From: Chitinophagaceae bacterium
Lineage (GTDB): Bacteria > Bacteroidota > Bacteroidia > Chitinophagales > UBA10324
Assembly: GCA_947469485.1 (NCBI GenBank)
Contig: CANIPU010000008.1
Span: 11,463-75,462, forward strand
Direction of reading: 5' to 3'
Length of the DNA stretch: 64,000 bases
Positions 1 to 64,000 of the stretch are shown in pieces. Within the stretch, counting starts at the first letter, position 1; each line of letters opens with the position of its first letter. Made by a program: the position numbers and the translations under genes. The notes beneath the pieces were generated by a model. It had not been told where the DNA came from and did no database searches. It saw only the letters and a program-made list of their open reading frames with translations.

Positions 1-182
1 ACACTTTGTGAACGATTACCCTTTTTTTGGTGGCGCAAAGATATTCGCACAAGTAAAAAAAGAAAGTGATGTAGAAAATAAATTTATTGCAGCCAATTTA
101 TAGGCTGTTTTCTTGTCTGAAAATGAGAAATATTTTTTTAATAAAGAGGGAATAGCTGTTAAATATTTAATAGCTGATTTTT

Positions 183-395
183 TTATTTCACCTCTTCATA
201 GTCAACATATTCGCCGGCTTTGTCCGAAGTGCTTTTTTTTTCAATTTCTTTTTCCTTCTGCACTATAATAATCCGTTCGGGTTTCTTTTCTGATTTGAAT
301 GATTTGAATGAAAATAAGTTCGGAAACACAAATCGCAAGGCCAATATAATTAGTAGTAAATCAATAATTCGTGAGTCAAGTATGCGGGCAATCAT
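183..395 (-). CDS. small membrane protein, DUF4834-like
   Basis: 70-aa ORF with an N-terminal hydrophobic helix (IIDLLLIILALRFVF), a Lys/Glu-rich linker and an acidic GEYVDYEEVK C-terminus. I associate this layout with the Bacteroidota DUF4834 family; recalled from memory, not searched. Confidence 0.45.
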   Translation of the reverse strand: MIARILDSRIIDLLLIILALRFVFPNLFSFKSFKSEKKPERIIIVQKEKEIEKKSTSDKAGEYVDYEEVK

Positions 396-529
396 ACTGC
401 GAAAATAAGATAGCTAATTTGAATTTCCGTCAACGCAATTTCTTCATGCAAAACCGAAAAGCGCACACTGCAATATTCTCCGCATGAGACAATGCTAGGA
501 CGGGATTGGCTAAGGCACTGGAAGAATAC

Positions 530-549
530 AGATATTCATCGGCACGGTT
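530..549. repeat. left copy of a 20-nt imperfect direct repeat (AGATAttCATCGGCACGGTT)
   Basis: Matches 4573..4592 (AGATAacCATCGGCACGGTT) at 18 of 20 positions, including a 13-nt identical G+C-rich core. Confidence 0.5.
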
Positions 550-854
550 CTATATTTACAGGAACTATGATTTTAATTTCCTTACACATATTGTACAAGT
601 ATGCTAGCGATTTAGTTTCGTTTCGTGGGGACATGAACCGAGGCGGAAAAGACCGTGATCAGATTAAGGTGAGTCAACTAAATAAATGAGTGATGATACA
701 ATACACCTCCTCAATGTCTCACCCTTTAGTTAATTCGATTACGATAACTGATTTTTTTGTGAAGACATTGCGGGGACGGAAATTGAGAAATCAATTGCAG
801 GTCTTTTTTATTTGAGAATACATGATGCAAAAAATTCTTCAACCATAAATCTGA

Positions 855-2744
855 TTGTTCATGAAGAATAAATTTCTTTTCATTTTCATTCTTTCATTTA
901 TAGTTATTAAATGCCAAGCACAGCAATGGTATTCCTTGAATCATGGTTTGATTGGCTCCGGCCAGTATGATAGAGTAAACGCCTTGTGTACTGATTCTAT
1001 ATATAATATTCTTTTTGCAGGTGGCTCATTTCAAACAAATTATTATGGTGATACTTTAAATAATTTATCTTTTTGGGACGGGTCAATTTGGAAGCGTTTA
1101 AATTTTTATCAAAACACTTATATAGGTGTTGGTCGTGAAGTTTCTTGTTTATTAATGTTTCATGGAAAATTAATTATGGGATGGAATGACGCTACATCAA
1201 GTAATAGTACATGGAATTCTGTTACTGAAATTAACATTGACAGCATTACTCAAAATGAAATTAATATTGATACATCAATGGATAATTTATTCGGTAGATT
1301 CAACGATGATGTGAACGCACTTTATATATACAGCGACACTTTATATGTTGCTGGTGCATTTACTTCATATAAAAATCATGGAACAGGTCCTTGGCTACCA
1401 ATGTATCACATTGCAAAATGGAATGGTAGTAGTTTTCAACAAGTCGGTGGTGGTATTGGTGGAACAGAAGTCAATGCACTTGGCGAATGGAATAATAAAT
1501 TAATTGCAGGTGGTTTGTTTGCAAGCGCAGGAGGTATTTATTGTAAAAACATTGCATCATGGGATGGCATAAGTTGGGATTCACTCGGTTCAGGTATCGG
1601 TGTTCAGTGGGATTTCAGTGAATATATTCTTTCAGTTTGTTCCTACCACGGTAAACTTTATGCAGGCGGTGGAGATATAAACATCGGATCCGGAACGGAT
1701 TTGGTATGTTGGGACGGAACAAGTTGGTCGAGTGTCAATGCAAACTTTGTAACCGTAAAAGCATTAAAGGTTTTTAATAATAGACTATACGCCGGTGCCG
1801 GAACATTTTATATTAGTTTACCTGACCCAAATTTTCTATGGCATTTTGTTGCAGAATTTAATGATACTTCATGGAGCTATACAGGTTTAGGTCCTGGTAT
1901 GGCTTCAACTCCTGTGATTTGTGACTTAGCAGTTTTTAATAACCAATTAATTGCTGGAGGAGTGTTTACAGGCATCGGTTATCCCACTGTGTACTGTGGT
2001 TTTGTTGCCCAATACAATCCGGCATCATTACCTGAAATAAACATTTCGACCAGCAATCTTTCCTGTCATGGCATTTGCAATGGAAGTGCAACCGCCAATA
2101 TTTTAGCTAATGGGATTCCCCCTTTTTCATATCAATGGAGTATTGGAGAAACAACACAAATAATTGATAGTTTGTGTGTAGGTTCATACATTGTTGTTGT
2201 TACCGACAGTACGGGCATGTATGTACGAGATACTATTGTTATCATGCAGCCAACACAATTACTCATTACTGATACAAGTGAAAACGCAAGTTGCTCCACT
2301 TGTAACAACGGCACCGCAACAGCAAATGCAAGTGGAGGCACACCGCCGTTCACTTATAATTGGAGCACCGGAGCAACCACCCAAACAGCAGACAGCTTAA
2401 CAGCAGGAACATACTATGTAACAGTTACAGATGATAACGGTTGCGAAAAAATAGATACAGTTGTCGTAGATTTCAACATCGGAATAAATCCATTCACAAC
2501 AAACAATTTTCAATACACCATCTACCCCAATCCTGCCACCGATGAACTAACCATCCAACCCAATTTATCTTTTAACAATTGCAAAATAGAAATCACAAAC
2601 ACAATCGGAGTTAAAATCAGTTCACAAGAAATAAAATCACCAACCACTCAACTTAATATCAAATCACTTCCAATCGGTATTTACTTCATCAAACTCAAAA
2701 TGCAAAACGGGGAAACACAAATCAAAAAATTTGTGAAACAGTAA
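855..2744 (+). CDS. secreted beta-propeller-like protein with two SprB-type repeats and a T9SS type A sorting domain
   Basis: 629-aa ORF starting at TTG 855; ATG at 861 gives the signal peptide MKNKFLFIFIL. Has recurrent W(D/N)G(S/T)xW blade-like motifs (FWDGSIW, AKWNGSSF, ASWDGISW, VCWDGTSW). Has two CxGxCNG...GG(I/T)PPF(S/T)YxWS units. Ends in YPNPATDELTI...GIYFIKL...KFVKQ. Confidence 0.8.
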   Translation: MFMKNKFLFIFILSFIVIKCQAQQWYSLNHGLIGSGQYDRVNALCTDSIYNILFAGGSFQTNYYGDTLNNLSFWDGSIWKRLNFYQNTYIGVGREVSCLLMFHGKLIMGWNDATSSNSTWNSVTEINIDSITQNEINIDTSMDNLFGRFNDDVNALYIYSDTLYVAGAFTSYKNHGTGPWLPMYHIAKWNGSSFQQVGGGIGGTEVNALGEWNNKLIAGGLFASAGGIYCKNIASWDGISWDSLGSGIGVQWDFSEYILSVCSYHGKLYAGGGDINIGSGTDLVCWDGTSWSSVNANFVTVKALKVFNNRLYAGAGTFYISLPDPNFLWHFVAEFNDTSWSYTGLGPGMASTPVICDLAVFNNQLIAGGVFTGIGYPTVYCGFVAQYNPASLPEINISTSNLSCHGICNGSATANILANGIPPFSYQWSIGETTQIIDSLCVGSYIVVVTDSTGMYVRDTIVIMQPTQLLITDTSENASCSTCNNGTATANASGGTPPFTYNWSTGATTQTADSLTAGTYYVTVTDDNGCEKIDTVVVDFNIGINPFTTNNFQYTIYPNPATDELTIQPNLSFNNCKIEITNTIGVKISSQEIKSPTTQLNIKSLPIGIYFIKLKMQNGETQIKKFVKQ

Positions 2745-2751
2745 AACAAAA

Positions 2752-2782
2752 AACCCCGAAGAAAAAATCTCCGGGGGTTTTG
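2752..2782 (+). terminator. rho-independent terminator
   Basis: AACCCCG / CGGGGGTT stem with a 13-nt loop, followed by TTTT, 8 nt after the stop at 2744. Confidence 0.6.
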
Positions 2783-2823
2783 TATTAAAATCTAATCCGC
2801 CCTTGGCGGACTAAAATCTCAAA

Positions 2824-3744
2824 TCAAATTATCTTCTTCATCTTAATCACTAACCGCAAAAGTTTCCCCTTCACAATCGCAACATTATTCAAAGTTTGCG
2901 GATCATAATTTTCCGCTGCAATGTTCAGGGTCATATTTCCCTCCTTCATTTCCAATTGCGAGTAATCAATAATTCCTCTTTCCGAACTGAGTTTTCCCAA
3001 TAATAACGGAAGTTCCACCACTACACACTTCACAACTTTCAGTCGCACATTAGTTATTTCGTCCACCAATGTTAGTCGTAATGCTAAATGTCGCACTCCA
3101 ATTCCCACGGAGGAAAACGCACTCACCATGCTCAGATAAAATTCTGAGTTGCTGTCTTTAAACGGCGCAAGCAATTCTATCAAACCAATTTTTATTTTCT
3201 TCAGAGTTTTAAATTCTAATTTCATATCGTTGGTAGCCGCCTTGCTTGCCACCTTCGATGTTCGCGGCGAAGTTTCAATATCAGTAAATGCTTTTATGTC
3301 ATTTTTCAAAGTCAGCAGCGAAGCGGCATCTATATCATAACCACCTGCAGTGAGCGCCGCAAGGTTATCAGTTCCCTTCTGCAAAATAGTATTCCATCTT
3401 TCCTTCGCCTTGCTGTCCTTTATGTTCAGCAGGTCGGTAATTTCAAAGTCAATTTCAGCGCGCAATGTTTCATTGTCTGTATCAGTCGCAAACGCAGCCA
3501 ATATTTTCGAGTGTGTCCACCCGTTGTTCGCGGCTTTCACTTTTGCATTTCTTTTCGCGGTTGCGTTACCGGTGTTATCTGCTTCCTGCTTATCCATCAG
3601 TTTTTCAATCCGGAGTAGCGATGCATCAAGCAATGCCTTCTTCGCAGCAATCGGAATTTTCAAAGTCCAGATAGCAATGAAATTTTCCATAATTGTTTTT
3701 CCGGTAATCCCGGCTTCGTAGTTTCTGGTTTGTCTGTCTTCCAT
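2824..3744 (-). CDS. hypothetical protein (ORFan), 306 aa
   Basis: Uninterrupted 306-aa ORF in a segment clearly richer in G+C than its neighbours; two 60-nt lines I counted were about 50 percent G+C, against about 30 percent in typical lines elsewhere. No signal peptide and no motif I recognise. The N-terminal two thirds look helical and charged, the C-terminal third beta-rich. The plus-strand ORFs across it are fragmented and low-complexity. Confidence 0.65.
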   Translation of the reverse strand: MEDRQTRNYEAGITGKTIMENFIAIWTLKIPIAAKKALLDASLLRIEKLMDKQEADNTGNATAKRNAKVKAANNGWTHSKILAAFATDTDNETLRAEIDFEITDLLNIKDSKAKERWNTILQKGTDNLAALTAGGYDIDAASLLTLKNDIKAFTDIETSPRTSKVASKAATNDMKLEFKTLKKIKIGLIELLAPFKDSNSEFYLSMVSAFSSVGIGVRHLALRLTLVDEITNVRLKVVKCVVVELPLLLGKLSSERGIIDYSQLEMKEGNMTLNIAAENYDPQTLNNVAIVKGKLLRLVIKMKKII

Positions 3745-3795
3745 AACTTTAAGTTTTTAATTTTTAGTTTTTCACTTTTAACTTTTCACTTATTT

Positions 3796-4005
3796 CTATT
3801 CCTTTAACGCAATCGCTAAGTCACAGGTTATAGGGAATCTTACATGAATTTTATGTGCAATTTTTCCGGGCAGTCCAGTTCCCTCTGTGTCACAGTAATC
3901 GGGACACTGATGTCCTATGAAATAATAAATCAGTTTTTTCCTGACATAATTTTTACAATTAAAATGAAATAACAAATCGTGTTTTCCGTTTAATAAGAAA
4001 ATCAT
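3796..4005 (-). CDS. hypothetical small protein, 69 aa (doubtful)
   Basis: ORF 51 bp upstream of, and co-directional with, the 306-aa gene. Its start lies only 5 bp from the divergent HTH ORF start, leaving no promoter space. No recognisable motif. Confidence 0.25.
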   Translation of the reverse strand: MIFLLNGKHDLLFHFNCKNYVRKKLIYYFIGHQCPDYCDTEGTGLPGKIAHKIHVRFPITCDLAIALKE

Positions 4006-4010
4006 TTTCT

Positions 4011-4274
4011 ATGGAAACCCGTGGTTACTGCACTGTTACACTCACACCCTACTGTTACATCATCTTCACGGCAACCCAGATTATTATTCTGGGTTACCTC
4101 GCCGAAAAAAAATCAGTTCAGGAAATTGCAGGGATAAGGCACACCACCGAAAAAACAATTTACAACGAGATACAGGATATGATGCACAAAATTGATTGCC
4201 ACAGTCAACCGGCTTTTCTAATGGAATGCTTCTACCAGAAACTTCTTTTTCAAAACTGTAACACAGCGGCATAA
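4011..4274 (+). CDS. stand-alone LuxR/GerE-type helix-turn-helix DNA-binding protein, 87 aa
   Basis: Residues 19-70 (FTATQIIILGYLAEKKSVQEIAGIRHTTEKTIYNEIQDMMHKIDCHS) fit the LuxR C-terminal pattern LTxRExxVLxLxAxGxSxKEIAxxLxISxxTVxxHxxxIxxKL. There is no receiver or ligand-binding domain. The true start may be internal. Confidence 0.6.
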   Translation: METRGYCTVTLTPYCYIIFTATQIIILGYLAEKKSVQEIAGIRHTTEKTIYNEIQDMMHKIDCHSQPAFLMECFYQKLLFQNCNTAA

Positions 4275-4306
4275 ATGAATTACTTCGTTATTTATAAAAA
4301 TACAAA

Positions 4307-4580
4307 GCATCCCGCTGAATTTATTCTTGCTTACACCCAATTTATTTATGCTTACATGAAATTTATTTACGCTCGCAACAAATTTTCTTCGTCTTACACT
4401 GAAATTATTTCCACTTGCACGGAAAAGATGTCGTCTTACGCGCAATTTATTTCCGCTTACACACGCTGCAATACCACTTACAATGAAATTATTTCCGCTT
4501 ACACAGTAAAGATGTCAGCTTACGCGCGTTAGATGAATGCTTACACGCAATTTATTGATGCTTACCCGCAATAGATAACC
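4307..4580. repeat. tandem array of 13 x 21-bp degenerate direct repeats (consensus GCTTACACGCAATTTATTTCC)
   Basis: The C-T-(T/C)-(A/G)-C core recurs at 4330, 4351, 4372, 4393, 4414, 4435, 4456, 4477, 4498, 4519, 4540 and 4561, exactly 21 bp apart. A degenerate unit precedes at 4307. Confidence 0.9.
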
Positions 4581-4592
4581 ATCGGCACGGTT
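4573..4592. repeat. right copy of the 20-nt imperfect direct repeat
   Basis: AGATAacCATCGGCACGGTT, 18/20 identical to 530..549. Overlaps the last unit of the 21-bp array. Confidence 0.5.
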
Positions 4593-4728
4593 TGCAAAAC
4601 CATTGTCGCAAAAATTTCTTTTGTTTACAAGAGTTGAATTCACATCATCATAAAAAATAGTTCTGTCGTATCAGGTTTTTTAATCACTGCCGGTATTTTT
4701 TCTTTTAGTTTTGCACACCGGATATCAG

Positions 4729-4767
4729 TAAAAAAATCCCCGATCTCTTTTTAAAGAAACCGGGGAT
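4729..4767 (-). terminator. rho-independent terminator of the 692-aa cargo gene
   Basis: On the minus strand, an AATCCCCG ... CGGGGATT stem followed by a run of 7 T (plus-strand A run 4730-4736), 24 nt downstream of the stop at 4791. Confidence 0.7.
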
Positions 4768-4790
4768 TGGTGTTTTAATCAAAATCTGTA

Positions 4791-6869
4791 TTAATCCTTA
4801 ACGAGTTTTATTATTTGTCTGTTTTCTGTGGTTTGTAGGGTTATAAAATAAATGCCTTTAGCCCATGTTGCGCAATTCAGCTCTGTTGGTTTTATAACAT
4901 TACCCGCTTCAATAATTCTTCCGGCTAAATCCTGCACTATATAATTTGTTGATTCATGGCAATTAATATTAAAACTCTCGTGTGCCGGATTAGGATAAAT
5001 AGTTGCATTTTGGTTGTTGATGCTTGATGTTCCCCCTATTATTTCCTGGTGTAATTCCACAACCGCATTATTAGTTGCAACAGGGCTTAAGTAATCAAAA
5101 TAAATATTTGCCATCTGAGGAATTACAGTTCCGTAAATATTTCCATTGGCCTGCTCAATTTTAAACCGAACAAATCCATGACTTGCAGGTTCGTTTGAAT
5201 TACTATCGGCTAATTCAATGCCGGTGAATTGTAATATCAGTTTGTTGCCAATTACCAACCAGTTGTAACTTGCGCTTGAAGCTCCTGGAGTAATAGAATT
5301 AATAGTTAAATGAGAATCAATAATTGTTTCAACTCTGACATCATGCGCAACTGCTGAACCGGTATTCTGGAAATGAATGGTGTAGGTAAAATCATCATTA
5401 ATTTGTGTTTGTAAATAATCAACAATTCCGTCTTGAGGATGAAGAGTTGAAGAAACAAGCATTGCATTCGGATCAAATGGAACACCAATCTGCACACACA
5501 TATTATCGTTGTTGTTAAACAGTGAACAATCAAATACACCACCGCCAACTGATGCAGCAAAACAATAAGGTGTACCAATAGTATCACATCCGGCCTTAAT
5601 CATAATTACAACAGATGTATCAGCGCCGGCAACCAAATTGCCTAAATCAATCGAATATTGATTATTGCCAAGTGAAGTAAAAGCTACAGGTGAATAAAGT
5701 ATTGAAGTGGAATCATTTAAAGTTAAAGTCACCAATGCATTATCATTCATTGTTCCGTTGTTTGAAACAAATAGTTGAACAAAACCGGTATCACAAACAC
5801 CAAGCGGATCGTTCCCCCACCATAATGTTGAATCAGGCTCACCATAAACCCATATTGAAGTTGTTAAATCGCTGCAATAGTCAACAATAGTATCAGCAAT
5901 CATGTTGTTATCAGTGCTGTCATTATAACCGGCAAATGAGTATAAATAACTTCCGCTAACCGGGCAATTAGTAGCATAATTTTGATTGGCAACATTGTTT
6001 GTTGTCCATGAATAAGTGCCCGGATCAACATACTTACTGTAATATCCCTGCATATCGGTAAACATGTATTGGGTTACACCGCTTGTAGTATCTGTAATCA
6101 CAACAGGCTTATTCATTAAAGGATAATCAGTTCCTCCGTAATTACAATCAAAATCCAAATCAGCAAAAACGCGACCACTGATTCTGTTTTGATTTGTTTG
6201 CGGAGAATAAATACTATCAGGACTGAATAACCATGATTCGTTGTTGGCCGTCCATTGTGTAGGATAATTATAGTTTGATGCAACAAAAGCCTGTGTGCCT
6301 GTTGCGTTTTGTATTCCTAATATGCCTGCACCGGCATTCCATGCAGAGCATAAATCTTTTTGTCGGATATTAATTTCTATGTTGTTTGATCCTTCATATA
6401 AAATCAGTTGACCGGAATAAAATAGATTATTGCAACTGAAAAATGGTATAGAATCAAAAGACATTACAAATTTTCTGCTTGGGGGTAAACCATAAACCTG
6501 ATGATGCATTGTGCCTGTTCCTGTTACCGCTGGTAATAAATCCTGAAACGGGAAATAGATTGAATTCATCGGATTGGTATTTGATGGAATTGGTGTTGAT
6601 ATATTCCATTGACTATAACTGCCTGCACCAGCCAAATCAAAAGTGATATAACTATTGGTACTGAAAAGAAGTTGATTATATGATTGTCCGAAAAAGTAAA
6701 AATCAAAGCCAATAGACATTGGCATGCTATACTGGTCATCCACATAATTCAACACTTCAATACCCGAATCAAAAGGCATTGGATTGTATGGAATCTGGCT
6801 AACAAAATAAGTTTGTGCTTTAACTGAAATTGATGAAATCAGTATTGCAAGAACTAATATTTTTTTCAT
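4791..6869 (-). CDS. secreted protein with T9SS type A sorting domain, 692 aa
   Basis: Signal peptide MKKILVLAILISSISVKAQ. Has the pre-CTD module DPNAM...YTIHFQNTGSAVAHDVRV...NEPASHGFVRFKI, common in Bacteroidota secreted proteins. Ends in YPNPAHESFNI...GIYFITL...KLVKD. Confidence 0.8.
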   Translation of the reverse strand: MKKILVLAILISSISVKAQTYFVSQIPYNPMPFDSGIEVLNYVDDQYSMPMSIGFDFYFFGQSYNQLLFSTNSYITFDLAGAGSYSQWNISTPIPSNTNPMNSIYFPFQDLLPAVTGTGTMHHQVYGLPPSRKFVMSFDSIPFFSCNNLFYSGQLILYEGSNNIEINIRQKDLCSAWNAGAGILGIQNATGTQAFVASNYNYPTQWTANNESWLFSPDSIYSPQTNQNRISGRVFADLDFDCNYGGTDYPLMNKPVVITDTTSGVTQYMFTDMQGYYSKYVDPGTYSWTTNNVANQNYATNCPVSGSYLYSFAGYNDSTDNNMIADTIVDYCSDLTTSIWVYGEPDSTLWWGNDPLGVCDTGFVQLFVSNNGTMNDNALVTLTLNDSTSILYSPVAFTSLGNNQYSIDLGNLVAGADTSVVIMIKAGCDTIGTPYCFAASVGGGVFDCSLFNNNDNMCVQIGVPFDPNAMLVSSTLHPQDGIVDYLQTQINDDFTYTIHFQNTGSAVAHDVRVETIIDSHLTINSITPGASSASYNWLVIGNKLILQFTGIELADSNSNEPASHGFVRFKIEQANGNIYGTVIPQMANIYFDYLSPVATNNAVVELHQEIIGGTSSINNQNATIYPNPAHESFNINCHESTNYIVQDLAGRIIEAGNVIKPTELNCATWAKGIYFITLQTTENRQIIKLVKD

Positions 6870-6908
6870 AAAAAAATTAAATTTAAAAAAGTTCTGAAAA
6901 TTATTCCT

Positions 6909-9900
6909 TTATCTGATTAAGGTTACATTTCCTTTGGCAGTTCGCTTTGTTCCATCTAAAAAATCTGCCTCAACATAGTATACATATACTCCAAGTTGTG
7001 AAGGAAGTCCTTTATACATTCCATCCCATCCTTTTTTCAAACTGTTTGATTCATAAACCATTTCACCCCAGCGATTGTAAATGCGAATGAGAAGATGAGA
7101 AAGGTTTTGTCCAATCACTAAGAACTGGTCGTTGTTGCCGTCGCCATTTGGAGAAAAAATGTTTGGAATCCACATATCACTTCCGTTGTTAATGATAACT
7201 ACTTCTCCGGTTGCGGTACATCCGTTGGCATCCGTAACAGTAACTTTATAGGTGCCTGTTCCAAGATTTGAAATTATTTGTCCGGTTTGAGAAGGATTTG
7301 TTCCCCAAACAAAGGTGAAAGGAGATGTTCCGCCAGAAACAAAGGCTGTTGCAGAACCGTTATTAATTCCATAATCAGCATTTACAACATCGAAACTCAA
7401 TCCTATTTGAGCAGGTTGAATTACTGTGATTGAATTAGAATTCACACATCCGTTTGCATCTGTAACAAAAACAGTATAACTGCCAAATGACAGGTTGTTG
7501 ATTGAAGGGGTTGTTTCAATGGGGATAGTGCTCCATGCATAAGTAAATGGTGCAGTTCCAACAGTAATTTGACTTGTGATGCTTCCGTCGCTTTCACCGG
7601 GGCAAGTAACACCAACCATATTTAAAATAATTTCCGGCAACGGGTTTATGAAAACATTCACTGTATCCTTATCCTTACAGCCAACAGTATTTGTAGAAGT
7701 AATTATGTATGAAGTAGCGCTATCCGGAGCAACATTCAGCGTTGGTAAAGTGCCTAACTGAACATTTGCTGTGTCAGTCCATTTATATGAATTTACATTG
7801 CTTAAAGCAGTTAAAGTTATTGGTTGACCTGAACAAATAGTTGTGTCATTTGATGCAACTACAATTGGACGGGTTTGAACAACAATGTTTTTAATTCCGT
7901 TTGCCTGGCCACATTGGTTTAATGCAAAAATGTTTATTTGAACAGTTCCGGTTGAATCAAATACCATGTATAATTCATTGTTCGAAGTGTCTGTTATTGT
8001 TCCCCAGCTAGCACCCCATGAGTAATAGGTTGCGTCAGAAAAAGGAACATGCATGTAAATGGTGTCGCCTTCGCAAACAGGAGTTGGTGCCGTTATGACG
8101 ACACTTGGTGTATGTAAGACTGTAACAAAAACTGTATCGGACAAAGGCCCCCAACAACCGTTGTTTTTTTCTTGACAGGTAAACCAATAGGTACCTGCCG
8201 GTGTGCTGTTGTTAAATTGTATTAGCAAAGGATTATAAGACCAGAAAAACGGATTTCCATTACTTAAAATTGGAGAGTGCCATTGGTACTGACTGTTAGG
8301 GTTATAATTTCCAATGGTTATTGCAAGAATATCTCCAGGGCAAATTAATGTATCATCAGGAAAAATTAATGGAGAAAGTGAATCAGGACAACCAATTATT
8401 AATCTGACTAAACTTCCTAAACTATCCCAGGCTGGAATCGGATTGCTTGCCACTAATCTTATGTAATACATTCCTGTTCCTGGTGCGCCAAGTAATGCAA
8501 TAACCTGATTTAATCCAGGAATCGAAAGTGTTAATGTTCCGGAAGAACTTGAAACTACTGAGCCAAATGAGCCTGTGTTTAAAACTGCATAGGTTTGTGA
8601 ACTAAGCACCTCAACTGAAAAAACATTACCTGCACCATAAGTTGTGCTGTTAGTAAAAGTATTTATATCGTAAGAAATAGTTGTATCAACTCCTTGAGTT
8701 AATGTGATACAAACCTGGATATCCTGCATATTATTGGTAGTGTTGTCGCAATGCTTAATACAGAAAGGACCGAAATAATTTGCCGGAGGGGGAATAACAT
8801 TTGGATTAGTAGAAATAACTCTGATGTAATAATTACATCCAACAGGAGTTGTTATCGGAACTAATCCTGAAACATTTCCAGGTGGCGAACCTGTTGTAGG
8901 ATCATATGCTGCTCCACTTGGGAAAGTACCCAATACAGTTGGTGAGGTGAAATTTCCATTGGCATCAGATAATTGAGCAATGTAATTGTTGCTTGCCTGA
9001 AAAGTTCCCGTTGAATAAAATGGAACATCTATTACACTTCCGGCGCATAAAGTGTCTGGTCCAAAAGTTACAACCGGTTGTAATGTTGTAATGGTATTCG
9101 GACAAAGAATTACCTGGAAACAAATACTCGCAATTCCTGTAATTGCAGGAGGAGGTGCAATTCTGTCAATTCTGACTTTATAGCAATTACCAATTGGAGT
9201 TGAACTTGGTATCATGCCACCAATTCCTCCTGAAACTGTACCTGAGGCAATATTAAATACACCTAAGTTATTGCCGGTAAAAGTTCCTGCTGCATTAGAG
9301 AACTGAATTTGATAAGTTCCATCACATAATGCGTGACTTAAAGAATAAAAAATGGAAAGAAAACTGCCTGCACAAACAGGATTTGGTGCAACTGAAGTAA
9401 TGTTAATGTTTACCGGATTATTTACATTGTCATATGTGCTAACAACAATTATATCTTCAATACCAATTGAAATATCTGGAGCTCCAACACCTAAATTTTT
9501 CCACCTCCAACCGAAGCGCAATGTTGCCTGATTATCAAAGATGGGGTCAGTTACAGTTTCATACTTCCATAAGCTGGCATTGTTATATTGACTCATACCA
9601 ACCTGGGTCCAAGAACCCCCACTGTTAATACTATAATACAATTCGCAGTAGTCACTTGCATTTCCTTCTCCAATATAAAAAAAAGTAAGTATGGTATTCT
9701 CTAAACCAACAGTACACATGTCTTCGTTTATCTGAGCGAAATTATCAGAGGCTATTGCTGGATTATAGTTTGCATTTTGTGTAGCAGGAGCCACAGCAAT
9801 ATCGTGGATATGCAGGTAAGGACTGATAGGCGCCATTGCAATAGTTCCACTAACTGTTTGAGTTTCGTCTGGTGTATTTGGATAGGTTCCATTCCCATTA

Positions 9901-10094
9901 AAACTATTGTTTATTATCCATTGATTAGGGCCTGAATTAGCTGAAGGTCCTCCGGAATTTAATAAAAAGTTAGCGGTGCCGCTATTGAAATCTTCCTGGT
10001 AAATCTGAATGGTTTGCTGAGCAAATGATTTTGTTATTGAAATAATCAATAAGCAAAAACAAAAAAATAAAAACCGTCTGTAAAATTGGTTCAT
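6909..10094 (-). CDS. large adhesin-like protein with SprB-type repeats and a T9SS type B (gliding motility-associated) C-terminal domain, 1061 aa
   Basis: Signal peptide. Many Cys-framed Ig-like modules, including AQLSDANGNFTSPTVLG. Has two CPGESDG/ CVN...GG(T)(A/S)PFT(Y/F)xW SprB-like units. Ends in IPNIFSPNGDGNNDQF...IYNRWGEMVYE...GWDGMYKG...GVYVYYV, the type B sorting signature. Confidence 0.85.
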   Translation of the reverse strand: MNQFYRRFLFFCFCLLIISITKSFAQQTIQIYQEDFNSGTANFLLNSGGPSANSGPNQWIINNSFNGNGTYPNTPDETQTVSGTIAMAPISPYLHIHDIAVAPATQNANYNPAIASDNFAQINEDMCTVGLENTILTFFYIGEGNASDYCELYYSINSGGSWTQVGMSQYNNASLWKYETVTDPIFDNQATLRFGWRWKNLGVGAPDISIGIEDIIVVSTYDNVNNPVNINITSVAPNPVCAGSFLSIFYSLSHALCDGTYQIQFSNAAGTFTGNNLGVFNIASGTVSGGIGGMIPSSTPIGNCYKVRIDRIAPPPAITGIASICFQVILCPNTITTLQPVVTFGPDTLCAGSVIDVPFYSTGTFQASNNYIAQLSDANGNFTSPTVLGTFPSGAAYDPTTGSPPGNVSGLVPITTPVGCNYYIRVISTNPNVIPPPANYFGPFCIKHCDNTTNNMQDIQVCITLTQGVDTTISYDINTFTNSTTYGAGNVFSVEVLSSQTYAVLNTGSFGSVVSSSSGTLTLSIPGLNQVIALLGAPGTGMYYIRLVASNPIPAWDSLGSLVRLIIGCPDSLSPLIFPDDTLICPGDILAITIGNYNPNSQYQWHSPILSNGNPFFWSYNPLLIQFNNSTPAGTYWFTCQEKNNGCWGPLSDTVFVTVLHTPSVVITAPTPVCEGDTIYMHVPFSDATYYSWGASWGTITDTSNNELYMVFDSTGTVQINIFALNQCGQANGIKNIVVQTRPIVVASNDTTICSGQPITLTALSNVNSYKWTDTANVQLGTLPTLNVAPDSATSYIITSTNTVGCKDKDTVNVFINPLPEIILNMVGVTCPGESDGSITSQITVGTAPFTYAWSTIPIETTPSINNLSFGSYTVFVTDANGCVNSNSITVIQPAQIGLSFDVVNADYGINNGSATAFVSGGTSPFTFVWGTNPSQTGQIISNLGTGTYKVTVTDANGCTATGEVVIINNGSDMWIPNIFSPNGDGNNDQFLVIGQNLSHLLIRIYNRWGEMVYESNSLKKGWDGMYKGLPSQLGVYVYYVEADFLDGTKRTAKGNVTLIR

Positions 10095-10199
10095 GTCAAA
10101 ATAGTTTATCCCCGAAAAATAATGAAATAATTTAAGAAAAGTGCCTAAACTTTCTCAGCGCCTCTATATATAGGTGTAATTCTTACCTTCTCATTTCTG

Positions 10200-10715
10200 T
10201 TAAAGATATTTTTCTGATATAACATTTATGTGGTGTCGTTCGTGGGCAACAATAAAAAATAATAAGGCACGAACGCTAACTGATAAAGTGCTTGCCGTAC
10301 CTAATCGGTCAATCATTTCTTCCGTCATGTTTTTAAAAAGATGAATTGAAGAATCACTGATTGATTTTTTTTCTTCTGAAATTAATTGTAAACCAAGGTT
10401 TGCATGGTTCGAATTTGGCACATATAAATTCTCATCAAATGAGTTTAAAGCTGTAGTATCTGTTCTTGAAAATCGCAAGGCACGATAGGCTAATATTCTT
10501 TCTGTATCACATAAGTGCCCAACCACTTCCTTTAGCATCCACTTACCTTCCTGATATCTATAAGATTCTTTTTCTGCTGGAATTGATTTTAAAAATCTAT
10601 AGGTGATATCTTTTTGTTGAGTTAATGCATTGAGTAAATCATCTTCCGTAATATACTTGAGGTATCCTTTGTAATATTCGGAAAGTGTATTGGGGTTTGG
10701 AAGATGAATTTTCAT
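10200..10715 (-). CDS. DinB-family (DinB_2) metal-dependent four-helix-bundle protein
   Basis: 171 aa. Contains ...YRYQEGKWMLKEVVGHLCDTERILAYRALRF... and a C-terminal ...AHERHHINVI... His triad, typical of DinB_2. Confidence 0.7.
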   Translation of the reverse strand: MKIHLPNPNTLSEYYKGYLKYITEDDLLNALTQQKDITYRFLKSIPAEKESYRYQEGKWMLKEVVGHLCDTERILAYRALRFSRTDTTALNSFDENLYVPNSNHANLGLQLISEEKKSISDSSIHLFKNMTEEMIDRLGTASTLSVSVRALLFFIVAHERHHINVISEKYL

Positions 10716-10751
10716 TTAGCATTTTTTTCTTTGCAAAATAATACATAACAA

Positions 10752-10784
10752 TTAATAAAAATGCCCCACTAATTAGTGAGGCAT
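10752..10784 (-). terminator. rho-independent terminator of the M4 protease gene
   Basis: On the minus strand, an ATGCCTCAC / GTGGGGCAT stem (one G-U pair) with a 6-nt loop, followed by TTTTTATT, about 27 nt after the stop at 10811. Confidence 0.65.
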
Positions 10785-10810
10785 TTTATATATTGAGAAT
10801 TTGGATTTTA

Positions 10811-13800
10811 CTAATTTGTCTTTACTAATTTTAAGTTGGAAATTATTTCTCCGTTCTTCCAGATTCTGGCCAGATAAAAACCTGCCGGAAGATTTTCCCC
10901 GGCTTGAATACTGGAGTATTCAGTAGTGTTCCAGGTTTCCAAAATCCTTCCTGCAACATCTATTAACTCAACTTTGTCAGGGTTTCTGTTACTGAATTCA
11001 ATAGTAAATGATAAGTTAAATGGATTTGGAAAAGCAGTAAATTCTGAATCAATATTTTCATTTTCATTTCTGCAAACAACAGTTGTTAAGGAAAGACTTG
11101 GTGAGAGTTTAACACAACCTGTTGAAATTTTTGTAACCTGAACGCGGTAATTTCCTGCCGCAGAAACTGTATAGGTTAAATTAGTAGCCCCGGAAATTGA
11201 AGTGCTGTTTTTCACCCATTGATAAGCAAGGCCGACCCCGCTATTTGCAGTAAGTAAAACAGTAGAATTTTTACAAAACGGATTGTTTCCTGTTAAAGTT
11301 TCTGTCGCGGTTGGCAATGCGTTTCTTACTACATTAATTGTATTAGAAGTTGCACTTCCGCATGAGTTGTTAGCTATGCAAGTATAAGAACCCGTAGTGT
11401 TTGCAGTGTATGCAATATTAGTTGCTCCTGAAATGTTAGCAGTTCCTTTTTTCCATTGATAACTTAATCCGGTCGCAGAATTTGTTAATACAACGCTTGA
11501 TCCCTGGCAAAAAGTAGTTGGTCCCCCTGCAGTAATTGATGATGTAGGTGTTGGTGTAATGGTTGCAGTAACTGCAGTACGGTTGCTAATACAACCGGGC
11601 ATTTGGATCTTCCAGTTATAGAAATAATAATAGTAACCTGCAGTTCCTGCATTTGAATTGGTAATTGAAACTGATGAACCAATGTTATATGGATAAACAG
11701 CCCCGGAATTATTACGATATAAGTTAGATGTTCCGCCAATAGCAAGTCTTAAATCATTTGCAACCGGCAAGGTGAAATTTAAATTAACTGTATTTGCACC
11801 ATCAACAAGATTCACAACCAACGATTGCAAGACGGTATTCGATGAATTTCGTAATTCTATTGTTCGGTTTCCAGCGCCGGTCGCATAAACAATAACAGAA
11901 ACCAAAGTTGAAAGCGAGGTGCAATTAAAAATTAAATAACGATCAGAACTATTAGAAAAATTTCCTCCGGTACCTACTGTATTATTTGGAATGCCACCAT
12001 AAACAGGTGCGGGAGTTGTATTTGATTCAACATAAAAGGTAGTTGTTGAATTTACAAAAGTGGAATAAGAACTTCCGGTTCCTAAATAGGTTCCTCCTAC
12101 TTGTGCGTCAAACCAGTTAAGTGTTCCGTTTCCGATTGCGTTAAATGTAAAATTAGTCGGGCTGCAACTTGATTGACTGCTGGAATTTGGAGCAGCAGAT
12201 GCTGCGAGCGTAATAAAATTGTTTTGAGTTTTTGTGTTTGAACCACAAGTACCACCATTGTTAATTAACGAAACTGTATAATTTCCAAATGATGTATATG
12301 TATGAGAAGGATTAATTAATGTGCTTGTTCCACCATCACCAAAATTCCACGAATATGATCCCCCTCCGGCTGAAGTATTGGTAAATTGAACTGTAAATGG
12401 AACTGTACAAGAACTGGTAGAGCCCGCAGTAAAGTTTGCAACAACAGGAACAGAAACAAAAGTAGCCCCAACTCCAACGGCATACCATGCGTTGGTAGTA
12501 GCAATTACTTCATTTGAACATGCGCCATATAAATCAATTGCAGACTGAATAGCATAAGTTCTTGCATCGGCATATTGTGAAGTTGGAGTCAGGTAAACTG
12601 AATTCATACGATAAGTTATTGCAGCCGCCTTTGCTAATCCCTGTGCTACAACTGTAAATGAATTTCCATTGTCATTAGTCCCGCTTCCGCCTTGCGATAA
12701 AAGATAAAACCAGTAATTCATTACACCACTGTTATAATGCACACCTCCGTTATCGCCTGATCCTGTGTACCAGTTTGTTCCAAGGTAAGTATCGGGTTGG
12801 CCATAAGCATTTGGATTACTCATACTTCTGAAAGTTTCGCCGATTTCACTACCAACCAGCCAGTTGGCGGTTCCGGGTTTACCAAAAAACTCAATGGCGG
12901 TTCCAATGCAATCGCTGAAAGATTCATTCAATGCACCACTTTGATAGCTATAATTTAAATTAGAAGTGAACTCTGTTACACCATGAGAAATTTCATGCCC
13001 TGCTATATCCAATGTGGTTAATGGATTTACAGTTGCATCTCCATCACCATAAGTCATTGAAGTTCCATCCCAAAAAGCATTGTAATAATTAGTGGAATAA
13101 TGAATATAACTTTTCAATTTTAATCCTGCATTATCAACACTGCTTCTTCCGAAATTTATAAAATAATAATCATAAGTTTTCTCGGCACCCCAATGTGCAT
13201 CGGTTGCATATTGATCTTCATTTGCATTTACATTATTCCAGGTATTGTCTGTATCAGTAAAGTCAACAGCTGAACCATAATTTGTTCCATGATTCAGATT
13301 ATAAGTTTCAACACCAAGACCTCTTCCGGTTTCGCGCAAACGAAAAGTTCCGGCGTTTGAATCAGTAGTAATAGATTGAGTACCGCTGTATCCGGTAATG
13401 GCTGTGCCAGGGGCATTTATATTTTGTATGCGCTCATGATGGGTAATAATTTTCCCGGTTTCAACATCCACAAAAACCAATTTTCTGGCCGGTGCATCTC
13501 TTAAAAAAATATCAAACCGATAACACAATCTTAAACTTTGTAAATCATTGTTTGTCGATGCCCAGAATAATTCAGGAATAGTGGTTGAATAATTAGTAAG
13601 CGATTTTGAATTTCTTTCATCATCATGCAACGCATTAACAACATATTGAAATGCGAATGAATATGCCGCATCGGCATTAATAATTATTGGTGCAGAAGCA
13701 GGAAGATGGTTTTTCAAAACACCATTCATACTTTGAATTTTTCCGTTAACGGTGTGAACAACCCACATTGCTCCATCAATTGGATTTCCGTTAAAATTTT

Positions 13801-14044
13801 CCTGATATCGATAATGTACCATTCCTAATAAATCAACTTCCTTATTTAATAAATTTAATGAGTAGTTTTCTGTCAAGCCAGACTCTTTTAAAATTAAATT
13901 TAATTGGTCAAGTGAAGGTTGCTCTGTTTGGTTAAATTGAATAAATTGAGACTTTCCATCAAAACTCAATGAGTCATAACCATAAGAAATGAAAATGCTA
14001 AAAGTTGAAATTAATGCGAACAAGAAAAGGGCTTTTGTTTTCAT
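10811..14044 (-). CDS. secreted thermolysin-family (M4) zinc metalloprotease with PKD and Ig-like modules and a T9SS type A sorting domain, 1077 aa
   Basis: Signal peptide and a propeptide-like N-terminus. Zinc site AGHEISHGVTE with downstream GALNESFSD. Has a PKD module (YSWNFGDGGTS...HTYTSFGNYTVSL) and two Ig-like repeats (FCQGSSVVLT...YQWKKG / FCKNSTVLLT...YQWVKN). Ends in FPNPFNLSFTI...GFYLARI...KLVKTN. Confidence 0.9.
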   Translation of the reverse strand: MKTKALFLFALISTFSIFISYGYDSLSFDGKSQFIQFNQTEQPSLDQLNLILKESGLTENYSLNLLNKEVDLLGMVHYRYQENFNGNPIDGAMWVVHTVNGKIQSMNGVLKNHLPASAPIIINADAAYSFAFQYVVNALHDDERNSKSLTNYSTTIPELFWASTNNDLQSLRLCYRFDIFLRDAPARKLVFVDVETGKIITHHERIQNINAPGTAITGYSGTQSITTDSNAGTFRLRETGRGLGVETYNLNHGTNYGSAVDFTDTDNTWNNVNANEDQYATDAHWGAEKTYDYYFINFGRSSVDNAGLKLKSYIHYSTNYYNAFWDGTSMTYGDGDATVNPLTTLDIAGHEISHGVTEFTSNLNYSYQSGALNESFSDCIGTAIEFFGKPGTANWLVGSEIGETFRSMSNPNAYGQPDTYLGTNWYTGSGDNGGVHYNSGVMNYWFYLLSQGGSGTNDNGNSFTVVAQGLAKAAAITYRMNSVYLTPTSQYADARTYAIQSAIDLYGACSNEVIATTNAWYAVGVGATFVSVPVVANFTAGSTSSCTVPFTVQFTNTSAGGGSYSWNFGDGGTSTLINPSHTYTSFGNYTVSLINNGGTCGSNTKTQNNFITLAASAAPNSSSQSSCSPTNFTFNAIGNGTLNWFDAQVGGTYLGTGSSYSTFVNSTTTFYVESNTTPAPVYGGIPNNTVGTGGNFSNSSDRYLIFNCTSLSTLVSVIVYATGAGNRTIELRNSSNTVLQSLVVNLVDGANTVNLNFTLPVANDLRLAIGGTSNLYRNNSGAVYPYNIGSSVSITNSNAGTAGYYYYFYNWKIQMPGCISNRTAVTATITPTPTSSITAGGPTTFCQGSSVVLTNSATGLSYQWKKGTANISGATNIAYTANTTGSYTCIANNSCGSATSNTINVVRNALPTATETLTGNNPFCKNSTVLLTANSGVGLAYQWVKNSTSISGATNLTYTVSAAGNYRVQVTKISTGCVKLSPSLSLTTVVCRNENENIDSEFTAFPNPFNLSFTIEFSNRNPDKVELIDVAGRILETWNTTEYSSIQAGENLPAGFYLARIWKNGEIISNLKLVKTN

Positions 14045-14281
14045 GGAGTCGTTATTTTAGATTTTAAGGAAGGCTAAAGTAACCTAAAATGATGTATTAA
14101 TTGTGGACTAATTTTTAAAATATGTGGGCCATTTTATTAAGGGTATTAATTGTAAATTTTGGCTTAATAGGTTGATTCTGTCTATCTGAATTTAGAATCA
14201 TATATTTGTACTGAACCTCTTTGGAAAATATTCGTTAAACACTTTCGTTATTGAACATTTCTACAACAAACTTTAAATTTT

Positions 14282-15124
14282 TTGAAAGGTCGTTTTTTTA
14301 TCAAAGCCATTATTATTCTTTTTTTCATTCCATGCATTTCCAATGCTCAGCGAAATGAGTTTGGAGGTTGGATTGGTGGAAGCACTTATTTTGGAGATCT
14401 TAATACTAACACCAGTTTTAGATACACACAACCTGTTGCCGGGCTATATACAAGGTATAATTTTGACTCTCGAATTGCAGCAAAACTTTCGTTTTCTTAT
14501 GGAGGTGTAAAAGGAATGGATTCGGCGTCTGATTATTATTTTGAACAAAGAAGAAACCTCAGTTTTTATTCGTCAATATGGGAGGCTGAAATTCAGGGTG
14601 AATTTAATTTCCTGAGTTACTCATCCCGCAATCCAAAAATGAAGTATTCACCATATTTTTTATTAGGATTTGGTGTTTTTGGATTTGACCCAAAAACAAA
14701 ATTCGGAGATACAGAATTTAACCTGCAACCGATTGGCACGGAAGGTCAGGGGTATCCCGAATACACCGCGAATAATCCATATAAACTTACTAAACCATTT
14801 TGGGTAATAGGTGGAGGATTTAAATGGAGGGTTTCAAAGAGTTTCAGCATGTTTGGTGAAGCTGCTGTAAGAAAAACTTTTACTGATTATTTAGATGATG
14901 TATCAAATGTTTATGCTGATAAATTGATTTTACAAAATGAAGCAGGCCCTCTCGTAGTAAATCTGTCAGATCGATCCTTAGAATTAGGAGGACAGCCGGT
15001 TGGTTCAACAAATAAATTCAGAGGAGATCCGACTAGAAATGATAATTATTTTTTCTTCGGAGTTGGATTTTCATTTACAATTAATAAATACAAATGCCCT
15101 TTTCTATTTAAGGAAGATTATTAA
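14282..15124 (+). CDS. outer-membrane beta-barrel protein, DUF6089/porin-like
   Basis: TTG start. Signal peptide ending ISNAQ. Begins NEFGGWIGGSTYFGDLN and has alternating aromatic beta-strand periodicity. The family name is recalled, not searched. Confidence 0.55.
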   Translation: MKGRFFIKAIIILFFIPCISNAQRNEFGGWIGGSTYFGDLNTNTSFRYTQPVAGLYTRYNFDSRIAAKLSFSYGGVKGMDSASDYYFEQRRNLSFYSSIWEAEIQGEFNFLSYSSRNPKMKYSPYFLLGFGVFGFDPKTKFGDTEFNLQPIGTEGQGYPEYTANNPYKLTKPFWVIGGGFKWRVSKSFSMFGEAAVRKTFTDYLDDVSNVYADKLILQNEAGPLVVNLSDRSLELGGQPVGSTNKFRGDPTRNDNYFFFGVGFSFTINKYKCPFLFKEDY

Positions 15125-15127
15125 TAT

Positions 15128-16576
15128 TCAATTTGTTGAATAAACATTATAATAGGTTGTATTCCATTCAACTTTTTTATAACCATATGAATTTTGAGGG
15201 TTTTCATTTTTAGGCACAAGAAAATATTTATGTCCGCATGCGCCTGAAACAAGTTCTATATTAAAATACCGTCTGAAATAAGTGTGCGAAGTCCAGTTAT
15301 TCCATCCGGAATTACTTATATCAATTAAATCTTCACCTTTTACTTTTTCTCCAATTACAAATACATCAGATAGTAATTCTTTATCTCTTGTAACCCTTCC
15401 TGCAAATAGTAATGTTGCAATAATCCCTATGCAAATCAGTATAAAAAGTGTTGCGTTTAGTCTCTTTAGAAAACTCAATTTATTTTGAAGAATTGAATCA
15501 ATTTGAATAACATATTTTTTAATAACTATCGATAAACCCAATACAAAAAAAGGCATTGATGTTGTCAGGTAAAAAAACCGTTGTTCATAGGAAATCATTA
15601 ATGGAATTGAAGCAGTAAATCCAACCAAGAAAAAGAAAAGCAGCAATTTTCTTTCTGAAAGATATTTGGATTCAATCTTAAAACGGATAAAAAATTTTTT
15701 AGCAATCAGAAAAATTATTCCGCAAATAATAATAGGAGGAATCAGTTCAATAATTAGTTGTGAAAACAAATACAATCTATTGTTTGTATTAGTATGAGGT
15801 GTAAATGGAAACCCTGGAAAACGGCTTGCGAAATAAGCTTTATAGCTTTCGTGTATTTCAGGTGATTGAAATAGCAAATAATAAATCCCGAATATTCCGA
15901 ACACTAAAAAAAAAGAAAATAATAGTAACTTTTTAAGTGGGAAATTTCTGAATGCCAACCAATAACAAAAGGGGGTTGCTATTGGAAATAAACCCTGAAA
16001 TCCTTTGCTCAGCGAAGCCAGAAATAAAAACCCAAAACCCAAAGGAAATTTTATAAACCATTTTCCCCCCTTTATGGCTTTTAAAAGAAAGTAAACTGAA
16101 CACAAATCAAAAAACTGGAGCGTGTTTTCAATTAAGTTGTTAATTGCTGAAAATCGTACAGAATAAATGCTTAACCAAAGTAAAATTGGAATCCAAGCGG
16201 TTTTAGATTCATTGTTTAATTCCTTCCAAAAGAACAGAATTATTACACCATTTAACAAGATCAACACTAGAGAATACAGCCGCTCTGTATATACAGAGTC
16301 ACCAATTATTTGAAAGAAAAATGATTGTAACCAAAAAACAAGTGGTGGTTGTTCATGAAAAAATATTTTAGTCGGTTCATGACTGTAAATATTCCACCAC
16401 GAACCCTGACCAAGATAAAAATTACGCGATATTGAGGCATATAACATTCCATCAGTAAACATTCCTAATTGAAACATTGGAAATACTACTAGCCAAATAA
16501 AAACCGTTATAACAACCAGCCAGAATAATGAATTTATTGAATAGAAGGTCTTCATTATTGCAAATAAAGTAATCAA
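15128..16576 (-). CDS. ArnT/PMT-like (GT39/GT83-type) polytopic glycosyltransferase
   Basis: 482 aa with at least 10 predicted TM helices. The N-terminal loop motif FTDGMLYASISRN...HEQPPLVFWL resembles DGxxYAxxA...E.PPL of ArnT-like lipid/protein glycosyltransferases. A probable ATG start lies at 16555. Confidence 0.55.
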   Translation of the reverse strand: MITLFAIMKTFYSINSLFWLVVITVFIWLVVFPMFQLGMFTDGMLYASISRNFYLGQGSWWNIYSHEPTKIFFHEQPPLVFWLQSFFFQIIGDSVYTERLYSLVLILLNGVIILFFWKELNNESKTAWIPILLWLSIYSVRFSAINNLIENTLQFFDLCSVYFLLKAIKGGKWFIKFPLGFGFLFLASLSKGFQGLFPIATPFCYWLAFRNFPLKKLLLFSFFLVFGIFGIYYLLFQSPEIHESYKAYFASRFPGFPFTPHTNTNNRLYLFSQLIIELIPPIIICGIIFLIAKKFFIRFKIESKYLSERKLLLFFFLVGFTASIPLMISYEQRFFYLTTSMPFFVLGLSIVIKKYVIQIDSILQNKLSFLKRLNATLFILICIGIIATLLFAGRVTRDKELLSDVFVIGEKVKGEDLIDISNSGWNNWTSHTYFRRYFNIELVSGACGHKYFLVPKNENPQNSYGYKKVEWNTTYYNVYSTN

Positions 16577-16659
16577 AAGGAAGTATTGATGAAAAACTAA
16601 AAGCTTGTTGAAATTTCAATGAATTCCCCTAAAAAGCTACTAACTTTTTCTGTCTTATC

Positions 16660-17430
16660 TTGCGCCGCATTTTTATCACTGACTTGAGTTTAAAAGAAAA
16701 AATAGACATTTCCCGAATTCCTAAACACATTGCTGTTATAATGGATGGCAATGGCCGTTGGGCTCGTCAGCAAGGTGAACAGCGAGTGTTTGGACATCAC
16801 CATGGTGTTCGTGCAGTTCGCGAAACTGCTGAGGGATGTGCTGAATTAGGGGTTGGTTACTTAACTTTATATGCTTTCAGTACTGAAAATTGGAATCGCC
16901 CAAAAGAAGAAGTAGATGCATTGATGGAATTATTAGTGCAAACTATAAGTGGTGAGATAAAAACACTAATGGATAATAACATAAAGCTAAAAGCCATTGG
17001 TGATTTAGATTCTCTTCCTTTTAAATGTCATAATGAGTTAAAACAAGCAATGGATATCACTTCTTCTAATACAGGAATGGAACTGATTCTTGCGCTTAGT
17101 TATAGCTCTCGATGGGAGATTACTAAAGCCGTAAAAGAAATTGCCCGATCAGTTAAGGAAGGGAAAATTTCACCTGATGAAATAAATGAACAGGTAATCG
17201 AAAAACATTTGTGCACAAAAGATTTTCCGGATCCTGAATTAATGATCCGTACGAGCGGTGAAATGCGCATCAGTAACTTTTTGCTATGGCAACTCGCTTA
17301 TACTGAATTGTACATTACACCCGTTCTTTGGCCTGACTTCAGTCGCGAGGAACTTTACAAAGCCATACTTGATTTTCAAAAACGCGAGCGGCGCTTTGGA
17401 ATGACCAGCGATCAGTTGACAACAAAATGA
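16660..17430 (+). CDS. uppS: isoprenyl transferase (undecaprenyl-diphosphate synthase)
   Basis: Contains IPKHIAVIMDGNGRWA, LTLYAFSTENWNRP and IRTSGEMRISNFLLWQLAYTELY, diagnostic cis-prenyltransferase motifs. TTG start; no in-frame ATG precedes the catalytic motif. Confidence 0.92.
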   Translation: MRRIFITDLSLKEKIDISRIPKHIAVIMDGNGRWARQQGEQRVFGHHHGVRAVRETAEGCAELGVGYLTLYAFSTENWNRPKEEVDALMELLVQTISGEIKTLMDNNIKLKAIGDLDSLPFKCHNELKQAMDITSSNTGMELILALSYSSRWEITKAVKEIARSVKEGKISPDEINEQVIEKHLCTKDFPDPELMIRTSGEMRISNFLLWQLAYTELYITPVLWPDFSREELYKAILDFQKRERRFGMTSDQLTTK

Positions 17431-17506
17431 TTTACCCATAAAAATTAATTTCAAAAAAACACTCTTCAATTTTTTGAAGCGCGCCAGTTAAAACATAAAA
17501 TCTCCA

Positions 17507-20005
17507 TTGAAAAATTATCTATTCATTTTTATTCTCTCCCTTATAACTCTAAATTCTTTTGCCCAAATTGACGATACTTTAAATGTTGATTATGGAAAAT
17601 CAATTGATTATACAATTGCAGGAATTACTGTTGAAGGAGTTCAGTTTTTGGATAAAGACATTTTAATAACAATTGCTGACTTAAAAATCGGAACAACTAT
17701 TTCAGTTCCCGGAAATCAAATTGCTAAAGCAATTCAGAATTTATGGAAGCAGGGATTATTCGCAAATGTGCAGGTTGTAATAGAAAAAATTGAAGGAGAC
17801 AAAATTTATCTCGCTTATGTTTTGCAGGAAAAGCCGCGGTTAACAGCTTTTACATTTAAAGGAATTAGAAAAGGTGAACAGGATGATTTGCGTGATAAAC
17901 TTTCATTGATAAAAGGGAAAACTGTAACTGATAATTTAGTAATCAGTTCAAACAACATTATTACTGACTTTTATTTAGATAAAGGATTTTTAAATATCAA
18001 GGTAGATATAGTGACAGTAAAGGATACCGCTGCCCCAAATAGCGTTTTAATGTTTATCAATATTGATAAAGGTAAAAGTGTAAAAATTGACAATATTGTT
18101 TTTGAAGGAAATACGAATGTGAAGGCAGGTAGGCTTCATCGGGCTATGAAAAACACAAAGCAAAACCCGTGGTACAGCATTTTTACAACGAGTAAATTCA
18201 TGAAAAAAGATTTTGCTGATGATAAAGTTAATTTAGTTGCAGTCTATAACACCAAAGGTTTCCGCGATGCGATTGTAGTTTCAGATTCAATTACAAAAAA
18301 TGAAAAAGGCAATCTCGATATCTTAATAAAAATTAATGAAGGAAATAAATATTATTTCAGAAATATCACTTTTAGCGGCAATAGCAAATATTCAAGTGGA
18401 AGATTGGATACTATTCTAAGTATAAAACCAGGCGAAGTTTATAACGAAGAATTTCTGAATAAAAGATTGTTTGCAGATCCAAACGGCAACGATATTTCAT
18501 CACTCTATATGGATGACGGTTATTTATTTTTCTCTGCCACCCCTGTTGAAGTTAATGTCGTTAATGATTCTGTTGATTTGGAAATCAGGGTTTATGAAGG
18601 GCCACAGGCTACAATTAACAATATTAATATCAGTGGAAATACAAAAACAGCTGAAAGAGTTATTCGTCGTGTAATCAGAACTTTACCAGGCAATAAATTT
18701 AGCCGCGCTGATGTAATCAGAACTCAAAGAGAAATTGCCACGCTTGGAGTATTTAATCCGGAGGCAATTAAAATTACTCCGGAACCTCATCCGGAAAACG
18801 GAACAGTAGATATTAATTATGAAGTTGAGGAAAAGCCAAGTGATCAGTTTGAATTAAGCGCAGGATATGGAGGGGCTACAGGAATTGTCGGGGCACTTGG
18901 TGTTTCATTCAACAATTTTTCGCTGAGAAATATGTTTGCAAAAGGTGGATGGAGTCCGATTCCTTCCGGCGATTTACAGCGCTTATCAATGCGAGTAAAT
19001 TCAAGTGGTAAAGCATATCAATCCTATAATCTCTCCTTTACCGAACCTTATCTGGGGGGACACAAACCAAATTCATTTTCTGTTGGCGGTGTGCATACGC
19101 GTTATACCAATTACAAGAAAAAAGATGATCCGGATTATGGGGCATTGGTTACAAATGGCGGAACAGTTGGTTATGGAGTTCAGCTAAAATGGCCTGATGA
19201 TTATTTTACATTAATCTCATCATTGGATTATCAGAATTATCAGGTAAATAATTATGCAACTTCATATTTCAGCGGAGTAACCAAAGGAAGTTTTAACAAC
19301 TTAGGCCTTTCAGAAACTTTTTCCCGTAATTCAGTTGACAATCCGCAATTTCCGATGCGGGGTTCAAGTTTTTCGTTAACGGCGAAAATCACACCTCCTT
19401 ATTCACTTTTCAATAAAGAAAAGTTTTCTGATCCGAATCTTGATTATCAAACCAAATTCAAATGGGTTGAATACCATAAATATCGTTTCAATGCCGAATG
19501 GTATACAAGTCCTTTTGGAAAATTTGTAATCAAAACTTCGGCAAAGTTTGGATTTATGGGTTACTACAATAAAAACATCGGCTTGAGTTCGTTTGAGACT
19601 TACTCTTTCGGAGGTGATTTTACTGCTAATTACAACCCAATTCTAGGCCAGGAATCTATTACACTTCGGGGTTATGATCAAAGACCACAAGATCAGACTT
19701 CAACAATCTTTAATAAATTCACTTTTGAACTTCGTTATCCTTTCAGTACTAATCCTTCAACATTTGTTTATGGTCTTATATTCTTAGAGGGTGGAAATGC
19801 ATGGACAAAGTTTAAAGATTATGATCCTTTCCAGTTAAACCGAACCGCTGGACTTGGGTTGCGAGTATTTTTACCTGCTTTTGGACTACTTGGTTTTGAT
19901 TATGGCATTGGCTTTGACAAGAATGTACCTAAACCAAAGAATGTTGGCGAATTTTTCAGCAACTACGGAAAGTTCAACATTATTCTTGGATTTGAACCTG
20001 AATAA
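17507..20005 (+). CDS. bamA: outer-membrane protein assembly factor BamA
   Basis: 832 aa. Signal peptide, five POTRA-like repeats (ITVEGVQFLDKD..., ITFSGNSKYS..., INISGNTKTAERVIRR...) and a C-terminal beta-barrel ending ...FNIILGFEPE. Conserved position after uppS. Confidence 0.9.
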   Translation: MKNYLFIFILSLITLNSFAQIDDTLNVDYGKSIDYTIAGITVEGVQFLDKDILITIADLKIGTTISVPGNQIAKAIQNLWKQGLFANVQVVIEKIEGDKIYLAYVLQEKPRLTAFTFKGIRKGEQDDLRDKLSLIKGKTVTDNLVISSNNIITDFYLDKGFLNIKVDIVTVKDTAAPNSVLMFINIDKGKSVKIDNIVFEGNTNVKAGRLHRAMKNTKQNPWYSIFTTSKFMKKDFADDKVNLVAVYNTKGFRDAIVVSDSITKNEKGNLDILIKINEGNKYYFRNITFSGNSKYSSGRLDTILSIKPGEVYNEEFLNKRLFADPNGNDISSLYMDDGYLFFSATPVEVNVVNDSVDLEIRVYEGPQATINNINISGNTKTAERVIRRVIRTLPGNKFSRADVIRTQREIATLGVFNPEAIKITPEPHPENGTVDINYEVEEKPSDQFELSAGYGGATGIVGALGVSFNNFSLRNMFAKGGWSPIPSGDLQRLSMRVNSSGKAYQSYNLSFTEPYLGGHKPNSFSVGGVHTRYTNYKKKDDPDYGALVTNGGTVGYGVQLKWPDDYFTLISSLDYQNYQVNNYATSYFSGVTKGSFNNLGLSETFSRNSVDNPQFPMRGSSFSLTAKITPPYSLFNKEKFSDPNLDYQTKFKWVEYHKYRFNAEWYTSPFGKFVIKTSAKFGFMGYYNKNIGLSSFETYSFGGDFTANYNPILGQESITLRGYDQRPQDQTSTIFNKFTFELRYPFSTNPSTFVYGLIFLEGGNAWTKFKDYDPFQLNRTAGLGLRVFLPAFGLLGFDYGIGFDKNVPKPKNVGEFFSNYGKFNIILGFEPE

Positions 20006-20031
20006 AATTTCATTTACAAAAAATTTAAACC

Positions 20032-20571
20032 ATGCGTAAAACATTATTTATCTTTTTAACAGTTTTAATGACAGCAGGTGTAGCATCTGCTCAACGATTT
20101 GCTTATGTTGACTCAGATTATATTCTGAATAATGTTCCGGAATATACCGATGCACAAAAGAAATTAGATGATATTTCAAAAGGATTTCAGAAGGAAGTTG
20201 AGGACAAATACAAAGAAATTGATGGATTGTATAAACAATACCAGCAAGATCAGGTTTTGTTGACGGAAGATATGCGCAAAGCCCGCCAGAAAGAAATTGA
20301 AGACAAGGAAAAGGCTGTTAAAGACTTACAAAAAAAACATTTTGGTTCAGAAGGAGATCTTTTTAAAAAGCGTCAGGAATTAATTAAGCCAATACAAGAT
20401 AAAGTGTATGATGCATTATCAAAAGTTTCCACTCAATTAGGATACGATATGGTATTTGATAAAAATGGAGGAACAACAGTTTTGTATTCAAATCCGAAAA
20501 TTGATATCAGTGATAAAGTTATTACCCAAATGGGATACACACCAAAAACAACTACAACAACACCTAAATAA
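20032..20571 (+). CDS. OmpH/Skp periplasmic chaperone
   Basis: 179 aa. Signal peptide, QRFAYVDSDYIL start and a long Lys/Glu coiled-coil tentacle region. Immediately downstream of bamA. Confidence 0.85.
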   Translation: MRKTLFIFLTVLMTAGVASAQRFAYVDSDYILNNVPEYTDAQKKLDDISKGFQKEVEDKYKEIDGLYKQYQQDQVLLTEDMRKARQKEIEDKEKAVKDLQKKHFGSEGDLFKKRQELIKPIQDKVYDALSKVSTQLGYDMVFDKNGGTTVLYSNPKIDISDKVITQMGYTPKTTTTTPK

Positions 20572-20586
20572 ATAATCCGATTATTT

Positions 20587-21120
20587 TTGCCCACCATACT
20601 AAAAAACAACATGACTAAAACTATTTCTCGAATTGCAATTGCCCTGTTACTGGTTTTGAGTTTCTCGACTACTCAGGCACAAAAGTTTGGACACATTAAT
20701 TCTTCAGAATTATTACAAATGATGCCTGAAGTTAAAAAGGCTGATTCTTCTTTGCAGGTTTATCAGAAAGGCCTTGAAGATTTAAACGAAAGTATGACTA
20801 AGGAATACAGCTCAAAGCTTGCAGATTATCAAACAAACGGATCAACCTGGACACCTGAAAAAATACAGGTAAAAGAACAAGAACTTGGAGATTTGGAACA
20901 AAGAATCCAGAAATTTCAGGGTGATGCACAGGATAAATTCGCATCTAAAAAAGACGAACTTTATACTCCTATTTTAAAGAAAGCAGAAGACGCAATTAAA
21001 GCTGTTGCAAAAGATAATAGCTATTCGTATGTATTTGATACAAGTGTTGGAGCTGTTATATATGCGCAGGATACTGATAATGTAATGGAACTGGTAAAAA
21101 AGAAGTTAGGTCTTAAATAA
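20587..21120 (+). CDS. OmpH/Skp periplasmic chaperone (second copy)
   Basis: Probable true start is ATG 20611 (MTKTISRIAIALLLV). Contains QKFGHINSSELL and a coiled-coil region. Tandem with the first skp. Confidence 0.85.
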   Translation: MPTILKNNMTKTISRIAIALLLVLSFSTTQAQKFGHINSSELLQMMPEVKKADSSLQVYQKGLEDLNESMTKEYSSKLADYQTNGSTWTPEKIQVKEQELGDLEQRIQKFQGDAQDKFASKKDELYTPILKKAEDAIKAVAKDNSYSYVFDTSVGAVIYAQDTDNVMELVKKKLGLK

Positions 21121-21126
21121 ATTCTT

Positions 21127-21942
21127 TTGTTGAATCCTCAACAACCGATTGGAATTTTTGATTCAGGTATTGGCGGCCTTACGGTCGCCAATGCTGTTTC
21201 TAAGGCATTGCCTGAAGAAGAAATAATATACTTTGGCGATACTGCTCATCTTCCATATGGAGATAAATCATTGGAAGCAATACAAGGTTATTCAATGAAA
21301 ATTGCAGATTTTCTTTTGCAAAAAAATTGCAAACTAATTTTAATTGCCTGCAATACTGCATCAGCTGCTGCATATGATACGCTTAAAGAACACATTGGCG
21401 ACAAAGCACTTTTAATGAATGTAATTGACCCAATGGTAGAAGCAATTGCGAATGACGCTTCAATAAAAAAACTTGGTATAATAGGAACTAAAGGCACTAT
21501 TTCTTCCGGGATTTATGAAAAAAAGTTGAAAGCGCTTCGCCCGTCTTTAGAACCCTCATCACTCGCAACATCTTTGCTGGCATCAATGATTGAGGCTGGT
21601 TTTTATAATAACAGTGTTAGCCAGGCAATAATTAATTCATATCTGGCTTATCCTGATTTTCAGGATGTTGATGGAATGGTGCTAGCATGTACGCATTACC
21701 CATTAATAAGAAAAGAGATAGAATTTTTTTATCACAACCGAATAAAAGTTTTTGATTCGACAGATATTATAGCCTCTTCTGTACAGAAGGTTTTGGCACA
21801 AAATAATTTGCTGAATAAATCAAAAAAACAAAAACATCATTTTTATATATCTGATTTCACTGCTGGTTTTGAAACAACTGCGCGAATTTTCTTCAATGAA
21901 GAAATAGTTCTGGAACATTATCCTTTATGGGATAAAAATTAA
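21127..21942 (+). CDS. murI: glutamate racemase
   Basis: Contains IGIFDSGIGGLTV, LILIACNTASA and LACTHYPL, the two catalytic Cys motifs. TTG start is required to retain the N-terminal motif. Confidence 0.92.
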   Translation: MLNPQQPIGIFDSGIGGLTVANAVSKALPEEEIIYFGDTAHLPYGDKSLEAIQGYSMKIADFLLQKNCKLILIACNTASAAAYDTLKEHIGDKALLMNVIDPMVEAIANDASIKKLGIIGTKGTISSGIYEKKLKALRPSLEPSSLATSLLASMIEAGFYNNSVSQAIINSYLAYPDFQDVDGMVLACTHYPLIRKEIEFFYHNRIKVFDSTDIIASSVQKVLAQNNLLNKSKKQKHHFYISDFTAGFETTARIFFNEEIVLEHYPLWDKN

Positions 21943-22013
21943 TTGCGCATTCTCAAATTTGATTGTTAAAACATTTCCATTCGCCAAATGTTGAATACAA
22001 GTAATTTTGCTTT

Positions 22014-23678
22014 GTGATTAAGATATTCTCAATAGCAGCGTTAACACTTTTTTCTTTTCAATTTTCTCAGACTGTTGCCCAGGTGAGTTGGATGAAAACA
22101 TATGGATCACATGATGCAGATGAAGGAGTAAATGTTGTTTGTGACGCAAGCGGGAATGTTTATCTGGTTTCATCTTTCAGGAATGTAATGACTATGGATA
22201 CATTCCAGTTAAATTATGTTGGGAATCAGGATGGCGTTATATCAAAGATTGATTCATCAGGAAAAATTTTGTGGTCAAAAAGCTTTGGAGGAATTTATGA
22301 TGATAAACCAACTGCACTTTCTCTTTCCCGTGACGGGTACTTAATAGTAGGCGGAAACATTTATGATAGTTGTCAGTTTGGAAATAGTACTGTGTATGGA
22401 AGAGGTTATACTGATGCCTTTGTAGCAAAAATTGATACTTCAAACGGTAATGTTATTTGGGTGAAAACAGCCGGCAGTGCCTATGGATATGAAGAGGCCA
22501 ATAGTGTATGCGTTGATAGCATGAACAATATCTGGATAGGTGGAAGTTTTATGAATATGTTAATTGCAGAAAATGATACACTGCTAAGCAATGGTTCTGT
22601 TGATTTTTTTATTCTTAAGTATGATTCAAATGGAAATTTATTGCAATCAAAATCTTTTGGAAGTATTGGAGTAGATAATATTTCTTCCATCAGTTGTGAT
22701 GCTTTAAGTAATATTTATTTCTGCGGAGTATTTTCCGATACTATGCAAATCGGAAATTACACAGTTGCTTCTGTAGGATTGTTGGATGTGTTTTGGGCAA
22801 AAATGAATGTTAGTGGAAATATTATTTGGGTGAAACAAGCAGGAGGTGCGAATACTGAAAATGTATCATGTATCAGAGCATTCAGAGATGGAAGTTATTA
22901 CATGAGTGGATGGGTGCAGGATACCGCATGGCTTGATGGTCAGCTGTTGGTTGGCGGAGAAGGAGATATTTTTTTAGTTAGTTATGATATAACCAATCAA
23001 CTTAACTGGTTAAAGGAAGGATATAATTTGAATGCGAATGAACTTGCACGGAGTATTACACTTGATAAGTATAACAATGTTTATCTGGCAGGTCAATCGA
23101 ATTTTGTGATTCAGCGATTAGAAGATACGGGTGGAAGAATGGAGTCATCAGAAAAAGCATGCCCTTTCGGTGATTTGGTTTTTCTAAAATATGACACGAC
23201 TGGGACAATGCTTTGGATGGAGCATACACTTGGAACCAATTTTAATATTGCTAATGGTATCTCGATAGATAATCTTGGAAATTGTTTCGTCACAGGTTAT
23301 TATACCGATAGCATCTGGCTCGGATCATTTTTACAAACCGCTCTTGAAGGAAGTGATATTTTATTATTCCGTTTTCATGACCAGACTTTTAATTTGTACA
23401 ATGGGATAAATAATAATGTACTTAATGATTTGAACGCAAATGTTTATCCCAATCCATCTGACGGAGACTTTTATGTAAACATTTTTTCAGATAAGAGCAG
23501 AAGATCTTGCTCGGTAAAAATGTATTCGATGCAGGGAGTAAAGATGAGTGAATGGAAAATTTATCTTGAGGAAGGAATGAATGTTTTGCAATTTAATTCC
23601 GATGCATCTCCCGGAATGTATATGTTGTCACTTGAAGCGGGTAATGAGCATGCACGATTGAAACTGATAATGCATTAA
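22014..23678 (+). CDS. SBBP-type beta-propeller repeat protein with T9SS type A sorting domain, 554 aa
   Basis: GTG start with signal peptide. Has repeated D(A/S)xGN(V/I)Y(L/I)xGxF blades. Ends in YPNPSDGDFYV...GMYMLSL...LKLIMH. Confidence 0.7.
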   Translation: MIKIFSIAALTLFSFQFSQTVAQVSWMKTYGSHDADEGVNVVCDASGNVYLVSSFRNVMTMDTFQLNYVGNQDGVISKIDSSGKILWSKSFGGIYDDKPTALSLSRDGYLIVGGNIYDSCQFGNSTVYGRGYTDAFVAKIDTSNGNVIWVKTAGSAYGYEEANSVCVDSMNNIWIGGSFMNMLIAENDTLLSNGSVDFFILKYDSNGNLLQSKSFGSIGVDNISSISCDALSNIYFCGVFSDTMQIGNYTVASVGLLDVFWAKMNVSGNIIWVKQAGGANTENVSCIRAFRDGSYYMSGWVQDTAWLDGQLLVGGEGDIFLVSYDITNQLNWLKEGYNLNANELARSITLDKYNNVYLAGQSNFVIQRLEDTGGRMESSEKACPFGDLVFLKYDTTGTMLWMEHTLGTNFNIANGISIDNLGNCFVTGYYTDSIWLGSFLQTALEGSDILLFRFHDQTFNLYNGINNNVLNDLNANVYPNPSDGDFYVNIFSDKSRRSCSVKMYSMQGVKMSEWKIYLEEGMNVLQFNSDASPGMYMLSLEAGNEHARLKLIMH

Positions 23679-23697
23679 GATTTATTTTCTGAATAAA

Positions 23698-24486
23698 TCA
23701 AATAGAAATTTTTCCGTTCGCAACCACCTCATCATAATTAGGTGTTGCACTTCCTCCTTGTTTTTCAATGGTAATGGCAAACACATCTGCTTCTGATGCT
23801 GGCCTTAATTTTATTAATCCTAATTTGCTATTGAAAGTGCCGGCATCAATAATTTTGTCATCCATCATTGCCCATAATTGATACCTTAAGCTGTCAGGCA
23901 ACTGAGGAAGATTTCCAGAGTCGAGCATAATATTCTTTGTTTCCATATCATAATAAACCAACACTTCCATACCGGGGTGTTTTTCAGTTCCGCTTAATTT
24001 TACTTTCATCGTATGCATGCCATTAATCATATTCATCTCATCTGTCAAATGTGATTGATTGGCAATTACCAGATTCATGTTTTTGTTAAGCGTATCATAT
24101 TGTGTTTGTAATAATGACAATTGATTTTCAGCCGAATTAAGTTTTCCGGCAAAATAAAAAGCAGCGAAACTGCTTAACATCAATAAAACAACCGAGGCCG
24201 CAACAGCATATTGATAAAACCGGGTATTGTTATGATTAACTGAAATAGCTTCTGATTTTAAATTTCCGAATAGCTCTTTCTGTATTTTTTCTTTGATTTC
24301 AGTTGGGGGTGTTATAGCATGCAACATTGAATGTTTTTCAAGTGAAAGCTGAATAGCGTTTAATTCAGCTGCAACTTCCGGAAATTTTTTTGCCATAAGT
24401 TCCACTTCGTCGCGTTCGTTTTTATCGAGCGCACCTGATGCATACAGTTCCAGTATTCCTGATTCTATGAATTCTTTTGCTTCCAC
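23698..24486 (-). CDS. anti-sigma factor (RskA-like)
   Basis: 262 aa. N-terminal ELYASGAL...E...E helix, one TM helix (YAVAASVVLLMLSSFAAFYFA) and a C-terminal YQLWAMMDDKIIDAG...ITIEKQGGSATP domain typical of anti-sigma-K/RskA. Separated by 1 nt from the sigma factor gene. Confidence 0.7.
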   Translation of the reverse strand: MEAKEFIESGILELYASGALDKNERDEVELMAKKFPEVAAELNAIQLSLEKHSMLHAITPPTEIKEKIQKELFGNLKSEAISVNHNNTRFYQYAVAASVVLLMLSSFAAFYFAGKLNSAENQLSLLQTQYDTLNKNMNLVIANQSHLTDEMNMINGMHTMKVKLSGTEKHPGMEVLVYYDMETKNIMLDSGNLPQLPDSLRYQLWAMMDDKIIDAGTFNSKLGLIKLRPASEADVFAITIEKQGGSATPNYDEVVANGKISI

Positions 24487-24487
24487 T

Positions 24488-25027
24488 TTATTTTGTCAAT
24501 TCTCTTAATTGAATAATAGCATTTCGCATTCTTGTTTTCACTGTTCCCAATGGTATTTGTAATTCTTCGGCAGTTTCGGCTTGAGTATAACCTTTGAAGT
24601 AAATGAGATTAAGAATTACACTGAATTCGGGTTTCATTTTTTGAACCAATTGTTTCAGCCCAATGTGTTCTGGTCTAAAATTTGTTTGTAATTTTCTGTC
24701 AATGTGACTTACGGAAGTATCCAGATTTAGGTTTTTACTATCTTGTTTAAAATATTTGGAACGCAACTTATCAATAGCAAGATTGCGGGCAATATTTATC
24801 ATCCATGTAAAGATTCTTCCTTTTGATGAATCGTACATTGAAAAATTTTTCCAGATTTTAACGAACGATTCCTGCAAAACATCAGCTGCTGCTTCTTCAT
24901 CTTCAACTATCCTCAATATCAAACCATAAATTGCGGCGCTGTAATTTTCATACAGGTAAGTGAATGAAGATTGTTCTCCTGTTCGAAGTAAAAGAATTAA
25001 TTCATCTTCCGGAATTTTTTTTGTCAT
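24488..25027 (-). CDS. ECF-type RNA polymerase sigma-70 family factor
   Basis: 179 aa. Region 2 (AADVLQESFVKIWKN...IFTWMINIARNLAIDKLR) and region 4 HTH (GYTQAETAEELQIPLGTVKTRMRNAI). Confidence 0.88.
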   Translation of the reverse strand: MTKKIPEDELILLLRTGEQSSFTYLYENYSAAIYGLILRIVEDEEAAADVLQESFVKIWKNFSMYDSSKGRIFTWMINIARNLAIDKLRSKYFKQDSKNLNLDTSVSHIDRKLQTNFRPEHIGLKQLVQKMKPEFSVILNLIYFKGYTQAETAEELQIPLGTVKTRMRNAIIQLRELTK

Positions 25028-25171
25028 TAGATAAGCAAAGCGAATATCTGCACGAAAGATAGATATAGTGAATTAATTAAGGCAAAATATGATGCAATAT
25101 TGGAAGAGTGAAAATATTTCTCAATTACTTGTTAAGTTGCATCCATTATATTTCGTCACCAAATTAATTGA

Positions 25172-26710
25172 ATGCCGCTACTAGGTTCATTAATAAAAAG
25201 ATTTATTAAAGCCCGTTCAATGGTTAAACTGCGTCGCAGTTCGGCATTGGCAAAACAAAATCGGGTGCTTCGTAAATTATTGCGAAAAGCAGAGTTTACT
25301 GAATTTGGAAAACACTATCATTTCACGAGGATACTATCATCAGAAAACCAGATTGAAAGTTTTAGAACAACAATTAAAACTTACAACTATAATTCAATTT
25401 ATAATGAATGGTGGTATCGGTTGATGCGCGAAGAAGAAAATATATGTTGGCCTGGTAAAACAAAATATTTCGCATTAAGCAGCGGTACTTCAGAATCTGC
25501 CAGTAAGCATATACCTGTAACCAAAGAAATGATTCATGCAATACAGCGTGGAAGTATTCGACAGATTTTGTCGCTTGCAAATTATGAATTGGAGGCTGAT
25601 ACTTTTGAAAAGGGAATTTTAATGTTGGGTGGAAGTACCAAACTTGATAGAAAAGGCAGGTATTATGAAGGGGATTTAAGCGGAATTAGTGCAGCTAAAC
25701 TTCCTTTCTGGTTTCATCGATTTTATAAACCTGGAAAAAAAATATCAGAAGAAAAAGATTGGGAAAAAAAACTGGATGAGATTGCTGAACTCGCTCCGAA
25801 TTGGGATGTTGCTTTCATTGTAGGTGTTCCGGCCTGGATACAAATTATGGTTGAAAGGATTATTGCAAGGCATCAACTTAAAACCATTCATGATGTTTGG
25901 CCTAATTTAATTTGTTATGTACATGGCGGAGTTTCATTTGAACCTTACCGTCGATCATTTGAAAAATTATTTGCACGACCTATCGCTTATGTTGATAGTT
26001 ATCTGGCATCAGAAGGTTTCATTGCTTTTCAAACCAATCCGAATACAAGAGCAATGAAATTAATTACCGACAATGGTATTTTTTTTGAATTTGTTCCTTT
26101 TGATGAAAATAATTTTGATGCGAATGGCGAACTTATTAATGGCGCAAAAACATTGCACATTGGCGAAGTAAAAGAAAATGCTCCTTATGCATTACTAATG
26201 TCAACTTGTGCTGGTGCCTGGCGTTATCTGATTGGTGATGTGGTGAAATTTACTTCGTTAAAAGAAACAGAGATTGTTATTGTTGGCCGTACCAAACATT
26301 ATTTGAATTTATGTGGTGAACATTTGTCAGTTGAGAATATGAATCAGGCAATTGAAATGTGTTCTGAAAAATTCAAAACTTCGATTCGTGAATTTTGTGT
26401 TTCAGGAATTCCGCATTCAAAAATGTTTGCCCATCACTGGTATGTTGGTTGTGATGAAAAAATTAATAACGAAGAGTTTCGTGTGGCATTAGATAATAAT
26501 CTGAAAAAGGTAAACGATGATTATGCGGTTGAAAGAATTGCCGCTTTAAATGAAGTAATAGTTGATGTTATTCCTACCTCGTTATTTTATAAGTGGATGG
26601 AACTGCATGGTAAATCAGGTGGGCAAAATAAATTTCCACGCGTGATGAAAGGCAGCCAATATGATGATTGGAAAAAATTTGTTGAAACTGAAATGAAAAC
26701 AATGAACTGA
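25172..26710 (+). CDS. GH3-family adenylating enzyme (acyl-acid amido synthetase-like)
   Basis: 512 aa. The three GH3/ANL nucleotide-binding motifs are intact: LSSGTSESASKHIP, SYLASEG and WRYLIGDVV. Confidence 0.8.
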   Translation: MPLLGSLIKRFIKARSMVKLRRSSALAKQNRVLRKLLRKAEFTEFGKHYHFTRILSSENQIESFRTTIKTYNYNSIYNEWWYRLMREEENICWPGKTKYFALSSGTSESASKHIPVTKEMIHAIQRGSIRQILSLANYELEADTFEKGILMLGGSTKLDRKGRYYEGDLSGISAAKLPFWFHRFYKPGKKISEEKDWEKKLDEIAELAPNWDVAFIVGVPAWIQIMVERIIARHQLKTIHDVWPNLICYVHGGVSFEPYRRSFEKLFARPIAYVDSYLASEGFIAFQTNPNTRAMKLITDNGIFFEFVPFDENNFDANGELINGAKTLHIGEVKENAPYALLMSTCAGAWRYLIGDVVKFTSLKETEIVIVGRTKHYLNLCGEHLSVENMNQAIEMCSEKFKTSIREFCVSGIPHSKMFAHHWYVGCDEKINNEEFRVALDNNLKKVNDDYAVERIAALNEVIVDVIPTSLFYKWMELHGKSGGQNKFPRVMKGSQYDDWKKFVETEMKTMN

Positions 26711-26712
26711 AT

Positions 26713-27351
26713 ATGATTGCAGGAGTATCGGCATTTTATCACGGAATGTTGCTTGGAATGGTTTTTTTGGTTTCGTTCGGTCCGGTTTTTTTCGCACTAA
26801 TTGAAACAAGTATCAATCGTGGTTTTTGGGCAGCTGCAAGTATCGCACTTGGCACTATGGTTTCTGATGCATCTTATATTATGCTTTCTTTTTTTGGTGT
26901 AACAACATTTTTAGAAAGAAACGAAATAAGATTCTGGATAGGTATAGTTGGTGGAATAATTTTAATAATCATTGGAATTTTAACATTTTTTAAAAAACCG
27001 AAAATTGAAAAAGTGCAACTCATATCTCCGAACGGATTTGGTTATGTTACCTATGCAATGAAAGGGTTTCTGATAAATACACTTAATCCGTTTGTGTTTA
27101 TTTTCTGGCTGAGTACTATGAGTATTGTTTCAGTTGAGTACCAAACTTCGTATGCTGATCGCTTAATATTTTTTGCAGGAACACTATTTATTATTTTTTC
27201 TTCAGATTTGGGAAAAGCCTTTGTTGCAAACAAGATAAAACTTCTGCTCAACGAACGGCTAATGACCTGGTTCAACCGAATTGCAGGATGTGTAATGCTT
27301 TACTTTGGGTTGGAGTTAATGTTGAAGGTTTGGAATGGTAAAGGAATATAA
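26713..27351 (+). CDS. LysE-family amino-acid/metabolite exporter
   Basis: 212 aa with 6 TM helices. The N-terminal GMVFLVSFGPVFFALIETS matches the LysE GP...L motif. Starts 2 nt after the GH3 stop. Confidence 0.75.
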   Translation: MIAGVSAFYHGMLLGMVFLVSFGPVFFALIETSINRGFWAAASIALGTMVSDASYIMLSFFGVTTFLERNEIRFWIGIVGGIILIIIGILTFFKKPKIEKVQLISPNGFGYVTYAMKGFLINTLNPFVFIFWLSTMSIVSVEYQTSYADRLIFFAGTLFIIFSSDLGKAFVANKIKLLLNERLMTWFNRIAGCVMLYFGLELMLKVWNGKGI

Positions 27352-27482
27352 AAGTGCAGAAAACTGTTCCTGATTTAAACAGGTTGCCAGAACTTCAAAT
27401 AATAAGAATTACTATTTACTAAAATAATTACAACCTATTAAACCAACTATTTTCACAATTGAAAACAAGCTGATAACTTAGT

Positions 27483-28610
27483 TTGAAAAGCACATTGAAA
27501 TCATATAATAAAATATTTTTTCCAAACCTGGATGCTTTGCGATTCGGGGCCTTTTTTCTGGTTTTTCTTGCTCATGTATTGCTGATTCATTTATCAAACG
27601 AACAGACTTACAGTTATTCAAACTACATTAGAAAACATGCTCAAACAGGTGTGCTGGGTGTAAATTTCTTTTTTGTTCTCTCAGGATTTCTTATCACCTT
27701 TTTATTGCTTAAAGAAAAAATCAGCACTGGAAAGTTCAATATTATAAAATTTTATGTGCGGCGAGTTTTAAGGATATGGCCCGTGTATTTTGTAATTGTT
27801 ATTTTTTCATTCGTTGTTCTTCCATTGGTTTTTCCCTTGTTTAATAAAACTTTTTTTGAACCCAGTCCACTTGTTTTTTATTTAACATTCACAGCAAATT
27901 TTTCTTTTATAATGGGATACTATCCTCATTCTTCTTTGCTCATTGTGCTATGGAGTATTGCAGTAGAGGAGCAGTTCTATTTTTTCTGGCCCTGGTTATT
28001 AAAGTTTTTCAAACAAAATATTTTACTTCTTCTCATTCTGATAATTATTGTGAACATTATTGCCCGGCTTCTATTTCTTGATAATCAAAAAGCACTTTAT
28101 TGTAATACACTTAGCATTATAAGTGATTTTGGAATAGGTGGAATTATTGCCTACTTCTCTTTGTATAAAACAGAAAAATTGATTGCCTTCTTTTCCGTTT
28201 CCAAAATTTATTGGTTCTTTTTTTATTTGGGGTTGTTTGCTGTGATTTATAATTATGAAAAATTTTTTACTGGAAATTTTATGACTGTAATAGAACGACC
28301 AGTATTAGGAGTTTTTTTTGGTTTAATTATCATTGATCAATGCTTCAACAATAAGCGAATATTTAATGCTGGTCGTTTTGTATTTGTCAATTACCTTGGG
28401 AAAATTTCTTATGGACTTTATTGTTATCACCCCCTTGGAATTATTATAGCAAAACATGTTTTAGATTACTTTAATTTTTTCGCATCGCCGGTACAATCAT
28501 TTATAATTTTTCCTGCATTGTCACTTTTATTTTCTGTTTTAATTGCTTCCATAAGTTATTTCACAATTGAAAAATACTTCCTAAAACAAAAGGAAAAATT
28601 TTCTTCCTGA
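27483..28610 (+). CDS. acyltransferase family 3 (OafA-like) membrane O-acyltransferase
   Basis: 375 aa with about 10 TM helices. Contains FPNLDALRFGAFFLVFLAHV and WSIAVEEQFYFFWP, both signatures of acyltransferase_3. Confidence 0.8.
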   Translation: MKSTLKSYNKIFFPNLDALRFGAFFLVFLAHVLLIHLSNEQTYSYSNYIRKHAQTGVLGVNFFFVLSGFLITFLLLKEKISTGKFNIIKFYVRRVLRIWPVYFVIVIFSFVVLPLVFPLFNKTFFEPSPLVFYLTFTANFSFIMGYYPHSSLLIVLWSIAVEEQFYFFWPWLLKFFKQNILLLLILIIIVNIIARLLFLDNQKALYCNTLSIISDFGIGGIIAYFSLYKTEKLIAFFSVSKIYWFFFYLGLFAVIYNYEKFFTGNFMTVIERPVLGVFFGLIIIDQCFNNKRIFNAGRFVFVNYLGKISYGLYCYHPLGIIIAKHVLDYFNFFASPVQSFIIFPALSLLFSVLIASISYFTIEKYFLKQKEKFSS

Positions 28611-28671
28611 AAAATCAGTAATGTTTTAAAAGAGTTCCTTCTATTTTTACCACCAATAAATAAAACACATA

Positions 28672-29628
28672 ATGAATTTTATTCCTGTAGTAGATCTCTC
28701 TGATTATTCAAATGATAAACCTGAAAAGAAAATCGCTTTTATAAAAGCAATTGGAGATGCGTATCGTGAAGTTGGTTTTGTTTCAGTAAAAAATCATGGC
28801 ATTACTGACGGATTGATTGAAGATTTTTATCGTGAAGTAAAAGCGTTTTTCAGTTTGCCTGATGAAATAAAACACAAGTATGAAAAAGCTGAACTCGCAG
28901 GGCAAAGAGGATATACTTCATTTGGAAAAGAACACGCAAAAGGAAGTACAAAAGGAGACTTAAAAGAATTCTGGCAGTTTGGTCAAACTGTAATTGATAA
29001 CGATCCCATTCGTTCTGAATATCCCGATAACATTTGGGTGGATGAATTGCCGGGCTTTAACGAAGCAGGGTTACACACTTATCGCAGTTTCGAAAATTGT
29101 GGTCGCACAATTCTCAGAGCTATATCTATGTATCTAAAATTAACTGAAAATTATTTTGATGAAAAAATTCACAATGGAAACAGTATTCTTCGTGCCATAC
29201 ACTATCCACCCATTGTTGACGATCCGGATTCAGCAATAAGAGCAGAAGCTCATGAAGATATAAACCTGATAACATTATTGGTTGGTGCATCAGCAGATGG
29301 TTTGCAGGTGCAGAAAAAAAACGGCGACTGGATAAATGCAACTGCACAACCGGGAAATATTATTGTAAATGTTGGCGACATGTTACAACGATTGACCAAT
29401 GATTATTTGAAAAGCACCACACATCGCGTAGTTAATCCGCCTCGTGAAATGTGGGGTACCTCCCGTTACAGTGTTCCATTCTTTTTGCATCCGCGTTCTG
29501 AAATGTCATTAAACTGTCTTCCATCATGTGTGAATTTTGATAATCCAAAAAAATATGATGACATAACTGCCGGTGAATATCTCAATCAGCGATTAATTGA
29601 AATTGGTTTGAAGAAACCACAGACCTGA
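28672..29628 (+). CDS. 2-oxoglutarate/Fe(II)-dependent oxygenase, isopenicillin-N-synthase-like
   Basis: 318 aa. Has the N-terminal DIOX_N-like IPVVDLSD...GFVSVKNHGI. Facial triad AHEDINLITLL ... THRVVNP and 2OG-binding RYSVPFF. Confidence 0.85.
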   Translation: MNFIPVVDLSDYSNDKPEKKIAFIKAIGDAYREVGFVSVKNHGITDGLIEDFYREVKAFFSLPDEIKHKYEKAELAGQRGYTSFGKEHAKGSTKGDLKEFWQFGQTVIDNDPIRSEYPDNIWVDELPGFNEAGLHTYRSFENCGRTILRAISMYLKLTENYFDEKIHNGNSILRAIHYPPIVDDPDSAIRAEAHEDINLITLLVGASADGLQVQKKNGDWINATAQPGNIIVNVGDMLQRLTNDYLKSTTHRVVNPPREMWGTSRYSVPFFLHPRSEMSLNCLPSCVNFDNPKKYDDITAGEYLNQRLIEIGLKKPQT

Positions 29629-29634
29629 TTTGGG

Positions 29635-30831
29635 ATGGTGAAGGAAAAAAATTTACTTTTTCTCAAAGACACTTTCCTGCTTGGCGTTACTGCTTTTGGC
29701 GGACCACAGGCACACATTGCAATGATGTTGCAACAATTTGTTCAAAAGCGAAATTATTTAACTGAAGAAGAATTAATGGAAGCACTTGCTTTCAGTTCAA
29801 TTCTTCCTGGGCCAAGTTCTACTCAAACGCTATTAACAATTGCCATGAGGCGTGGAGGCACTTTGTTAGCAGTGCTATCACTCTTTGCATGGGTTTTACC
29901 TGCTTCAATATTAATGACAGCTCTCACCCTTGCCTTTACACTATTTGAAGCAAAAGGGTTTTCGCTTGACTTTTTATTGTTTGTTCAACCAATGGCAATT
30001 GGTTTTATATTGTTTGCCGCATACAGAATTGGAAGTACCGTTATAAAAAACAGTTATGGAGTAGCAATATTATTAATCGCATTATTATTTACAATTTTCT
30101 TTAATTCTCCTTTGGTATTTCCAATAGCATTATTTGCCGGAGGATTTATTACCAATATCAGTAACCGGCACATTCTTCCTCCCATAAAAACAAGAATGCC
30201 GATTGACTGGAGAAAATCATCGTTCAATTTATTTTTACTGGTATTAATTCTTGTTGGAGCAGCAGTTGCAGGAGCAATTACAAAACATCGCTCAGTTATA
30301 ATTTTTGAAAATTTTTTGCGGTTCGGCTCAATCACTTTTGGAGGCGGAAGTGTTTTAGTTCCTATGATGTTTGAACAATTCGTAAAACACAGGGAATATT
30401 TATCAGCCAATGAATTTATAAGTGGGTATGCTTTGAACCAGGCTATTCCGGGGCCTGCATTTGCATTTGCCACATTTACAGGAGGCATGGCTTTAAAAGA
30501 ATTTGGAATAAACTACCAAGTGCTTGGTTGTTTGTTAGGTACTATTGGGATTTTTTTACCCGGAGCTTTAATTGTTTTTTTTCTTTATCCCCTTTGGGAA
30601 TATTTAAAAAGTTATCGTTTTATACAACGCTCACTCGAAGGCATTAATGCAGCGGCAACAGGAATGGTACTTGGTGCTGCTGTAATTTTATTTAATAATC
30701 TTGAATTTCATTTGGTAAATATTTTTGTAATTATTGTTACATTTTGCTTGCTGCAATTCACCAAAATGCAAACTCCTGTTTTAGTATTTCTTGGATTAAT
30801 TTCCGGGTTTATTTACACGCGATTTTTCTGA
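29635..30831 (+). CDS. chrA: chromate transporter (CHR family, fused two-domain form)
   Basis: 398 aa. Two CHR halves, each with the FGGPxAHI / FGGGSVLVPMM type motif (TAFGGPQAHIAMM; ITFGGGSVLVPMMF). Starts 6 nt after the oxygenase stop. Confidence 0.8.
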   Translation: MVKEKNLLFLKDTFLLGVTAFGGPQAHIAMMLQQFVQKRNYLTEEELMEALAFSSILPGPSSTQTLLTIAMRRGGTLLAVLSLFAWVLPASILMTALTLAFTLFEAKGFSLDFLLFVQPMAIGFILFAAYRIGSTVIKNSYGVAILLIALLFTIFFNSPLVFPIALFAGGFITNISNRHILPPIKTRMPIDWRKSSFNLFLLVLILVGAAVAGAITKHRSVIIFENFLRFGSITFGGGSVLVPMMFEQFVKHREYLSANEFISGYALNQAIPGPAFAFATFTGGMALKEFGINYQVLGCLLGTIGIFLPGALIVFFLYPLWEYLKSYRFIQRSLEGINAAATGMVLGAAVILFNNLEFHLVNIFVIIVTFCLLQFTKMQTPVLVFLGLISGFIYTRFF

Positions 30832-30965
30832 GTTTTATTTTCCATTTTTCCTTTTGTTAACTCATTGTTAATCATTTAGTGGTAGTCTTTTAAACTTATA
30901 TTATTACAATTAAAAAAGTTAGTTTTGACATGCAATAAAATTTAATTCACAAACGCCAAAATTTT

Positions 30966-33900
30966 TTGCTTATGAAAAAACTTTACTCATTCGTAATTTT
31001 TGTAATTACGCTTCTGAATTCCTCTCTTGGTTTTAGTCAACTTTTTAATCAGGACTTTTCTAGTTCAACAACTGTTGCATCCTATGTAAGTGCAACACCG
31101 AACAACGGGCAGTTTGATGCAATAAGTACTTCAGGTGCAGGTATGGTTTTATCAATAAATGCAACCGGAAGTAATAAACTTCGATTTGCAAGAACTGCAA
31201 ATGCAGGTGCATATTCTAGAACGACAGATTTTTCTCCAACTCCTTCTTCTTTAGTTTATAAATTTGATTTAACTGTTTCGGGTAATTCTGTTGCACTAAC
31301 AACAGCAGCGGTTTTTCAGGTTGGTTCAGGTTTTGGGACAGCAAATTCAGCTGAAGCTAATGCTGCTGTTCATTCGAGAATAGGAGTGAATTGGACGACA
31401 ACTGCTGGTCAATTTTCATTAAGAGATTTAGTAGCAACAACTAATTCTGCAAATTTCTCTGGCACACAGACAATAACTTTGTATATAAATAATTCTGGCG
31501 GATCACTAAGTTATACAGCACCAGATGCATCAGCTCAATCAGTTGCAGATGATAAGCTTGATGTTTGGATTGGAACTACTCAAGTGTTTAATGAGATTGC
31601 AGCAACAACCACAACACAAACACTTACAGATTTAAAATTTGCTTTTACCGGTGGAACAGGAACAATTGATATTGACAATATCAATGTTGATCCGATTCCA
31701 GTACCATGTGCTACCCCAACAAGTCCTGCAACTTCAATTACTTTCAGTTCAACAACTTCAGTTTCAACAAATGTTAATTGGACCAATGGTAATGGTTCAA
31801 AAAGAATTGTAGTTGCAAAATTAGGTAGCGCTGTAACATGGACTCCAACTGATAACACAACTTATACTGCCAATGCATCTTTCGGCAGCGGAACTGATGT
31901 ATCAGGTTCAGGTGAATATGTGGTTTACAACGGAAGCGCTGCTACAGCTCCCGTAAGTAATTTAACTGTTTCAAATACTTACTACTTTAAAGTTTACGAA
32001 TACAATTGCTCAGCGGGTTCCGAAAAATATTATATAACAAGTCCGCCATCAAACTCTTTATTAACTCCAATCACAATTGCAGCTCCTACTTTTTCAACTC
32101 CGGTTTGTGTTAGTTATGGTGGAGCAACCTTGTTAGTGAGTTTTACTTCTATTGGAACTTTTACAGGTAATACTTACACAGTTGAAATGTCAGATGGAGC
32201 CGGATCTTTTGCTTTACCATCTACTATTGGAACAACAGTCAGTAATTCAAATACCATTACTAATCTTTCATGTGCTATTCCTTATGGAACTGCAGGTGGA
32301 GCAGGTAACAGTTATTTGTTACGGGTAAAAGCAAGCAGCCCTGCTACCACAAGTGCAAGTTCAACAGCATTAGCGGTAAATACAATTGCTATTTCTCCGC
32401 TTACCACACAAAATTTTTCACCAGGTGCGGTTGGAGGAGGAAGTCCATTGACTGCTACAGGCACTACTGGTTTACCAACTAAATCTTGGGCGTACTCAAC
32501 AGTTTCAGGAGGACCATACACAGCATTAGGAAGCGCAGGAAACCCTTATACGCCAGTGTTTGCTGCATGCGGTACTTACTATGTGGTTTGTCAGGTCACA
32601 TCATATAGTTGCGGAACTACAACATCAGCAGAAGTACAATGCAATGTAACCATGCCTGCTGTTGCTTCACCAACTGTTACCAATGCATGTGTTGCAGATG
32701 AAACTGTGAACTGGACTTTACCAACGGGATACAGTACTTCCAATAATACCATTCTTGTTTTTGCAAAAGCCGGTTCAGCTGTTACTGCTGGCACCCCAAC
32801 CAATGCAATCGGAACTTATACAGCGAATACAACTTTTGGAAGTGGTACACCTTATCAGAATGATGCATCAGCATTTTGTATTTACAACGGAACTTCTAAT
32901 ACTGTAAATGTATCTGGATTAACTTCAGGGGTAACTTATCATTATCTTATTCTGAATGTTCAAAATACACCAACAGTTTATGCAACTGGAGCAACAGCAA
33001 ACGGCGCTACACTGGCTGCTGTTCCCAATGTTTCGGGTTTAACCTTAACACCTGCAAACGGTGAATTAATTATTGGATGGACTATGGCGAGTTGTTTTGA
33101 TGATGTATTAGTTGTTATAACTGATAATGCGTCTGTAACGGCTACTCCATCCGGAGATGGTACTCTTTATGTTGATTATTCAGTCTATGGTGATCCAACA
33201 AGTAATGTTAATCTTCCATCTAATGAATATGATGTTTACCAAGGAACAGGTACTACTGTAACTGTTTCAGGATTAGTAAATCTGACAACCTACCATATTA
33301 AAATATTTACTCGAAAAGGAACAACTTGGAGTACAGGTACAATAGGCAGTGGAATACCAAATACCACAACAGGAGATTTTCAAACACTCACAAGTGGGAA
33401 CTGGACTGATTATACAACCTGGCAACGATTTAATGGGGTTGCCTGGATAAATGCTGTATCAGGTGAATTTCCGAATCTATCTAATTATGGGGCGACAATT
33501 TTAAATGGTCATACTGTTACATTAGACGGTGCAGGACCTTATGCAGTCAGTACTTTAACAGTTCAGGCAGGAGGAAAATTATACACCAACCAAAATGCAA
33601 CAAATATTTACATCAGTATTTTTTCACAGATAGTTTGCAACGGAACCATTGGAAATTATCCAACTGATGATGGAATTGGATTTAACATTGAGGGAGTGAA
33701 TTGCACATTAACAGGAACAGGAAATTTTGCCTGCTCAAGAATTAAAAAGGATTTTTCTACCAATACAACTTCGTTGTTAACGATATCAATTAATACAAAC
33801 CTTACATGGCCTGCTACTTCTTTATATAACAATCAGGCAGGAACAGTTTTTAACACCACTATTAATTCACCATATGTTGTGAGCACAAAAGCAACTATGG

Positions 33901-36269
33901 GAAATGTATCTGTTGATGGAACAGGAGGAAATGGAAGTGGTAATATGCGTGGATTAATTACCGTGAAAGGAACACTTAATATCAATGGTAAATTATACAT
34001 GACAACTGATAATGGCGCCGGATCAACTATTGGAATGACGATAACCGGAACCGGAACAGTTAATGTTGACTCTGTTGATGCAGCAGATGGTGCAAGTGCC
34101 GGACATCTTTTAACTATTCAAAATGGTGGACGATTAAATATTTATGGATTGAATGCATTTTATTTATTCGGCAATTCAAAAAATACTTACACCTGTAATG
34201 CAGGATCAACAATAGAATATTCAGGTGCAGGAGCGCAGCCTGTTGAAGGAGGAATTAACTATTCTAATTTGAAATACTCAGGTTTAGGTAATAAAACTGC
34301 AAATGGTAATTTAACTGTGAACGGAAATTTTATAGTTGATGCCGCTATCGCAGAATTTAATACATCAATTAAAACCTTAAACTTTGGCGGAAATCTGACT
34401 TTACAAAATGGCGGAACAATGAGTGACAACTGCAAAACCTGGTTGAATATCACCACTAGTAGTGCTACTGCAAATCAAACATTTACAGGCAATAGTCAGA
34501 TAATAAAATGTTTAACTCTGACATCAGTAAAAACTGCAGGTTCATTAGCGCTAGCAGGACCAGCAGCTAACTCTAGTATATATGTTAAGAATGATTTAAT
34601 GGTTGATCATTCAGGCTCTGCATTATTTTCTGATAATGGAAATACCATTATAGTAGGCGACGATGTGCAGTTAGGCAGTGCAACTTCAACAAGTGCCAAC
34701 TTCAATCTTACCGGTGTTTTAAGATTTGTGTGCATTGGTGCGGCAAATGCTACTGACATTCATTTAAGTGATTATGCCGGAACAGGAATTACAAAGGCTT
34801 ATTTGAATAATCTGGAAGTGGATCCTGAATCATTATCATCGATTAATTTGGTTCAGTTCTTTCCGAGCATTGGCGGGCAAACTGTTTACATTAAAGGATA
34901 TCTTAATGTTTTTAATAATAATTTGCTAAATCCAGTTTTGAATCCGAATAACAATACCGTTTCAATAAAAGGCGATTGGAATAATTATTCTTCAGCAGCA
35001 TTTGCGGAAGGAAGCGGGTTGGTTGTTTTTTCAGGAACTGCAGCACAAGCAATTTATTCAGCCGAAACATTTAATCAGTTAGAGATAGATAATGCAAATG
35101 GAGTTACGATAAATAATACAATTGCAGTAACAGATGAGTTAATATTAACCAACGGATTAATAAACACCAGCAGTTTTTATGAAGTTGATGTATCAAGTAA
35201 TTTACCAGGTTCAGTCAGTGGATATTCAACATCATCATGGGTGAATGGCAATCTGAGAAGAAATGTAGCTTCATCAGGAACCTATGATTTTCCGGTTGGC
35301 GATGCAACTAATTATCAGCTGGCAACAGTTAACTTAAATAGCCAAACAGGCATGAGTTACATCTTAGCATTCTTTAATACCACTATTACCGGAACAGCTC
35401 CTAGTTATCCAACGACACAAATAAACGGAACCGGTATTACCGGTGTTTTGAATAGTGGATTTTGGACGATAACTCCAAATGCTTATTTAGCAGTTAATTA
35501 TGATGTAACTTTAAATCAGAGAGGATACAGCAACTTTGCAGGTAACGCAACACAAGTTGGTGTAATAAAGAGAGCAAATTCAGGTGCTACCTGGACTGGA
35601 ACCAATCAATCAAACTCAAATGGCCACCATGACAATGCAACACAATCAATAAGCGGAGGAACAGCAACTGCAAAACGAACAGCAGTCACCTCTTTTTCAG
35701 ATTTCATTGTTGGATTCGGAGGGGCTTCATTACCTGTAACCTTAAGTTCATTTACATTGGCGGTTAAAGAAAACAAAAGGGTAGAACTAAACTGGAAAAC
35801 AGAGTCTGAAATTGATTGCAACTATTTTTCAGTTGAGAGAAGTGAAAATGGAAGCAATTTTTCTTCAATCGGAAAAGTTGAAGGCCACGCAACCAGCGAT
35901 CAGCCTCATAATTATGAACTAGTTGATTACAAGCCTTACTGTACCAATTCATATTATCGCCTTCGTCAGGTAGATTTTAGCAATGAAGAACATTACAGCA
36001 ATATACTTTCAGCAAATGTTTTATGCAGTGGAATTGAAATGTATCCGAATCTGGTATTGGATAAAATAAATTTCAAATTTTTAACGGAAATAACTTCACC
36101 GATAAAAATCAGCATTACCAATATTGAAGGAAAGAAATTTATAGAAAGCACAATTAATTATTCTGAATCAGGCTTAGTGTTGGATGTATCATCATTAGCA
36201 GCGGGATTGTATTTTATTCAATTATCGGGCAACAGCATTAATTTTAACGAACGATTTGTAAAGGAATAA
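30966..36269 (+). CDS. giant secreted adhesin-like protein with T9SS type A sorting domain, 1767 aa
   Basis: Probable start is ATG 30972 (MKKLYSFVIFVITLL). Lectin-like N-domain. Three Fn3-like modules (WTNGNG..RIVVAK / NWTLP..ILVFAK / IGWTM..VLVVIT). An xMSDGAGSFALPSTIG module and a long beta-helix-like Asn/Gly/Thr-rich core. The C-terminal module is shared with the next gene. Ends in MYPNLVLDKINF...GLYFIQL...FVKE. Confidence 0.85.
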   Translation: MLMKKLYSFVIFVITLLNSSLGFSQLFNQDFSSSTTVASYVSATPNNGQFDAISTSGAGMVLSINATGSNKLRFARTANAGAYSRTTDFSPTPSSLVYKFDLTVSGNSVALTTAAVFQVGSGFGTANSAEANAAVHSRIGVNWTTTAGQFSLRDLVATTNSANFSGTQTITLYINNSGGSLSYTAPDASAQSVADDKLDVWIGTTQVFNEIAATTTTQTLTDLKFAFTGGTGTIDIDNINVDPIPVPCATPTSPATSITFSSTTSVSTNVNWTNGNGSKRIVVAKLGSAVTWTPTDNTTYTANASFGSGTDVSGSGEYVVYNGSAATAPVSNLTVSNTYYFKVYEYNCSAGSEKYYITSPPSNSLLTPITIAAPTFSTPVCVSYGGATLLVSFTSIGTFTGNTYTVEMSDGAGSFALPSTIGTTVSNSNTITNLSCAIPYGTAGGAGNSYLLRVKASSPATTSASSTALAVNTIAISPLTTQNFSPGAVGGGSPLTATGTTGLPTKSWAYSTVSGGPYTALGSAGNPYTPVFAACGTYYVVCQVTSYSCGTTTSAEVQCNVTMPAVASPTVTNACVADETVNWTLPTGYSTSNNTILVFAKAGSAVTAGTPTNAIGTYTANTTFGSGTPYQNDASAFCIYNGTSNTVNVSGLTSGVTYHYLILNVQNTPTVYATGATANGATLAAVPNVSGLTLTPANGELIIGWTMASCFDDVLVVITDNASVTATPSGDGTLYVDYSVYGDPTSNVNLPSNEYDVYQGTGTTVTVSGLVNLTTYHIKIFTRKGTTWSTGTIGSGIPNTTTGDFQTLTSGNWTDYTTWQRFNGVAWINAVSGEFPNLSNYGATILNGHTVTLDGAGPYAVSTLTVQAGGKLYTNQNATNIYISIFSQIVCNGTIGNYPTDDGIGFNIEGVNCTLTGTGNFACSRIKKDFSTNTTSLLTISINTNLTWPATSLYNNQAGTVFNTTINSPYVVSTKATMGNVSVDGTGGNGSGNMRGLITVKGTLNINGKLYMTTDNGAGSTIGMTITGTGTVNVDSVDAADGASAGHLLTIQNGGRLNIYGLNAFYLFGNSKNTYTCNAGSTIEYSGAGAQPVEGGINYSNLKYSGLGNKTANGNLTVNGNFIVDAAIAEFNTSIKTLNFGGNLTLQNGGTMSDNCKTWLNITTSSATANQTFTGNSQIIKCLTLTSVKTAGSLALAGPAANSSIYVKNDLMVDHSGSALFSDNGNTIIVGDDVQLGSATSTSANFNLTGVLRFVCIGAANATDIHLSDYAGTGITKAYLNNLEVDPESLSSINLVQFFPSIGGQTVYIKGYLNVFNNNLLNPVLNPNNNTVSIKGDWNNYSSAAFAEGSGLVVFSGTAAQAIYSAETFNQLEIDNANGVTINNTIAVTDELILTNGLINTSSFYEVDVSSNLPGSVSGYSTSSWVNGNLRRNVASSGTYDFPVGDATNYQLATVNLNSQTGMSYILAFFNTTITGTAPSYPTTQINGTGITGVLNSGFWTITPNAYLAVNYDVTLNQRGYSNFAGNATQVGVIKRANSGATWTGTNQSNSNGHHDNATQSISGGTATAKRTAVTSFSDFIVGFGGASLPVTLSSFTLAVKENKRVELNWKTESEIDCNYFSVERSENGSNFSSIGKVEGHATSDQPHNYELVDYKPYCTNSYYRLRQVDFSNEEHYSNILSANVLCSGIEMYPNLVLDKINFKFLTEITSPIKISITNIEGKKFIESTINYSESGLVLDVSSLAAGLYFIQLSGNSINFNERFVKE
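35040..35950 (+). repeat. copy 1 of an approximately 0.9-kb paralogous C-terminal module shared by the two giant genes
   Basis: The protein stretch AAQAIYS...YDFPVGDATNYQLATVNLNSQTGMS...NSNGHHDNATQSI...YYRLRQVD aligns colinearly with 40735..41690. It includes a run of about 39 identical nucleotides (ggcaacagttaacttaaatagccaaacaggcatgagt). Confidence 0.8.
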
Positions 36270-36293
36270 TTAGTATAGAATTTCATTAATGAA

Positions 36294-36328
36294 AGGCTTC
36301 AGCTAACATAAGCTGAGGCCTTTTTTTA
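36294..36328 (+). terminator. rho-independent terminator
   Basis: AGGCTTCAGCT / AGCTGAGGCCT 11-bp stem (one G-U pair) with a 5-6 nt loop, then TTTTTTT. Confidence 0.75.
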
Positions 36329-36438
36329 TTTTTAAAGTAAAAAAATTGAAATTTCGTCGATGAAAAACATTAATTCATCGAATAATTGAATTATTTATCA
36401 CCATTTGCATTGTTATTTGCATTTCCTAAAAACAAAGA

Positions 36439-39400
36439 ATGCTTAACCTTAAAAAATCAATAGCAACTATGAAAAAAACTTACAAATTAATTTCGTTTAT
36501 TGTTTTAGCAATTGCTTTAATTTTAAATAATGCGGCAGCTCAATCTCCTGTAATATATAATACAGCAGGAACTTATACTTGGGTTTGCCCGGTTGGAATA
36601 ACTAAAGTAGATGTGAAATGTTGGGGTGCTGGTGGTGGTGGTGGACAAAGAACCAATACCAGCACTGGAGCATCTGGAGGAGCTGGAGGCGGCGCTTATG
36701 CGAGCAATAATTTAGTGAGCGTAACAGCCGGAACAACTTATACAATAACAGTTGGAGGAGGTGGGAGTGGTGCAACTGGTGCTGATGGAGGTAATACTTC
36801 GTTCGGTGCTTTAGTTAAAGCTGAAGGAGGGAAAGGAGGTGGTGTAAATAATTCTACTGGCGGATTTGGAGGTTCAATTCTTTATTCTATTGGCGCAATA
36901 ATTTATGCCGGTGGAAATGGAGCAAACGGATCAGGAACAAACGGAGGCGGAGGCGGAGGTGGTGCTGATAACGCATCAAATCTATTGATAAATGGCTCAG
37001 CACCTACGGGAGGAATAGGCACTTTACCTAATGGCGGGAATGGGGGTGACGGTAGAACCGGGGGTACCCAAGGTCCAGGATTGCAGGGTTTAATTTATGG
37101 CGGAGGCGGAGGTGGTGCTTATAGAACCGGAGGAGGAGCAAAAGCAGGAGGTGCCGGTGCCGGTGGATATTTTATTTTAAATTACCTCACAGTTACAAGT
37201 AGTTCACCAACATGCGCTGGAGTAGGTTACCCTGTTGTTATAACCGGAACAAATTTTACTGCTCCTGTTACTGTAAAGTTTGGAGCAGTAACTGCTACAA
37301 CTGTTACAGTTAACAGCTCAACACAAATTACAGCTATTGTTCCTTTTGGTGCAACAAATAACATAACAGTTATAACTCCAACCGGATCTGTAACAAGGGC
37401 ATTTACAGTTAGCCCAATTGCGGCTACAATTACTCCAAATTATTGTGGGCTGGGTGGCACAGTAGGTTTACAAGCTGCAGGTAGTGGAGTTGGCGGGTCA
37501 TTTACTTATTTGTGGTCAAACGGTGTAACACCGTCTCTTATAAGCACACAACAGGCAGGGGCCTATTCTGTAACAGTTACAAATGGGGTTTGTAAAGCCA
37601 AGACATCAATTAATGTTGCAACTGAATTGGCAACTAATGGAGATTTTGAAGCAGGAAACACTGGTTTTACTACTGATTATAATTCTAGTATTTCACCATT
37701 TGTGTGTTGCCCTGCTGATTATTCCACTGGTTTAGGGTCAGAGGGAAAATATGCCGTTGGTCCCAACCCTAATTTTTATCACGATTATTTTTTTGGAGCG
37801 GATCATACAAATGGAAGTGGAAACATGATGATTGTAAACGGAAGCAATTCAATTATTGTGGTTTGGAAAAATCTGAGTGTAGCAGTACAACCCAATACAA
37901 CTTATTATTTCTCCGCATGGGCTATGAGTGTAAATGATGCTGGCCCTTTTGCAACTTTACAATTTTCTGTTAATGGATTACAAGTGGGTACTGTTGCCCA
38001 ATTAACTGCTGGACCCAATATGGTAATGGGATCATATGCGCCATATTGGAAAAGATTTTATGGATCATGGAATTCTGGTCCTGCAACCACTGCAGATATT
38101 CGCATTCTTGATTTACAAACCGCACCAGGTGGAAACGACTTTGCTTTGGATGATGTATCATTCGGAACACTTGCTCCAATATCCTTAGCGGCAGTTCCAG
38201 ATGCAAATGGAAACTCAGGTATTTGTATTGGAAATCCTTTATATCTAACTGCTAATGCTGTTGGCGGGGCAAGTCCATTTACATTTGCCTGGTCTGGACC
38301 AGGTTTTAGCTCTGCCCTTCAAAATCCAACTGTAAGTGCTTCTGCAGCTGCAATAAATAATGGAACCTACAATTTAACAGTTACTGATGCGCATGGTTGT
38401 ACAACAACCGTAAATACGGTAATTACAGTTAATCCTTTGCCGACAGCTTTAGCATTAACAGCACCAGCTTCGGTATGTAACGGAACTTCAACAAATGTTA
38501 CAATCAACGGCTCACAAACCGGTATGAGTTATCAATTAAGAAATAATATCGGGAATATTGATATTGGAATTCCGGTTCAGGGAACAGGGGGCACTATTCT
38601 TTTACCAACGGGTAATTTAACAGTAGCTACAACTTTTAATGTTCTTGCAACATCAAATTTAACTGAATGTTCGAGCCAAATGACCAATACAGTAACAGTT
38701 TCAATTGCAACAACTCCTTTTCTAATTGTTTCAAATCAAACTATTTGTACAGGAGTAGTTGACTTAACATTAGCTGCTGTTACTGCAGGAAGTACAGGAG
38801 GAGGTACATTGACTTATTGGTACGATGCTGCTGCCTCAGCGTCTCAAATACCAACTCCAACAGCACAAGCAATAAACACCAGTGGTACCTATTATATTAA
38901 AAGCACAGTGGCCTCTTGTTTTGATATTGAACCAGTAGTTGTAAATATTGGCGCAGTTCCTGGGATAGCAAGCTTTAGTTATTCAGGCTCACCATTTTGT
39001 AGTAAAGGAAATGACCCAATGCCTGTGTTAGCTGGGGGAGCTTTTGCAGATGTTTTTTCTGCACCTGCGGGGTTTGTTTGGGTGAGTACAAGTACAGGGC
39101 AAATAGATGTATCGGCTTGTGCTGCCGGAACATATAATGTAACACTTACCATGACGCCAGGATTACCTTGTGCGGTTGTTACAAAAACAACATCTGTAAC
39201 TATTACTTCATCACCTGTTGCGAGTTTCAGTTATTTAACAAATGGTTTATGCCAGCAGGTTAATGGAACTAATCCCGCTCCAATTTTTTCAGGAGGAGCA
39301 ACTGCCGGAACTTTTTCATCATCAGCAGGAATGAATATTAATCCAACAAATGGTATTATTGACATTTTAAATTGCACACCTGGGAATTATGCAATTATTA

Positions 39401-41964
39401 ATTCCTTTGCTGCAAACGGTGGATGTCCGGTAGTTGCTGATACAGAATATGTAGATGTTTATCCTTATACTTTTACGGGGTCATTATCAGCATCAGCATC
39501 AACTAATTCTATTTGCTTAGGCCAGCAAACAATTAATTTATTTTCATCAGCTACTCCATATCTTTCTGCATTGTTCAAAGAAAATTTCAATGGAGGCTCA
39601 ATAGGGTGGGTAACCGGTGGAACTGGTAGTAATGCAAATTCTGCATGGCAACTTAGAACAAGTCCTTATGCTAATCCTAATGGTGGTGCCAATTTTAATT
39701 CGCAGGACAATAAATTTTTTCTTTCAAATAGCGAGGGTGCAGGTAATTGCAATAGAACATTGCGCTCTCCTGTAATGAGCTCCGTAGGATATTCAAATTT
39801 ACAACTTGATTTTTTTCAATATTTCCGTTTTGCCAATTCAGGTGATGCCGCTTTTGTAGAAGTATCAACAAGCGCGACGGGTCCCTGGACTATAGTTCAA
39901 ACTTATAATAGTGCAACAATTGGAGCTATAAATAATTTTACTAATTCTATAGTGAATTTAAATTTTTATACCGGACAACCCTCACTTTATATTCAATTCA
40001 GATATAGTGCCTCAGCTGATTTCTATTGGGCAATTGATAAAATTTCTGTAACCGGCACATCACAGATTTATAATATGAGTTGGACATCGGCACCTGTCGG
40101 GTTTACTTCGCTTCTTGATAACCCTACTTTTGTTGCACCAACAGTAAGTACATTTTATGTAGTAACTGCTACCAATACATATGGTTGTTCAACGCCAAAT
40201 TCACCTGTACCAGTTCAGGTTAATCCGTTGCCAACTCCAAATGCCGGGTTAGATAATATAACATGTAATGGAAATGGTGTAAATATTGGTTCAGCCAGTA
40301 CTGCCGGAAGTACTTATAGCTGGAGTCCTACTACAGGTTTAAGCAGTGCAGCAATTTCAAATCCAGTTGCTTCTCCATTAATAGCTACTACCTATACTGT
40401 TACTGAAACAACTCTTTATGGATGTTCTGTTTCTGATAATGTTATTATTAATATCCATCCGAGCGGACTTTGGCTCGGGACTTCAAGTTCAGCTTGGAAT
40501 ACTGCAGCAAATTGGTGTGGGGGAATTCCAACTTCAACAACTGATGTAACCATACCTGTTGGTGCTCCGAATTGGCCTGATATAACAGTTAATAATGCAA
40601 CTTGCAATGACCTTTATATTCAAACCGGCGCAACGCTGAAAATCTCCACTGGAGGTGATTTAAAATTATATGGAGATTTAACAATTGATGGTACTTATAC
40701 GCATACTGGGGGGGTACTTGAATTTGTTGGCAGTGCAGCTCAAGCAATTTTTACAAATACTCCGAGTACCTATTATAGTTTACTAATTAATAATAATGCC
40801 GGGGTGACGATTGATCATAATATTCTGATTACATCATTACTAACATTAACAAATGGAAAACTTACTACAGACGCAAATGAAGTGCAGGTTACATCTAATG
40901 CTGCCGGATCAGTGTCAGGTTATTCTACCGCTTCTTATGTGTTTGGTAATCTCCGTCGTAATGTAGCTGCCCCAGGAATTTATGATTTCCCGGTTGGAGA
41001 TGCAACAAATTATCAGTTGGCAACAGTTAACTTAAATAGCCAAACAGGCATGAGTAACATTTTAGTATTCTTTAATTCAGTTGTAACCGGAGCCGCTCCT
41101 GCTTATCCAACTACTGAAATTAACGGAGACGGTATTAATGGAGTACTAAACAGTGGTTTTTGGACCATAACTCCAAATGCATATACAGCAGTAAGTTATG
41201 ATGTAACATTAACTCAAAGAGGTTTCAGTAATTATTCAGGTAATGCAAACCAAATGGGAGTAATTAAGCGACCAAATTCAAGTGCTATATGGTCAGGAAC
41301 CACTTTAGTAAATAGTAATGGGCATCATGACAACGCTACACAATCAATAGGAGGAGGAATAGCAGTGGCTAAACGGACTTTAGTTACATCTTTTTCTGAT
41401 TTCGCCATTGGTTTTGGTGCATATCCATTACCTGTTGAGTTAACAAGCTTTACAGCAACAGTAGTTGATAATAAACAGGTTGATTTATTCTGGAATACAC
41501 AGGCAGAATTGAATTGCAAATATTTTTCAGTGCAGCGCAGCGCAGATGGAATTAATTTTTCAGAATTAGGAAAAGTGAATGGAAATGGAACAAGTCAGAT
41601 CGGACATGATTATACCTTCGTTGACCAGTCACCTTTATGCTCAATTGCCTATTATCGTTTAATGCAGGTAGATGAGAATGGCGAAACTCATTACACCCCA
41701 ATTGCTGCAGCTACAATTAATTGCTTTAACAGTTTCTCGGTTTATCCGAATCCAACTCTTGGAAATGTTATGATTGATTTAAGCTCAATAAATGCCGACA
41801 ATTCAATTGTAAAGATTTTAGGATTAGATGGCAAGATTTACATGACATTCAATTCTTCATCTGTGCTGTTAAACATTGATGCATCAAAACTTCCTGCAGG
41901 ATTTTATTTCGTTAATATCAGTAACGGTAATCAAACCTTGAACAGTAGTTTTATAAGAGAATAA
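36439..41964 (+). CDS. giant secreted protein with glycine-rich tail-fibre-like N-domain, IPT/TIG, CBM-like and MAM-like modules and T9SS type A sorting domain, 1841 aa
   Basis: Probable start is ATG 36469 (MKKTYKLISFIVLAIA). Gly-rich domain YTWVCPVGITKVDVKCWGAGGGGG...; IPT-like PVVITGTNFTAPVTVKFG. CBM4/9-like ELATNGDFEAGNTGF...NDFALDDVSFG. MAM/lectin-like FKENFNGGSIGW...YWAIDKISV. Shared C-terminal module. Ends in VYPNPTLGNVMI...GFYFVNI...SFIRE. Confidence 0.85.
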   Translation: MLNLKKSIATMKKTYKLISFIVLAIALILNNAAAQSPVIYNTAGTYTWVCPVGITKVDVKCWGAGGGGGQRTNTSTGASGGAGGGAYASNNLVSVTAGTTYTITVGGGGSGATGADGGNTSFGALVKAEGGKGGGVNNSTGGFGGSILYSIGAIIYAGGNGANGSGTNGGGGGGGADNASNLLINGSAPTGGIGTLPNGGNGGDGRTGGTQGPGLQGLIYGGGGGGAYRTGGGAKAGGAGAGGYFILNYLTVTSSSPTCAGVGYPVVITGTNFTAPVTVKFGAVTATTVTVNSSTQITAIVPFGATNNITVITPTGSVTRAFTVSPIAATITPNYCGLGGTVGLQAAGSGVGGSFTYLWSNGVTPSLISTQQAGAYSVTVTNGVCKAKTSINVATELATNGDFEAGNTGFTTDYNSSISPFVCCPADYSTGLGSEGKYAVGPNPNFYHDYFFGADHTNGSGNMMIVNGSNSIIVVWKNLSVAVQPNTTYYFSAWAMSVNDAGPFATLQFSVNGLQVGTVAQLTAGPNMVMGSYAPYWKRFYGSWNSGPATTADIRILDLQTAPGGNDFALDDVSFGTLAPISLAAVPDANGNSGICIGNPLYLTANAVGGASPFTFAWSGPGFSSALQNPTVSASAAAINNGTYNLTVTDAHGCTTTVNTVITVNPLPTALALTAPASVCNGTSTNVTINGSQTGMSYQLRNNIGNIDIGIPVQGTGGTILLPTGNLTVATTFNVLATSNLTECSSQMTNTVTVSIATTPFLIVSNQTICTGVVDLTLAAVTAGSTGGGTLTYWYDAAASASQIPTPTAQAINTSGTYYIKSTVASCFDIEPVVVNIGAVPGIASFSYSGSPFCSKGNDPMPVLAGGAFADVFSAPAGFVWVSTSTGQIDVSACAAGTYNVTLTMTPGLPCAVVTKTTSVTITSSPVASFSYLTNGLCQQVNGTNPAPIFSGGATAGTFSSSAGMNINPTNGIIDILNCTPGNYAIINSFAANGGCPVVADTEYVDVYPYTFTGSLSASASTNSICLGQQTINLFSSATPYLSALFKENFNGGSIGWVTGGTGSNANSAWQLRTSPYANPNGGANFNSQDNKFFLSNSEGAGNCNRTLRSPVMSSVGYSNLQLDFFQYFRFANSGDAAFVEVSTSATGPWTIVQTYNSATIGAINNFTNSIVNLNFYTGQPSLYIQFRYSASADFYWAIDKISVTGTSQIYNMSWTSAPVGFTSLLDNPTFVAPTVSTFYVVTATNTYGCSTPNSPVPVQVNPLPTPNAGLDNITCNGNGVNIGSASTAGSTYSWSPTTGLSSAAISNPVASPLIATTYTVTETTLYGCSVSDNVIINIHPSGLWLGTSSSAWNTAANWCGGIPTSTTDVTIPVGAPNWPDITVNNATCNDLYIQTGATLKISTGGDLKLYGDLTIDGTYTHTGGVLEFVGSAAQAIFTNTPSTYYSLLINNNAGVTIDHNILITSLLTLTNGKLTTDANEVQVTSNAAGSVSGYSTASYVFGNLRRNVAAPGIYDFPVGDATNYQLATVNLNSQTGMSNILVFFNSVVTGAAPAYPTTEINGDGINGVLNSGFWTITPNAYTAVSYDVTLTQRGFSNYSGNANQMGVIKRPNSSAIWSGTTLVNSNGHHDNATQSIGGGIAVAKRTLVTSFSDFAIGFGAYPLPVELTSFTATVVDNKQVDLFWNTQAELNCKYFSVQRSADGINFSELGKVNGNGTSQIGHDYTFVDQSPLCSIAYYRLMQVDENGETHYTPIAAATINCFNSFSVYPNPTLGNVMIDLSSINADNSIVKILGLDGKIYMTFNSSSVLLNIDASKLPAGFYFVNISNGNQTLNSSFIRE
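40735..41690 (+). repeat. copy 2 of the paralogous C-terminal module
   Basis: AAQAIFT...YDFPVGDATNYQLATVNLNSQTGMS...NSNGHHDNATQSI...YYRLMQVD. By eye about 80 percent nucleotide identity to 35040..35950 over the central part. Confidence 0.8.
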
Positions 41965-41986
41965 TTTCTAATTAAATTGATTTAAA

Positions 41987-42023
41987 GGGATTGTTTCGAA
42001 AGAAACAATCCCTTTTCCTTTTT
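41987..42023 (+). terminator. rho-independent terminator
   Basis: Perfect 11-bp stem GGGATTGTTTC / GAAACAATCCC with a GAAA tetraloop, followed by TTTTCCTTTTT. Confidence 0.85.
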
Positions 42024-42117
42024 AGGGCTTAAATAAATTTAGCCAATCAAATTTTATAATTTATTAATAAGGTTTAAGCCATCTTTCATTTACATTTGAC
42101 ATCTTCAAACATTAAAC

Positions 42118-44319
42118 ATGAAAAATCTTTTTTCCATCGCAATTTTATTTTTCTTACATCTTGAAAGCAATGCACAACTTGTTTCAATTGCTACTGCAAA
42201 GCTGGCAGCAACCGGTGCAACTGTTACTGTGCGCGGAATAGTTTCAAATGGCTCCGAGTTTGGTGGTTCATTGCGCTTTATACAAGATGGAACGGGAGGT
42301 GTGGCTCTTTACGGATCCTCGCTTTCTTCATTAGTTCGTGGTGATAGTATTGAAGCAATCGGAACAGTATCTCCTTATAATAATTTAATGGAGTTTGCTG
42401 TTACCAATTTTTCAGTGATAACAACGGGAAATACAATTCATCCTCCTGTGGTTTTAACCATTTCCGGAGGATTTTTAGAACAATATGAAGGTCAATTAGT
42501 ACAAATCAATGCAGTTTCATTTACTGCACCAGGAACATTTGCAGGCAATACAAATTATAATATTTCTGATGGAGCAAATACAGGTCAGGTTAGAGTTAAT
42601 TTAAGCAGTAATATGGTTTCGACTCCAATCCCATCTGGAACAATAGGTTTAGTTGGAATCATGGGCCAATACACTTCAACTTACCAATTGCTTCCCCGCG
42701 ATTTAAATGATATAATTCAGGTTGGAAATCCTCCGGTTTTAACTACTACTTTAAAACAAACCAATATTACTACTTCAGGCTTTTCAGTTGGTTTTACAAC
42801 TCAAAATGCAGGTAATACAATAATTCGATATGGTTTGACCAGTGCACTTGGAAGCGAAGTCAGCGATGCAACTTTAACTACAAATCATTTAATCAACCTT
42901 TCGGGTTTAACACCTGCAACGCTTTATTATGTTAAGGGACTAACGATCAGTTCAAGTGGTGATACTTCTTTTTCTTCAATACAAGTCATGGGAACACAAT
43001 CTCTTTCTTCTCAATCAATAACTTGTTACTTTAATCGATCAACAGATTCATCATTTGCCTTATCCCTGAATAATTACTCTCATTATTTAAATCAAATAGC
43101 CGCCGACACCTTAAAAGCTTATATAAATCGCGCAACATTATCAATTGATGTTGCAATTTATAATATTGATGATTTAAATGGAATTATCACCGCACTTAAT
43201 CAAAAGGCAGCAAGTGGTGTAACTGTAAGAGTTGTTGCTGATAATGGTGTTAGTTCAACCACAATGAATTCATTTATATCATCAATTCAGAAAATACAAA
43301 GCCCTGCTGGTTCAACTTATGGTATAATGCATAATAAGTTTGTTGTTATTGATGCAAATTCTACTAACCCAAATGCGCCGGTTGTATGGACTGGGTCAAT
43401 GAATTTTACAGATGATCAGGTTAATGTTGATGCTCAGAATATTATAATTTTTCAGGATCAAACAATGGCAAAAGGATATACGCTTGAGTTTAATGAAATG
43501 TTAATTGGTCAGAAGTTTGGTCCGGATAAAACTGATAACACACCTCATGAATACTTATTGCAAGGGAACCGCGTAGAACAATATTTCAGTCCTTCTGATG
43601 TTGTAAACTCACATGTAAAAGATGCCTTATTAACTGCAAATACTTCCGTACATTTTATTGTTTTCAGTTTTACCCGTACAGAGTTGGCTTATCCGATCGC
43701 AGATAATTATCAATCACATCCTGATTATTTTGCACAAGGCATAATAGACGATACTGCTCAGTCAACTGCCGTTTACAGTGCATTAGTTGCACCGATGACT
43801 ACTTCAAATCTTAAGCTAAATCAATTCTCGTGGTTAATGCATCACAAATATGCAATTGTTGATGCTGATGATCAGTTTTCAGATCCACAAGTAATAACAG
43901 GATCATTTAACTTTACCAATAGCGCTTCCACCCGAAATGATGAGAATGAAGTTATTGTTCATAGTCTTGAAATTTCAAATCAATATATTCAGGAGTTTGC
44001 TCAGCGATTTAAAGATCAGGGCGGTGTTGTAATGGTTGGATTAAATGATATTGAAAGCAAATCGCATTTTGAATTGACCGCATATCCAAATCCTGCAACA
44101 GATAATTTAACTGTAAATTTCTTTTCAGAAAATCATGTAGCAACCAATTTTGAATTAATTAATTTAGAAGGAAAAGTTGTGCGCCATTTTAATAATGGAA
44201 GCAGTATCGGAAATCAATCAATTGTAATTAATACCACAGATCTTGCTCCTGGAATTTATTTTATAAAAGTTAAGAGTGGCAGCTATAATAAAACTCAAAA
44301 AATTTCGATTATTCGTTGA
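42118..44319 (+). CDS. secreted phospholipase-D-superfamily enzyme (two HKD motifs; probable extracellular nuclease or phosphodiesterase) with T9SS type A sorting domain, 733 aa
   Basis: Signal peptide. OB-like N-domain (ATVTVRGIVSNGSEFGG..RFIQDGTGGVALYG), as seen at the N-termini of extracellular nucleases. An Fn3-like module. HKD motifs MHNKFVVID...GSMNFT (near 43330) and MHHKYAIVD...GSFNFT (near 43840). Ends in YPNPATDNLTV...GIYFIKV...ISIIR. Confidence 0.8.
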   Translation: MKNLFSIAILFFLHLESNAQLVSIATAKLAATGATVTVRGIVSNGSEFGGSLRFIQDGTGGVALYGSSLSSLVRGDSIEAIGTVSPYNNLMEFAVTNFSVITTGNTIHPPVVLTISGGFLEQYEGQLVQINAVSFTAPGTFAGNTNYNISDGANTGQVRVNLSSNMVSTPIPSGTIGLVGIMGQYTSTYQLLPRDLNDIIQVGNPPVLTTTLKQTNITTSGFSVGFTTQNAGNTIIRYGLTSALGSEVSDATLTTNHLINLSGLTPATLYYVKGLTISSSGDTSFSSIQVMGTQSLSSQSITCYFNRSTDSSFALSLNNYSHYLNQIAADTLKAYINRATLSIDVAIYNIDDLNGIITALNQKAASGVTVRVVADNGVSSTTMNSFISSIQKIQSPAGSTYGIMHNKFVVIDANSTNPNAPVVWTGSMNFTDDQVNVDAQNIIIFQDQTMAKGYTLEFNEMLIGQKFGPDKTDNTPHEYLLQGNRVEQYFSPSDVVNSHVKDALLTANTSVHFIVFSFTRTELAYPIADNYQSHPDYFAQGIIDDTAQSTAVYSALVAPMTTSNLKLNQFSWLMHHKYAIVDADDQFSDPQVITGSFNFTNSASTRNDENEVIVHSLEISNQYIQEFAQRFKDQGGVVMVGLNDIESKSHFELTAYPNPATDNLTVNFFSENHVATNFELINLEGKVVRHFNNGSSIGNQSIVINTTDLAPGIYFIKVKSGSYNKTQKISIIR

Positions 44320-44344
44320 TTAAGTTTTTTTGCAATTAATTTAA

Positions 44345-44374
44345 AGGACATTCAGAATGAGTGTCCTTTTTTTA
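44345..44374. terminator. hairpin with flanking T run between convergent genes
   Basis: AGGACATTC / GAGTGTCCT stem (one G-U pair) followed by TTTTTTT. Lies between the PLD-like gene (+) and crcB (-). Confidence 0.6.
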
Positions 44375-44403
44375 TTCAATGAAATTCACTGAAAAATGAT
44401 TTT

Positions 44404-44772
44404 TTAAAATTGTTTAGAAATAACTATACCAATTGCTAAGGAAAGAAAACATAATATAAGATTCAATCCAATATTTATTAAACCAATTGATACATTACCT
44501 GATTGAATCAAACTCATGCTTTCAAGAGTAAATGTTGAATAGGTGCTAAATCCTCCGCAAATTCCTGTAGCAAGAAACAAATAAGAATTGTTGTTTATAT
44601 TCTTAAGTGAGAACAATCCAAAAACAAGCCCTAAAATAAAGGTGCTTATAACATTAGAAAACAAAGTTCCAATTGGAAAAGTCGGAATAAAAGAAGAGAA
44701 AAATTTACCTGTGAAAAACCTTAGCAGACTTCCAATACCCCCGCCAATAAAGACATAAAAACCCTCACGCAA
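44404..44772 (-). CDS. crcB: fluoride ion channel CrcB/Fluc
   Basis: 122 aa with 4 TM helices. Contains GGGIGSLLRF and GICGGFSTYSTFTLE motifs. Confidence 0.88.
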   Translation of the reverse strand: MREGFYVFIGGGIGSLLRFFTGKFFSSFIPTFPIGTLFSNVISTFILGLVFGLFSLKNINNNSYLFLATGICGGFSTYSTFTLESMSLIQSGNVSIGLINIGLNLILCFLSLAIGIVISKQF

Positions 44773-45886
44773 TTTTTATATTTTTTTGATTCTCTTCAAG
44801 TCTGTTTTTTTTCTTGTTTCCTAGCTCATATAAAACCTGTATCACAAAAAACAAAACAATAAAATAAAAGAAAAACAAAAGTGTGATTTCAGATTCAAGA
44901 AATTCATACCAATAGATTAAGCCACATACAAAGGTCGAAGAAATTAATGCAATTAAAGAAAGCACCAGCAATACCTGTGAATCGCTTAATCCAAGATAAG
45001 CCAAATGATGTGTGGTGTGGTCTCTGCCACCAACAAATGGAGATTGTTTGCGTATTATTCTGCGATAAAAAACAGTAGTGGTATCAATAATCGGAATACA
45101 AAAAACTAATAATGGAAATAGAAATTGTTTGAATTGGAATACCGGGCCAGGCACATCTCGGAAATTCCATAGAACTAAAATCCCGATGCCTGATAGAAAT
45201 ACACCTAAAAATTGACTGCCCGTATCACCCATATATAATTTTGCCGGATGAAAGTTAAAAACCATAAATCCGCCTAGTGCTCCAATTACACCAATTATTA
45301 TAAAGGAATGAATTGAGAAAAATTTCCCTTGAATAATTAGAATTGATAAACAAGCAGTTAAAATGAGACCGGAAATTATTGCGGTAACTCCATCCATATT
45401 ATCCAGCATATTAATAGAATTCATTATTCCAATAACCCAAAAGATTGTAAACAAAGCATTAAAGGCGAAATAGTCTGAAATATTTATTAATACACCTGAT
45501 ACGATTAGAATTACGGCACACATTAATTGCCCGAGAAATTTTAGTATTGGATTAGTATTATAAGCATCATCTGCCAACCCAATTAAAAAACCAGTAGTTG
45601 ATGAAAGCATCAAGCCAATTAATTGTTTGTTAAAAAAATCGCCTTTATCAAACAATATAAATGTGTAAGCGGTGAATGAAAAAAGGAATACGATGTAAAA
45701 TGAAAATCCGCCAACAGATGGTTTAGTGGTAGATGCCCATCGGATAAGGTTTTGTTGTTCGTTTTGTCTTACTCCCATTGTTTTTGAAAATCGTAAAAAC
45801 AAACCGTTAATTAAAATTGAAAATATTATAGCTAGAATAAAAAAAATGAAATACGCAAAATAAATTTTGGTTTCATTAGTAAGCAT
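44765..45886 (-). CDS. MraY/WecA-family polyprenyl-phosphate N-acetylhexosamine-1-phosphate transferase (initiating glycosyltransferase)
   Basis: 373 aa with about 11 TM helices. Contains GLADDAYN, NSINMLDNMDG and YMGDTGSQFLG motifs. Confidence 0.8.
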   Translation of the reverse strand: MLTNETKIYFAYFIFFILAIIFSILINGLFLRFSKTMGVRQNEQQNLIRWASTTKPSVGGFSFYIVFLFSFTAYTFILFDKGDFFNKQLIGLMLSSTTGFLIGLADDAYNTNPILKFLGQLMCAVILIVSGVLINISDYFAFNALFTIFWVIGIMNSINMLDNMDGVTAIISGLILTACLSILIIQGKFFSIHSFIIIGVIGALGGFMVFNFHPAKLYMGDTGSQFLGVFLSGIGILVLWNFRDVPGPVFQFKQFLFPLLVFCIPIIDTTTVFYRRIIRKQSPFVGGRDHTTHHLAYLGLSDSQVLLVLSLIALISSTFVCGLIYWYEFLESEITLLFFFYFIVLFFVIQVLYELGNKKKNRLEENQKNIKIA

Positions 45887-45888
45887 TG

Positions 45889-48348
45889 TCAGAATTTATC
45901 TTTTATAAATTTAACAATATTTTTCCATCTCGAAAGTTTTGGAGCAGCTGCATCGGAATAATAGCCATAACCATAGCTGCCACCACCACCATATCCTCCA
46001 TAGCCTGAACCATATCCGTATCCATATCCGTATCCATAGCCATAGTTATAGGAGTAGCCGGAAGCACCTGAACCCATACTATTCAATACAACTGACAAGC
46101 GGGTAATTTGATTTTCTGTAACCAACCTGTTTACATTGTTTAGAAAATTACGACTTGAGTAATCAGCTCTAACAACATATAAGGGGTAGTCGGCTTTCTT
46201 AAGTAACTCAAGAGCATCAGTAACTACTCCAATAGGCGGAGTGTCAATTACTATAATATCATATCTCAACTTTAATTCTTCAATTAAGTCAGCAGCTTTT
46301 TGAGACATTATAAACTCAGCAGGATTTGGCGGAACAGGTCCAGAGGTAATAAAATCAAGGTTATCCCATTCAGAATGCTTAATGCATTCATCAAGTTTAT
46401 ATTTTCCAATTAATATGGTGCTTATTCCTTTATTATTTTCTGTAGCAAATGCTTTATGAATCCTTGGCTTTCTTAAGTCAAAATCCAGAATGATTGTTTT
46501 TTTTCCACCAACAGAAAATATTCCTGCTGTATTAACAGCGATAAATGTTTTTCCTTCCCCTGCAATTGTTGATGTTACAGAAATTATCTTGGTTCCTATG
46601 CCAGAATACACATAGTCAAGATTAGTTCGAATACTTCGAAATGATTCTGAAATAACTGACTTTGGATTCATGTTTACTACTAATTGAGAAACATCCATTG
46701 GCTTTCTGTAAATAGGAATAATACCAATTAATCCTGCGTTGCAATATTTTTCAATTTCTGAAATGGACAGAACTTTATTACTTAATAAGTACCTAATAAA
46801 TATAAATAATAAGGATAAAAATATGCCTAAAATTACCCCCACAGACTTTATTAATGGAACATTAGGAAAAACAGGATTTTTCGGAATTTCTGCACGTTTT
46901 AAAACAACAAAATCTGAAACAAAACCAGCTAAAGATATACTAAAGCTTGATTTTTTATCCAAAAACATTAAATAGTACTTTTCTTTTAGTTCACTAAGAT
47001 TGTTCAGTTTTTGAAATTCGGCTTCAATATCTGGGAATTCTTTTAACTCAATCATTAATTCATTATATGAATCATTGAGATCCGTCTTTTCCAGAATAAT
47101 ATTCTGCTTCGAGTTGACAATGTTTTGAATAATGTTGGCTTTAACTTCCGCAATTTGCTTGTCAATATTAATTATCTGTGGATTAGCTGGTTTTAGTTTT
47201 ATTAATTTTTCTCTTTTATCAGATTGAAGTTTATCAAGAGCTGAAACATACTCTTGTAAACCGTTGTATTTCGGATCAACAATACCAATCAAAAGTTTTG
47301 ACGAATCTTTAAAGCGGTTAAAGTATTCAAAATAATAGTTCAAATTTTTTTCATCAGAATTTAAATTAATTAAGCTTTCTTTTATTTTATTTATAGATGT
47401 CAAAATCTCATTTGATTTTGATTCGGTACTCATTAATGAATGCTCGATTTTGAATGCTTGTAATTGATTTTCATATGCTTGTAATTCTATATTTAATAAA
47501 TCAATTTGATTATTTATAAAATCTAAAATTAAAGAAGAACTTTCTGTTTTTTTTTCCTTGTTATATTTAATAAACTCATCATTTAAATTGTTAACTATAT
47601 CTACCGCTTTTTGTGGAACAGGATCTTGCAGACTAAATTGAATAGTAGGTGGAAATAATTCTATTCTGATTTTATTTCGTATTTCTTTTGAAATATTATC
47701 TCGACTATTAATTATAAAATAGTATTTGCTATTTAGATAAATTTCAGGGATTTTATTAAAAGTCTCATTTGTTAATTTCGCTATGAAGTTAAAATGTGGA
47801 GTTGAACACTTTTGTTTAAACTTTCCAAAAAATGTATATTTTGTTTTTAAGATTTTATATTCAATTTTATATTTCATTGATGATAAGAAAATAAAATATA
47901 TTGGTACATCATAAATAGTTGCTGAAGTAACTGAAGGTTGTATTTCAAATGGAGAAGTTTTATATCTCTCTTCTAAAAGAACTTGACCGACATTATAATA
48001 ACTTACCATTAAAGGTAAGTTTTCAATCACTCTGTCAATAATCACATTCGATTTCATTATTTGAATGTTTTTCTGAAGCTCCATTTGGTCCATTTGATTA
48101 ACATTACTTAGCCCGCTAGAAATTCCTAATGAATTTGAAGTGTTTTCTTGCTTAACCATAATTTGAGCTGATACTTCATATAAAGGTGTTGTGTAACGGA
48201 GATATAATATTGAAGTTGATGTTGACAAAAGGACTATCAATATGCACCAAATTAAACTTTTTCGCGAAATGATCATTAATAACCCTGGATTAAAATCCTC
48301 ACCAAGGATTTTTTGCATTGGGCTTAATATAATTTTTTTCTCTTGCAT
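45889..48348 (-). CDS. polysaccharide co-polymerase / BY-kinase (Wzc-like tyrosine autokinase)
   Basis: 819 aa. Wzz-like periplasmic coiled-coil domain between two TM helices. Cytoplasmic P-loop ATPase (VTSTIAGEGKTFIAVN; Walker A-prime ILDFDLRKP; Walker B IVIDTPP). Tyr-rich tail. Confidence 0.88.
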   Translation of the reverse strand: MQEKKIILSPMQKILGEDFNPGLLMIISRKSLIWCILIVLLSTSTSILYLRYTTPLYEVSAQIMVKQENTSNSLGISSGLSNVNQMDQMELQKNIQIMKSNVIIDRVIENLPLMVSYYNVGQVLLEERYKTSPFEIQPSVTSATIYDVPIYFIFLSSMKYKIEYKILKTKYTFFGKFKQKCSTPHFNFIAKLTNETFNKIPEIYLNSKYYFIINSRDNISKEIRNKIRIELFPPTIQFSLQDPVPQKAVDIVNNLNDEFIKYNKEKKTESSSLILDFINNQIDLLNIELQAYENQLQAFKIEHSLMSTESKSNEILTSINKIKESLINLNSDEKNLNYYFEYFNRFKDSSKLLIGIVDPKYNGLQEYVSALDKLQSDKREKLIKLKPANPQIINIDKQIAEVKANIIQNIVNSKQNIILEKTDLNDSYNELMIELKEFPDIEAEFQKLNNLSELKEKYYLMFLDKKSSFSISLAGFVSDFVVLKRAEIPKNPVFPNVPLIKSVGVILGIFLSLLFIFIRYLLSNKVLSISEIEKYCNAGLIGIIPIYRKPMDVSQLVVNMNPKSVISESFRSIRTNLDYVYSGIGTKIISVTSTIAGEGKTFIAVNTAGIFSVGGKKTIILDFDLRKPRIHKAFATENNKGISTILIGKYKLDECIKHSEWDNLDFITSGPVPPNPAEFIMSQKAADLIEELKLRYDIIVIDTPPIGVVTDALELLKKADYPLYVVRADYSSRNFLNNVNRLVTENQITRLSVVLNSMGSGASGYSYNYGYGYGYGYGYGSGYGGYGGGGSYGYGYYSDAAAPKLSRWKNIVKFIKDKF

Positions 48349-49127
48349 TATTTTTTCAAAGATATAATCGCAGTATAAATTAAAATTGCAGTAGTTACCA
48401 AAGAAATTATTGGTCCAATTTGGGTGTTAACATCAGTTAATGTTAAGGCGGGTTCAACATAAATAATATCATTTGAAACAATCTGAAGATTGGTCTTTTT
48501 AAGACCTTCAATAGTTGAAAGATCGATTAAAAATACCTGAGGATTTCTCAAATCGCCTCTTATTAATTTTATACGAAAGGCCTTGCTGCCACCGACTCCG
48601 CCAGCTAAGGCAAGAACTTCAATTAAGGATGTATTTTCGTTCTCAAGAGGAACCATTTTCCCATTACCACGACCAGAATAAATAAAACATCGTCTATTTA
48701 TTGGTTTTATTCTAATAAAGGGATTAACAAAATAATAAGAATATCTTTCACTTAATAAATTCTCTGCGCCGGTAATAGTATAACCTGCTAAATACAAAGA
48801 GTCAAGCATTGGTAAAATAGCAAATCCTTCATTATGTATTGTATAAGTTACAGGGTTGTAATATCCCCCCTGACCAAGTACATCAACCAATTGATATCCA
48901 TTATTGGATAGAATTTGAATTTCCATTACATCATTAGCCTTTAAAACATATTCTTTGCTGCTAATGGTAGTATCTGAAGGTGTAAATTGATAAAATTTAT
49001 CTGTTTTAAACATTAAATCAGGATAAAAAACCCTGCAAGATGATAGGGATAAAATCCCTGCCAGAAAAAATAGTAATAAAATATTGCTCCTGAATAATTT
49101 CAAACTGAATTTTTTTGAAGAAGACAA
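48348..49127 (-). CDS. polysaccharide export protein (Wza-like, Poly_export plus SLBB)
   Basis: 259 aa. Lipoprotein-type signal (LSLSSC). Contains YVLKANDVMEIQI and LALAGGVGG...IKLIRG motifs and a C-terminal helix. Its stop overlaps the Wzc start by 1 nt (TAATG). Confidence 0.72.
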   Translation of the reverse strand: MSSSKKFSLKLFRSNILLLFFLAGILSLSSCRVFYPDLMFKTDKFYQFTPSDTTISSKEYVLKANDVMEIQILSNNGYQLVDVLGQGGYYNPVTYTIHNEGFAILPMLDSLYLAGYTITGAENLLSERYSYYFVNPFIRIKPINRRCFIYSGRGNGKMVPLENENTSLIEVLALAGGVGGSKAFRIKLIRGDLRNPQVFLIDLSTIEGLKKTNLQIVSNDIIYVEPALTLTDVNTQIGPIISLVTTAILIYTAIISLKK

Positions 49128-49137
49128 ATGTAAGATT

Positions 49138-50337
49138 TTACAATGATTTAGACCTCTCTTTTAATAGTTTATTATAGAGCTCTGCTGTGTCTTTTATTAA
49201 TCTTGAATAACTGAATTTTTCACAAACAAAGTCATGTCCGTGTATTCCCATTTCTCTTCTTTTTTCATCATCCTCTATAAGAATAAAGAGATTTCTGGCA
49301 AAATTAGTCACGCTTGTTTTCGAAGATACTAAAGCTGTTTTTTCTGGGATGACAACATCTGTTATACCTCCAACTCGGGTTGTTACAATTGGTTTATTTG
49401 CTGCTTGCGCTTCAATCAAACTAACAGGAGTTCCTTCGTTAAAGGAACTAAGTGCAATAATATCAGACCCGGCATTTACTACATCAATATCTTTTCTCCA
49501 CGATGTAAATGTTATTTGACTTTTCTTTTTCTCGCGAGTAAAATTTACGAAGTCTAAACCTGCCGATTTGATGTGATTTTCAATGTTTGTTCGTTCTTCG
49601 CCGTCTCCAACAATAAAAGCACGCACCTTTTTAGTTGTGTTTTGAAAAATAATTTTTAAAGCGTCGATAAATAATTTATGATTTTTAATTGGAACAAGCC
49701 TTCCAATGATTGAAATAACAATTTCATCGTCATCAATTAAATAATGATCTCTGAATTTTTTCCGTTTTTCAGACTGATTCTCTTGAAAGGGATTGAGATT
49801 AAATCCAAGCGGAACTACTTCAATTTTATCAAGGGAAGAAACTTTATAAATAAGTCCAAGTTCTTTTTTTTGCCTCTCGCTAATGGCGATAATTCTGGTC
49901 GATTTTGAAGCAAGATATTTCTCAATTTCTAAAAACATTCTTGTTTTTAATGGACTGAAATATGAATGAAATACATGTCCATGAAATGTATGTACTATGA
50001 TTGGAACTTTGCAGTTTATTGCTGCTAATCGGCCAAGAGTTCCGGCTTTTGCTGCATGAGTATGAACAATATCAGGCTTAAATTCCCGTATTATTTCTTT
50101 AAGTTTTTTATAAGCTTTTCTGTCTTGAAATAAATTTATATCACGATACATCTCTGGAATATAAACTGGCTCCAACCCCAATTCATGTGCAATAAATTCT
50201 GAACTTTCTTCGGTTTCATCAATCATTCCTGACACTAAAAGAGTTTGAAATTCCGGCCTAAGATGTTTAGTAAGTATTGCTACGATTATTGCGGGACCTC
50301 CTAAATTTAAACGATTAATAATTTGAAGAACTTTCAT
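49138..50337 (-). CDS. GT4-family (Glycos_transf_1) glycosyltransferase
   Basis: 399 aa. N-terminal NRLNLGGP loop. C-terminal EGTPVSLIEAQAANKPIVTTRVGG, the E-x7-E GT4 signature. Confidence 0.82.
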   Translation of the reverse strand: MKVLQIINRLNLGGPAIIVAILTKHLRPEFQTLLVSGMIDETEESSEFIAHELGLEPVYIPEMYRDINLFQDRKAYKKLKEIIREFKPDIVHTHAAKAGTLGRLAAINCKVPIIVHTFHGHVFHSYFSPLKTRMFLEIEKYLASKSTRIIAISERQKKELGLIYKVSSLDKIEVVPLGFNLNPFQENQSEKRKKFRDHYLIDDDEIVISIIGRLVPIKNHKLFIDALKIIFQNTTKKVRAFIVGDGEERTNIENHIKSAGLDFVNFTREKKKSQITFTSWRKDIDVVNAGSDIIALSSFNEGTPVSLIEAQAANKPIVTTRVGGITDVVIPEKTALVSSKTSVTNFARNLFILIEDDEKRREMGIHGHDFVCEKFSYSRLIKDTAELYNKLLKERSKSL

Positions 50338-50498
50338 AAAATGAATTAGCTTAAAAGGAGATTAATAGTTGAATATTTTTTTTCACAAATGTTTTTTTCA
50401 TTTAAATATTTATAAAGTTAATTGTAATTATAAATGATTATTATTGGTTAACCAATTTGATTTTACTTAAAGTTAACTTTACAAATTAAAATTTAAAA

Positions 50499-51875
50499 GT
50501 GATTAAAGAAAGATATTGGCAACCTTTATTGAATGAGAGAGATCTGTTTTTAACACCAATTTATTTTATTCTATTTTTAATAATATTTATATTTATTAGA
50601 AACTTGCTTTATTCTAAAGATAAATCTTTACGGAAGCATTTCATTAATGGCATAATTTTGAAAATGATTGGTGGAATAAGTGTTGGATTGACATATTTTT
50701 TTTATTACAAAGGTGGAGATACTACACAATATTTTAGTAATGCTTCTGTAATGTATGAAGCTTTTAGTCAAAATTCAGCTGACTTTTTCACTATTCTATT
50801 CAATGAATGTCGATTTGATCTTCCATTACAATCAGACTATACTAATTGGATGTATTTTAAAGGAGATCCAAGTTCTTATATGGTAGGTAAAATCGCTGGA
50901 GTATTTACATTATTTACTTTTGATACATATTTGCCAATGGCGTTATTTTTTGCTGCTGTATCTTTTACTGGAATTTGGGCTTTGTATATAACTTTATATG
51001 ATGCATTTCCTCAATTAAAAGAACAGTTTGCTTTTGCGACTTTATATATTCCTTCCGTTTTTTTTTGGGGATCTGGAATTTTGAAAGACTCAATTACTAT
51101 TGCATGTGTTGGTTGGATTACTTGGAGTTTTTACAATTTATTTTTCAAGAATAGAAATCAATTTTCATCAATTATTATGCTTTCGATTAGTGTTTATTTT
51201 TGCTTAGCAATAAAACCATATATAATAATAAGTTTCGCACCTGCTTTAACTTTCTGGGTTTTTTTAAATTACCGAGATTCTGTAAAATCATCATTTTTGA
51301 AGAACTTGATAGGACCAATCATACTCCTTATTTCAACATTTGCTGGTTTATTTGTAGTAGATAGATTAGGCAACGATTTTAAACAATATTCTCTACAAGG
51401 AGCTTTAGAAACCGCTACTAATTTTCAAGGTTACCACAGCTACCTAGCTGCTACAAATAATGCTTCAGGATATCATCTTGGCACAATGGATGGCAGCACT
51501 GGAAGTATAATTCGAAATATACCAGCCGCAATAAATGTCACACTTTTCCGTCCATATTTATGGGAAGTGCGGAATCCAGTTATGTTATTATCCGCTATCG
51601 AAAGTTTTATAATGTTATTATTTACAATTAGAATATTCTACCGAACAGGAATTATAAGAACATTAAAAACAGTTGGACGCAATTCTACAGCTTTCTTTTG
51701 CATTTTCTTTGCAATGTTCTTTGCTTTTAGTGTTGGATTTACTGCTTATAATTTTGGAGCCCTTGTGCGATATAAAATTCCTTGTATACCTTTTTTTGTA
51801 GCTGGTTTATTTATTTTAAATTTCATTACAGAAGAAGAAAATGCCAAGAGAAAAGCAGCTAAAACGAGATTTTAA
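50499..51875 (+). CDS. polytopic membrane protein of unknown function, 458 aa
   Basis: GTG start. About 10-12 hydrophobic helices separated by a large loop (QGYHSYLAATNNASGYHLG...). Divergent from the polysaccharide operon. No motif I can assign. Confidence 0.6.
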   Translation: MIKERYWQPLLNERDLFLTPIYFILFLIIFIFIRNLLYSKDKSLRKHFINGIILKMIGGISVGLTYFFYYKGGDTTQYFSNASVMYEAFSQNSADFFTILFNECRFDLPLQSDYTNWMYFKGDPSSYMVGKIAGVFTLFTFDTYLPMALFFAAVSFTGIWALYITLYDAFPQLKEQFAFATLYIPSVFFWGSGILKDSITIACVGWITWSFYNLFFKNRNQFSSIIMLSISVYFCLAIKPYIIISFAPALTFWVFLNYRDSVKSSFLKNLIGPIILLISTFAGLFVVDRLGNDFKQYSLQGALETATNFQGYHSYLAATNNASGYHLGTMDGSTGSIIRNIPAAINVTLFRPYLWEVRNPVMLLSAIESFIMLLFTIRIFYRTGIIRTLKTVGRNSTAFFCIFFAMFFAFSVGFTAYNFGALVRYKIPCIPFFVAGLFILNFITEEENAKRKAAKTRF

Positions 51876-51890
51876 ATGGAAGTAGTTTTT

Positions 51891-52841
51891 TTATAATTCT
51901 TGAACAATCTTTTTTACTGAAGCGGAGTTGCTCATAGTATAAAAATGAATAACTGGAATTTTTGAATTTAACAATTCTTTGCATTGTTTTATTGACCATT
52001 CAATTCCAACCTTCTTAAAATCTTCTTCGTTATTACAAATTTCAAATTCTTTAATTAGCTCGGTTGGAATATCTACATTAAAAATTCTTGGAAGATTTGT
52101 GATTTGTTTTTTCGTAGTGATTGGTTTTAAGCCGGGAATAATTGGAACAGTAATACCAATGTCCCGACATGATTTTACAAAGTCGAAATATTTTTGATTA
52201 TTGAAAAACATTTGCGTTACAATATAATGTGCACCTGCATCTACCTTAGCTTTTAAATATTGCAAATCAATATTCATGTTAGGAGCTTCGTAATGTTTTT
52301 CAGGATATCCCGCAACGCCAATACAAAAATCAGTGGGCATTGCATTATTTAATTCTTCCTCCAGATAGACACCTTTATTCATTTGAACTGTTTGTTGAAT
52401 AAGGGCTAAAGCATTTTTGTGACCATCTTTTTGTGCGGTAAATACTTCTTCGCTTTTCATTTTATCACCACGAAGCAATAACACATTATTTATCCCAAGA
52501 AAATCAAGTTCAATTAGAAGATCTTCTGTTTCATCAACGGAGAAACCACCGCATATTAAATGCGGAACAGCATCAACACCATACTTTGTCATAATTGCAG
52601 CGCAAATTCCTGCTGTTCCAGGGCGCTTTCGTACAATTTTTTTTTCGAATAATCCTTCAGCTGTTTTTCTAAAAATAAACTCAGAACGATGATAAGTTAC
52701 ATTAATAAATGGTGGATTAAATTCCATTAAAGGATCAAGAGTGTTATATATTGATTGTATTCCCACACCTTTTAAAGGGGGCAGAATTTCAAAGGAAAAC
52801 AAAGGCTTCTTTGCTTTTTCAATGTGTTCAGTAACTTTCAT
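51891..52841 (-). CDS. metF: 5,10-methylenetetrahydrofolate reductase
   Basis: 316 aa. Contains FSFEILPPLKG, NVTYH and LLLRGD, with a TIM-barrel pattern typical of MetF. Confidence 0.85.
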   Translation of the reverse strand: MKVTEHIEKAKKPLFSFEILPPLKGVGIQSIYNTLDPLMEFNPPFINVTYHRSEFIFRKTAEGLFEKKIVRKRPGTAGICAAIMTKYGVDAVPHLICGGFSVDETEDLLIELDFLGINNVLLLRGDKMKSEEVFTAQKDGHKNALALIQQTVQMNKGVYLEEELNNAMPTDFCIGVAGYPEKHYEAPNMNIDLQYLKAKVDAGAHYIVTQMFFNNQKYFDFVKSCRDIGITVPIIPGLKPITTKKQITNLPRIFNVDIPTELIKEFEICNNEEDFKKVGIEWSIKQCKELLNSKIPVIHFYTMSNSASVKKIVQEL

Positions 52842-52932
52842 AAATAATTTATATCTCGATTATTTTACGGCGAAAATAGGATTTGATTAGCTGTTGTTTG
52901 ATGAAAACAACTTATAAATATCTTATTATAAT

Positions 52933-53319
52933 TTAATTCAACTTATAGGGAGCAACCATTTGAAATTCGGGAATATGAACTTTGAATTTCACCTCATCAA
53001 TGAGCCGTTGCATTAGGTAAGTGCCGTGCATTTTACCAATTTCTGTTTTTATAGCTGAGCCGGAAACATATTGATGAGAAGCACCTGGTTCTATGACTGG
53101 CTGTTGTCCTACAACGCCTTCACCCTCAACTTCACGAACGACACCATTTGCATCTGTAATATGCCAATGACGACGCAATAATTTTACTGCATATTCGCTT
53201 TCGTTTGTAATTGTTATTCTATATGCAAACATATATTCACCTGATAAAGGTTGAGAATAATCCGGTTGATAAAATACTTCAACACTAATCCGTACTCCTT
53301 CCGTAACTTTTGTTTTCAT
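52933..53319 (-). CDS. apaG: ApaG (DUF525) protein
   Basis: 128 aa. Contains FAYRITITNESEYAVKLLRRHWHITDANG...EGEGVVGQQP, the ApaG signature. Confidence 0.85.
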   Translation of the reverse strand: MKTKVTEGVRISVEVFYQPDYSQPLSGEYMFAYRITITNESEYAVKLLRRHWHITDANGVVREVEGEGVVGQQPVIEPGASHQYVSGSAIKTEIGKMHGTYLMQRLIDEVKFKVHIPEFQMVAPYKLN

Positions 53320-53376
53320 CTCTTTTTATAATTGAATTTCCGAAACTATGAAATGAGAATTAATATGAAAAATATT

Positions 53377-53946
53377 TTATTTTTTATTGATAAAATCCTG
53401 CACCGCAATAACCGCCTCTTCTAATGCAACACTCAAGTTATCATTTATAATAGTGCGATCAAAATATTCTTCAAACTCTAATTCATAATGTGCTTTGGCA
53501 ATTCGTTCTTCTATTTTTGACAGCTCATCTGTTGCGCGGTTACGCAACCTTTGATCAAGAATTTGAGTGGAGGGCGGTTTAATAAAAAGTGAAAGTGCGC
53601 TTTCACCAAAATTCTTCTTCAATGTAATTGAGCCTTTAACATCTACATCAAAAACCACAACTAAATTTTCCTTCCATAATCTCTTTACTTCATCCATTAA
53701 TGTTCCATAATATGTTTGATGATATACCTCTTCGTATTCAACAAACTCTTTATTCAATACCCTTTGGTTAAATTCTTCAACTGAAATAAAGTAGTAATCA
53801 ATTCCGTCAATTTCGCCCAAACGAGGTGTGCGGGTTGTAGCGGAAACGGAGAATGCCAATTTAGGAAACTGTGAAAGCAAGTGTTTTACAATTGTTGTTT
53901 TTCCTGCACCAGAAGGTGCTGTTACAATAATAACCTTTGGCAGCAT
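53377..53946 (-). CDS. gmk: guanylate kinase
   Basis: 189 aa. P-loop TAPSGAGKTT, then SATTRTPRLGEIDGIDYYF. Confidence 0.92.
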   Translation of the reverse strand: MLPKVIIVTAPSGAGKTTIVKHLLSQFPKLAFSVSATTRTPRLGEIDGIDYYFISVEEFNQRVLNKEFVEYEEVYHQTYYGTLMDEVKRLWKENLVVVFDVDVKGSITLKKNFGESALSLFIKPPSTQILDQRLRNRATDELSKIEERIAKAHYELEFEEYFDRTIINDNLSVALEEAVIAVQDFINKK

Positions 53947-53974
53947 GGGGCGAAAATAGAAAACGAACGATGTT

Positions 53975-54364
53975 TTAATAAATTATATCTTCGTAAGAAA
54001 CACTGCCATTAGGAGTAGCGGTTTCTGTTTTTCTAAAACCTAAAGTGGGGTGTGAGGTAGTTATATAATAGTAATCATCAGGCAAACTATTAAAAATAAC
54101 TTTGCCACTATCATTTGTTACGGCTGTTTTTTGAACATTATCGTTACTAGTTCTTTCAGCCTCAGTTAAGAAAAGGAAAACGGTTACATTTTTTAATGGA
54201 GTTTCTATTAAACTTCCTGATTGTAAAACCTGATGAAATATCTGAATGTTTAACTTGGCACTTGAAATCGGATTTAATTTATTGTTGTTTTTATTTGAAT
54301 CGCACGATTGAAATAAACCGCCTAATAAAATATAATAAAAGAGATTTTTTGTTTTAAGAAACAT
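53975..54364 (-). CDS. lipoprotein with carboxypeptidase-regulatory-like beta-sandwich
   Basis: 129 aa. Lipobox LFQSC. The C-terminal VTVFLF...TAVTNDSGKVIFNSLPDDYYYI pattern is typical of CarboxypepD_reg-like folds. Confidence 0.5.
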   Translation of the reverse strand: MFLKTKNLFYYILLGGLFQSCDSNKNNNKLNPISSAKLNIQIFHQVLQSGSLIETPLKNVTVFLFLTEAERTSNDNVQKTAVTNDSGKVIFNSLPDDYYYITTSHPTLGFRKTETATPNGSVSYEDIIY

Positions 54365-54420
54365 AAAGCACTCAATTTTACATTTATATATAATTCAGAG
54401 AAAAAAATAAATGAAATTAA

Positions 54421-55965
54421 TTATGCTAAAGTATTTAAAACTGAATTCATATTCACCTTTTCATTTACAATATCAATCACTTCACTTACGGCTATTCGTA
54501 CTTGCTTCATTGTATCTCGTTCGCGAATAGTTACGGTATCATCTTGTAATGTTTGATGGTCAATTGTTATACAATATGGGGTGCCAATTGCATCTTGTCT
54601 TCTGTATCTTTTTCCAATTGTATCTTTCTCTTCAAAATGACAATGATGAAAAGGTTTAAGTCGATTAAATATTTCCAGACCCTTTTCAGGTAATCCATCT
54701 TTATTCATAAGCGGCAGCACTGCAACCTTTATAGGGGCCAAACAGGGCGGCAAACTCAAAACAACCCGTTCGCTTCCATCTTCTAGTTTTTCATTTTTAT
54801 ATGAAGCAGAAAGCAATGCAAGAAACATTCTGTCTAAGCCTATGCTTGTTTCAATTACATAGGGAACATAACTCTCATTTAATTCAGGATCGAAGTATTG
54901 TAATTTTTTTCCGCTGAATTTTTCGTGGCTTGCTAAATCAAAGTCACTTCTGGAGTGAATGCCTTCTAATTCTTTAAAACCAAATGGAAATTCAAATTCA
55001 ATATCGCATGCTGCTTTCGCATAATGCGCAAGTTTTAAATGATCATGAAAGCGATATTTTTTTTCAGAAATCCCTAAAGCTCTATGCCATTTTATTCTTT
55101 GTTCTTTCCAATATGAATACCATTTTTCTTCAGAGCCTGGACGAACAAAAAACTGCATTTCCATTTGTTCAAATTCGCGCATTCGGAAAATAAATTGTCG
55201 CGCAACAATTTCATTTCTAAAAGCTTTTCCGGTTTGTGCAATACCGAATGGAATTTTCATTCTTCCGGTTTTCTGCACATTTAAAAAATTTACAAAAATT
55301 CCCTGAGCGGTTTCAGGTCGCAAATAAATGGTGTTTGCTTCTTCACTTACTGAACCAATAGAGGTGCTGAACATCAAATTAAATTGACGAACATCTGTCC
55401 AGTTACGGGTGCCACTGATGGGACAAACGATGTCCAGATCAATAATTATTTGCTTCACCTCTGCCAGATCATTTGCTTCGAGTGCAGTTTTAAATCGTGT
55501 GTTGATGTCATCAATCTTTTTTTGATTTTCCATCACACGGGGATTGGTGGAACGATACATTGCTTCATCAAAACTTTCGCCGAAACGCGAGCGCGATTTT
55601 TCAACTTCCTTTTCAATTTTTGATTCAATTTTAGCAATATGATCTTCTATCAAGACATCGGCACGATATCTTTTTTTTGAATCTTTATTATCGATTAAGG
55701 GATCGTTAAACGCATCAACATGGCCACTTGCTTTCCATGTTGTGGGATGCATAAAAATTGCCGCATCAATTCCAACAATGTTTTCATGCATTTGCACCAT
55801 TGATTTCCACCAATATTCACGAATGTTGCGTTTGAGTTCAACTCCATTTTGTCCATAATCGTAAACTGAACTCAGTCCATCATAAATTTCACTGGATTGA
55901 AATACAAACCCGTATTCTTTTGAATGAGAAATAATGTCTTTAAATAAGTCTCGTTGTTCAGCCAT
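54421..55965 (-). CDS. glyQS: glycine--tRNA ligase (homodimeric class II type)
   Basis: 514 aa. Contains SSEIYDGLSSVYDYGQNGVELKRNI, FRNEI.ARQFIFRMREFEQMEMQFF and IETSIGLDR motifs, plus an anticodon-binding domain. Confidence 0.93.
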   Translation of the reverse strand: MAEQRDLFKDIISHSKEYGFVFQSSEIYDGLSSVYDYGQNGVELKRNIREYWWKSMVQMHENIVGIDAAIFMHPTTWKASGHVDAFNDPLIDNKDSKKRYRADVLIEDHIAKIESKIEKEVEKSRSRFGESFDEAMYRSTNPRVMENQKKIDDINTRFKTALEANDLAEVKQIIIDLDIVCPISGTRNWTDVRQFNLMFSTSIGSVSEEANTIYLRPETAQGIFVNFLNVQKTGRMKIPFGIAQTGKAFRNEIVARQFIFRMREFEQMEMQFFVRPGSEEKWYSYWKEQRIKWHRALGISEKKYRFHDHLKLAHYAKAACDIEFEFPFGFKELEGIHSRSDFDLASHEKFSGKKLQYFDPELNESYVPYVIETSIGLDRMFLALLSASYKNEKLEDGSERVVLSLPPCLAPIKVAVLPLMNKDGLPEKGLEIFNRLKPFHHCHFEEKDTIGKRYRRQDAIGTPYCITIDHQTLQDDTVTIRERDTMKQVRIAVSEVIDIVNEKVNMNSVLNTLA

Positions 55966-56167
55966 AGTTGGCGAAAGTAATTCGGAGTTCGGGAAAAATT
56001 AAAACATGGTTGTTTGAAATTCTATTAAACCACTCGATTAATTATAAATTCATTGGAGGATAATAGTTTGAATTTTAAAATTAATGAAAGAGTAATAAGG
56101 CTTGTTAAAAAGAATAATGTTATAAATTGCATCTTTTAAATTTGAAACTTTAAATCTGTCCGTTATT

Positions 56168-58855
56168 ATGAAAAAGCTTTACTTACTTTCAGTTATTATT
56201 TTGTTTATAAATTCAACTTATGCTCAAATACCTCAAGCTTTAACTTATCAGGCTGTTGCACGCAATGCTTCAGGATCAGCAATTATCAATTCGAACCTTA
56301 GTATTAGAGTTTCAATAAAGGATGTTAATGCAACTGGTCCAACTTTGTATTCCGAAACACATTCGGTAACAACAAATCAGTTTGGGTTATTTACAGTGGC
56401 TATTGGAACTGGATTGATTCAATCAGGTGTTTTTGCAAATATTAATTGGGCTACTGGTTCAAAATTTATGAAAGTTGAAATGGATGTAACAGGAGGCTCT
56501 TCTTATATTGATATGGGAACATCACAAATGTTAAGTGTGCCATATGCATTGTTTGCTGGTAGCGTGGTTGGTGGTTCGGGAGGTGATGATTGGGGAGCAC
56601 AAACAGTAATAGCAAATTCTACATTGACTGGAGATGGGACAAATTCAAATCCTCTTGGATTGGCACAACAAGGTGCTGCCTCAGGTCAGACATTAAAATG
56701 GAATGGATCACAATGGGTTCCTGCAAACGACTTAGTTGGAACAGGCGGAGATAATTGGGGTGCTCAAAGTGTTGTTACTAATTCTACGCTTACTGGTGCC
56801 GGAACTTTTGCATCACCTATAGGTATTGCTCAACAAGGAGCAACATTAGGTCAAACTTTAAAATGGAATGGGGCTGCCTGGGCTCCGTCAAATGATTTGG
56901 ATAATGATGCTCAAACTCTTGGAATTGCAGGAAATATTCTAACAATTAGCAATGGAAATTCTATAACTCTTCCAGTTGCGATAAATTATACTGCAGGTAC
57001 TGGTATTAACATTTTAGGAAATATTATTAGCAACACAGGAGATATTAGTAATTCAAATGAATTACAAACACTTTCGATATCTGGAAGTCAATTAACAATA
57101 TCTGGTGGAAATACAGTTGCAATACCAATCGGTACAAATTATAGTGCTGGGACAGGAATCGATATTACCGGAAACACTATTTCTAATTCCTCTCCTGATC
57201 AAGTCGTTTCAATAACCGGAACCGGTGGAGCATCGGTTACTGGATTTTATCCTAATTTCAATGTTAATTCGACAGATGCACAAACACTTTCTCTCAACGG
57301 ATCTCTATTAACAATATTAAATGGTAATTCAGTTACATTGCCAATTGGTACAACTTATACTTCAGGTTCTGGAATTGGTATTATTGGAAATGTAATTTCA
57401 AATACTCAACCAGATCAAATTGTAAATATTACTGGTGGTGGAGCGACAAATGTTTCTGGTATATATCCAAATTTTATAATCTCATCTACCGACAACAACA
57501 CAACCTATTCCAATGGAAGTGGAATTGATTTAACTGGAACAGTTTTTAGTTTAAATGCAATCACCGATCAAACCCTTAATGGAAATGGAAGCTCCGGCGC
57601 ACCTTTAAAAATTGCTCAGCAAAGTGCAATTACAGGGCAAACACTTAAGTGGAATGGAACTTCTTGGATTCCTGCAAATGATTTAGATAATGATTCTCAA
57701 ACACTTTCAATAAATGGTTCAATTATTTCAATCAGTAGCGGAAACTCAATAAACTTGCCAGCTCCAGTTTCATATACAGCTGGTACAGGTATTGGAATTG
57801 CAGGAACCGTTATAACTAATACATCCCCTGATCAGGTCGTTTCGTTAATAGGAACCGGGGGAACAAATGTTTTAGGATCATATCCAAACTTTACCATTAA
57901 TTCTATTGATAATGATGTACAAAGCTTAAGCCTTAATGGTAATAATTTATCAATTTCAAATGGTAATACCCTTTCGCTCCCACTGGGAACAACTTATTCT
58001 GCTGGAACAGGTATTGGAATAATTGGAACAATAATTTCAAATTCAGCACCGGATCAAATTGTAACATTAGTTGGTACAGGAGCAACTACTATTACAGGAG
58101 CTTATCCTAATTTTACGATTAATTCAGTTGATACAGATACTGACACTCAAACATTATCTCTTAATGGAAATATCCTTGCAATAAGCAATGGAAATAATGT
58201 AACACTAACAACGGGATCAAATTACACTGCTGGAAGCGGAATTTCGTTAACAGGTACAACATTTAGCAATAATGCCATTACTGATTTTACGCTCTCAGGG
58301 AATGGTACCGCTGGAACACCATTAAAAATTGCACAACAAGGTGCAACAACAGGCCAGGTATTGCAATGGGATGGTACAACTTGGTTACCATCAACAATTG
58401 CAGCAGCAGGAGCTTTTGGTCAAAGCACAACTTCTGTCTTTGGAACTTTAGCAATTACTCAAACTCCGACCTCTGCCTTTACATTAGTCCCTGGTTTAAC
58501 CCAAACGATTAATATTCCGGCAGGCTATTCAATTTTTATTACTTCGGGTGGAGGTATTTCAACTTCAAGTGTACTTGGTACTGGATATTCTGTAGCTGAT
58601 ATTGTTTTGGCAATTGATGGGGCTTTAAATGCAGCAGGAGGGGGATATCAAAGATTAACTGCATTAAATAATGGAGGACTTATTGGAAATTTTAGTTATT
58701 GGGCTTTACATCTATCACCAGTATTAACTCCTGGATTGCATACTATAGAGGTTAGGGCTGCAGGAGCAAATAACGGAGGGTCAAATTTTTCTGTAAGTGG
58801 TGATGCAACTAGTGTTTTACAAGGCGAATTAACAATTACACTTATTAAAAATTAA
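56168..58855 (+). CDS. repetitive fibre-like secreted protein, 895 aa, no recognisable T9SS sorting domain
   Basis: Signal peptide MKKLYLLSVIILFINSTYAQ. A 115-aa N-terminal module is shared with the 858-aa gene. Has DNWGAQ...LAQQGAxxGQTLKWNGxxWxPxND units. Has at least six copies of a roughly 60-aa unit (QTLSLxGNxLTISxGNxVTLPxGTxYTAGTGIxIxGNxISNTxPDQ). Ends in a globular all-beta C-terminal head. Confidence 0.8.
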   Translation: MKKLYLLSVIILFINSTYAQIPQALTYQAVARNASGSAIINSNLSIRVSIKDVNATGPTLYSETHSVTTNQFGLFTVAIGTGLIQSGVFANINWATGSKFMKVEMDVTGGSSYIDMGTSQMLSVPYALFAGSVVGGSGGDDWGAQTVIANSTLTGDGTNSNPLGLAQQGAASGQTLKWNGSQWVPANDLVGTGGDNWGAQSVVTNSTLTGAGTFASPIGIAQQGATLGQTLKWNGAAWAPSNDLDNDAQTLGIAGNILTISNGNSITLPVAINYTAGTGINILGNIISNTGDISNSNELQTLSISGSQLTISGGNTVAIPIGTNYSAGTGIDITGNTISNSSPDQVVSITGTGGASVTGFYPNFNVNSTDAQTLSLNGSLLTILNGNSVTLPIGTTYTSGSGIGIIGNVISNTQPDQIVNITGGGATNVSGIYPNFIISSTDNNTTYSNGSGIDLTGTVFSLNAITDQTLNGNGSSGAPLKIAQQSAITGQTLKWNGTSWIPANDLDNDSQTLSINGSIISISSGNSINLPAPVSYTAGTGIGIAGTVITNTSPDQVVSLIGTGGTNVLGSYPNFTINSIDNDVQSLSLNGNNLSISNGNTLSLPLGTTYSAGTGIGIIGTIISNSAPDQIVTLVGTGATTITGAYPNFTINSVDTDTDTQTLSLNGNILAISNGNNVTLTTGSNYTAGSGISLTGTTFSNNAITDFTLSGNGTAGTPLKIAQQGATTGQVLQWDGTTWLPSTIAAAGAFGQSTTSVFGTLAITQTPTSAFTLVPGLTQTINIPAGYSIFITSGGGISTSSVLGTGYSVADIVLAIDGALNAAGGGYQRLTALNNGGLIGNFSYWALHLSPVLTPGLHTIEVRAAGANNGGSNFSVSGDATSVLQGELTITLIKN

Positions 58856-58924
58856 TTAACATTCTTTCATAAAATTTAAAAATTCAAAACCAATTTTTTA
58901 TTCACCAACTCAAATTTTAATACA

Positions 58925-59428
58925 ATGAAATACTTTTCATTTTTTCCTCTTTTATTTATGCCGATTTTATTATCAGCACAAAGTCTTTCTCCTACCGTTA
59001 TTGCTTCTTATGGGAAATGGTCGAACAATGGTGGCTACACCTTATCTGCTACTAGTGGTGAAATGATGATTCAAACATTTACTGGTGGAACAAACATCCT
59101 AACTCAGGGGTTTCAACAACCAGATGAAAAGACCATAGGAATTCAGGAATTGAATGAAGAAGGTTTAACTATTAAAATTTTCCCGAACCCAACAATTGAT
59201 TTAGTTATGATTGATTTGCAATCTGAAAATGCTGAATCATATGGAGTGATAATGTATGATTTATTAGGAAGAACTCTTGCATTGCCTGGTACGCTTGATC
59301 GTAGTCATACCCAATTACAACAATCATTTAATTTATCGCAGTTGCCTTCAGCAACTTATTTTCTATGCGTGGTTAATGCGCAGGGAGAAATAAAAAATTC
59401 ATTTAAAATCCAAAAAATCTCTTATTAA
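58925..59428 (+). CDS. minimal T9SS type A cargo: approximately 50-aa passenger plus sorting domain, 167 aa
   Basis: Signal peptide ending LLSAQ. Short passenger ...SATSGEMMIQTFTGGTNILTQGFQQP and an acidic linker. CTD IFPNPTIDLVMI...ATYFLCV...KIQKISY. Confidence 0.75.
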   Translation: MKYFSFFPLLFMPILLSAQSLSPTVIASYGKWSNNGGYTLSATSGEMMIQTFTGGTNILTQGFQQPDEKTIGIQELNEEGLTIKIFPNPTIDLVMIDLQSENAESYGVIMYDLLGRTLALPGTLDRSHTQLQQSFNLSQLPSATYFLCVVNAQGEIKNSFKIQKISY

Positions 59429-59446
59429 TAAATAATAATTTTAACA

Positions 59447-62023
59447 ATGAAAAAACTAATTACACTTTTTGCCTTTTGCATTATCAGTACAATATCGTTT
59501 GCTCAAATACCTCAGCAATTAACCTATCAAGCTGTTGCCCGAAGTTCAGCCGGAGCAGCATTGGTTTCTACAAACATCAGCATTCGAATTTCAATTAAAG
59601 ATATTACTGCTACAGGTACAACTCTTTATTCTGAAACACATACTGCTACCACAAACCAATTTGGATTGTTTACTCTTCCTGTTGGCAGTGGTACTGTTGT
59701 GTCAGGAACTTTTGCATCAATCAACTGGGCAACTAACGCTAAGTTTATGAAAGTTGAAATGGACCCAACCGGTGGTTCTTCATATACTGATATGGGTACC
59801 TCTCAGCTTTTAAGTGTACCATATGCTTTGGTTGCTGGCAGTGCTGTAAATAATCCAGCCTTATCATTAAATGATTTAACAGATGTTACTTCAACTGGTG
59901 CAACTACAAACCAAGTATTATTATGGAATGGAACACAGTGGGTTCCGGGAAATATCAGTGGAGGTGACAACTGGGGGACGCAAACAGCAGTAACTAATTC
60001 TACTTTAAGCGGTAATGGAACATCAGTTTCTCCACTTGGTCTTGCACAACAAGGTGCTTCTTCAGGTCAGGTGTTAAAATGGAACGGAACTAACTGGGCA
60101 CCTGGAAGTGATAATGTTGGTGCAAGTAGTGGTTCAGTAAATGTAACAGCCCGATTAATTGGCGATGGTACACTTGCAAATCCTCTTGACATTGCGCAAC
60201 AAGCTGCAACTGCAGGTCAGGTTTTAAAGTGGGGTGGAAGCAGTTGGGTTCCTTCAAATGATGCAGATGCTCAAACATTAAACCTGATTGGAAACACTTT
60301 ATCATTAACAAATGGTGGAAGTGTTACTCTGCCGACCGGCACTACTTATACTGCAGGAACAGCAATTAACCTGGGTGGAAATGTTATAACTAATACCGCT
60401 CCGGATCAAACTGTTGTATTAACTGGAACTGGTGGAACAACAGTTACAGGAACTTACCCGAACTTCACCATTAACTCAACAACAGGAGGTGGTTCATATA
60501 CAGCTGGTACAGGAATCAGTATTGTGGGAAATGTGATTACAAATACTTCTTTAAATACTGATGCACAAACACTTTCAGTTGTTGGAAATCAGTTGTCAAT
60601 TTCAGGAGGTAATACTGTAACAATGCCGACCGGCACAACATATACTGCAGGCACCGGAATCAGTTTAGGTGGAAATGTTATTACCAATACTGCACCGGAT
60701 CAAACTGTAACACTTAATTCAGGAACGGGTATTTCTGTTACTGGGTCTTATCCAAATTTCACAATTACTGCGACTGGCGGTGGTGGTGGTGGAATCAGTG
60801 GTTCAGGTACTGTTAACTATGTTCCGAAATTCACTCCGACCGGAACTGCACTTGGTAATTCTCAATTGCGTGATGATGGTACTTACATGGGAATTAACAC
60901 CGCTCCAAACGGAACTGATAAATTAGTTGTTGTTCCTGGAGCTTCAGTTACAGGGGGAATAAAAGTTAACTATAATAACCCATCAGCCAATACCTATGGT
61001 ATGAATGTTACAAGTCTTCATGGCAATTCTTATATTGGTTATACTGGTACAATAACTTTTGGAGCCTTAACAGGAACTGATCCTGAGATATATGGTTCAT
61101 CAAGTTCAGGAGTTTCTGCAGGAGTCTTTGGAGCTACAAGTGGAACGAATACTAGTGCCGCTATTGTAGGTTTATCTAACAACTGGCATGGAGGATTTTT
61201 TGGTTCAAATGATGCTCAAGGTGGTGTTGGTGCTTTAGGCTTATATAATGGAACAGTAGCTAGTGATGGGTTTCTTGGTTTTTATGATGGTTCTGCTGCT
61301 GAGGGTGCAGGTACACATGGCTATAATAACCGAGCTTCAGGTGTTTCGAATTTCGGAGTATATGGTGATTACAATGGAGCAGCATATGGTGTAGGTGTAA
61401 TTGGAATTGGTTTTAATGGTTCAATACCAAATGGATTAGTAGATTATGGTGTTTGGGGTTCTGCTACTTCTCCTGGTTATGCTGTTTATGCTTATGGTGA
61501 TTTGACTTGTACTGGTGCAAAAAATGCATCGGTAGGAACATCAAAAGGAAATCAATTAATGTACAGTATCGAAAGCCCTGAAGTTTGGTTCGAAGATTTT
61601 GGAACTGCTACTTTAGCTAATGGTGAAACAACAGTGAATCTTGATCCGCTTTATCTTGAAACTGTTTTCATTGATGCAACTCATCCTATGATAGTAACTA
61701 TTACACCACAAGGTGATTGTAAAGGAATGTTTGTTGAACCTGGTACGAACTCTTTCACTGTTAAAGAATTAAACGGCGGTAATTCAAATACTTCATTTAG
61801 CTACAGAATAACCTGCAAGAGACTGAATTATCAGGATCACAAATTTGGAGCTGATTTAACATGGGGTAACGGTGATACCCGTGTAAATTATAATTATGTA
61901 ACACCAAAGCCAATGGATTACAATGAAATGATGAAATTCAGTTTGGAGCAAAAAGCTAAAAACCAAAACGACAGTAAATCGAAAAAAATAGAATCTAAAA
62001 TTAACTTGGTTAATCCGAGATAG
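59447..62023 (+). CDS. repetitive tail-fibre-like secreted protein, 858 aa, no recognisable T9SS sorting domain
   Basis: Signal peptide MKKLITLFAFCIISTISFAQ. Same N-terminal module and LAQQGAxxGQVLKWNG / QTLSxxGNxLSxxGGNxVTxPTGTTYTAGT repeats as the 895-aa protein. Then GTVNYVPKFT...LGNSQLRDDG and a Gly-rich beta-helix-like region. The C-terminal ...YAVYAYGDLTCTG...MYSIESPEVWFEDFG...VNLDPLYLETV... module resembles the ends of tail-fibre-like proteins. Confidence 0.8.
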   Translation: MKKLITLFAFCIISTISFAQIPQQLTYQAVARSSAGAALVSTNISIRISIKDITATGTTLYSETHTATTNQFGLFTLPVGSGTVVSGTFASINWATNAKFMKVEMDPTGGSSYTDMGTSQLLSVPYALVAGSAVNNPALSLNDLTDVTSTGATTNQVLLWNGTQWVPGNISGGDNWGTQTAVTNSTLSGNGTSVSPLGLAQQGASSGQVLKWNGTNWAPGSDNVGASSGSVNVTARLIGDGTLANPLDIAQQAATAGQVLKWGGSSWVPSNDADAQTLNLIGNTLSLTNGGSVTLPTGTTYTAGTAINLGGNVITNTAPDQTVVLTGTGGTTVTGTYPNFTINSTTGGGSYTAGTGISIVGNVITNTSLNTDAQTLSVVGNQLSISGGNTVTMPTGTTYTAGTGISLGGNVITNTAPDQTVTLNSGTGISVTGSYPNFTITATGGGGGGISGSGTVNYVPKFTPTGTALGNSQLRDDGTYMGINTAPNGTDKLVVVPGASVTGGIKVNYNNPSANTYGMNVTSLHGNSYIGYTGTITFGALTGTDPEIYGSSSSGVSAGVFGATSGTNTSAAIVGLSNNWHGGFFGSNDAQGGVGALGLYNGTVASDGFLGFYDGSAAEGAGTHGYNNRASGVSNFGVYGDYNGAAYGVGVIGIGFNGSIPNGLVDYGVWGSATSPGYAVYAYGDLTCTGAKNASVGTSKGNQLMYSIESPEVWFEDFGTATLANGETTVNLDPLYLETVFIDATHPMIVTITPQGDCKGMFVEPGTNSFTVKELNGGNSNTSFSYRITCKRLNYQDHKFGADLTWGNGDTRVNYNYVTPKPMDYNEMMKFSLEQKAKNQNDSKSKKIESKINLVNPR

Positions 62024-62046
62024 TTTTTCTTAACTAATATTATTAA

Positions 62047-62084
62047 AAGAGGTCGTGTCGTAATTGATGCGACCTCTTTTTTTT
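62047..62084 (+). terminator. rho-independent terminator
   Basis: AAGAGGTCG / CGACCTCTT perfect 9-bp stem with a 14-nt loop, then TTTTTT. Confidence 0.8.
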
Positions 62085-62187
62085 GTATCATTACTTAGTC
62101 ACGAAATTGTAAGTTGTTTGTGAAATAATAATTCTCCATTACTGTTAATCAATTCCAAAACACTTAATTCGCTGCGCACAATTATTC

Positions 62188-63093
62188 ATGTCGGTAAAAG
62201 TTCAGGGGCTTACTAAAATTTATGGCGAACAAAAAGCCATCGACAACATTTCGTTTGAAGTGAAGCCCGGCGAAGTGCTTGGTTTCCTCGGACCAAATGG
62301 TGCAGGCAAAAGCACCACCATGAAAATTCTATCTGGCTTTATACCGCAAACCGAAGGCAAAGCATTTGTTTGTGATTTTGATGTAGAAAAAGATTCACTC
62401 AAAGCAAGAAGCAAGGTTGGGTACTTACCCGAAAACAATCCGCTTTATACTGAAATGTATGTAAAAGAATTTTTGTTATTCGTTGCAGGATTGAATGGAA
62501 TAAGGGGCAAGCAACGGAAATCAAGAATGGAAGAAATGCTTGAGGTAACAGGGCTTACGCAGGAAATGAATAAAAAAATTGGCGCACTGTCGAAAGGTTA
62601 TCGTCAGCGTGTTGGTTTAGCTCAAGCGCTAATTCATGATCCCGAAGTTTTAATTTTAGATGAACCCACATCAGGTCTCGATCCGAATCAACTTGTTGAA
62701 ATAAGAAATTTAATTCTTGAACTTGGGAAAGAAAAAACGGTAATCCTATCAACACACATTATGCAGGAAGTACAGGCATTGTGTCATCGGGTAATCATCA
62801 TCAACAAAGGGAAAATTGTAGCGAACGATACAGCCGAAAATTTACAGCGAACAACTTCCAGTGAGGTGATTGTGAAAGTGAGTTTTAAAGAAAATGTTAA
62901 TGAAAAATTATTAATGCAGATTGAAGGAGTGAGTAGTGCAAAAAATGTTGGCGCAAATAATTTTGAATTGAATTCAGCAAATGACATACAAGAAAATGTT
63001 TTTCGTTTTGCAGTTGAAAACAAACTCACTATACTTTCATTGCAACAAGAAAAACAAAACTTAGAAGAAGTTTTCCGGCAACTGACTAAGTAA
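62188..63093 (+). CDS. gldA: gliding-motility-associated ABC transporter, ATP-binding subunit
   Basis: 301 aa. Walker A GPNGAGKST, signature LSKGYRQR, Walker B ILILDEPTSGLD. Followed by GldF-like and GldG-like genes in the canonical order. Confidence 0.8.
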   Translation: MSVKVQGLTKIYGEQKAIDNISFEVKPGEVLGFLGPNGAGKSTTMKILSGFIPQTEGKAFVCDFDVEKDSLKARSKVGYLPENNPLYTEMYVKEFLLFVAGLNGIRGKQRKSRMEEMLEVTGLTQEMNKKIGALSKGYRQRVGLAQALIHDPEVLILDEPTSGLDPNQLVEIRNLILELGKEKTVILSTHIMQEVQALCHRVIIINKGKIVANDTAENLQRTTSSEVIVKVSFKENVNEKLLMQIEGVSSAKNVGANNFELNSANDIQENVFRFAVENKLTILSLQQEKQNLEEVFRQLTK

Positions 63094-63132
63094 TTCGAAA
63101 AGCATGAACTACCATCAAATTTCTATCAAAAA

Positions 63133-63864
63133 GTGTTAACGATATTTAAAAAAGAACTCAGCAGTTTCTTCAGCAGCATCACCGGCTATGTGGTGATGAT
63201 TGTTTTTCTGCTCGCTTTGGGGTTATTTGTTTGGGTTTTTCCTGATAGCAATGTACTTGATTATGGTTATGCATCGCTCGATCCTCTTTTCTTTTATGCG
63301 CCATGGATTTTTATTTTTCTGATTCCTGCAATCACTATGAAATCTTTTTCTGATGAAATAAAAACAGGAACGATAGAATTGCTCAGTACCAGACCTGTTA
63401 CTGATTTACAAATTGTATTGGGAAAATATTTTGCTTCACTTTTTCTTGTTGTGTTTTCTGTTTTGCCTACACTATTATATTTCTACACCATTAACCAACT
63501 CGGCAATCCAAAAGGTAATATGGATATTGGGGCAACATGGGGTTCATACATTGGTTTAATTTTTCTGAGTGCAACATTTTTGAGCATTGGTGTTTTTACT
63601 TCATCTATAACCAGTAACCAAATTGTTGCTTTTATACTTGCTGTTTTCCTCTGTTTTTTTTCTTACCAGGCTTTCGATATGTTAAGCAAGCTGAATTTTT
63701 TTGCCGGAACATTTGATACTATAGTTCAAAACATCGGAATCAATTATCATTATCAATCAATAAGCCGAGGAGTGGTTGACACACGAGATACATTGTACTT
63801 TCTTTCTTTCATCACTATTTTTATTTTAATGACACGCATCTCGTTACAAAGCCGAAAATGGTAA
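63133..63864 (+). CDS. gldF: gliding-motility-associated ABC transporter, permease subunit
   Basis: 243 aa. GTG start. ABC-2 type permease with 6 TM helices. The N-terminus FKKELSSFFSSITGYVV is typical of GldF. Confidence 0.75.
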   Translation: MLTIFKKELSSFFSSITGYVVMIVFLLALGLFVWVFPDSNVLDYGYASLDPLFFYAPWIFIFLIPAITMKSFSDEIKTGTIELLSTRPVTDLQIVLGKYFASLFLVVFSVLPTLLYFYTINQLGNPKGNMDIGATWGSYIGLIFLSATFLSIGVFTSSITSNQIVAFILAVFLCFFSYQAFDMLSKLNFFAGTFDTIVQNIGINYHYQSISRGVVDTRDTLYFLSFITIFILMTRISLQSRKW

Positions 63865-63873
63865 CTTGAAATC

Positions 63874-64000
63874 ATGAGCAACACAAAACGAAAATCAAAC
63901 AAACAATCTGTTTTATTCCGCTTAGTGGTGGTTATTGGAATAATTGTTTTGTTGAACCTTATCGCTTCACGATTAGTATTTCGTTTTGATTTAACGAGTG
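63874..64000 (+). CDS. gldG: gliding-associated ABC transporter substrate-binding/auxiliary component GldG, 5-prime fragment (runs off the window)
   Basis: ATG at 63874 gives MSNTKRKSNKQSVLFRLVVVIGIIVLLNLIASRLVFRFDLTS, a basic N-terminus plus TM helix plus RFDLT motif as in GldG. Only 42 codons are visible. Confidence 0.6.
   Translation, partial: MSNTKRKSNKQSVLFRLVVVIGIIVLLNLIASRLVFRFDLTS

Follow-up and report, generated by a model that had tools for sequence, protein, structure and literature searches.

What holds a row of 21-bp direct repeats in phase immediately behind the gene of a minimal LuxR-type DNA-binding protein, and does such a row act as protein, as RNA or as DNA? The question is raised by a locus in a stretch of 64,000 nucleotides (the window), which is core chromosome of a freshwater member of the Bacteroidota with about 35% GC. 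An initial annotation, made from the letters alone, had proposed an iteron, centromere-like or multi-operator array. The features of the locus, together with the arrays upstream of distant relatives of one of its genes, are collected in Table 1.

Table 1. Features of the locus in the window and 21-bp arrays upstream of distant members of the 300-aa protein family
Feature	Position	Strand	Description
306-aa gene, divergent from the HTH gene	2824..3744	-	large unnamed family; helix bundle and transthyretin/CarboxypepD_reg-like sandwich
Single unit-like site, possible operator	3838..3858	+	TCTTACATGAATTTTATGTGC; matrix match 3838-3854 TCTTACATGAATTTTAT
87-aa stand-alone LuxR/GerE (NarL-type) four-helix HTH gene	4011..4274	+	candidate array binder
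Leader, HTH stop to first good unit	4275..4328	+	contains one decayed unit, 4308-4328
Core array, 12 units x 21 bp	4329..4580	+	consensus nCTTACACGCAAtTTATnnnn; TRF, autocorrelation, chain count
Decayed units, 3' array edge	4581..4643	+	ATCGGCACGG..., ATTGTCGCAA..., GTTTACAAGA...
Hairpin terminator	4735..4768	.	separates the HTH/array unit from the convergent T9SS-cargo gene
L131/L132, P0161		minus	array, about 11-13 units; unit GAATGTGCAGCGGAnnnnAAT
L133, P0156			array, 11 units; unit TTTCTnnnnTTTGACAnnGTC, GAC-N3-GTC dyad
L138-L140, P0165			array, about 13 units, 105 bp from array end to gene; unit nnTyACAGCAAAGAAATnnnn
L136/L137, P0167			weaker 21-periodic stretch; degenerate, no clear consensus
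L128-L130, P0159			no array

The core array consists of twelve head-to-tail units without an indel. The pentamer CT(T/C)(A/G)C starts at 4330 and recurs at each 21-bp step through 4561, forming a chain of 12, while the longest such chain in shuffles of the window (n=200) is 2, and the expected count of 12-long chains with this step is about 1e-28. TRF yields periods of 21, 42 and 84 at the array. The autocorrelation reaches 0.61 at a lag of 21 bp and 0.58 at one of 42 bp, while it stays at 0.19–0.31 for the other lags between 5 and 44, and it reveals no half-period (10–11 bp) sub-repeat. The 84-bp signal is caused by a four-unit duplication, since units 4–7 are similar to units 8–11. The consensus, in the 21-bp register starting at 4329, is GCTTACACGCAATTTATTTCC, with a subtype ending in ...AAAGATGTC. 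Thus the pentamer, the step, the consensus and the subtype given in the initial annotation are all borne out, and the tandem-repeat search that it had called for confirms the period. Its count of thirteen units needs a qualification: twelve are good, and the thirteenth is the decayed unit at 4308. Decayed units are also seen beyond the core array, up to about 4643.

The unit statistics were drawn from 40 units at four loci. The information-rich positions of the unit are C2, T4 A5 C6 A7, A11 A12 and A16 T17, while positions 18–21 and 1 are free. A T and a C of the core had been thought invariant; the C is, being present at position 6 in all 40 units, while the T is not, as position 3 is occupied by T in 31 units, G in seven, and A and C in one each.

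The gene preceding the array encodes a protein of 87 aa that is little besides a LuxR/GerE/NarL-type four-helix DNA-binding domain. It passes the curated threshold of the Pfam family GerE (PF00196; 26.5 bits, cut-off 23.5) at residues 19–67, the match covering the four-helix domain, and its residues 16–78 align with the DNA-binding domain of VraR (E 0.008) and, weakly, with GerE (1fse, E 0.25). The gene is under purifying selection, as the changes between the window and the relative L001 are distributed as 0/2/6 over the codon positions. Among 5.8 billion proteins only three relatives were found (98, 71 and 67% identity), and a fourth further lineage, X13, comes from a drinking-water metagenome contig. 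The 21-bp array is located directly 3' of the HTH gene in all five HTH-bearing lineages, so the co-occurrence that had been suggested as a check holds for every relative found. The copy number changes by whole units only (L002 has 11 units, and a second contig of X14 has one unit fewer); each change of array length is a multiple of 21, and the phase is never broken. Free variation of the period, which had been named as evidence against an array of this kind, is not seen among the relatives.

The array is also conserved in its sequence. Between the window and L002 it is 71% identical, and the last five units are 81% identical, whereas the third codon positions of the HTH gene retain 56% and the flank after the array 44%. 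As the array outlasts these neutral positions, the constraint has to be on DNA or RNA. Moreover, orthologous units match at 17–19 of 21 bases, while the mean for paralogous units is 60%; hence the units are kept individually and are not homogenised. The leader is fast-evolving: the X13 lineage shows 16 substitutions and three insertions of one base, and in L002 and L003 the length differs by 21 bp. The decayed 3' edge has diverged strongly, by 28.6% from L001 and, over 4581–4707, by 12.6% from X13. For the array the divergence from L001 is 9.5%.

The array is selected at the nucleotide level. Its changes relative to L001 are distributed over the codon positions as 8/7/9 (seven synonymous and 16 non-synonymous codon changes), and they are equally flat in all six frames. 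The changes private to X13 (n=8) are distributed as 2/4/2, and the substitutions pooled over the two close lineages (n=32) as 10/11/11. The neighbouring 306-aa gene, compared with L001, yields 18/11/50, and by our own arithmetic the pooled array counts depart from the coding pattern with p of about 5e-4. Thus no excess of third-position or synonymous changes is observed in the array ORF. At the larger distance of L002 the identity by codon position is 70/77/68%, and the information content of the unit (40 units, four loci) lacks 3-base periodicity. The sole invariant base of the unit, C6, is the synonymous base of a Tyr codon: Tyr is TAC in 32 of 32 units, while the genes of the window use TAT in 79% of cases. 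The majority Thr codon in the units is ACG, used genome-wide at 4%, yet Phe stays TTT. Such a combination of atypical Tyr and Thr codons with an ordinary Phe codon does not result from translational selection.

The reading frames tell the same story. The two ORFs listed in the initial annotation as read-throughs of the array, 4275..4532 (+) and 4218..4445 (−), are both present, and the stop codon of the HTH gene (TAA, 4272–4274) abuts the ATG at 4275 of the 85-aa array ORF. The array frame equals the HTH frame at all four loci; this was rejected as evidence for coding, because unit-sized (21-bp) indels account for it. In-frame TAG codons occur in the third-last unit and again in the last one (4530 and 4572 in the window), and both are common to the window, X13 and L002. 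The array had been said to run two units past the TAG at 4530; it does, and these two units are identical in 34 of 42 bases between the window and L002. Recoding or read-through of TAG as a rescue of the ORF was rejected, since TAG is an ordinary stop here (the genes of the window end with TAA in 14 cases, TGA in 10 and TAG in two) and no tRNA genes are found in the window. In L002 and L003 no start codon precedes unit 4. An ORF running intact from start to stop over the repeats exists only in L001, where TGG replaces TAG (99 aa). The array ORF has no protein-family or PDB match, and among the array ORFs looked up in the protein collection by exact match, only a 50-aa ORF of L136 is present, as a singleton cluster that brings no further variants. 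An amphipathic heptad pattern is nevertheless visible, with I or M in position a and Y or C(H) in position d in the window and L140 frames. The claim that the constraint acts on DNA or RNA rather than on protein is therefore upheld by the flat codon positions, the invariant synonymous C, the conservation after the stop and the codon usage. The opposite finding, a longer intact ORF with synonymous variation in relatives, turned up in part: the former in L001, and something like the latter at position 3 in L002 (GCT/GCG/TCG/TCA).

As to whether the array acts as DNA or RNA, the units have diverged from each other by about 40%, yet not a single indel is observed in any of the variable linkers, which argues for selection on the spacing itself. 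Helical phasing of DNA, with 21 bp making two turns, fits this spacing better than does a sponge of RNA. The structure of the array transcript is not supported (z = −0.25, covariation term +1.46), and the only Rfam match is below the gathering level and falls on the terminator hairpin; a structured RNA was rejected, as there is neither a folding signal nor covariation nor an Rfam family. That the array works at the DNA rather than the RNA level, that the HTH protein binds it, and that there is a regulatory output is what we infer from these observations.

A position matrix was built from the 40 units and applied to the whole window, both strands. The best score outside the array in the 64 kb, 14.5, belongs to the site at 3838, the next best being 11.5. 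The site lies inside the 266-bp promoter region common to the HTH gene and the divergent 306-aa gene, and it is identical in L001. It is situated within the best-conserved block of this intergenic region, which elsewhere can hardly be aligned with L002; the block matching the site is conserved in L002 but has no matrix score there. Such a site is the signature expected of an operator, as judged from the sequences of a single clade. The dyad of the unit, TT(A/G)C-AC-GCAA, is imperfect; it is perfect where A5 is replaced by G, and A16 and T17 are outside it. On the other side of the array, the next gene (4791–6869, minus strand), encoding a T9SS cargo protein, is convergent, and a hairpin terminator precedes it; therefore the array has no downstream gene to control.

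The surroundings are chromosomal. T9SS cargo genes flank the locus on both sides, and genes for DinB, an M4 peptidase, UppS, BamA, two Skp proteins and MurI are located within 20 kb; the same sequence is present unchanged in many lake metagenomes, in contigs of up to 160 kb. No Rep protein, Par NTPase (ParA/ParM/TubZ) or integrase is encoded among the ORFs within 20 kb, in agreement with an earlier remark. A tblastn search of 72,556 plasmids and 50,697 phages with the 306-aa protein returned no relatives, a related subgroup of its family has no match among the viral contigs of IMG/VR, and the defence, phage and NCBIfam models (PADLOC, PHROG, NCBIfam) produced no match either. On these grounds a defence system and a phage or plasmid origin were rejected.

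The 306-aa gene itself leads to a second set of arrays. Close relatives of its product are few, while a profile search retrieved 1093 representative clusters of proteins of about 300 aa. A structure model based on an alignment of 19 sequences (pLDDT 85) features very long helices at residues 1–212 and a C-terminal sandwich, and only the sandwich has structural neighbours; a three-sequence model (pLDDT 40) was useless. No DNA-binding fold is apparent in the predicted structure. We inspected the 5' flanks of five distant family members with about 20–25% identity; P0158, with only about 100 bp of contig ahead of the gene, and P0162 are outside this set. The arrays found (Table 1) are on the 5' side of the gene. 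No HTH gene was found in what is assembled of the flanks of L131, L133 and L136, and the flank of L140 ends at the contig end; the HTH protein therefore cannot be the general binder of such arrays, nor is it established as their universal partner. As a background, 647 kb of unrelated metagenomic loci contain three true 21-bp arrays, all of them eukaryote-like satellites. A loose DNA pattern scan of metagenomes returned 120 chance matches, periodic only in L025, L094 and L100, which are unrelated eukaryote-like satellites. The exact period of 21 in every locus, with differing units, is also what heptad coding would predict.

The L140 unit shares T3, T/C4, A5, C6, A7, A11, A12, A16 and T17 with that of the window. 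These common positions are the information-rich ones in the window, three of which fall on third codon positions. The third codon positions are the best conserved in L140 (0.83/0.98/1.11 bits), and the array extends past the first in-frame stop with units that contain stops. The nucleotide-level signature is found again in a second, anciently diverged array, and this strengthens the nucleic-acid reading. Derivation of the array from the 300-aa gene, or its service as a cassette for that gene, was rejected (best tblastx E = 0.03).

Based on five inspectable distant loci and the window's own clade, it is conceivable, albeit on the unlikely side, that we deal with a module not described so far: a Bacteroidota family of about 1,100 clusters of ~300-aa proteins regularly accompanied by a 5' period-locked 21-bp array under nucleotide-level constraint, with the LuxR-type HTH gene as a clade-specific addition. 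In such a module the unit sequence would differ by locus, the constraint would extend to third positions of codons in the sole open frame, and the array would be either a new cis element co-evolving with the protein or a dual-use element combining DNA and a micro-ORF. The association of period-locked 21-bp arrays with this large unannotated family appears to be undescribed; a literature search for it returned nothing relevant.

Other explanations have to be weighed. The array could code for one or several small heptad-repeat, coiled-coil-like proteins, translationally coupled to the HTH gene at TAA–ATG and again at TAG–ATG, evolving rapidly through gain and loss of units and acting as partners of the long-helix 300-aa protein. 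Like known heptad-repeat micro-proteins, the array has a period of exactly 7 codons, and it keeps this period at five independent loci with differing unit sequences; positions a and d of the co-directional frame are taken by hydrophobic or aromatic residues (a = I/M, d = Y/H/C; AYTQFIS in the window, AYSKEIA in L140, NDFQTFQ in L136). An ORF starting with ATG extends over the greater part of the array in the window, in L001 (where it is intact, 99 aa), X13, L131(+), L136 and L140, the L002 variation at position 3 looks synonymous, T never occurs at position 10 in the 40 units, which avoids TAA at codon 4, and dN/dS of about 0.7 is compatible with the 24 substitutions. Nonetheless we regard this coding explanation as unlikely, though it is a serious rival. 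The peptide is not under purifying selection: the substitutions are spread evenly over the codon positions, and third positions are conserved at least as well as first and second ones in the window, L133 and L140 arrays. The Tyr and Thr codons run against the genome usage while Phe remains TTT, the in-frame TAGs and the units behind them are conserved between clades, start codons are missing in L002 and L003, a frameshift is seen in L136, stops interrupt the array of L140, and no family or PDB entry matches the ORF. The possibility that the array functions as RNA, either as an extended 3' UTR of the HTH transcript or, elsewhere, as a leader of the 300-aa gene, with an unstructured motif binding or sponging an RNA-binding protein, shares with the preferred reading the constraint at the nucleotide level. 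The array is within the HTH transcription unit, upstream of its sole terminator-like hairpin, and at the other loci the array strand with the ORF-like frame is co-directional with the adjacent gene. An RNA is still improbable, given that binding of a protein to RNA does not need exact 21-nt spacing with zero linker indels, that no structure (z = −0.25), covariation or Rfam match is predicted, and that no gene for an RNA-binding protein is nearby and the stretch is found in no RNA run.

The two remaining explanations are much weaker. A neutral minisatellite without function, its units kept similar by unequal crossing-over, would account for the variation by whole units (12, 11 and the minus-one variant), for the 84-bp higher-order duplication and for close comparisons, in which the array diverges about as much as the neighbouring DNA (9.5% relative to L001). 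It is very improbable, as the motif and the unit-specific features survive between clades in which neutral sites are saturated (81% against 44–56%), orthologous units are closer than paralogous ones with little homogenisation, the L140 array has the same information-rich positions, and the occurrence of arrays beside one protein family is far above the background of about three eukaryote-like satellites per 647 kb. Almost no credence can be given to a plasmid-type iteron or a parC-like centromere with the HTH protein serving replication control or partition, the reading that the initial annotation had entertained. Direct repeats of iteron size (12 x 21 bp, where iteron replicons have about 17–22-bp direct repeats in helical phase) do adjoin the gene of a small DNA-binding protein. 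However, no Rep gene is adjacent and the locus is not on a plasmid or phage but on the core chromosome (UppS, BamA, two Skp, MurI; contigs up to 160 kb from many lake metagenomes), with neither ParA/ParM/TubZ nor an integrase encoded within 20 kb, and the searches of plasmids, phages and IMG/VR gave no relatives. The partition NTPase, which a centromere would have in the same cassette, is missing; the small HTH gene abutting the array is LuxR-type, and the 306-aa protein, a helical bundle with a transthyretin-like domain, is not a winged-helix protein.

We return to the operator array, which we consider the best reading, plausible, if short of probable: a phased DNA array coated by the adjacent LuxR-type HTH protein and acting on the divergent promoter through titration or looping. 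The array would then be a cis-acting DNA element in which about 12 operator-like sites follow one another. Within a site, roughly one helical turn would separate two conserved blocks (TTACA ... AT), and recurrence of the sites every two turns would place all of them on one face of the helix. The 87-aa protein most likely would bind cooperatively, one dimer per 21-bp unit, and the result would be a one-sided nucleoprotein filament, about 270 bp long, at the 3' end of the HTH gene. Jointly with the site at 3838, the array might titrate the regulator or loop the DNA, and either would result in control of the divergent pair of the HTH and 306-aa genes. Counted against this are the arrangement of the units as direct repeats with an imperfect dyad, the lack of a matrix score for the promoter site in L002, and the absence of a downstream gene.

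The closest known parallel is BvgA~P, whose DNA-binding part is a HTH of the LuxR/NarL type and which binds as head-to-head dimers centred at 22-bp intervals along one face of the DNA; at Pptx six dimers are bound in a row, using weak sites (PMC7250471). The spacing of sites by two helical turns (21–22 bp) on one face is found in the window as well, at exactly 21 bp; the HTH class is the same, and the units contain two conserved blocks about one turn apart. In an array of the BvgA kind each site would be an inverted pair of half-sites for a head-to-head dimer; the window unit offers the imperfect dyad described above. Unlike BvgA, which is a phosphorylated response regulator acting upstream of a promoter, the candidate binder in the window is a bare HTH domain, and its array has 12–13 units, follows the regulator's own gene and has no gene beyond it.

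The protein itself resembles GerE of Bacillus subtilis, also a small stand-alone four-helix DNA-binding domain of the LuxR/NarL type. At sporulation promoters GerE recognizes 12-bp boxes, one at a time or in pairs, and it is not known to bind long phased arrays. The iterons of plasmids (RepA, pi, RepE) and titration arrays of the P1 incA type are similar to the array in being phased direct repeats of 17–22 bp by the gene of a DNA-binding protein, and the idea of a titration sink is common to both; they differ in that the window has a chromosomal array with no Rep protein, replicon or plasmid relatives. In R1 parC/ParR, the pSM19035 omega heptads and TP228 parH/ParG, small proteins cooperatively coat short tandem repeats to form a filament. 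Tandem short repeats and a small DNA-binding protein, as a candidate, are present in the window too, but these centromeres are on plasmids, upstream of a par operon with a partition NTPase that the window lacks, and their known binders are ribbon-helix-helix or winged-helix proteins, not LuxR-type ones.

As an operator array of a LuxR-type HTH protein, the row of repeats would be new in being unusually long, chromosomal and 3' of the regulator gene. If the HTH protein coats it, this would be an unusually long chromosomal one-faced array of operators (12–13 units) served by a minimal LuxR-type domain, and its position at the 3' end of the regulator gene would offer a simple natural system for the study of cooperative filaments, titration and looping. 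We rank the association of the arrays with the 300-aa family as the more interesting lead. Arrays of this type can mislead gene callers and thus end up annotated as small proteins. A large, fully unannotated family of the Bacteroidota appears to be associated with 21-bp arrays; these provide a handle on its role, and this may outweigh the operator itself.

The 306-aa gene divergent from the HTH gene (positions 2824–3744 of the window, minus strand) belongs to a large unnamed family of 1093 representative clusters, with an architecture of a bundle of long helices followed by a transthyretin-like C-terminal domain. Arrays of 21-bp units, differing in unit sequence from that of the window, also lie 5' of distant members of this family (loci L131, L133, L136 and L140). 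As far as their flanks are assembled, L131, L133 and L136 show no HTH gene. The contigs break off shortly before the family gene, or before its array, within the first approximately 500 bp at L138, L139 and L140, and within the first approximately 100 bp at L134 and L135. Since independent assemblies all end at an equivalent place, this suggests repeat-induced assembly breaks. The sequence upstream of these breaks is hidden, and possibly contains an HTH gene. Satellites with 21-bp units occur elsewhere too: L025, L094 and L100, caught by the loose pattern scan of metagenomes, are eukaryote-like satellites unconnected with the window array.

Within the window array, units 4–7 are similar to units 8–11, forming an 84-bp higher-order repeat (4393–4546), and therefore a four-unit block was gained in the window lineage. 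The TAG/ATG junction of the array is also found at L002, and L001 has TGG/ATG in its place. A conserved 13-codon mini-ORF arises from this junction, reading MNAYTQFIDAYPQ or MTAYTQNIVAYTQ up to the stop codon.

Short repeats and junctions in the window and at loci of the 306-aa family
Feature	Location	Description
TAA/ATG stop-start junction	window 4272–4277	after the HTH gene
TAG/ATG stop-start junction	window 4530–4535	within the array; frame common to the TAA/ATG junction
Hairpin, 16-bp arms	window 4735–4768	between convergent units; terminator-like
7/14-bp tandem repeat TAACTTTTAGTTTT	window 3744–3791	at the 306-aa gene start and immediately upstream
Hairpin-forming element, ~100 nt, two copies	L133, about 2380–2480 and 2620–2730	GAAAGCTTGTCC...GGACAACTTTC
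(TAATGGT)n, 7-bp tandem repeat	L136, 3915–3995	immediately 3' of the stop codon that ends the 305-aa family gene

The window hairpin yields a sub-threshold Rfam match to NsiR1 (29 bits vs. the cut-off of 39); its region matches other contigs in metagenome runs X14 and X18 but has no second copy within the window. Most of the tandem repeat at the 306-aa gene start (3754–3791) features a depth spike; as pieces from many unrelated metagenome contigs align there, this short stretch is multi-copy or of low complexity. At L133, both copies of the hairpin-forming element separate the array from the 303-aa gene; the element is possibly a REP-like or other small mobile repeat.

The HTH protein itself (4011–4274) retains five cysteines, C7, C15, C63, C73 and C83, in all four sequences, and its N-terminal METRG is likewise invariant. 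This is unusual in a GerE-type domain and may reflect redox or metal sensing.

What the first reader, a model, noticed from the sequence alone, without database searches (positions are those of the whole stretch)
56168..62023. Fibre / mini-cargo / fibre cluster: two tail-fibre-like proteins lacking sorting domains flank a 167-aa T9SS cargo that is almost all sorting signal
Seen: three co-directional genes (gaps of 69 and 18 nt) end in a strong terminator (62047-62084). The 895-aa and 858-aa proteins have Sec signal peptides and highly repetitive, Gly/Thr/Asn-rich fibre-like bodies. Neither has a type A (YPNP...) or type B (NGDGxND...WDG) C-terminal domain. The small gene between them encodes a signal peptide, about 50 passenger residues (...SATSGEMMIQTFTGGTNILTQGFQQP), a short acidic linker and a canonical type A domain. 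Established: T9SS type A cargos lose the CTD and are anchored to the surface. Tail-fibre-like proteins are normally trimeric. Inference: the mini-cargo may act as a secreted, surface-anchored adaptor or piggy-back carrier that docks the CTD-less fibres. I am not aware of such an arrangement having been described. There are no phage structural, lysis or integration genes in the neighbourhood (glyQS upstream, gldAFG downstream). This is my second candidate for an undescribed system.
Basis: partly seen in the sequence, partly recalled or inferred. Interest (0 to 1): 0.72.

Follow-up and report, generated by a model that had tools for sequence, protein, structure and literature searches.

The report
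Surface fibres paired with a mini-cargo
A freshwater Bacteroidota bacterium encodes two long adhesin-like fibres that lack the usual export tag, next to a tiny tagged protein; this pairing recurs across the phylum and may explain how such fibres reach or hold onto the cell surface.

Summary
Three co-directional genes (895, 167 and 858 aa; gaps of 69 and 18 nt) end at a 16-bp terminator. The small protein is a T9SS type A cargo. Neither fibre has a sorting domain.

- The fibres are Bacteroidota relatives of the Bdellovibrio "mosaic adhesive trimer" (MAT) fibres. All 79 N-modules tested hit NCBIfam Bdello_MAT_N; the window hits score below the curated cutoff.
- Their tips are mosaic (S74 chaperone, C1q, collagen and others).
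- The conserved unit is mini-cargo followed by fibre, not fibre/mini/fibre.

Survey results:
- In 54 of 83 mini-cargo loci a fibre gene starts a median 29 nt downstream, an 88-fold enrichment.
- In the reverse survey, 44 of 96 fibre genes have a mini-cargo directly upstream.
- None of 75 fibre C-termini carries a T9SS CTD.

The 50-aa passenger ends in an invariant LTQGFQQ(P) motif. It is the best-conserved part of the protein, defines about 7,000 protein clusters, has no Pfam family and is predicted disordered on its own.

An anchor or carrier role for the fibre's N-domain is the best reading but is not shown. A crude AlphaFold pseudo-complex predicted no docking. Orphan copies exist, and the module also heads larger, unrelated T9SS cargos. 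I found no published description.

The parts
56137..56144 (+). Putative Bacteroidota-type -7 promoter element TAAATTTG (consensus TAnnTTTG), 23 nt upstream of the fibre-1 start codon
   Evidence: Read directly from the sequence. The consensus is from my own knowledge of Bacteroidota sigma-A promoters. Not tested.
56168..58855 (+). Fibre 1, 895 aa, MAT-like and without a CTD. Signal peptide aa 1-19 (cleavage ...TYA|Q). N-module aa 20-135 (56225-56572). Repetitive stalk aa ~137-735, with four GQxLxWxGxxWxP units, six YTAGTGI units and four YPNF units. Tip aa ~736-895 (58373-58852) of the '...GELTITLIKN' type.
   Evidence: ORF. NF053851 Bdello_MAT_N E 2.9e-6. N-module HMM E 1e-61. Repeat motif positions. 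The tip cluster has 7 members and no Pfam family; in L048 the same tip type follows a collagen repeat. No CTD.
58925..59428 (+). Mini-cargo, 167 aa. Signal peptide aa 1-18 (…LSA|Q). LTQGFQQP module aa 19-66 (58979-59122). Acidic linker aa 67-~84. T9SS type A CTD aa ~72/85-167 (59177-59425).
   Evidence: PF18962 and TIGR04183 above their cutoffs. Family alignments A1, A2 and A5, with G30, E46 and Q61-Q65 invariant. AlphaFold: CTD pLDDT ~90, passenger 45-60. The passenger-only profile finds 7,014 clusters.
59447..62023 (+). Fibre 2, 858 aa, MAT-like and without a CTD. Signal peptide aa 1-19. N-module aa 20-135 (59504-59851). Stalk repeats aa ~136-440. Gly-rich region aa ~441-690. Tip aa ~691-835 followed by a Lys-rich tail (61517-62020).
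   Evidence: ORF. Bdello_MAT_N E 8.7e-10 on the full protein and 1.5e-11, 44.3 bits, on aa 1-165. The N-module folds at pLDDT 96-98. The tip cluster has 28 members, 24 of them directly after a mini-cargo. Weak profile hit to the cyanophage tailspike RBD 7eea, E 0.014. A 187-nt metatranscriptome contig lies on 59748-59934.
62045..62088 (+). Intrinsic terminator: a 16-bp stem with 6 G-C pairs and a 4-nt loop, followed by a T-run. It closes the three-gene unit.
   Evidence: No terminator-like site lies in the two internal gaps.

Best explanation
The cluster is one transcription unit. It encodes two surface fibres of the mosaic-adhesive-trimer (MAT) kind and a dedicated small T9SS type A cargo.

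Each fibre has four parts: a Sec signal peptide with Gln at +1, a conserved ~115-aa all-beta N-domain homologous to the Bdellovibrio MAT N-domain, a repetitive stalk, and a swappable tip.

The fibres have no T9SS sorting domain. The mini-cargo supplies one. Its 50-aa passenger, ending in the invariant LTQGFQQ(P) motif, is exported by T9SS. If it is handled like other type A cargos, its CTD is cut off and the passenger is fixed to the outer surface. There it serves as the partner of the fibre's conserved N-domain. It would act either as the surface element that holds the fibre base, or as a carrier that takes the fibre through T9SS with it, or both.

Shown here:
- the anatomy of the three genes;
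- the homology of the N-domain to Bdellovibrio MAT;
- the absence of CTDs in the fibre family;
- the operon-like mini-then-fibre pairing across Bacteroidota orders;
- the high conservation of both the passenger and the N-domain.

Inferred, not shown:
- physical contact between passenger and N-domain;
- that fibre display depends on T9SS;
- the trimeric state of these particular fibres.
For: - Pairing from the mini-cargo side: 54 of 83 mini-cargo loci have a fibre N-module gene starting a median 29 nt downstream on the same strand. This is 88 times the background density in the same loci. A further 12 loci have a fibre elsewhere in the locus.
- Pairing from the fibre side: 44 of 96 fibre genes found independently have the passenger module directly upstream, and tandem mini-fibre-mini-fibre cassettes occur (L110, L112, L150, L156).
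- The two surveys together give 94 non-redundant pairs.
- No sorting domain: 0 of 75 fibre C-termini has a type A or type B CTD, while the tips are mosaic (S74 16, C1q 4, collagen 4 and others).
- The mini-cargo pairs with at least 13 unrelated tip clusters, so any partnership must involve the conserved N-module rather than the tip.
- 79 of 79 N-modules hit Bdello_MAT_N, best E 5.9e-15.
- The MAT paper states that the N-domain presumably binds an unidentified surface element (PMC10769870).
- Mean pairwise identity is 53% for the passenger and 50% for the N-module, against 25% for the CTD.
- The passenger is predicted disordered alone despite its conservation, as expected for a segment that orders on a partner.
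- The organism uses T9SS heavily: at least 8 other CTD genes lie in the window.
Against: - The AlphaFold pseudo-complex (mini-cargo fused to the fibre-2 N-module) left the passenger at pLDDT 34-50, so no docking was predicted. The test was weak: a monomeric N-domain and an unpaired alignment that was shallow on the passenger side.
- Co-divergence of the passenger with the N-module (rho 0.23) is no stronger than that of the CTD with the N-module (0.25).
- 18 of 84 mini-cargo loci have no fibre within the flanks held (up to 10 kb), including a serA-linked orphan subfamily. Two of these (L023, L063) do have an upstream fibre-like ORF whose N-terminus is cut by the contig end.
- About half of the fibre genes have no mini-cargo directly upstream, and some fibre arrays have none.
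- The same module heads larger T9SS cargos with no fibre relation.
- Bdellovibrio MAT fibres reach the surface without any T9SS.
- Both surveys kept only the 80 loci most similar to the query, so the frequencies describe the nearer part of each family.
Confidence: 0.45

Rival explanations
1. The two are co-regulated but physically independent. The mini-cargo is a small T9SS-displayed or released peptide with its own role, for example a signalling ligand in the manner of PorA or a surface-conditioning peptide. It is simply co-expressed with fibres, and the fibres reach the surface by another route.
For: - Small CTD proteins with non-carrier roles are known: PorA feeds PorXY-SigP signalling.
- Orphan copies exist away from fibres.
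- The module also occurs on larger, unrelated cargos.
- No docking was predicted.
- Bdellovibrio MAT fibres need no T9SS.
Against: - A median gap of 29 nt and an 88-fold enrichment across several orders, together with duplication as a mini-plus-fibre cassette, argue for a stoichiometric or cis relationship rather than loose co-regulation.
- The passenger has no folded ligand-binding domain, unlike PorA.
Confidence: 0.25
2. The LTQGFQQP module is a general docking tag, and the fibres are scaffolds. Any T9SS cargo that starts with the module, whether the mini-protein or a larger enzyme or adhesin, plugs onto the fibre base. The mini-cargo would be the minimal or default occupant.
For: - The module sits at the N-terminus of 450-920-aa type A cargos, and occurs twice in P0299 and P0191.
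- Its motif is extremely conserved across about 7,000 clusters.
Against: - I did not examine the genomic context of the larger cargos, so I have no evidence that they associate with fibres.
- No predicted contact.
Confidence: 0.12
3. The mini-cargo is a periplasmic assembly or quality-control factor for the fibre N-terminus, analogous to the small assembly proteins encoded next to phage tail-fibre genes. Its CTD would serve only to dispose of it afterwards.
For: - It is a small gene tightly coupled to a fibre gene.
- It pairs with both S74 and non-S74 fibres, so it does not replace the C-terminal chaperone.
Against: - Phage fibre chaperones act on the C-terminal tip and are usually encoded downstream of the fibre gene.
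- A canonical export and anchoring domain is an odd feature for a periplasmic chaperone.
- The N-module folds confidently on its own in the prediction.
Confidence: 0.1
4. The adjacency is inherited synteny or chance, with no functional link.
For: In the closest relatives the whole neighbourhood (fibres, mini-cargo, gldAFG-type genes) is syntenic.
Against: - The pairing persists at 30-40% mini-cargo identity, in different genomic neighbourhoods and in several orders.
- It is enriched 88-fold over background, and 94 non-redundant pairs were found.
Confidence: 0.03

Closest known systems
Mosaic adhesive trimer (MAT) fibres of Bdellovibrio bacteriovorus (Caulton et al. 2024, PMC10769870)
   Same: - A Sec signal peptide is followed directly by a conserved beta-rich N-domain of ~115-130 aa. 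All 79 N-modules hit the NCBIfam Bdello_MAT_N model.
- A long repetitive stalk.
- Swappable C-terminal tips, with S74-chaperone and non-S74 subfamilies.
- No PDB homologue of the N-domain.
   Different: - A different phylum.
- The hit scored for fibre 2 (44.3 bits) is below the curated cutoff of 60 bits.
- Different stalk repeats.
- No link to predation is known.
- The fibre genes are paired with a small T9SS cargo gene, which the Bdellovibrio paper does not describe (Bdellovibrio has no T9SS).
Small T9SS CTD proteins: PorA (PGN_0123) of Porphyromonas gingivalis and Fjoh_0547 of Flavobacterium johnsoniae (PMC7712824)
   Same: Very small proteins made of a signal peptide, little passenger and a type A CTD. 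This shows that 'mini-cargos' exist and can have non-enzymatic roles.
   Different: - PorA is 246 aa with a folded FimH-like lectin domain. It acts upstream of PorXY-SigP and reaches the surface without the T9SS translocon.
- The mini-cargo here has a 50-aa passenger that is predicted disordered and carries the LTQGFQQP motif, and it is paired with fibre genes.
Type B CTD adhesins with dedicated PorP/SprF-like partners (e.g. SprB-SprF; PMC9143113, abstract seen)
   Same: A large surface adhesin depends on a partner encoded next to it for T9SS-linked secretion or anchorage.
   Different: In that case the adhesin carries its own CTD and the partner is an outer-membrane protein. Here the adhesin has no CTD and the partner is itself a cargo.
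Hitchhiker (piggy-back) export, as in the Tat pathway (own knowledge; review PMC9251779 listed, not read)
   Same: A signal-less folded protein is exported bound to a signal-bearing partner. This is the logic of the carrier version of the model.
   Different: It is a different machine and membrane. My literature searches turned up no paper describing such a mechanism for T9SS.
Phage tail fibres and their assembly proteins
   Same: A trimeric fibre logic, S74 intramolecular chaperone tips in relatives, and a small accessory gene next to the fibre gene.
   Different: No PHROG hits for the window proteins, no phage genes nearby, and the accessory gene lies upstream and carries a secretion domain.

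Membership tests
MAT fibre superfamily (Bdellovibrio type) | A conserved beta-rich N-domain of ~130 aa immediately after the signal peptide | tested here: met
   NF053851 matches aa 12-114 of fibre 2 (E 1.5e-11) and all 79 relatives tested. AlphaFold gives a 7-strand all-beta domain at pLDDT 96-98.
MAT fibre superfamily (Bdellovibrio type) | Score above the curated NCBIfam cutoff (60 bits) for Bdello_MAT_N | tested here: not met
   Fibre 2 scores 44.3 bits on aa 1-165, and 38.6 bits on the full protein where fibre 1 scores 27.2 bits. The model is a Bdellovibrio 'subfamily_domain', so I file the fibres as remote relatives rather than members of that subfamily.
MAT fibre superfamily (Bdellovibrio type) | Mosaic C-terminal tips with S74 and non-S74 subfamilies | tested here: met
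   16 of 75 have Peptidase_S74. Others have C1q, collagen, Collar, YadA_head, Lcl_C and more. There are 21 tip clusters. Both window fibres are non-S74.
MAT fibre superfamily (Bdellovibrio type) | A trimeric intertwined fibre located on the cell surface | not testable with these tools
   Only indirect evidence: collagen, C1q and S74 elements in relatives imply trimers.
T9SS type A cargo (mini-cargo) | An N-terminal Sec signal plus a C-terminal TIGR04183/PF18962 domain above cutoff | tested here: met
   41.9 bits against a cutoff of 27, and 33.6 bits against 23. The CTD fold has pLDDT ~90.
T9SS type A cargo (mini-cargo) | T9SS-dependent export, CTD cleavage and surface attachment | not testable with these tools
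   Needs genetics and mass spectrometry.
T9SS cargo (the two fibres) | A type A or type B C-terminal sorting domain | tested here: not met
   No hit at E<=1 in the window fibres. 0 of 75 C-termini (2 window, 73 relatives) hit at E<=0.01.
PorA-like regulators | A folded FimH-like lectin N-domain (~135 aa) before the CTD | tested here: not met
   The passenger is ~50 aa with pLDDT 45-60. PorA is described in PMC7712824.
Phage tail fibre or prophage remnant | Similarity to phage protein families and a phage gene neighbourhood | tested here: not met
   No PHROG hit at E<=0.01. The neighbours are housekeeping genes.

The most novel reading that the evidence does not exclude
The LTQGFQQP module is a T9SS-delivered docking element for the conserved N-domain of MAT-like fibres. 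Through it, fibres without a sorting signal would be carried out and/or fixed to the surface. This would be the first hitchhiker or adaptor route described for T9SS, and it would identify the long-sought 'surface element' that holds MAT fibre bases. Larger cargos that start with the same module would then be displayed on the same scaffold.
Probability: 0.3. Interest if true: 0.85.

Novelty: new variant of a known kind. Interest (0 to 1): 0.62.

Why it matters
- T9SS is thought to export only proteins that carry their own C-terminal sorting domain. A widespread class of large fibres without a CTD, tightly coupled to a minimal cargo, would be a concrete and testable case of export or anchoring in trans.
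- It extends the MAT fibre superfamily, so far described for a predator, into Bacteroidota. It also offers a candidate for what holds the fibre base, which the MAT paper left open.
- It defines an unannotated, very common 50-aa N-terminal module (about 7,000 clusters at 50% identity) that current databases label only as 'T9SS type A sorting domain-containing protein'.

Tried and rejected
- PDB sequence searches with fibre 1 and fibre 2, and with profiles of the N-module, the passenger and the fibre-2 tip. Nothing useful came back except a marginal tailspike hit.
- Foldseek of the chimera model against PDB and BFVD gave only generic Ig/FnIII sandwiches.
- A homologue search with the N-module alone returned only short fragments, so it could not show architectures. 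I took architectures from the loci instead.
- The search for related loci with the broad alignments failed for lack of a conserved stretch. Subsets worked.
- Block-diagonal alignments were repeatedly misaligned by MAFFT.
- The accepted run (A11) had a shallow alignment for the mini-cargo half and predicted no docking. I treat this as inconclusive.
- The mirror-tree analysis gave no passenger-specific signal.
- The fibre-1 tip is not C1q by Pfam.
- Passenger-fibre fusion proteins ('Rosetta stone' evidence) were looked for among the best 150 hits. Of the 11 long or two-stretch outliers, the 8 I read were not fibre fusions: 6 are other T9SS cargos with a C-terminal CTD, and 2 (P0198, P0249) have no CTD and are probably read-through or truncated gene calls.
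- RNA evidence amounts to a single short contig.
- Considered and rejected: prophage remnant, lipoprotein anchoring (no lipobox Cys in the signal peptides), and PorA homology.
Full report
**1. The observation**

All are on the + strand, with gaps of 69 and 18 nt. A hairpin of 16 pairs followed by a T-run at 62045-62080 is the strongest terminator-like site in the 9 kb scanned, and no such site lies in the two internal gaps. A consensus Bacteroidota -7 element (TAAATTTG, 56137-56144) sits 23 nt before the first start codon (the consensus is from my own knowledge). The simplest reading is a single transcription unit.

The small protein carries a type A T9SS sorting domain above the curated cutoffs: PF18962 at 41.9 bits against 27, and TIGR04183 at 33.6 bits against 23. 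Neither fibre matches any type A or type B sorting model, even at E<=1. The two fibres share their first 440 residues at 49% identity and then diverge completely.

The window holds at least eight other genes with T9SS sorting domains. The organism clearly uses T9SS, so the fibres' lack of a tag stands out. The flanks are housekeeping genes, and the three proteins hit no phage family. The closest relatives are freshwater Chitinophagaceae genome bins. A 98%-identical contig and twelve lake-water runs hold the sequence.

**2. What the fibres are**

NCBIfam gives a below-cutoff but specific hit of both N-termini to Bdello_MAT_N. This is the N-domain of the 'mosaic adhesive trimer' fibres of Bdellovibrio bacteriovorus. 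I extracted 83 fibre genes carrying this N-module from related loci. Of these, 77 were long enough to scan; together with the two window fibres, all 79 N-termini hit the same model, with a best E of 5.9e-15.

[quoted passage not shown] The Bacteroidota fibres show the same logic. Among 75 C-termini, 16 have the S74 chaperone, 4 have C1q, 4 have collagen, and others have phage Collar, YadA head, Lcl_C, BclA_C or Fib_succ_major. They fall into 21 unrelated tip clusters. Collagen, C1q and S74 elements imply trimers. The fibre-1 tip type directly follows a collagen repeat in L048.

AlphaFold folds the fibre-2 N-module as a seven-strand all-beta domain at pLDDT 96-98. It has no specific structural neighbour in the PDB or BFVD, as the MAT authors also reported for their N-domain. 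I therefore file the fibres as remote, Bacteroidota relatives of MAT fibres. They are not members of the Bdellovibrio subfamily, because the curated cutoff is not met.

**3. What the mini-cargo is**

It belongs to a large family of proteins of ~155-175 aa. The conserved part is the passenger, not the sorting domain:
- Residues 19-66 end in a nearly invariant ILTQGFQQP motif.
- G30, E46 and Q61-Q65 are invariant in 36 diverse members.
- Mean pairwise identity is 53% for the passenger against 25% for the CTD.

A profile of the passenger alone finds 7,014 clusters at 50% identity in the exhaustive library. Nearly all are ~160-170 aa with the module at residues ~20-72. A few are larger type A cargos of 450-920 aa that start with the same module, and two proteins carry it twice. 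The module has no Pfam family and no PDB match.

AlphaFold models the CTD with confidence (pLDDT ~90) but leaves the passenger at 45-60. High conservation combined with no autonomous fold is what one expects of a segment that orders on a partner. That is an inference, not a result.

**4. Is the linkage real?**

Nearly all of the 80 kept are titled as Bacteroidota lineages: Chitinophagales, Bacteroidales, Saprospiraceae, Sphingobacteriales and others. In the 83 non-duplicate loci I held:
- 54 have a fibre N-module gene starting directly downstream on the same strand. The median gap is 29 nt, and the density is 88 times that of the rest of the same loci.
- 12 more have a fibre elsewhere in the locus, mostly directly upstream.
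- 18 of the 84 loci counted have none. Two of these (L023, L063) have an upstream fibre-like ORF whose N-terminus is cut off by the contig end.

*Survey from the fibre side.* I located fibre genes in metagenome contigs by their N-module alone. Of 96 with enough upstream sequence, 44 have the passenger module directly upstream. Tandem mini-fibre-mini-fibre cassettes occur (L110, L112, L150, L156), which shows that the pair duplicates as a unit.

The two surveys together give 94 non-redundant pairs. The mini-cargo sits in front of fibres from at least 13 unrelated tip clusters. The fibre-2 tip type dominates, with 24 of its 28 members being the gene right after a mini-cargo.

The fibre/mini/fibre triplet itself is kept only in close relatives (L001, L005-L008). 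At 44% identity only the mini-fibre pair remains. Both surveys kept the 80 loci most similar to the query, so these frequencies describe the nearer part of each family.

**5. How it most likely works**

Four facts are shown:
- A family of Sec-exported fibres never carries a T9SS tag (0 of 75).
- These fibres have a conserved N-domain.
- A minimal T9SS cargo has a passenger that is equally conserved.
- The two genes form an operon-like pair across several orders.

In Bdellovibrio the N-domain is thought to sit at the cell surface and bind an unidentified surface element.

The best-supported model is that the mini-cargo is the T9SS-delivered partner of the fibre N-domain. After export, and by analogy with other type A cargos (CTD removal and covalent attachment to the surface; PMC4560394 abstract, and my own knowledge), its passenger would hold the fibre base. 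Alternatively, the passenger binds the fibre in the periplasm and carries it through the translocon. I give this model 0.45.

The evidence against it is real:
- The one structural test I could run was a fused mini-cargo plus N-module chain with an unpaired alignment. It predicted no docking. The test used a monomeric N-domain and only three mini-cargo homologues, so it is weak.
- Co-divergence shows no passenger-specific signal.
- Orphan copies exist, notably a 173-aa subfamily that always follows serA.
- Half of the fibre genes lack their own mini-cargo.
- The module also heads larger cargos with no visible fibre relation.
- Bdellovibrio displays MAT fibres without any T9SS.

The rivals, with their weights, are:
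- co-expressed but independent small surface peptide, as with PorA signalling: 0.25;
- a general docking tag on a fibre scaffold: 0.12;
- a periplasmic assembly factor: 0.10;
- mere synteny: 0.03.

**6. Comparison with what is known**

- The closest kin of the fibres are the Bdellovibrio MAT proteins.
- The closest precedents for the mini-cargo are the small CTD proteins PorA (246 aa, FimH-like domain, PorXY-SigP signalling) and Fjoh_0547 (112 aa). Neither has the LTQGFQQP module or a fibre partner.
- The closest precedent for a dedicated neighbouring partner of a T9SS adhesin is the type B CTD plus PorP/SprF-like pairing. There the adhesin carries its own tag.

Full-text searches for piggy-back or co-secretion in T9SS, and for T9SS with tail-fibre or S74 proteins, found no description of this arrangement. 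The library does not cover all journals.

**7. Verdict**

The fibres are new members of a known kind. The conserved pairing with a minimal T9SS cargo, and the LTQGFQQP module itself, appear to be undescribed. I rate the finding a new variant of a known kind, with interest 0.62.

Noticed in passing
L003 8001-8522; L013 2683-3204; L031 8011-8532; L033 9989-10510; L037 1657-2178; L069 9995-10516; L076 7115-7636: A 173-aa subfamily of the mini-cargo ('...NANGSLSYTVGEMTM...ILTQGFQQP...', ending in e.g. KRFQVVN or KKFQVIN). In five of these loci (L003, L013, L033, L037, L069) it sits directly after a serA-like dehydrogenase gene with no fibre nearby. In L031 the serA-like gene is split by masked sequence, and in L076 the upstream neighbour is a different gene. 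In L031 and L033 a ~1,290-aa ORF follows it. The same subfamily is fibre-adjacent in other genomes.
   Followed up: partly
P0211, P0253, P0256, P0293, P0299, P0191: The LTQGFQQP module also occurs at the N-terminus of larger type A T9SS cargos of 450-920 aa, one of which also has a dockerin domain. It occurs twice in P0299 and P0191. Their genomic context was not examined.
   Followed up: partly
L110, L112, L150, L156, L094, L131, L153 (metagenome contigs): Tandem arrays of mini-cargo plus fibre cassettes, up to three pairs in a row in L112. By contrast, some fibre arrays have no mini-cargo at all (L087, L119).
   Followed up: partly
window 855-2744, 4791-6869(-), 6909-10094(-), 10811-14044(-), 22014-23678, 30966-36269, 36439-41964, 42118-44319: At least eight other genes in the window end in T9SS sorting domains: seven type A and one type B (6909-10094). 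The 42118-44319 product combines a PLD-like domain with a type A CTD.
   Followed up: partly
L011 and L012 (record titles): Two genome bins titled 'uncultured Bifidobacteriaceae bacterium' carry typical Bacteroidota mini-cargo/fibre loci. The bins are probably mislabelled or contaminated.
   Followed up: no
L002 99-2800: In a 44%-identical relative the upstream fibre is replaced, on the opposite strand, by a HerA-like ATPase and a PLD-family nuclease gene pair. This looks like a defence-type insertion.
   Followed up: no
L023 145-2247 and L063 8-2371: Fibre-like ORFs ending in an S74-style coiled coil lie directly upstream of a mini-cargo, but their N-termini are cut by the contig ends. These two 'no fibre' loci are therefore probably linked cases that were undercounted.
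   Followed up: no
window 61517-62020 and alignment A12: The fibre-2-type tip (ESPE...G..L.NG.A.V.L... followed by a Lys-rich tail) is the commonest partner of the mini-cargo. It has a marginal profile match to the C-terminal sandwich of a cyanophage tailspike receptor-binding domain (7eea, E 0.014).
   Followed up: partly
window 59748-59934: A single 187-nt contig from a lake-water metatranscriptome (run X21, 4 mismatches) lies on the fibre-2 N-module. This is the only hint of expression.
   Followed up: partly
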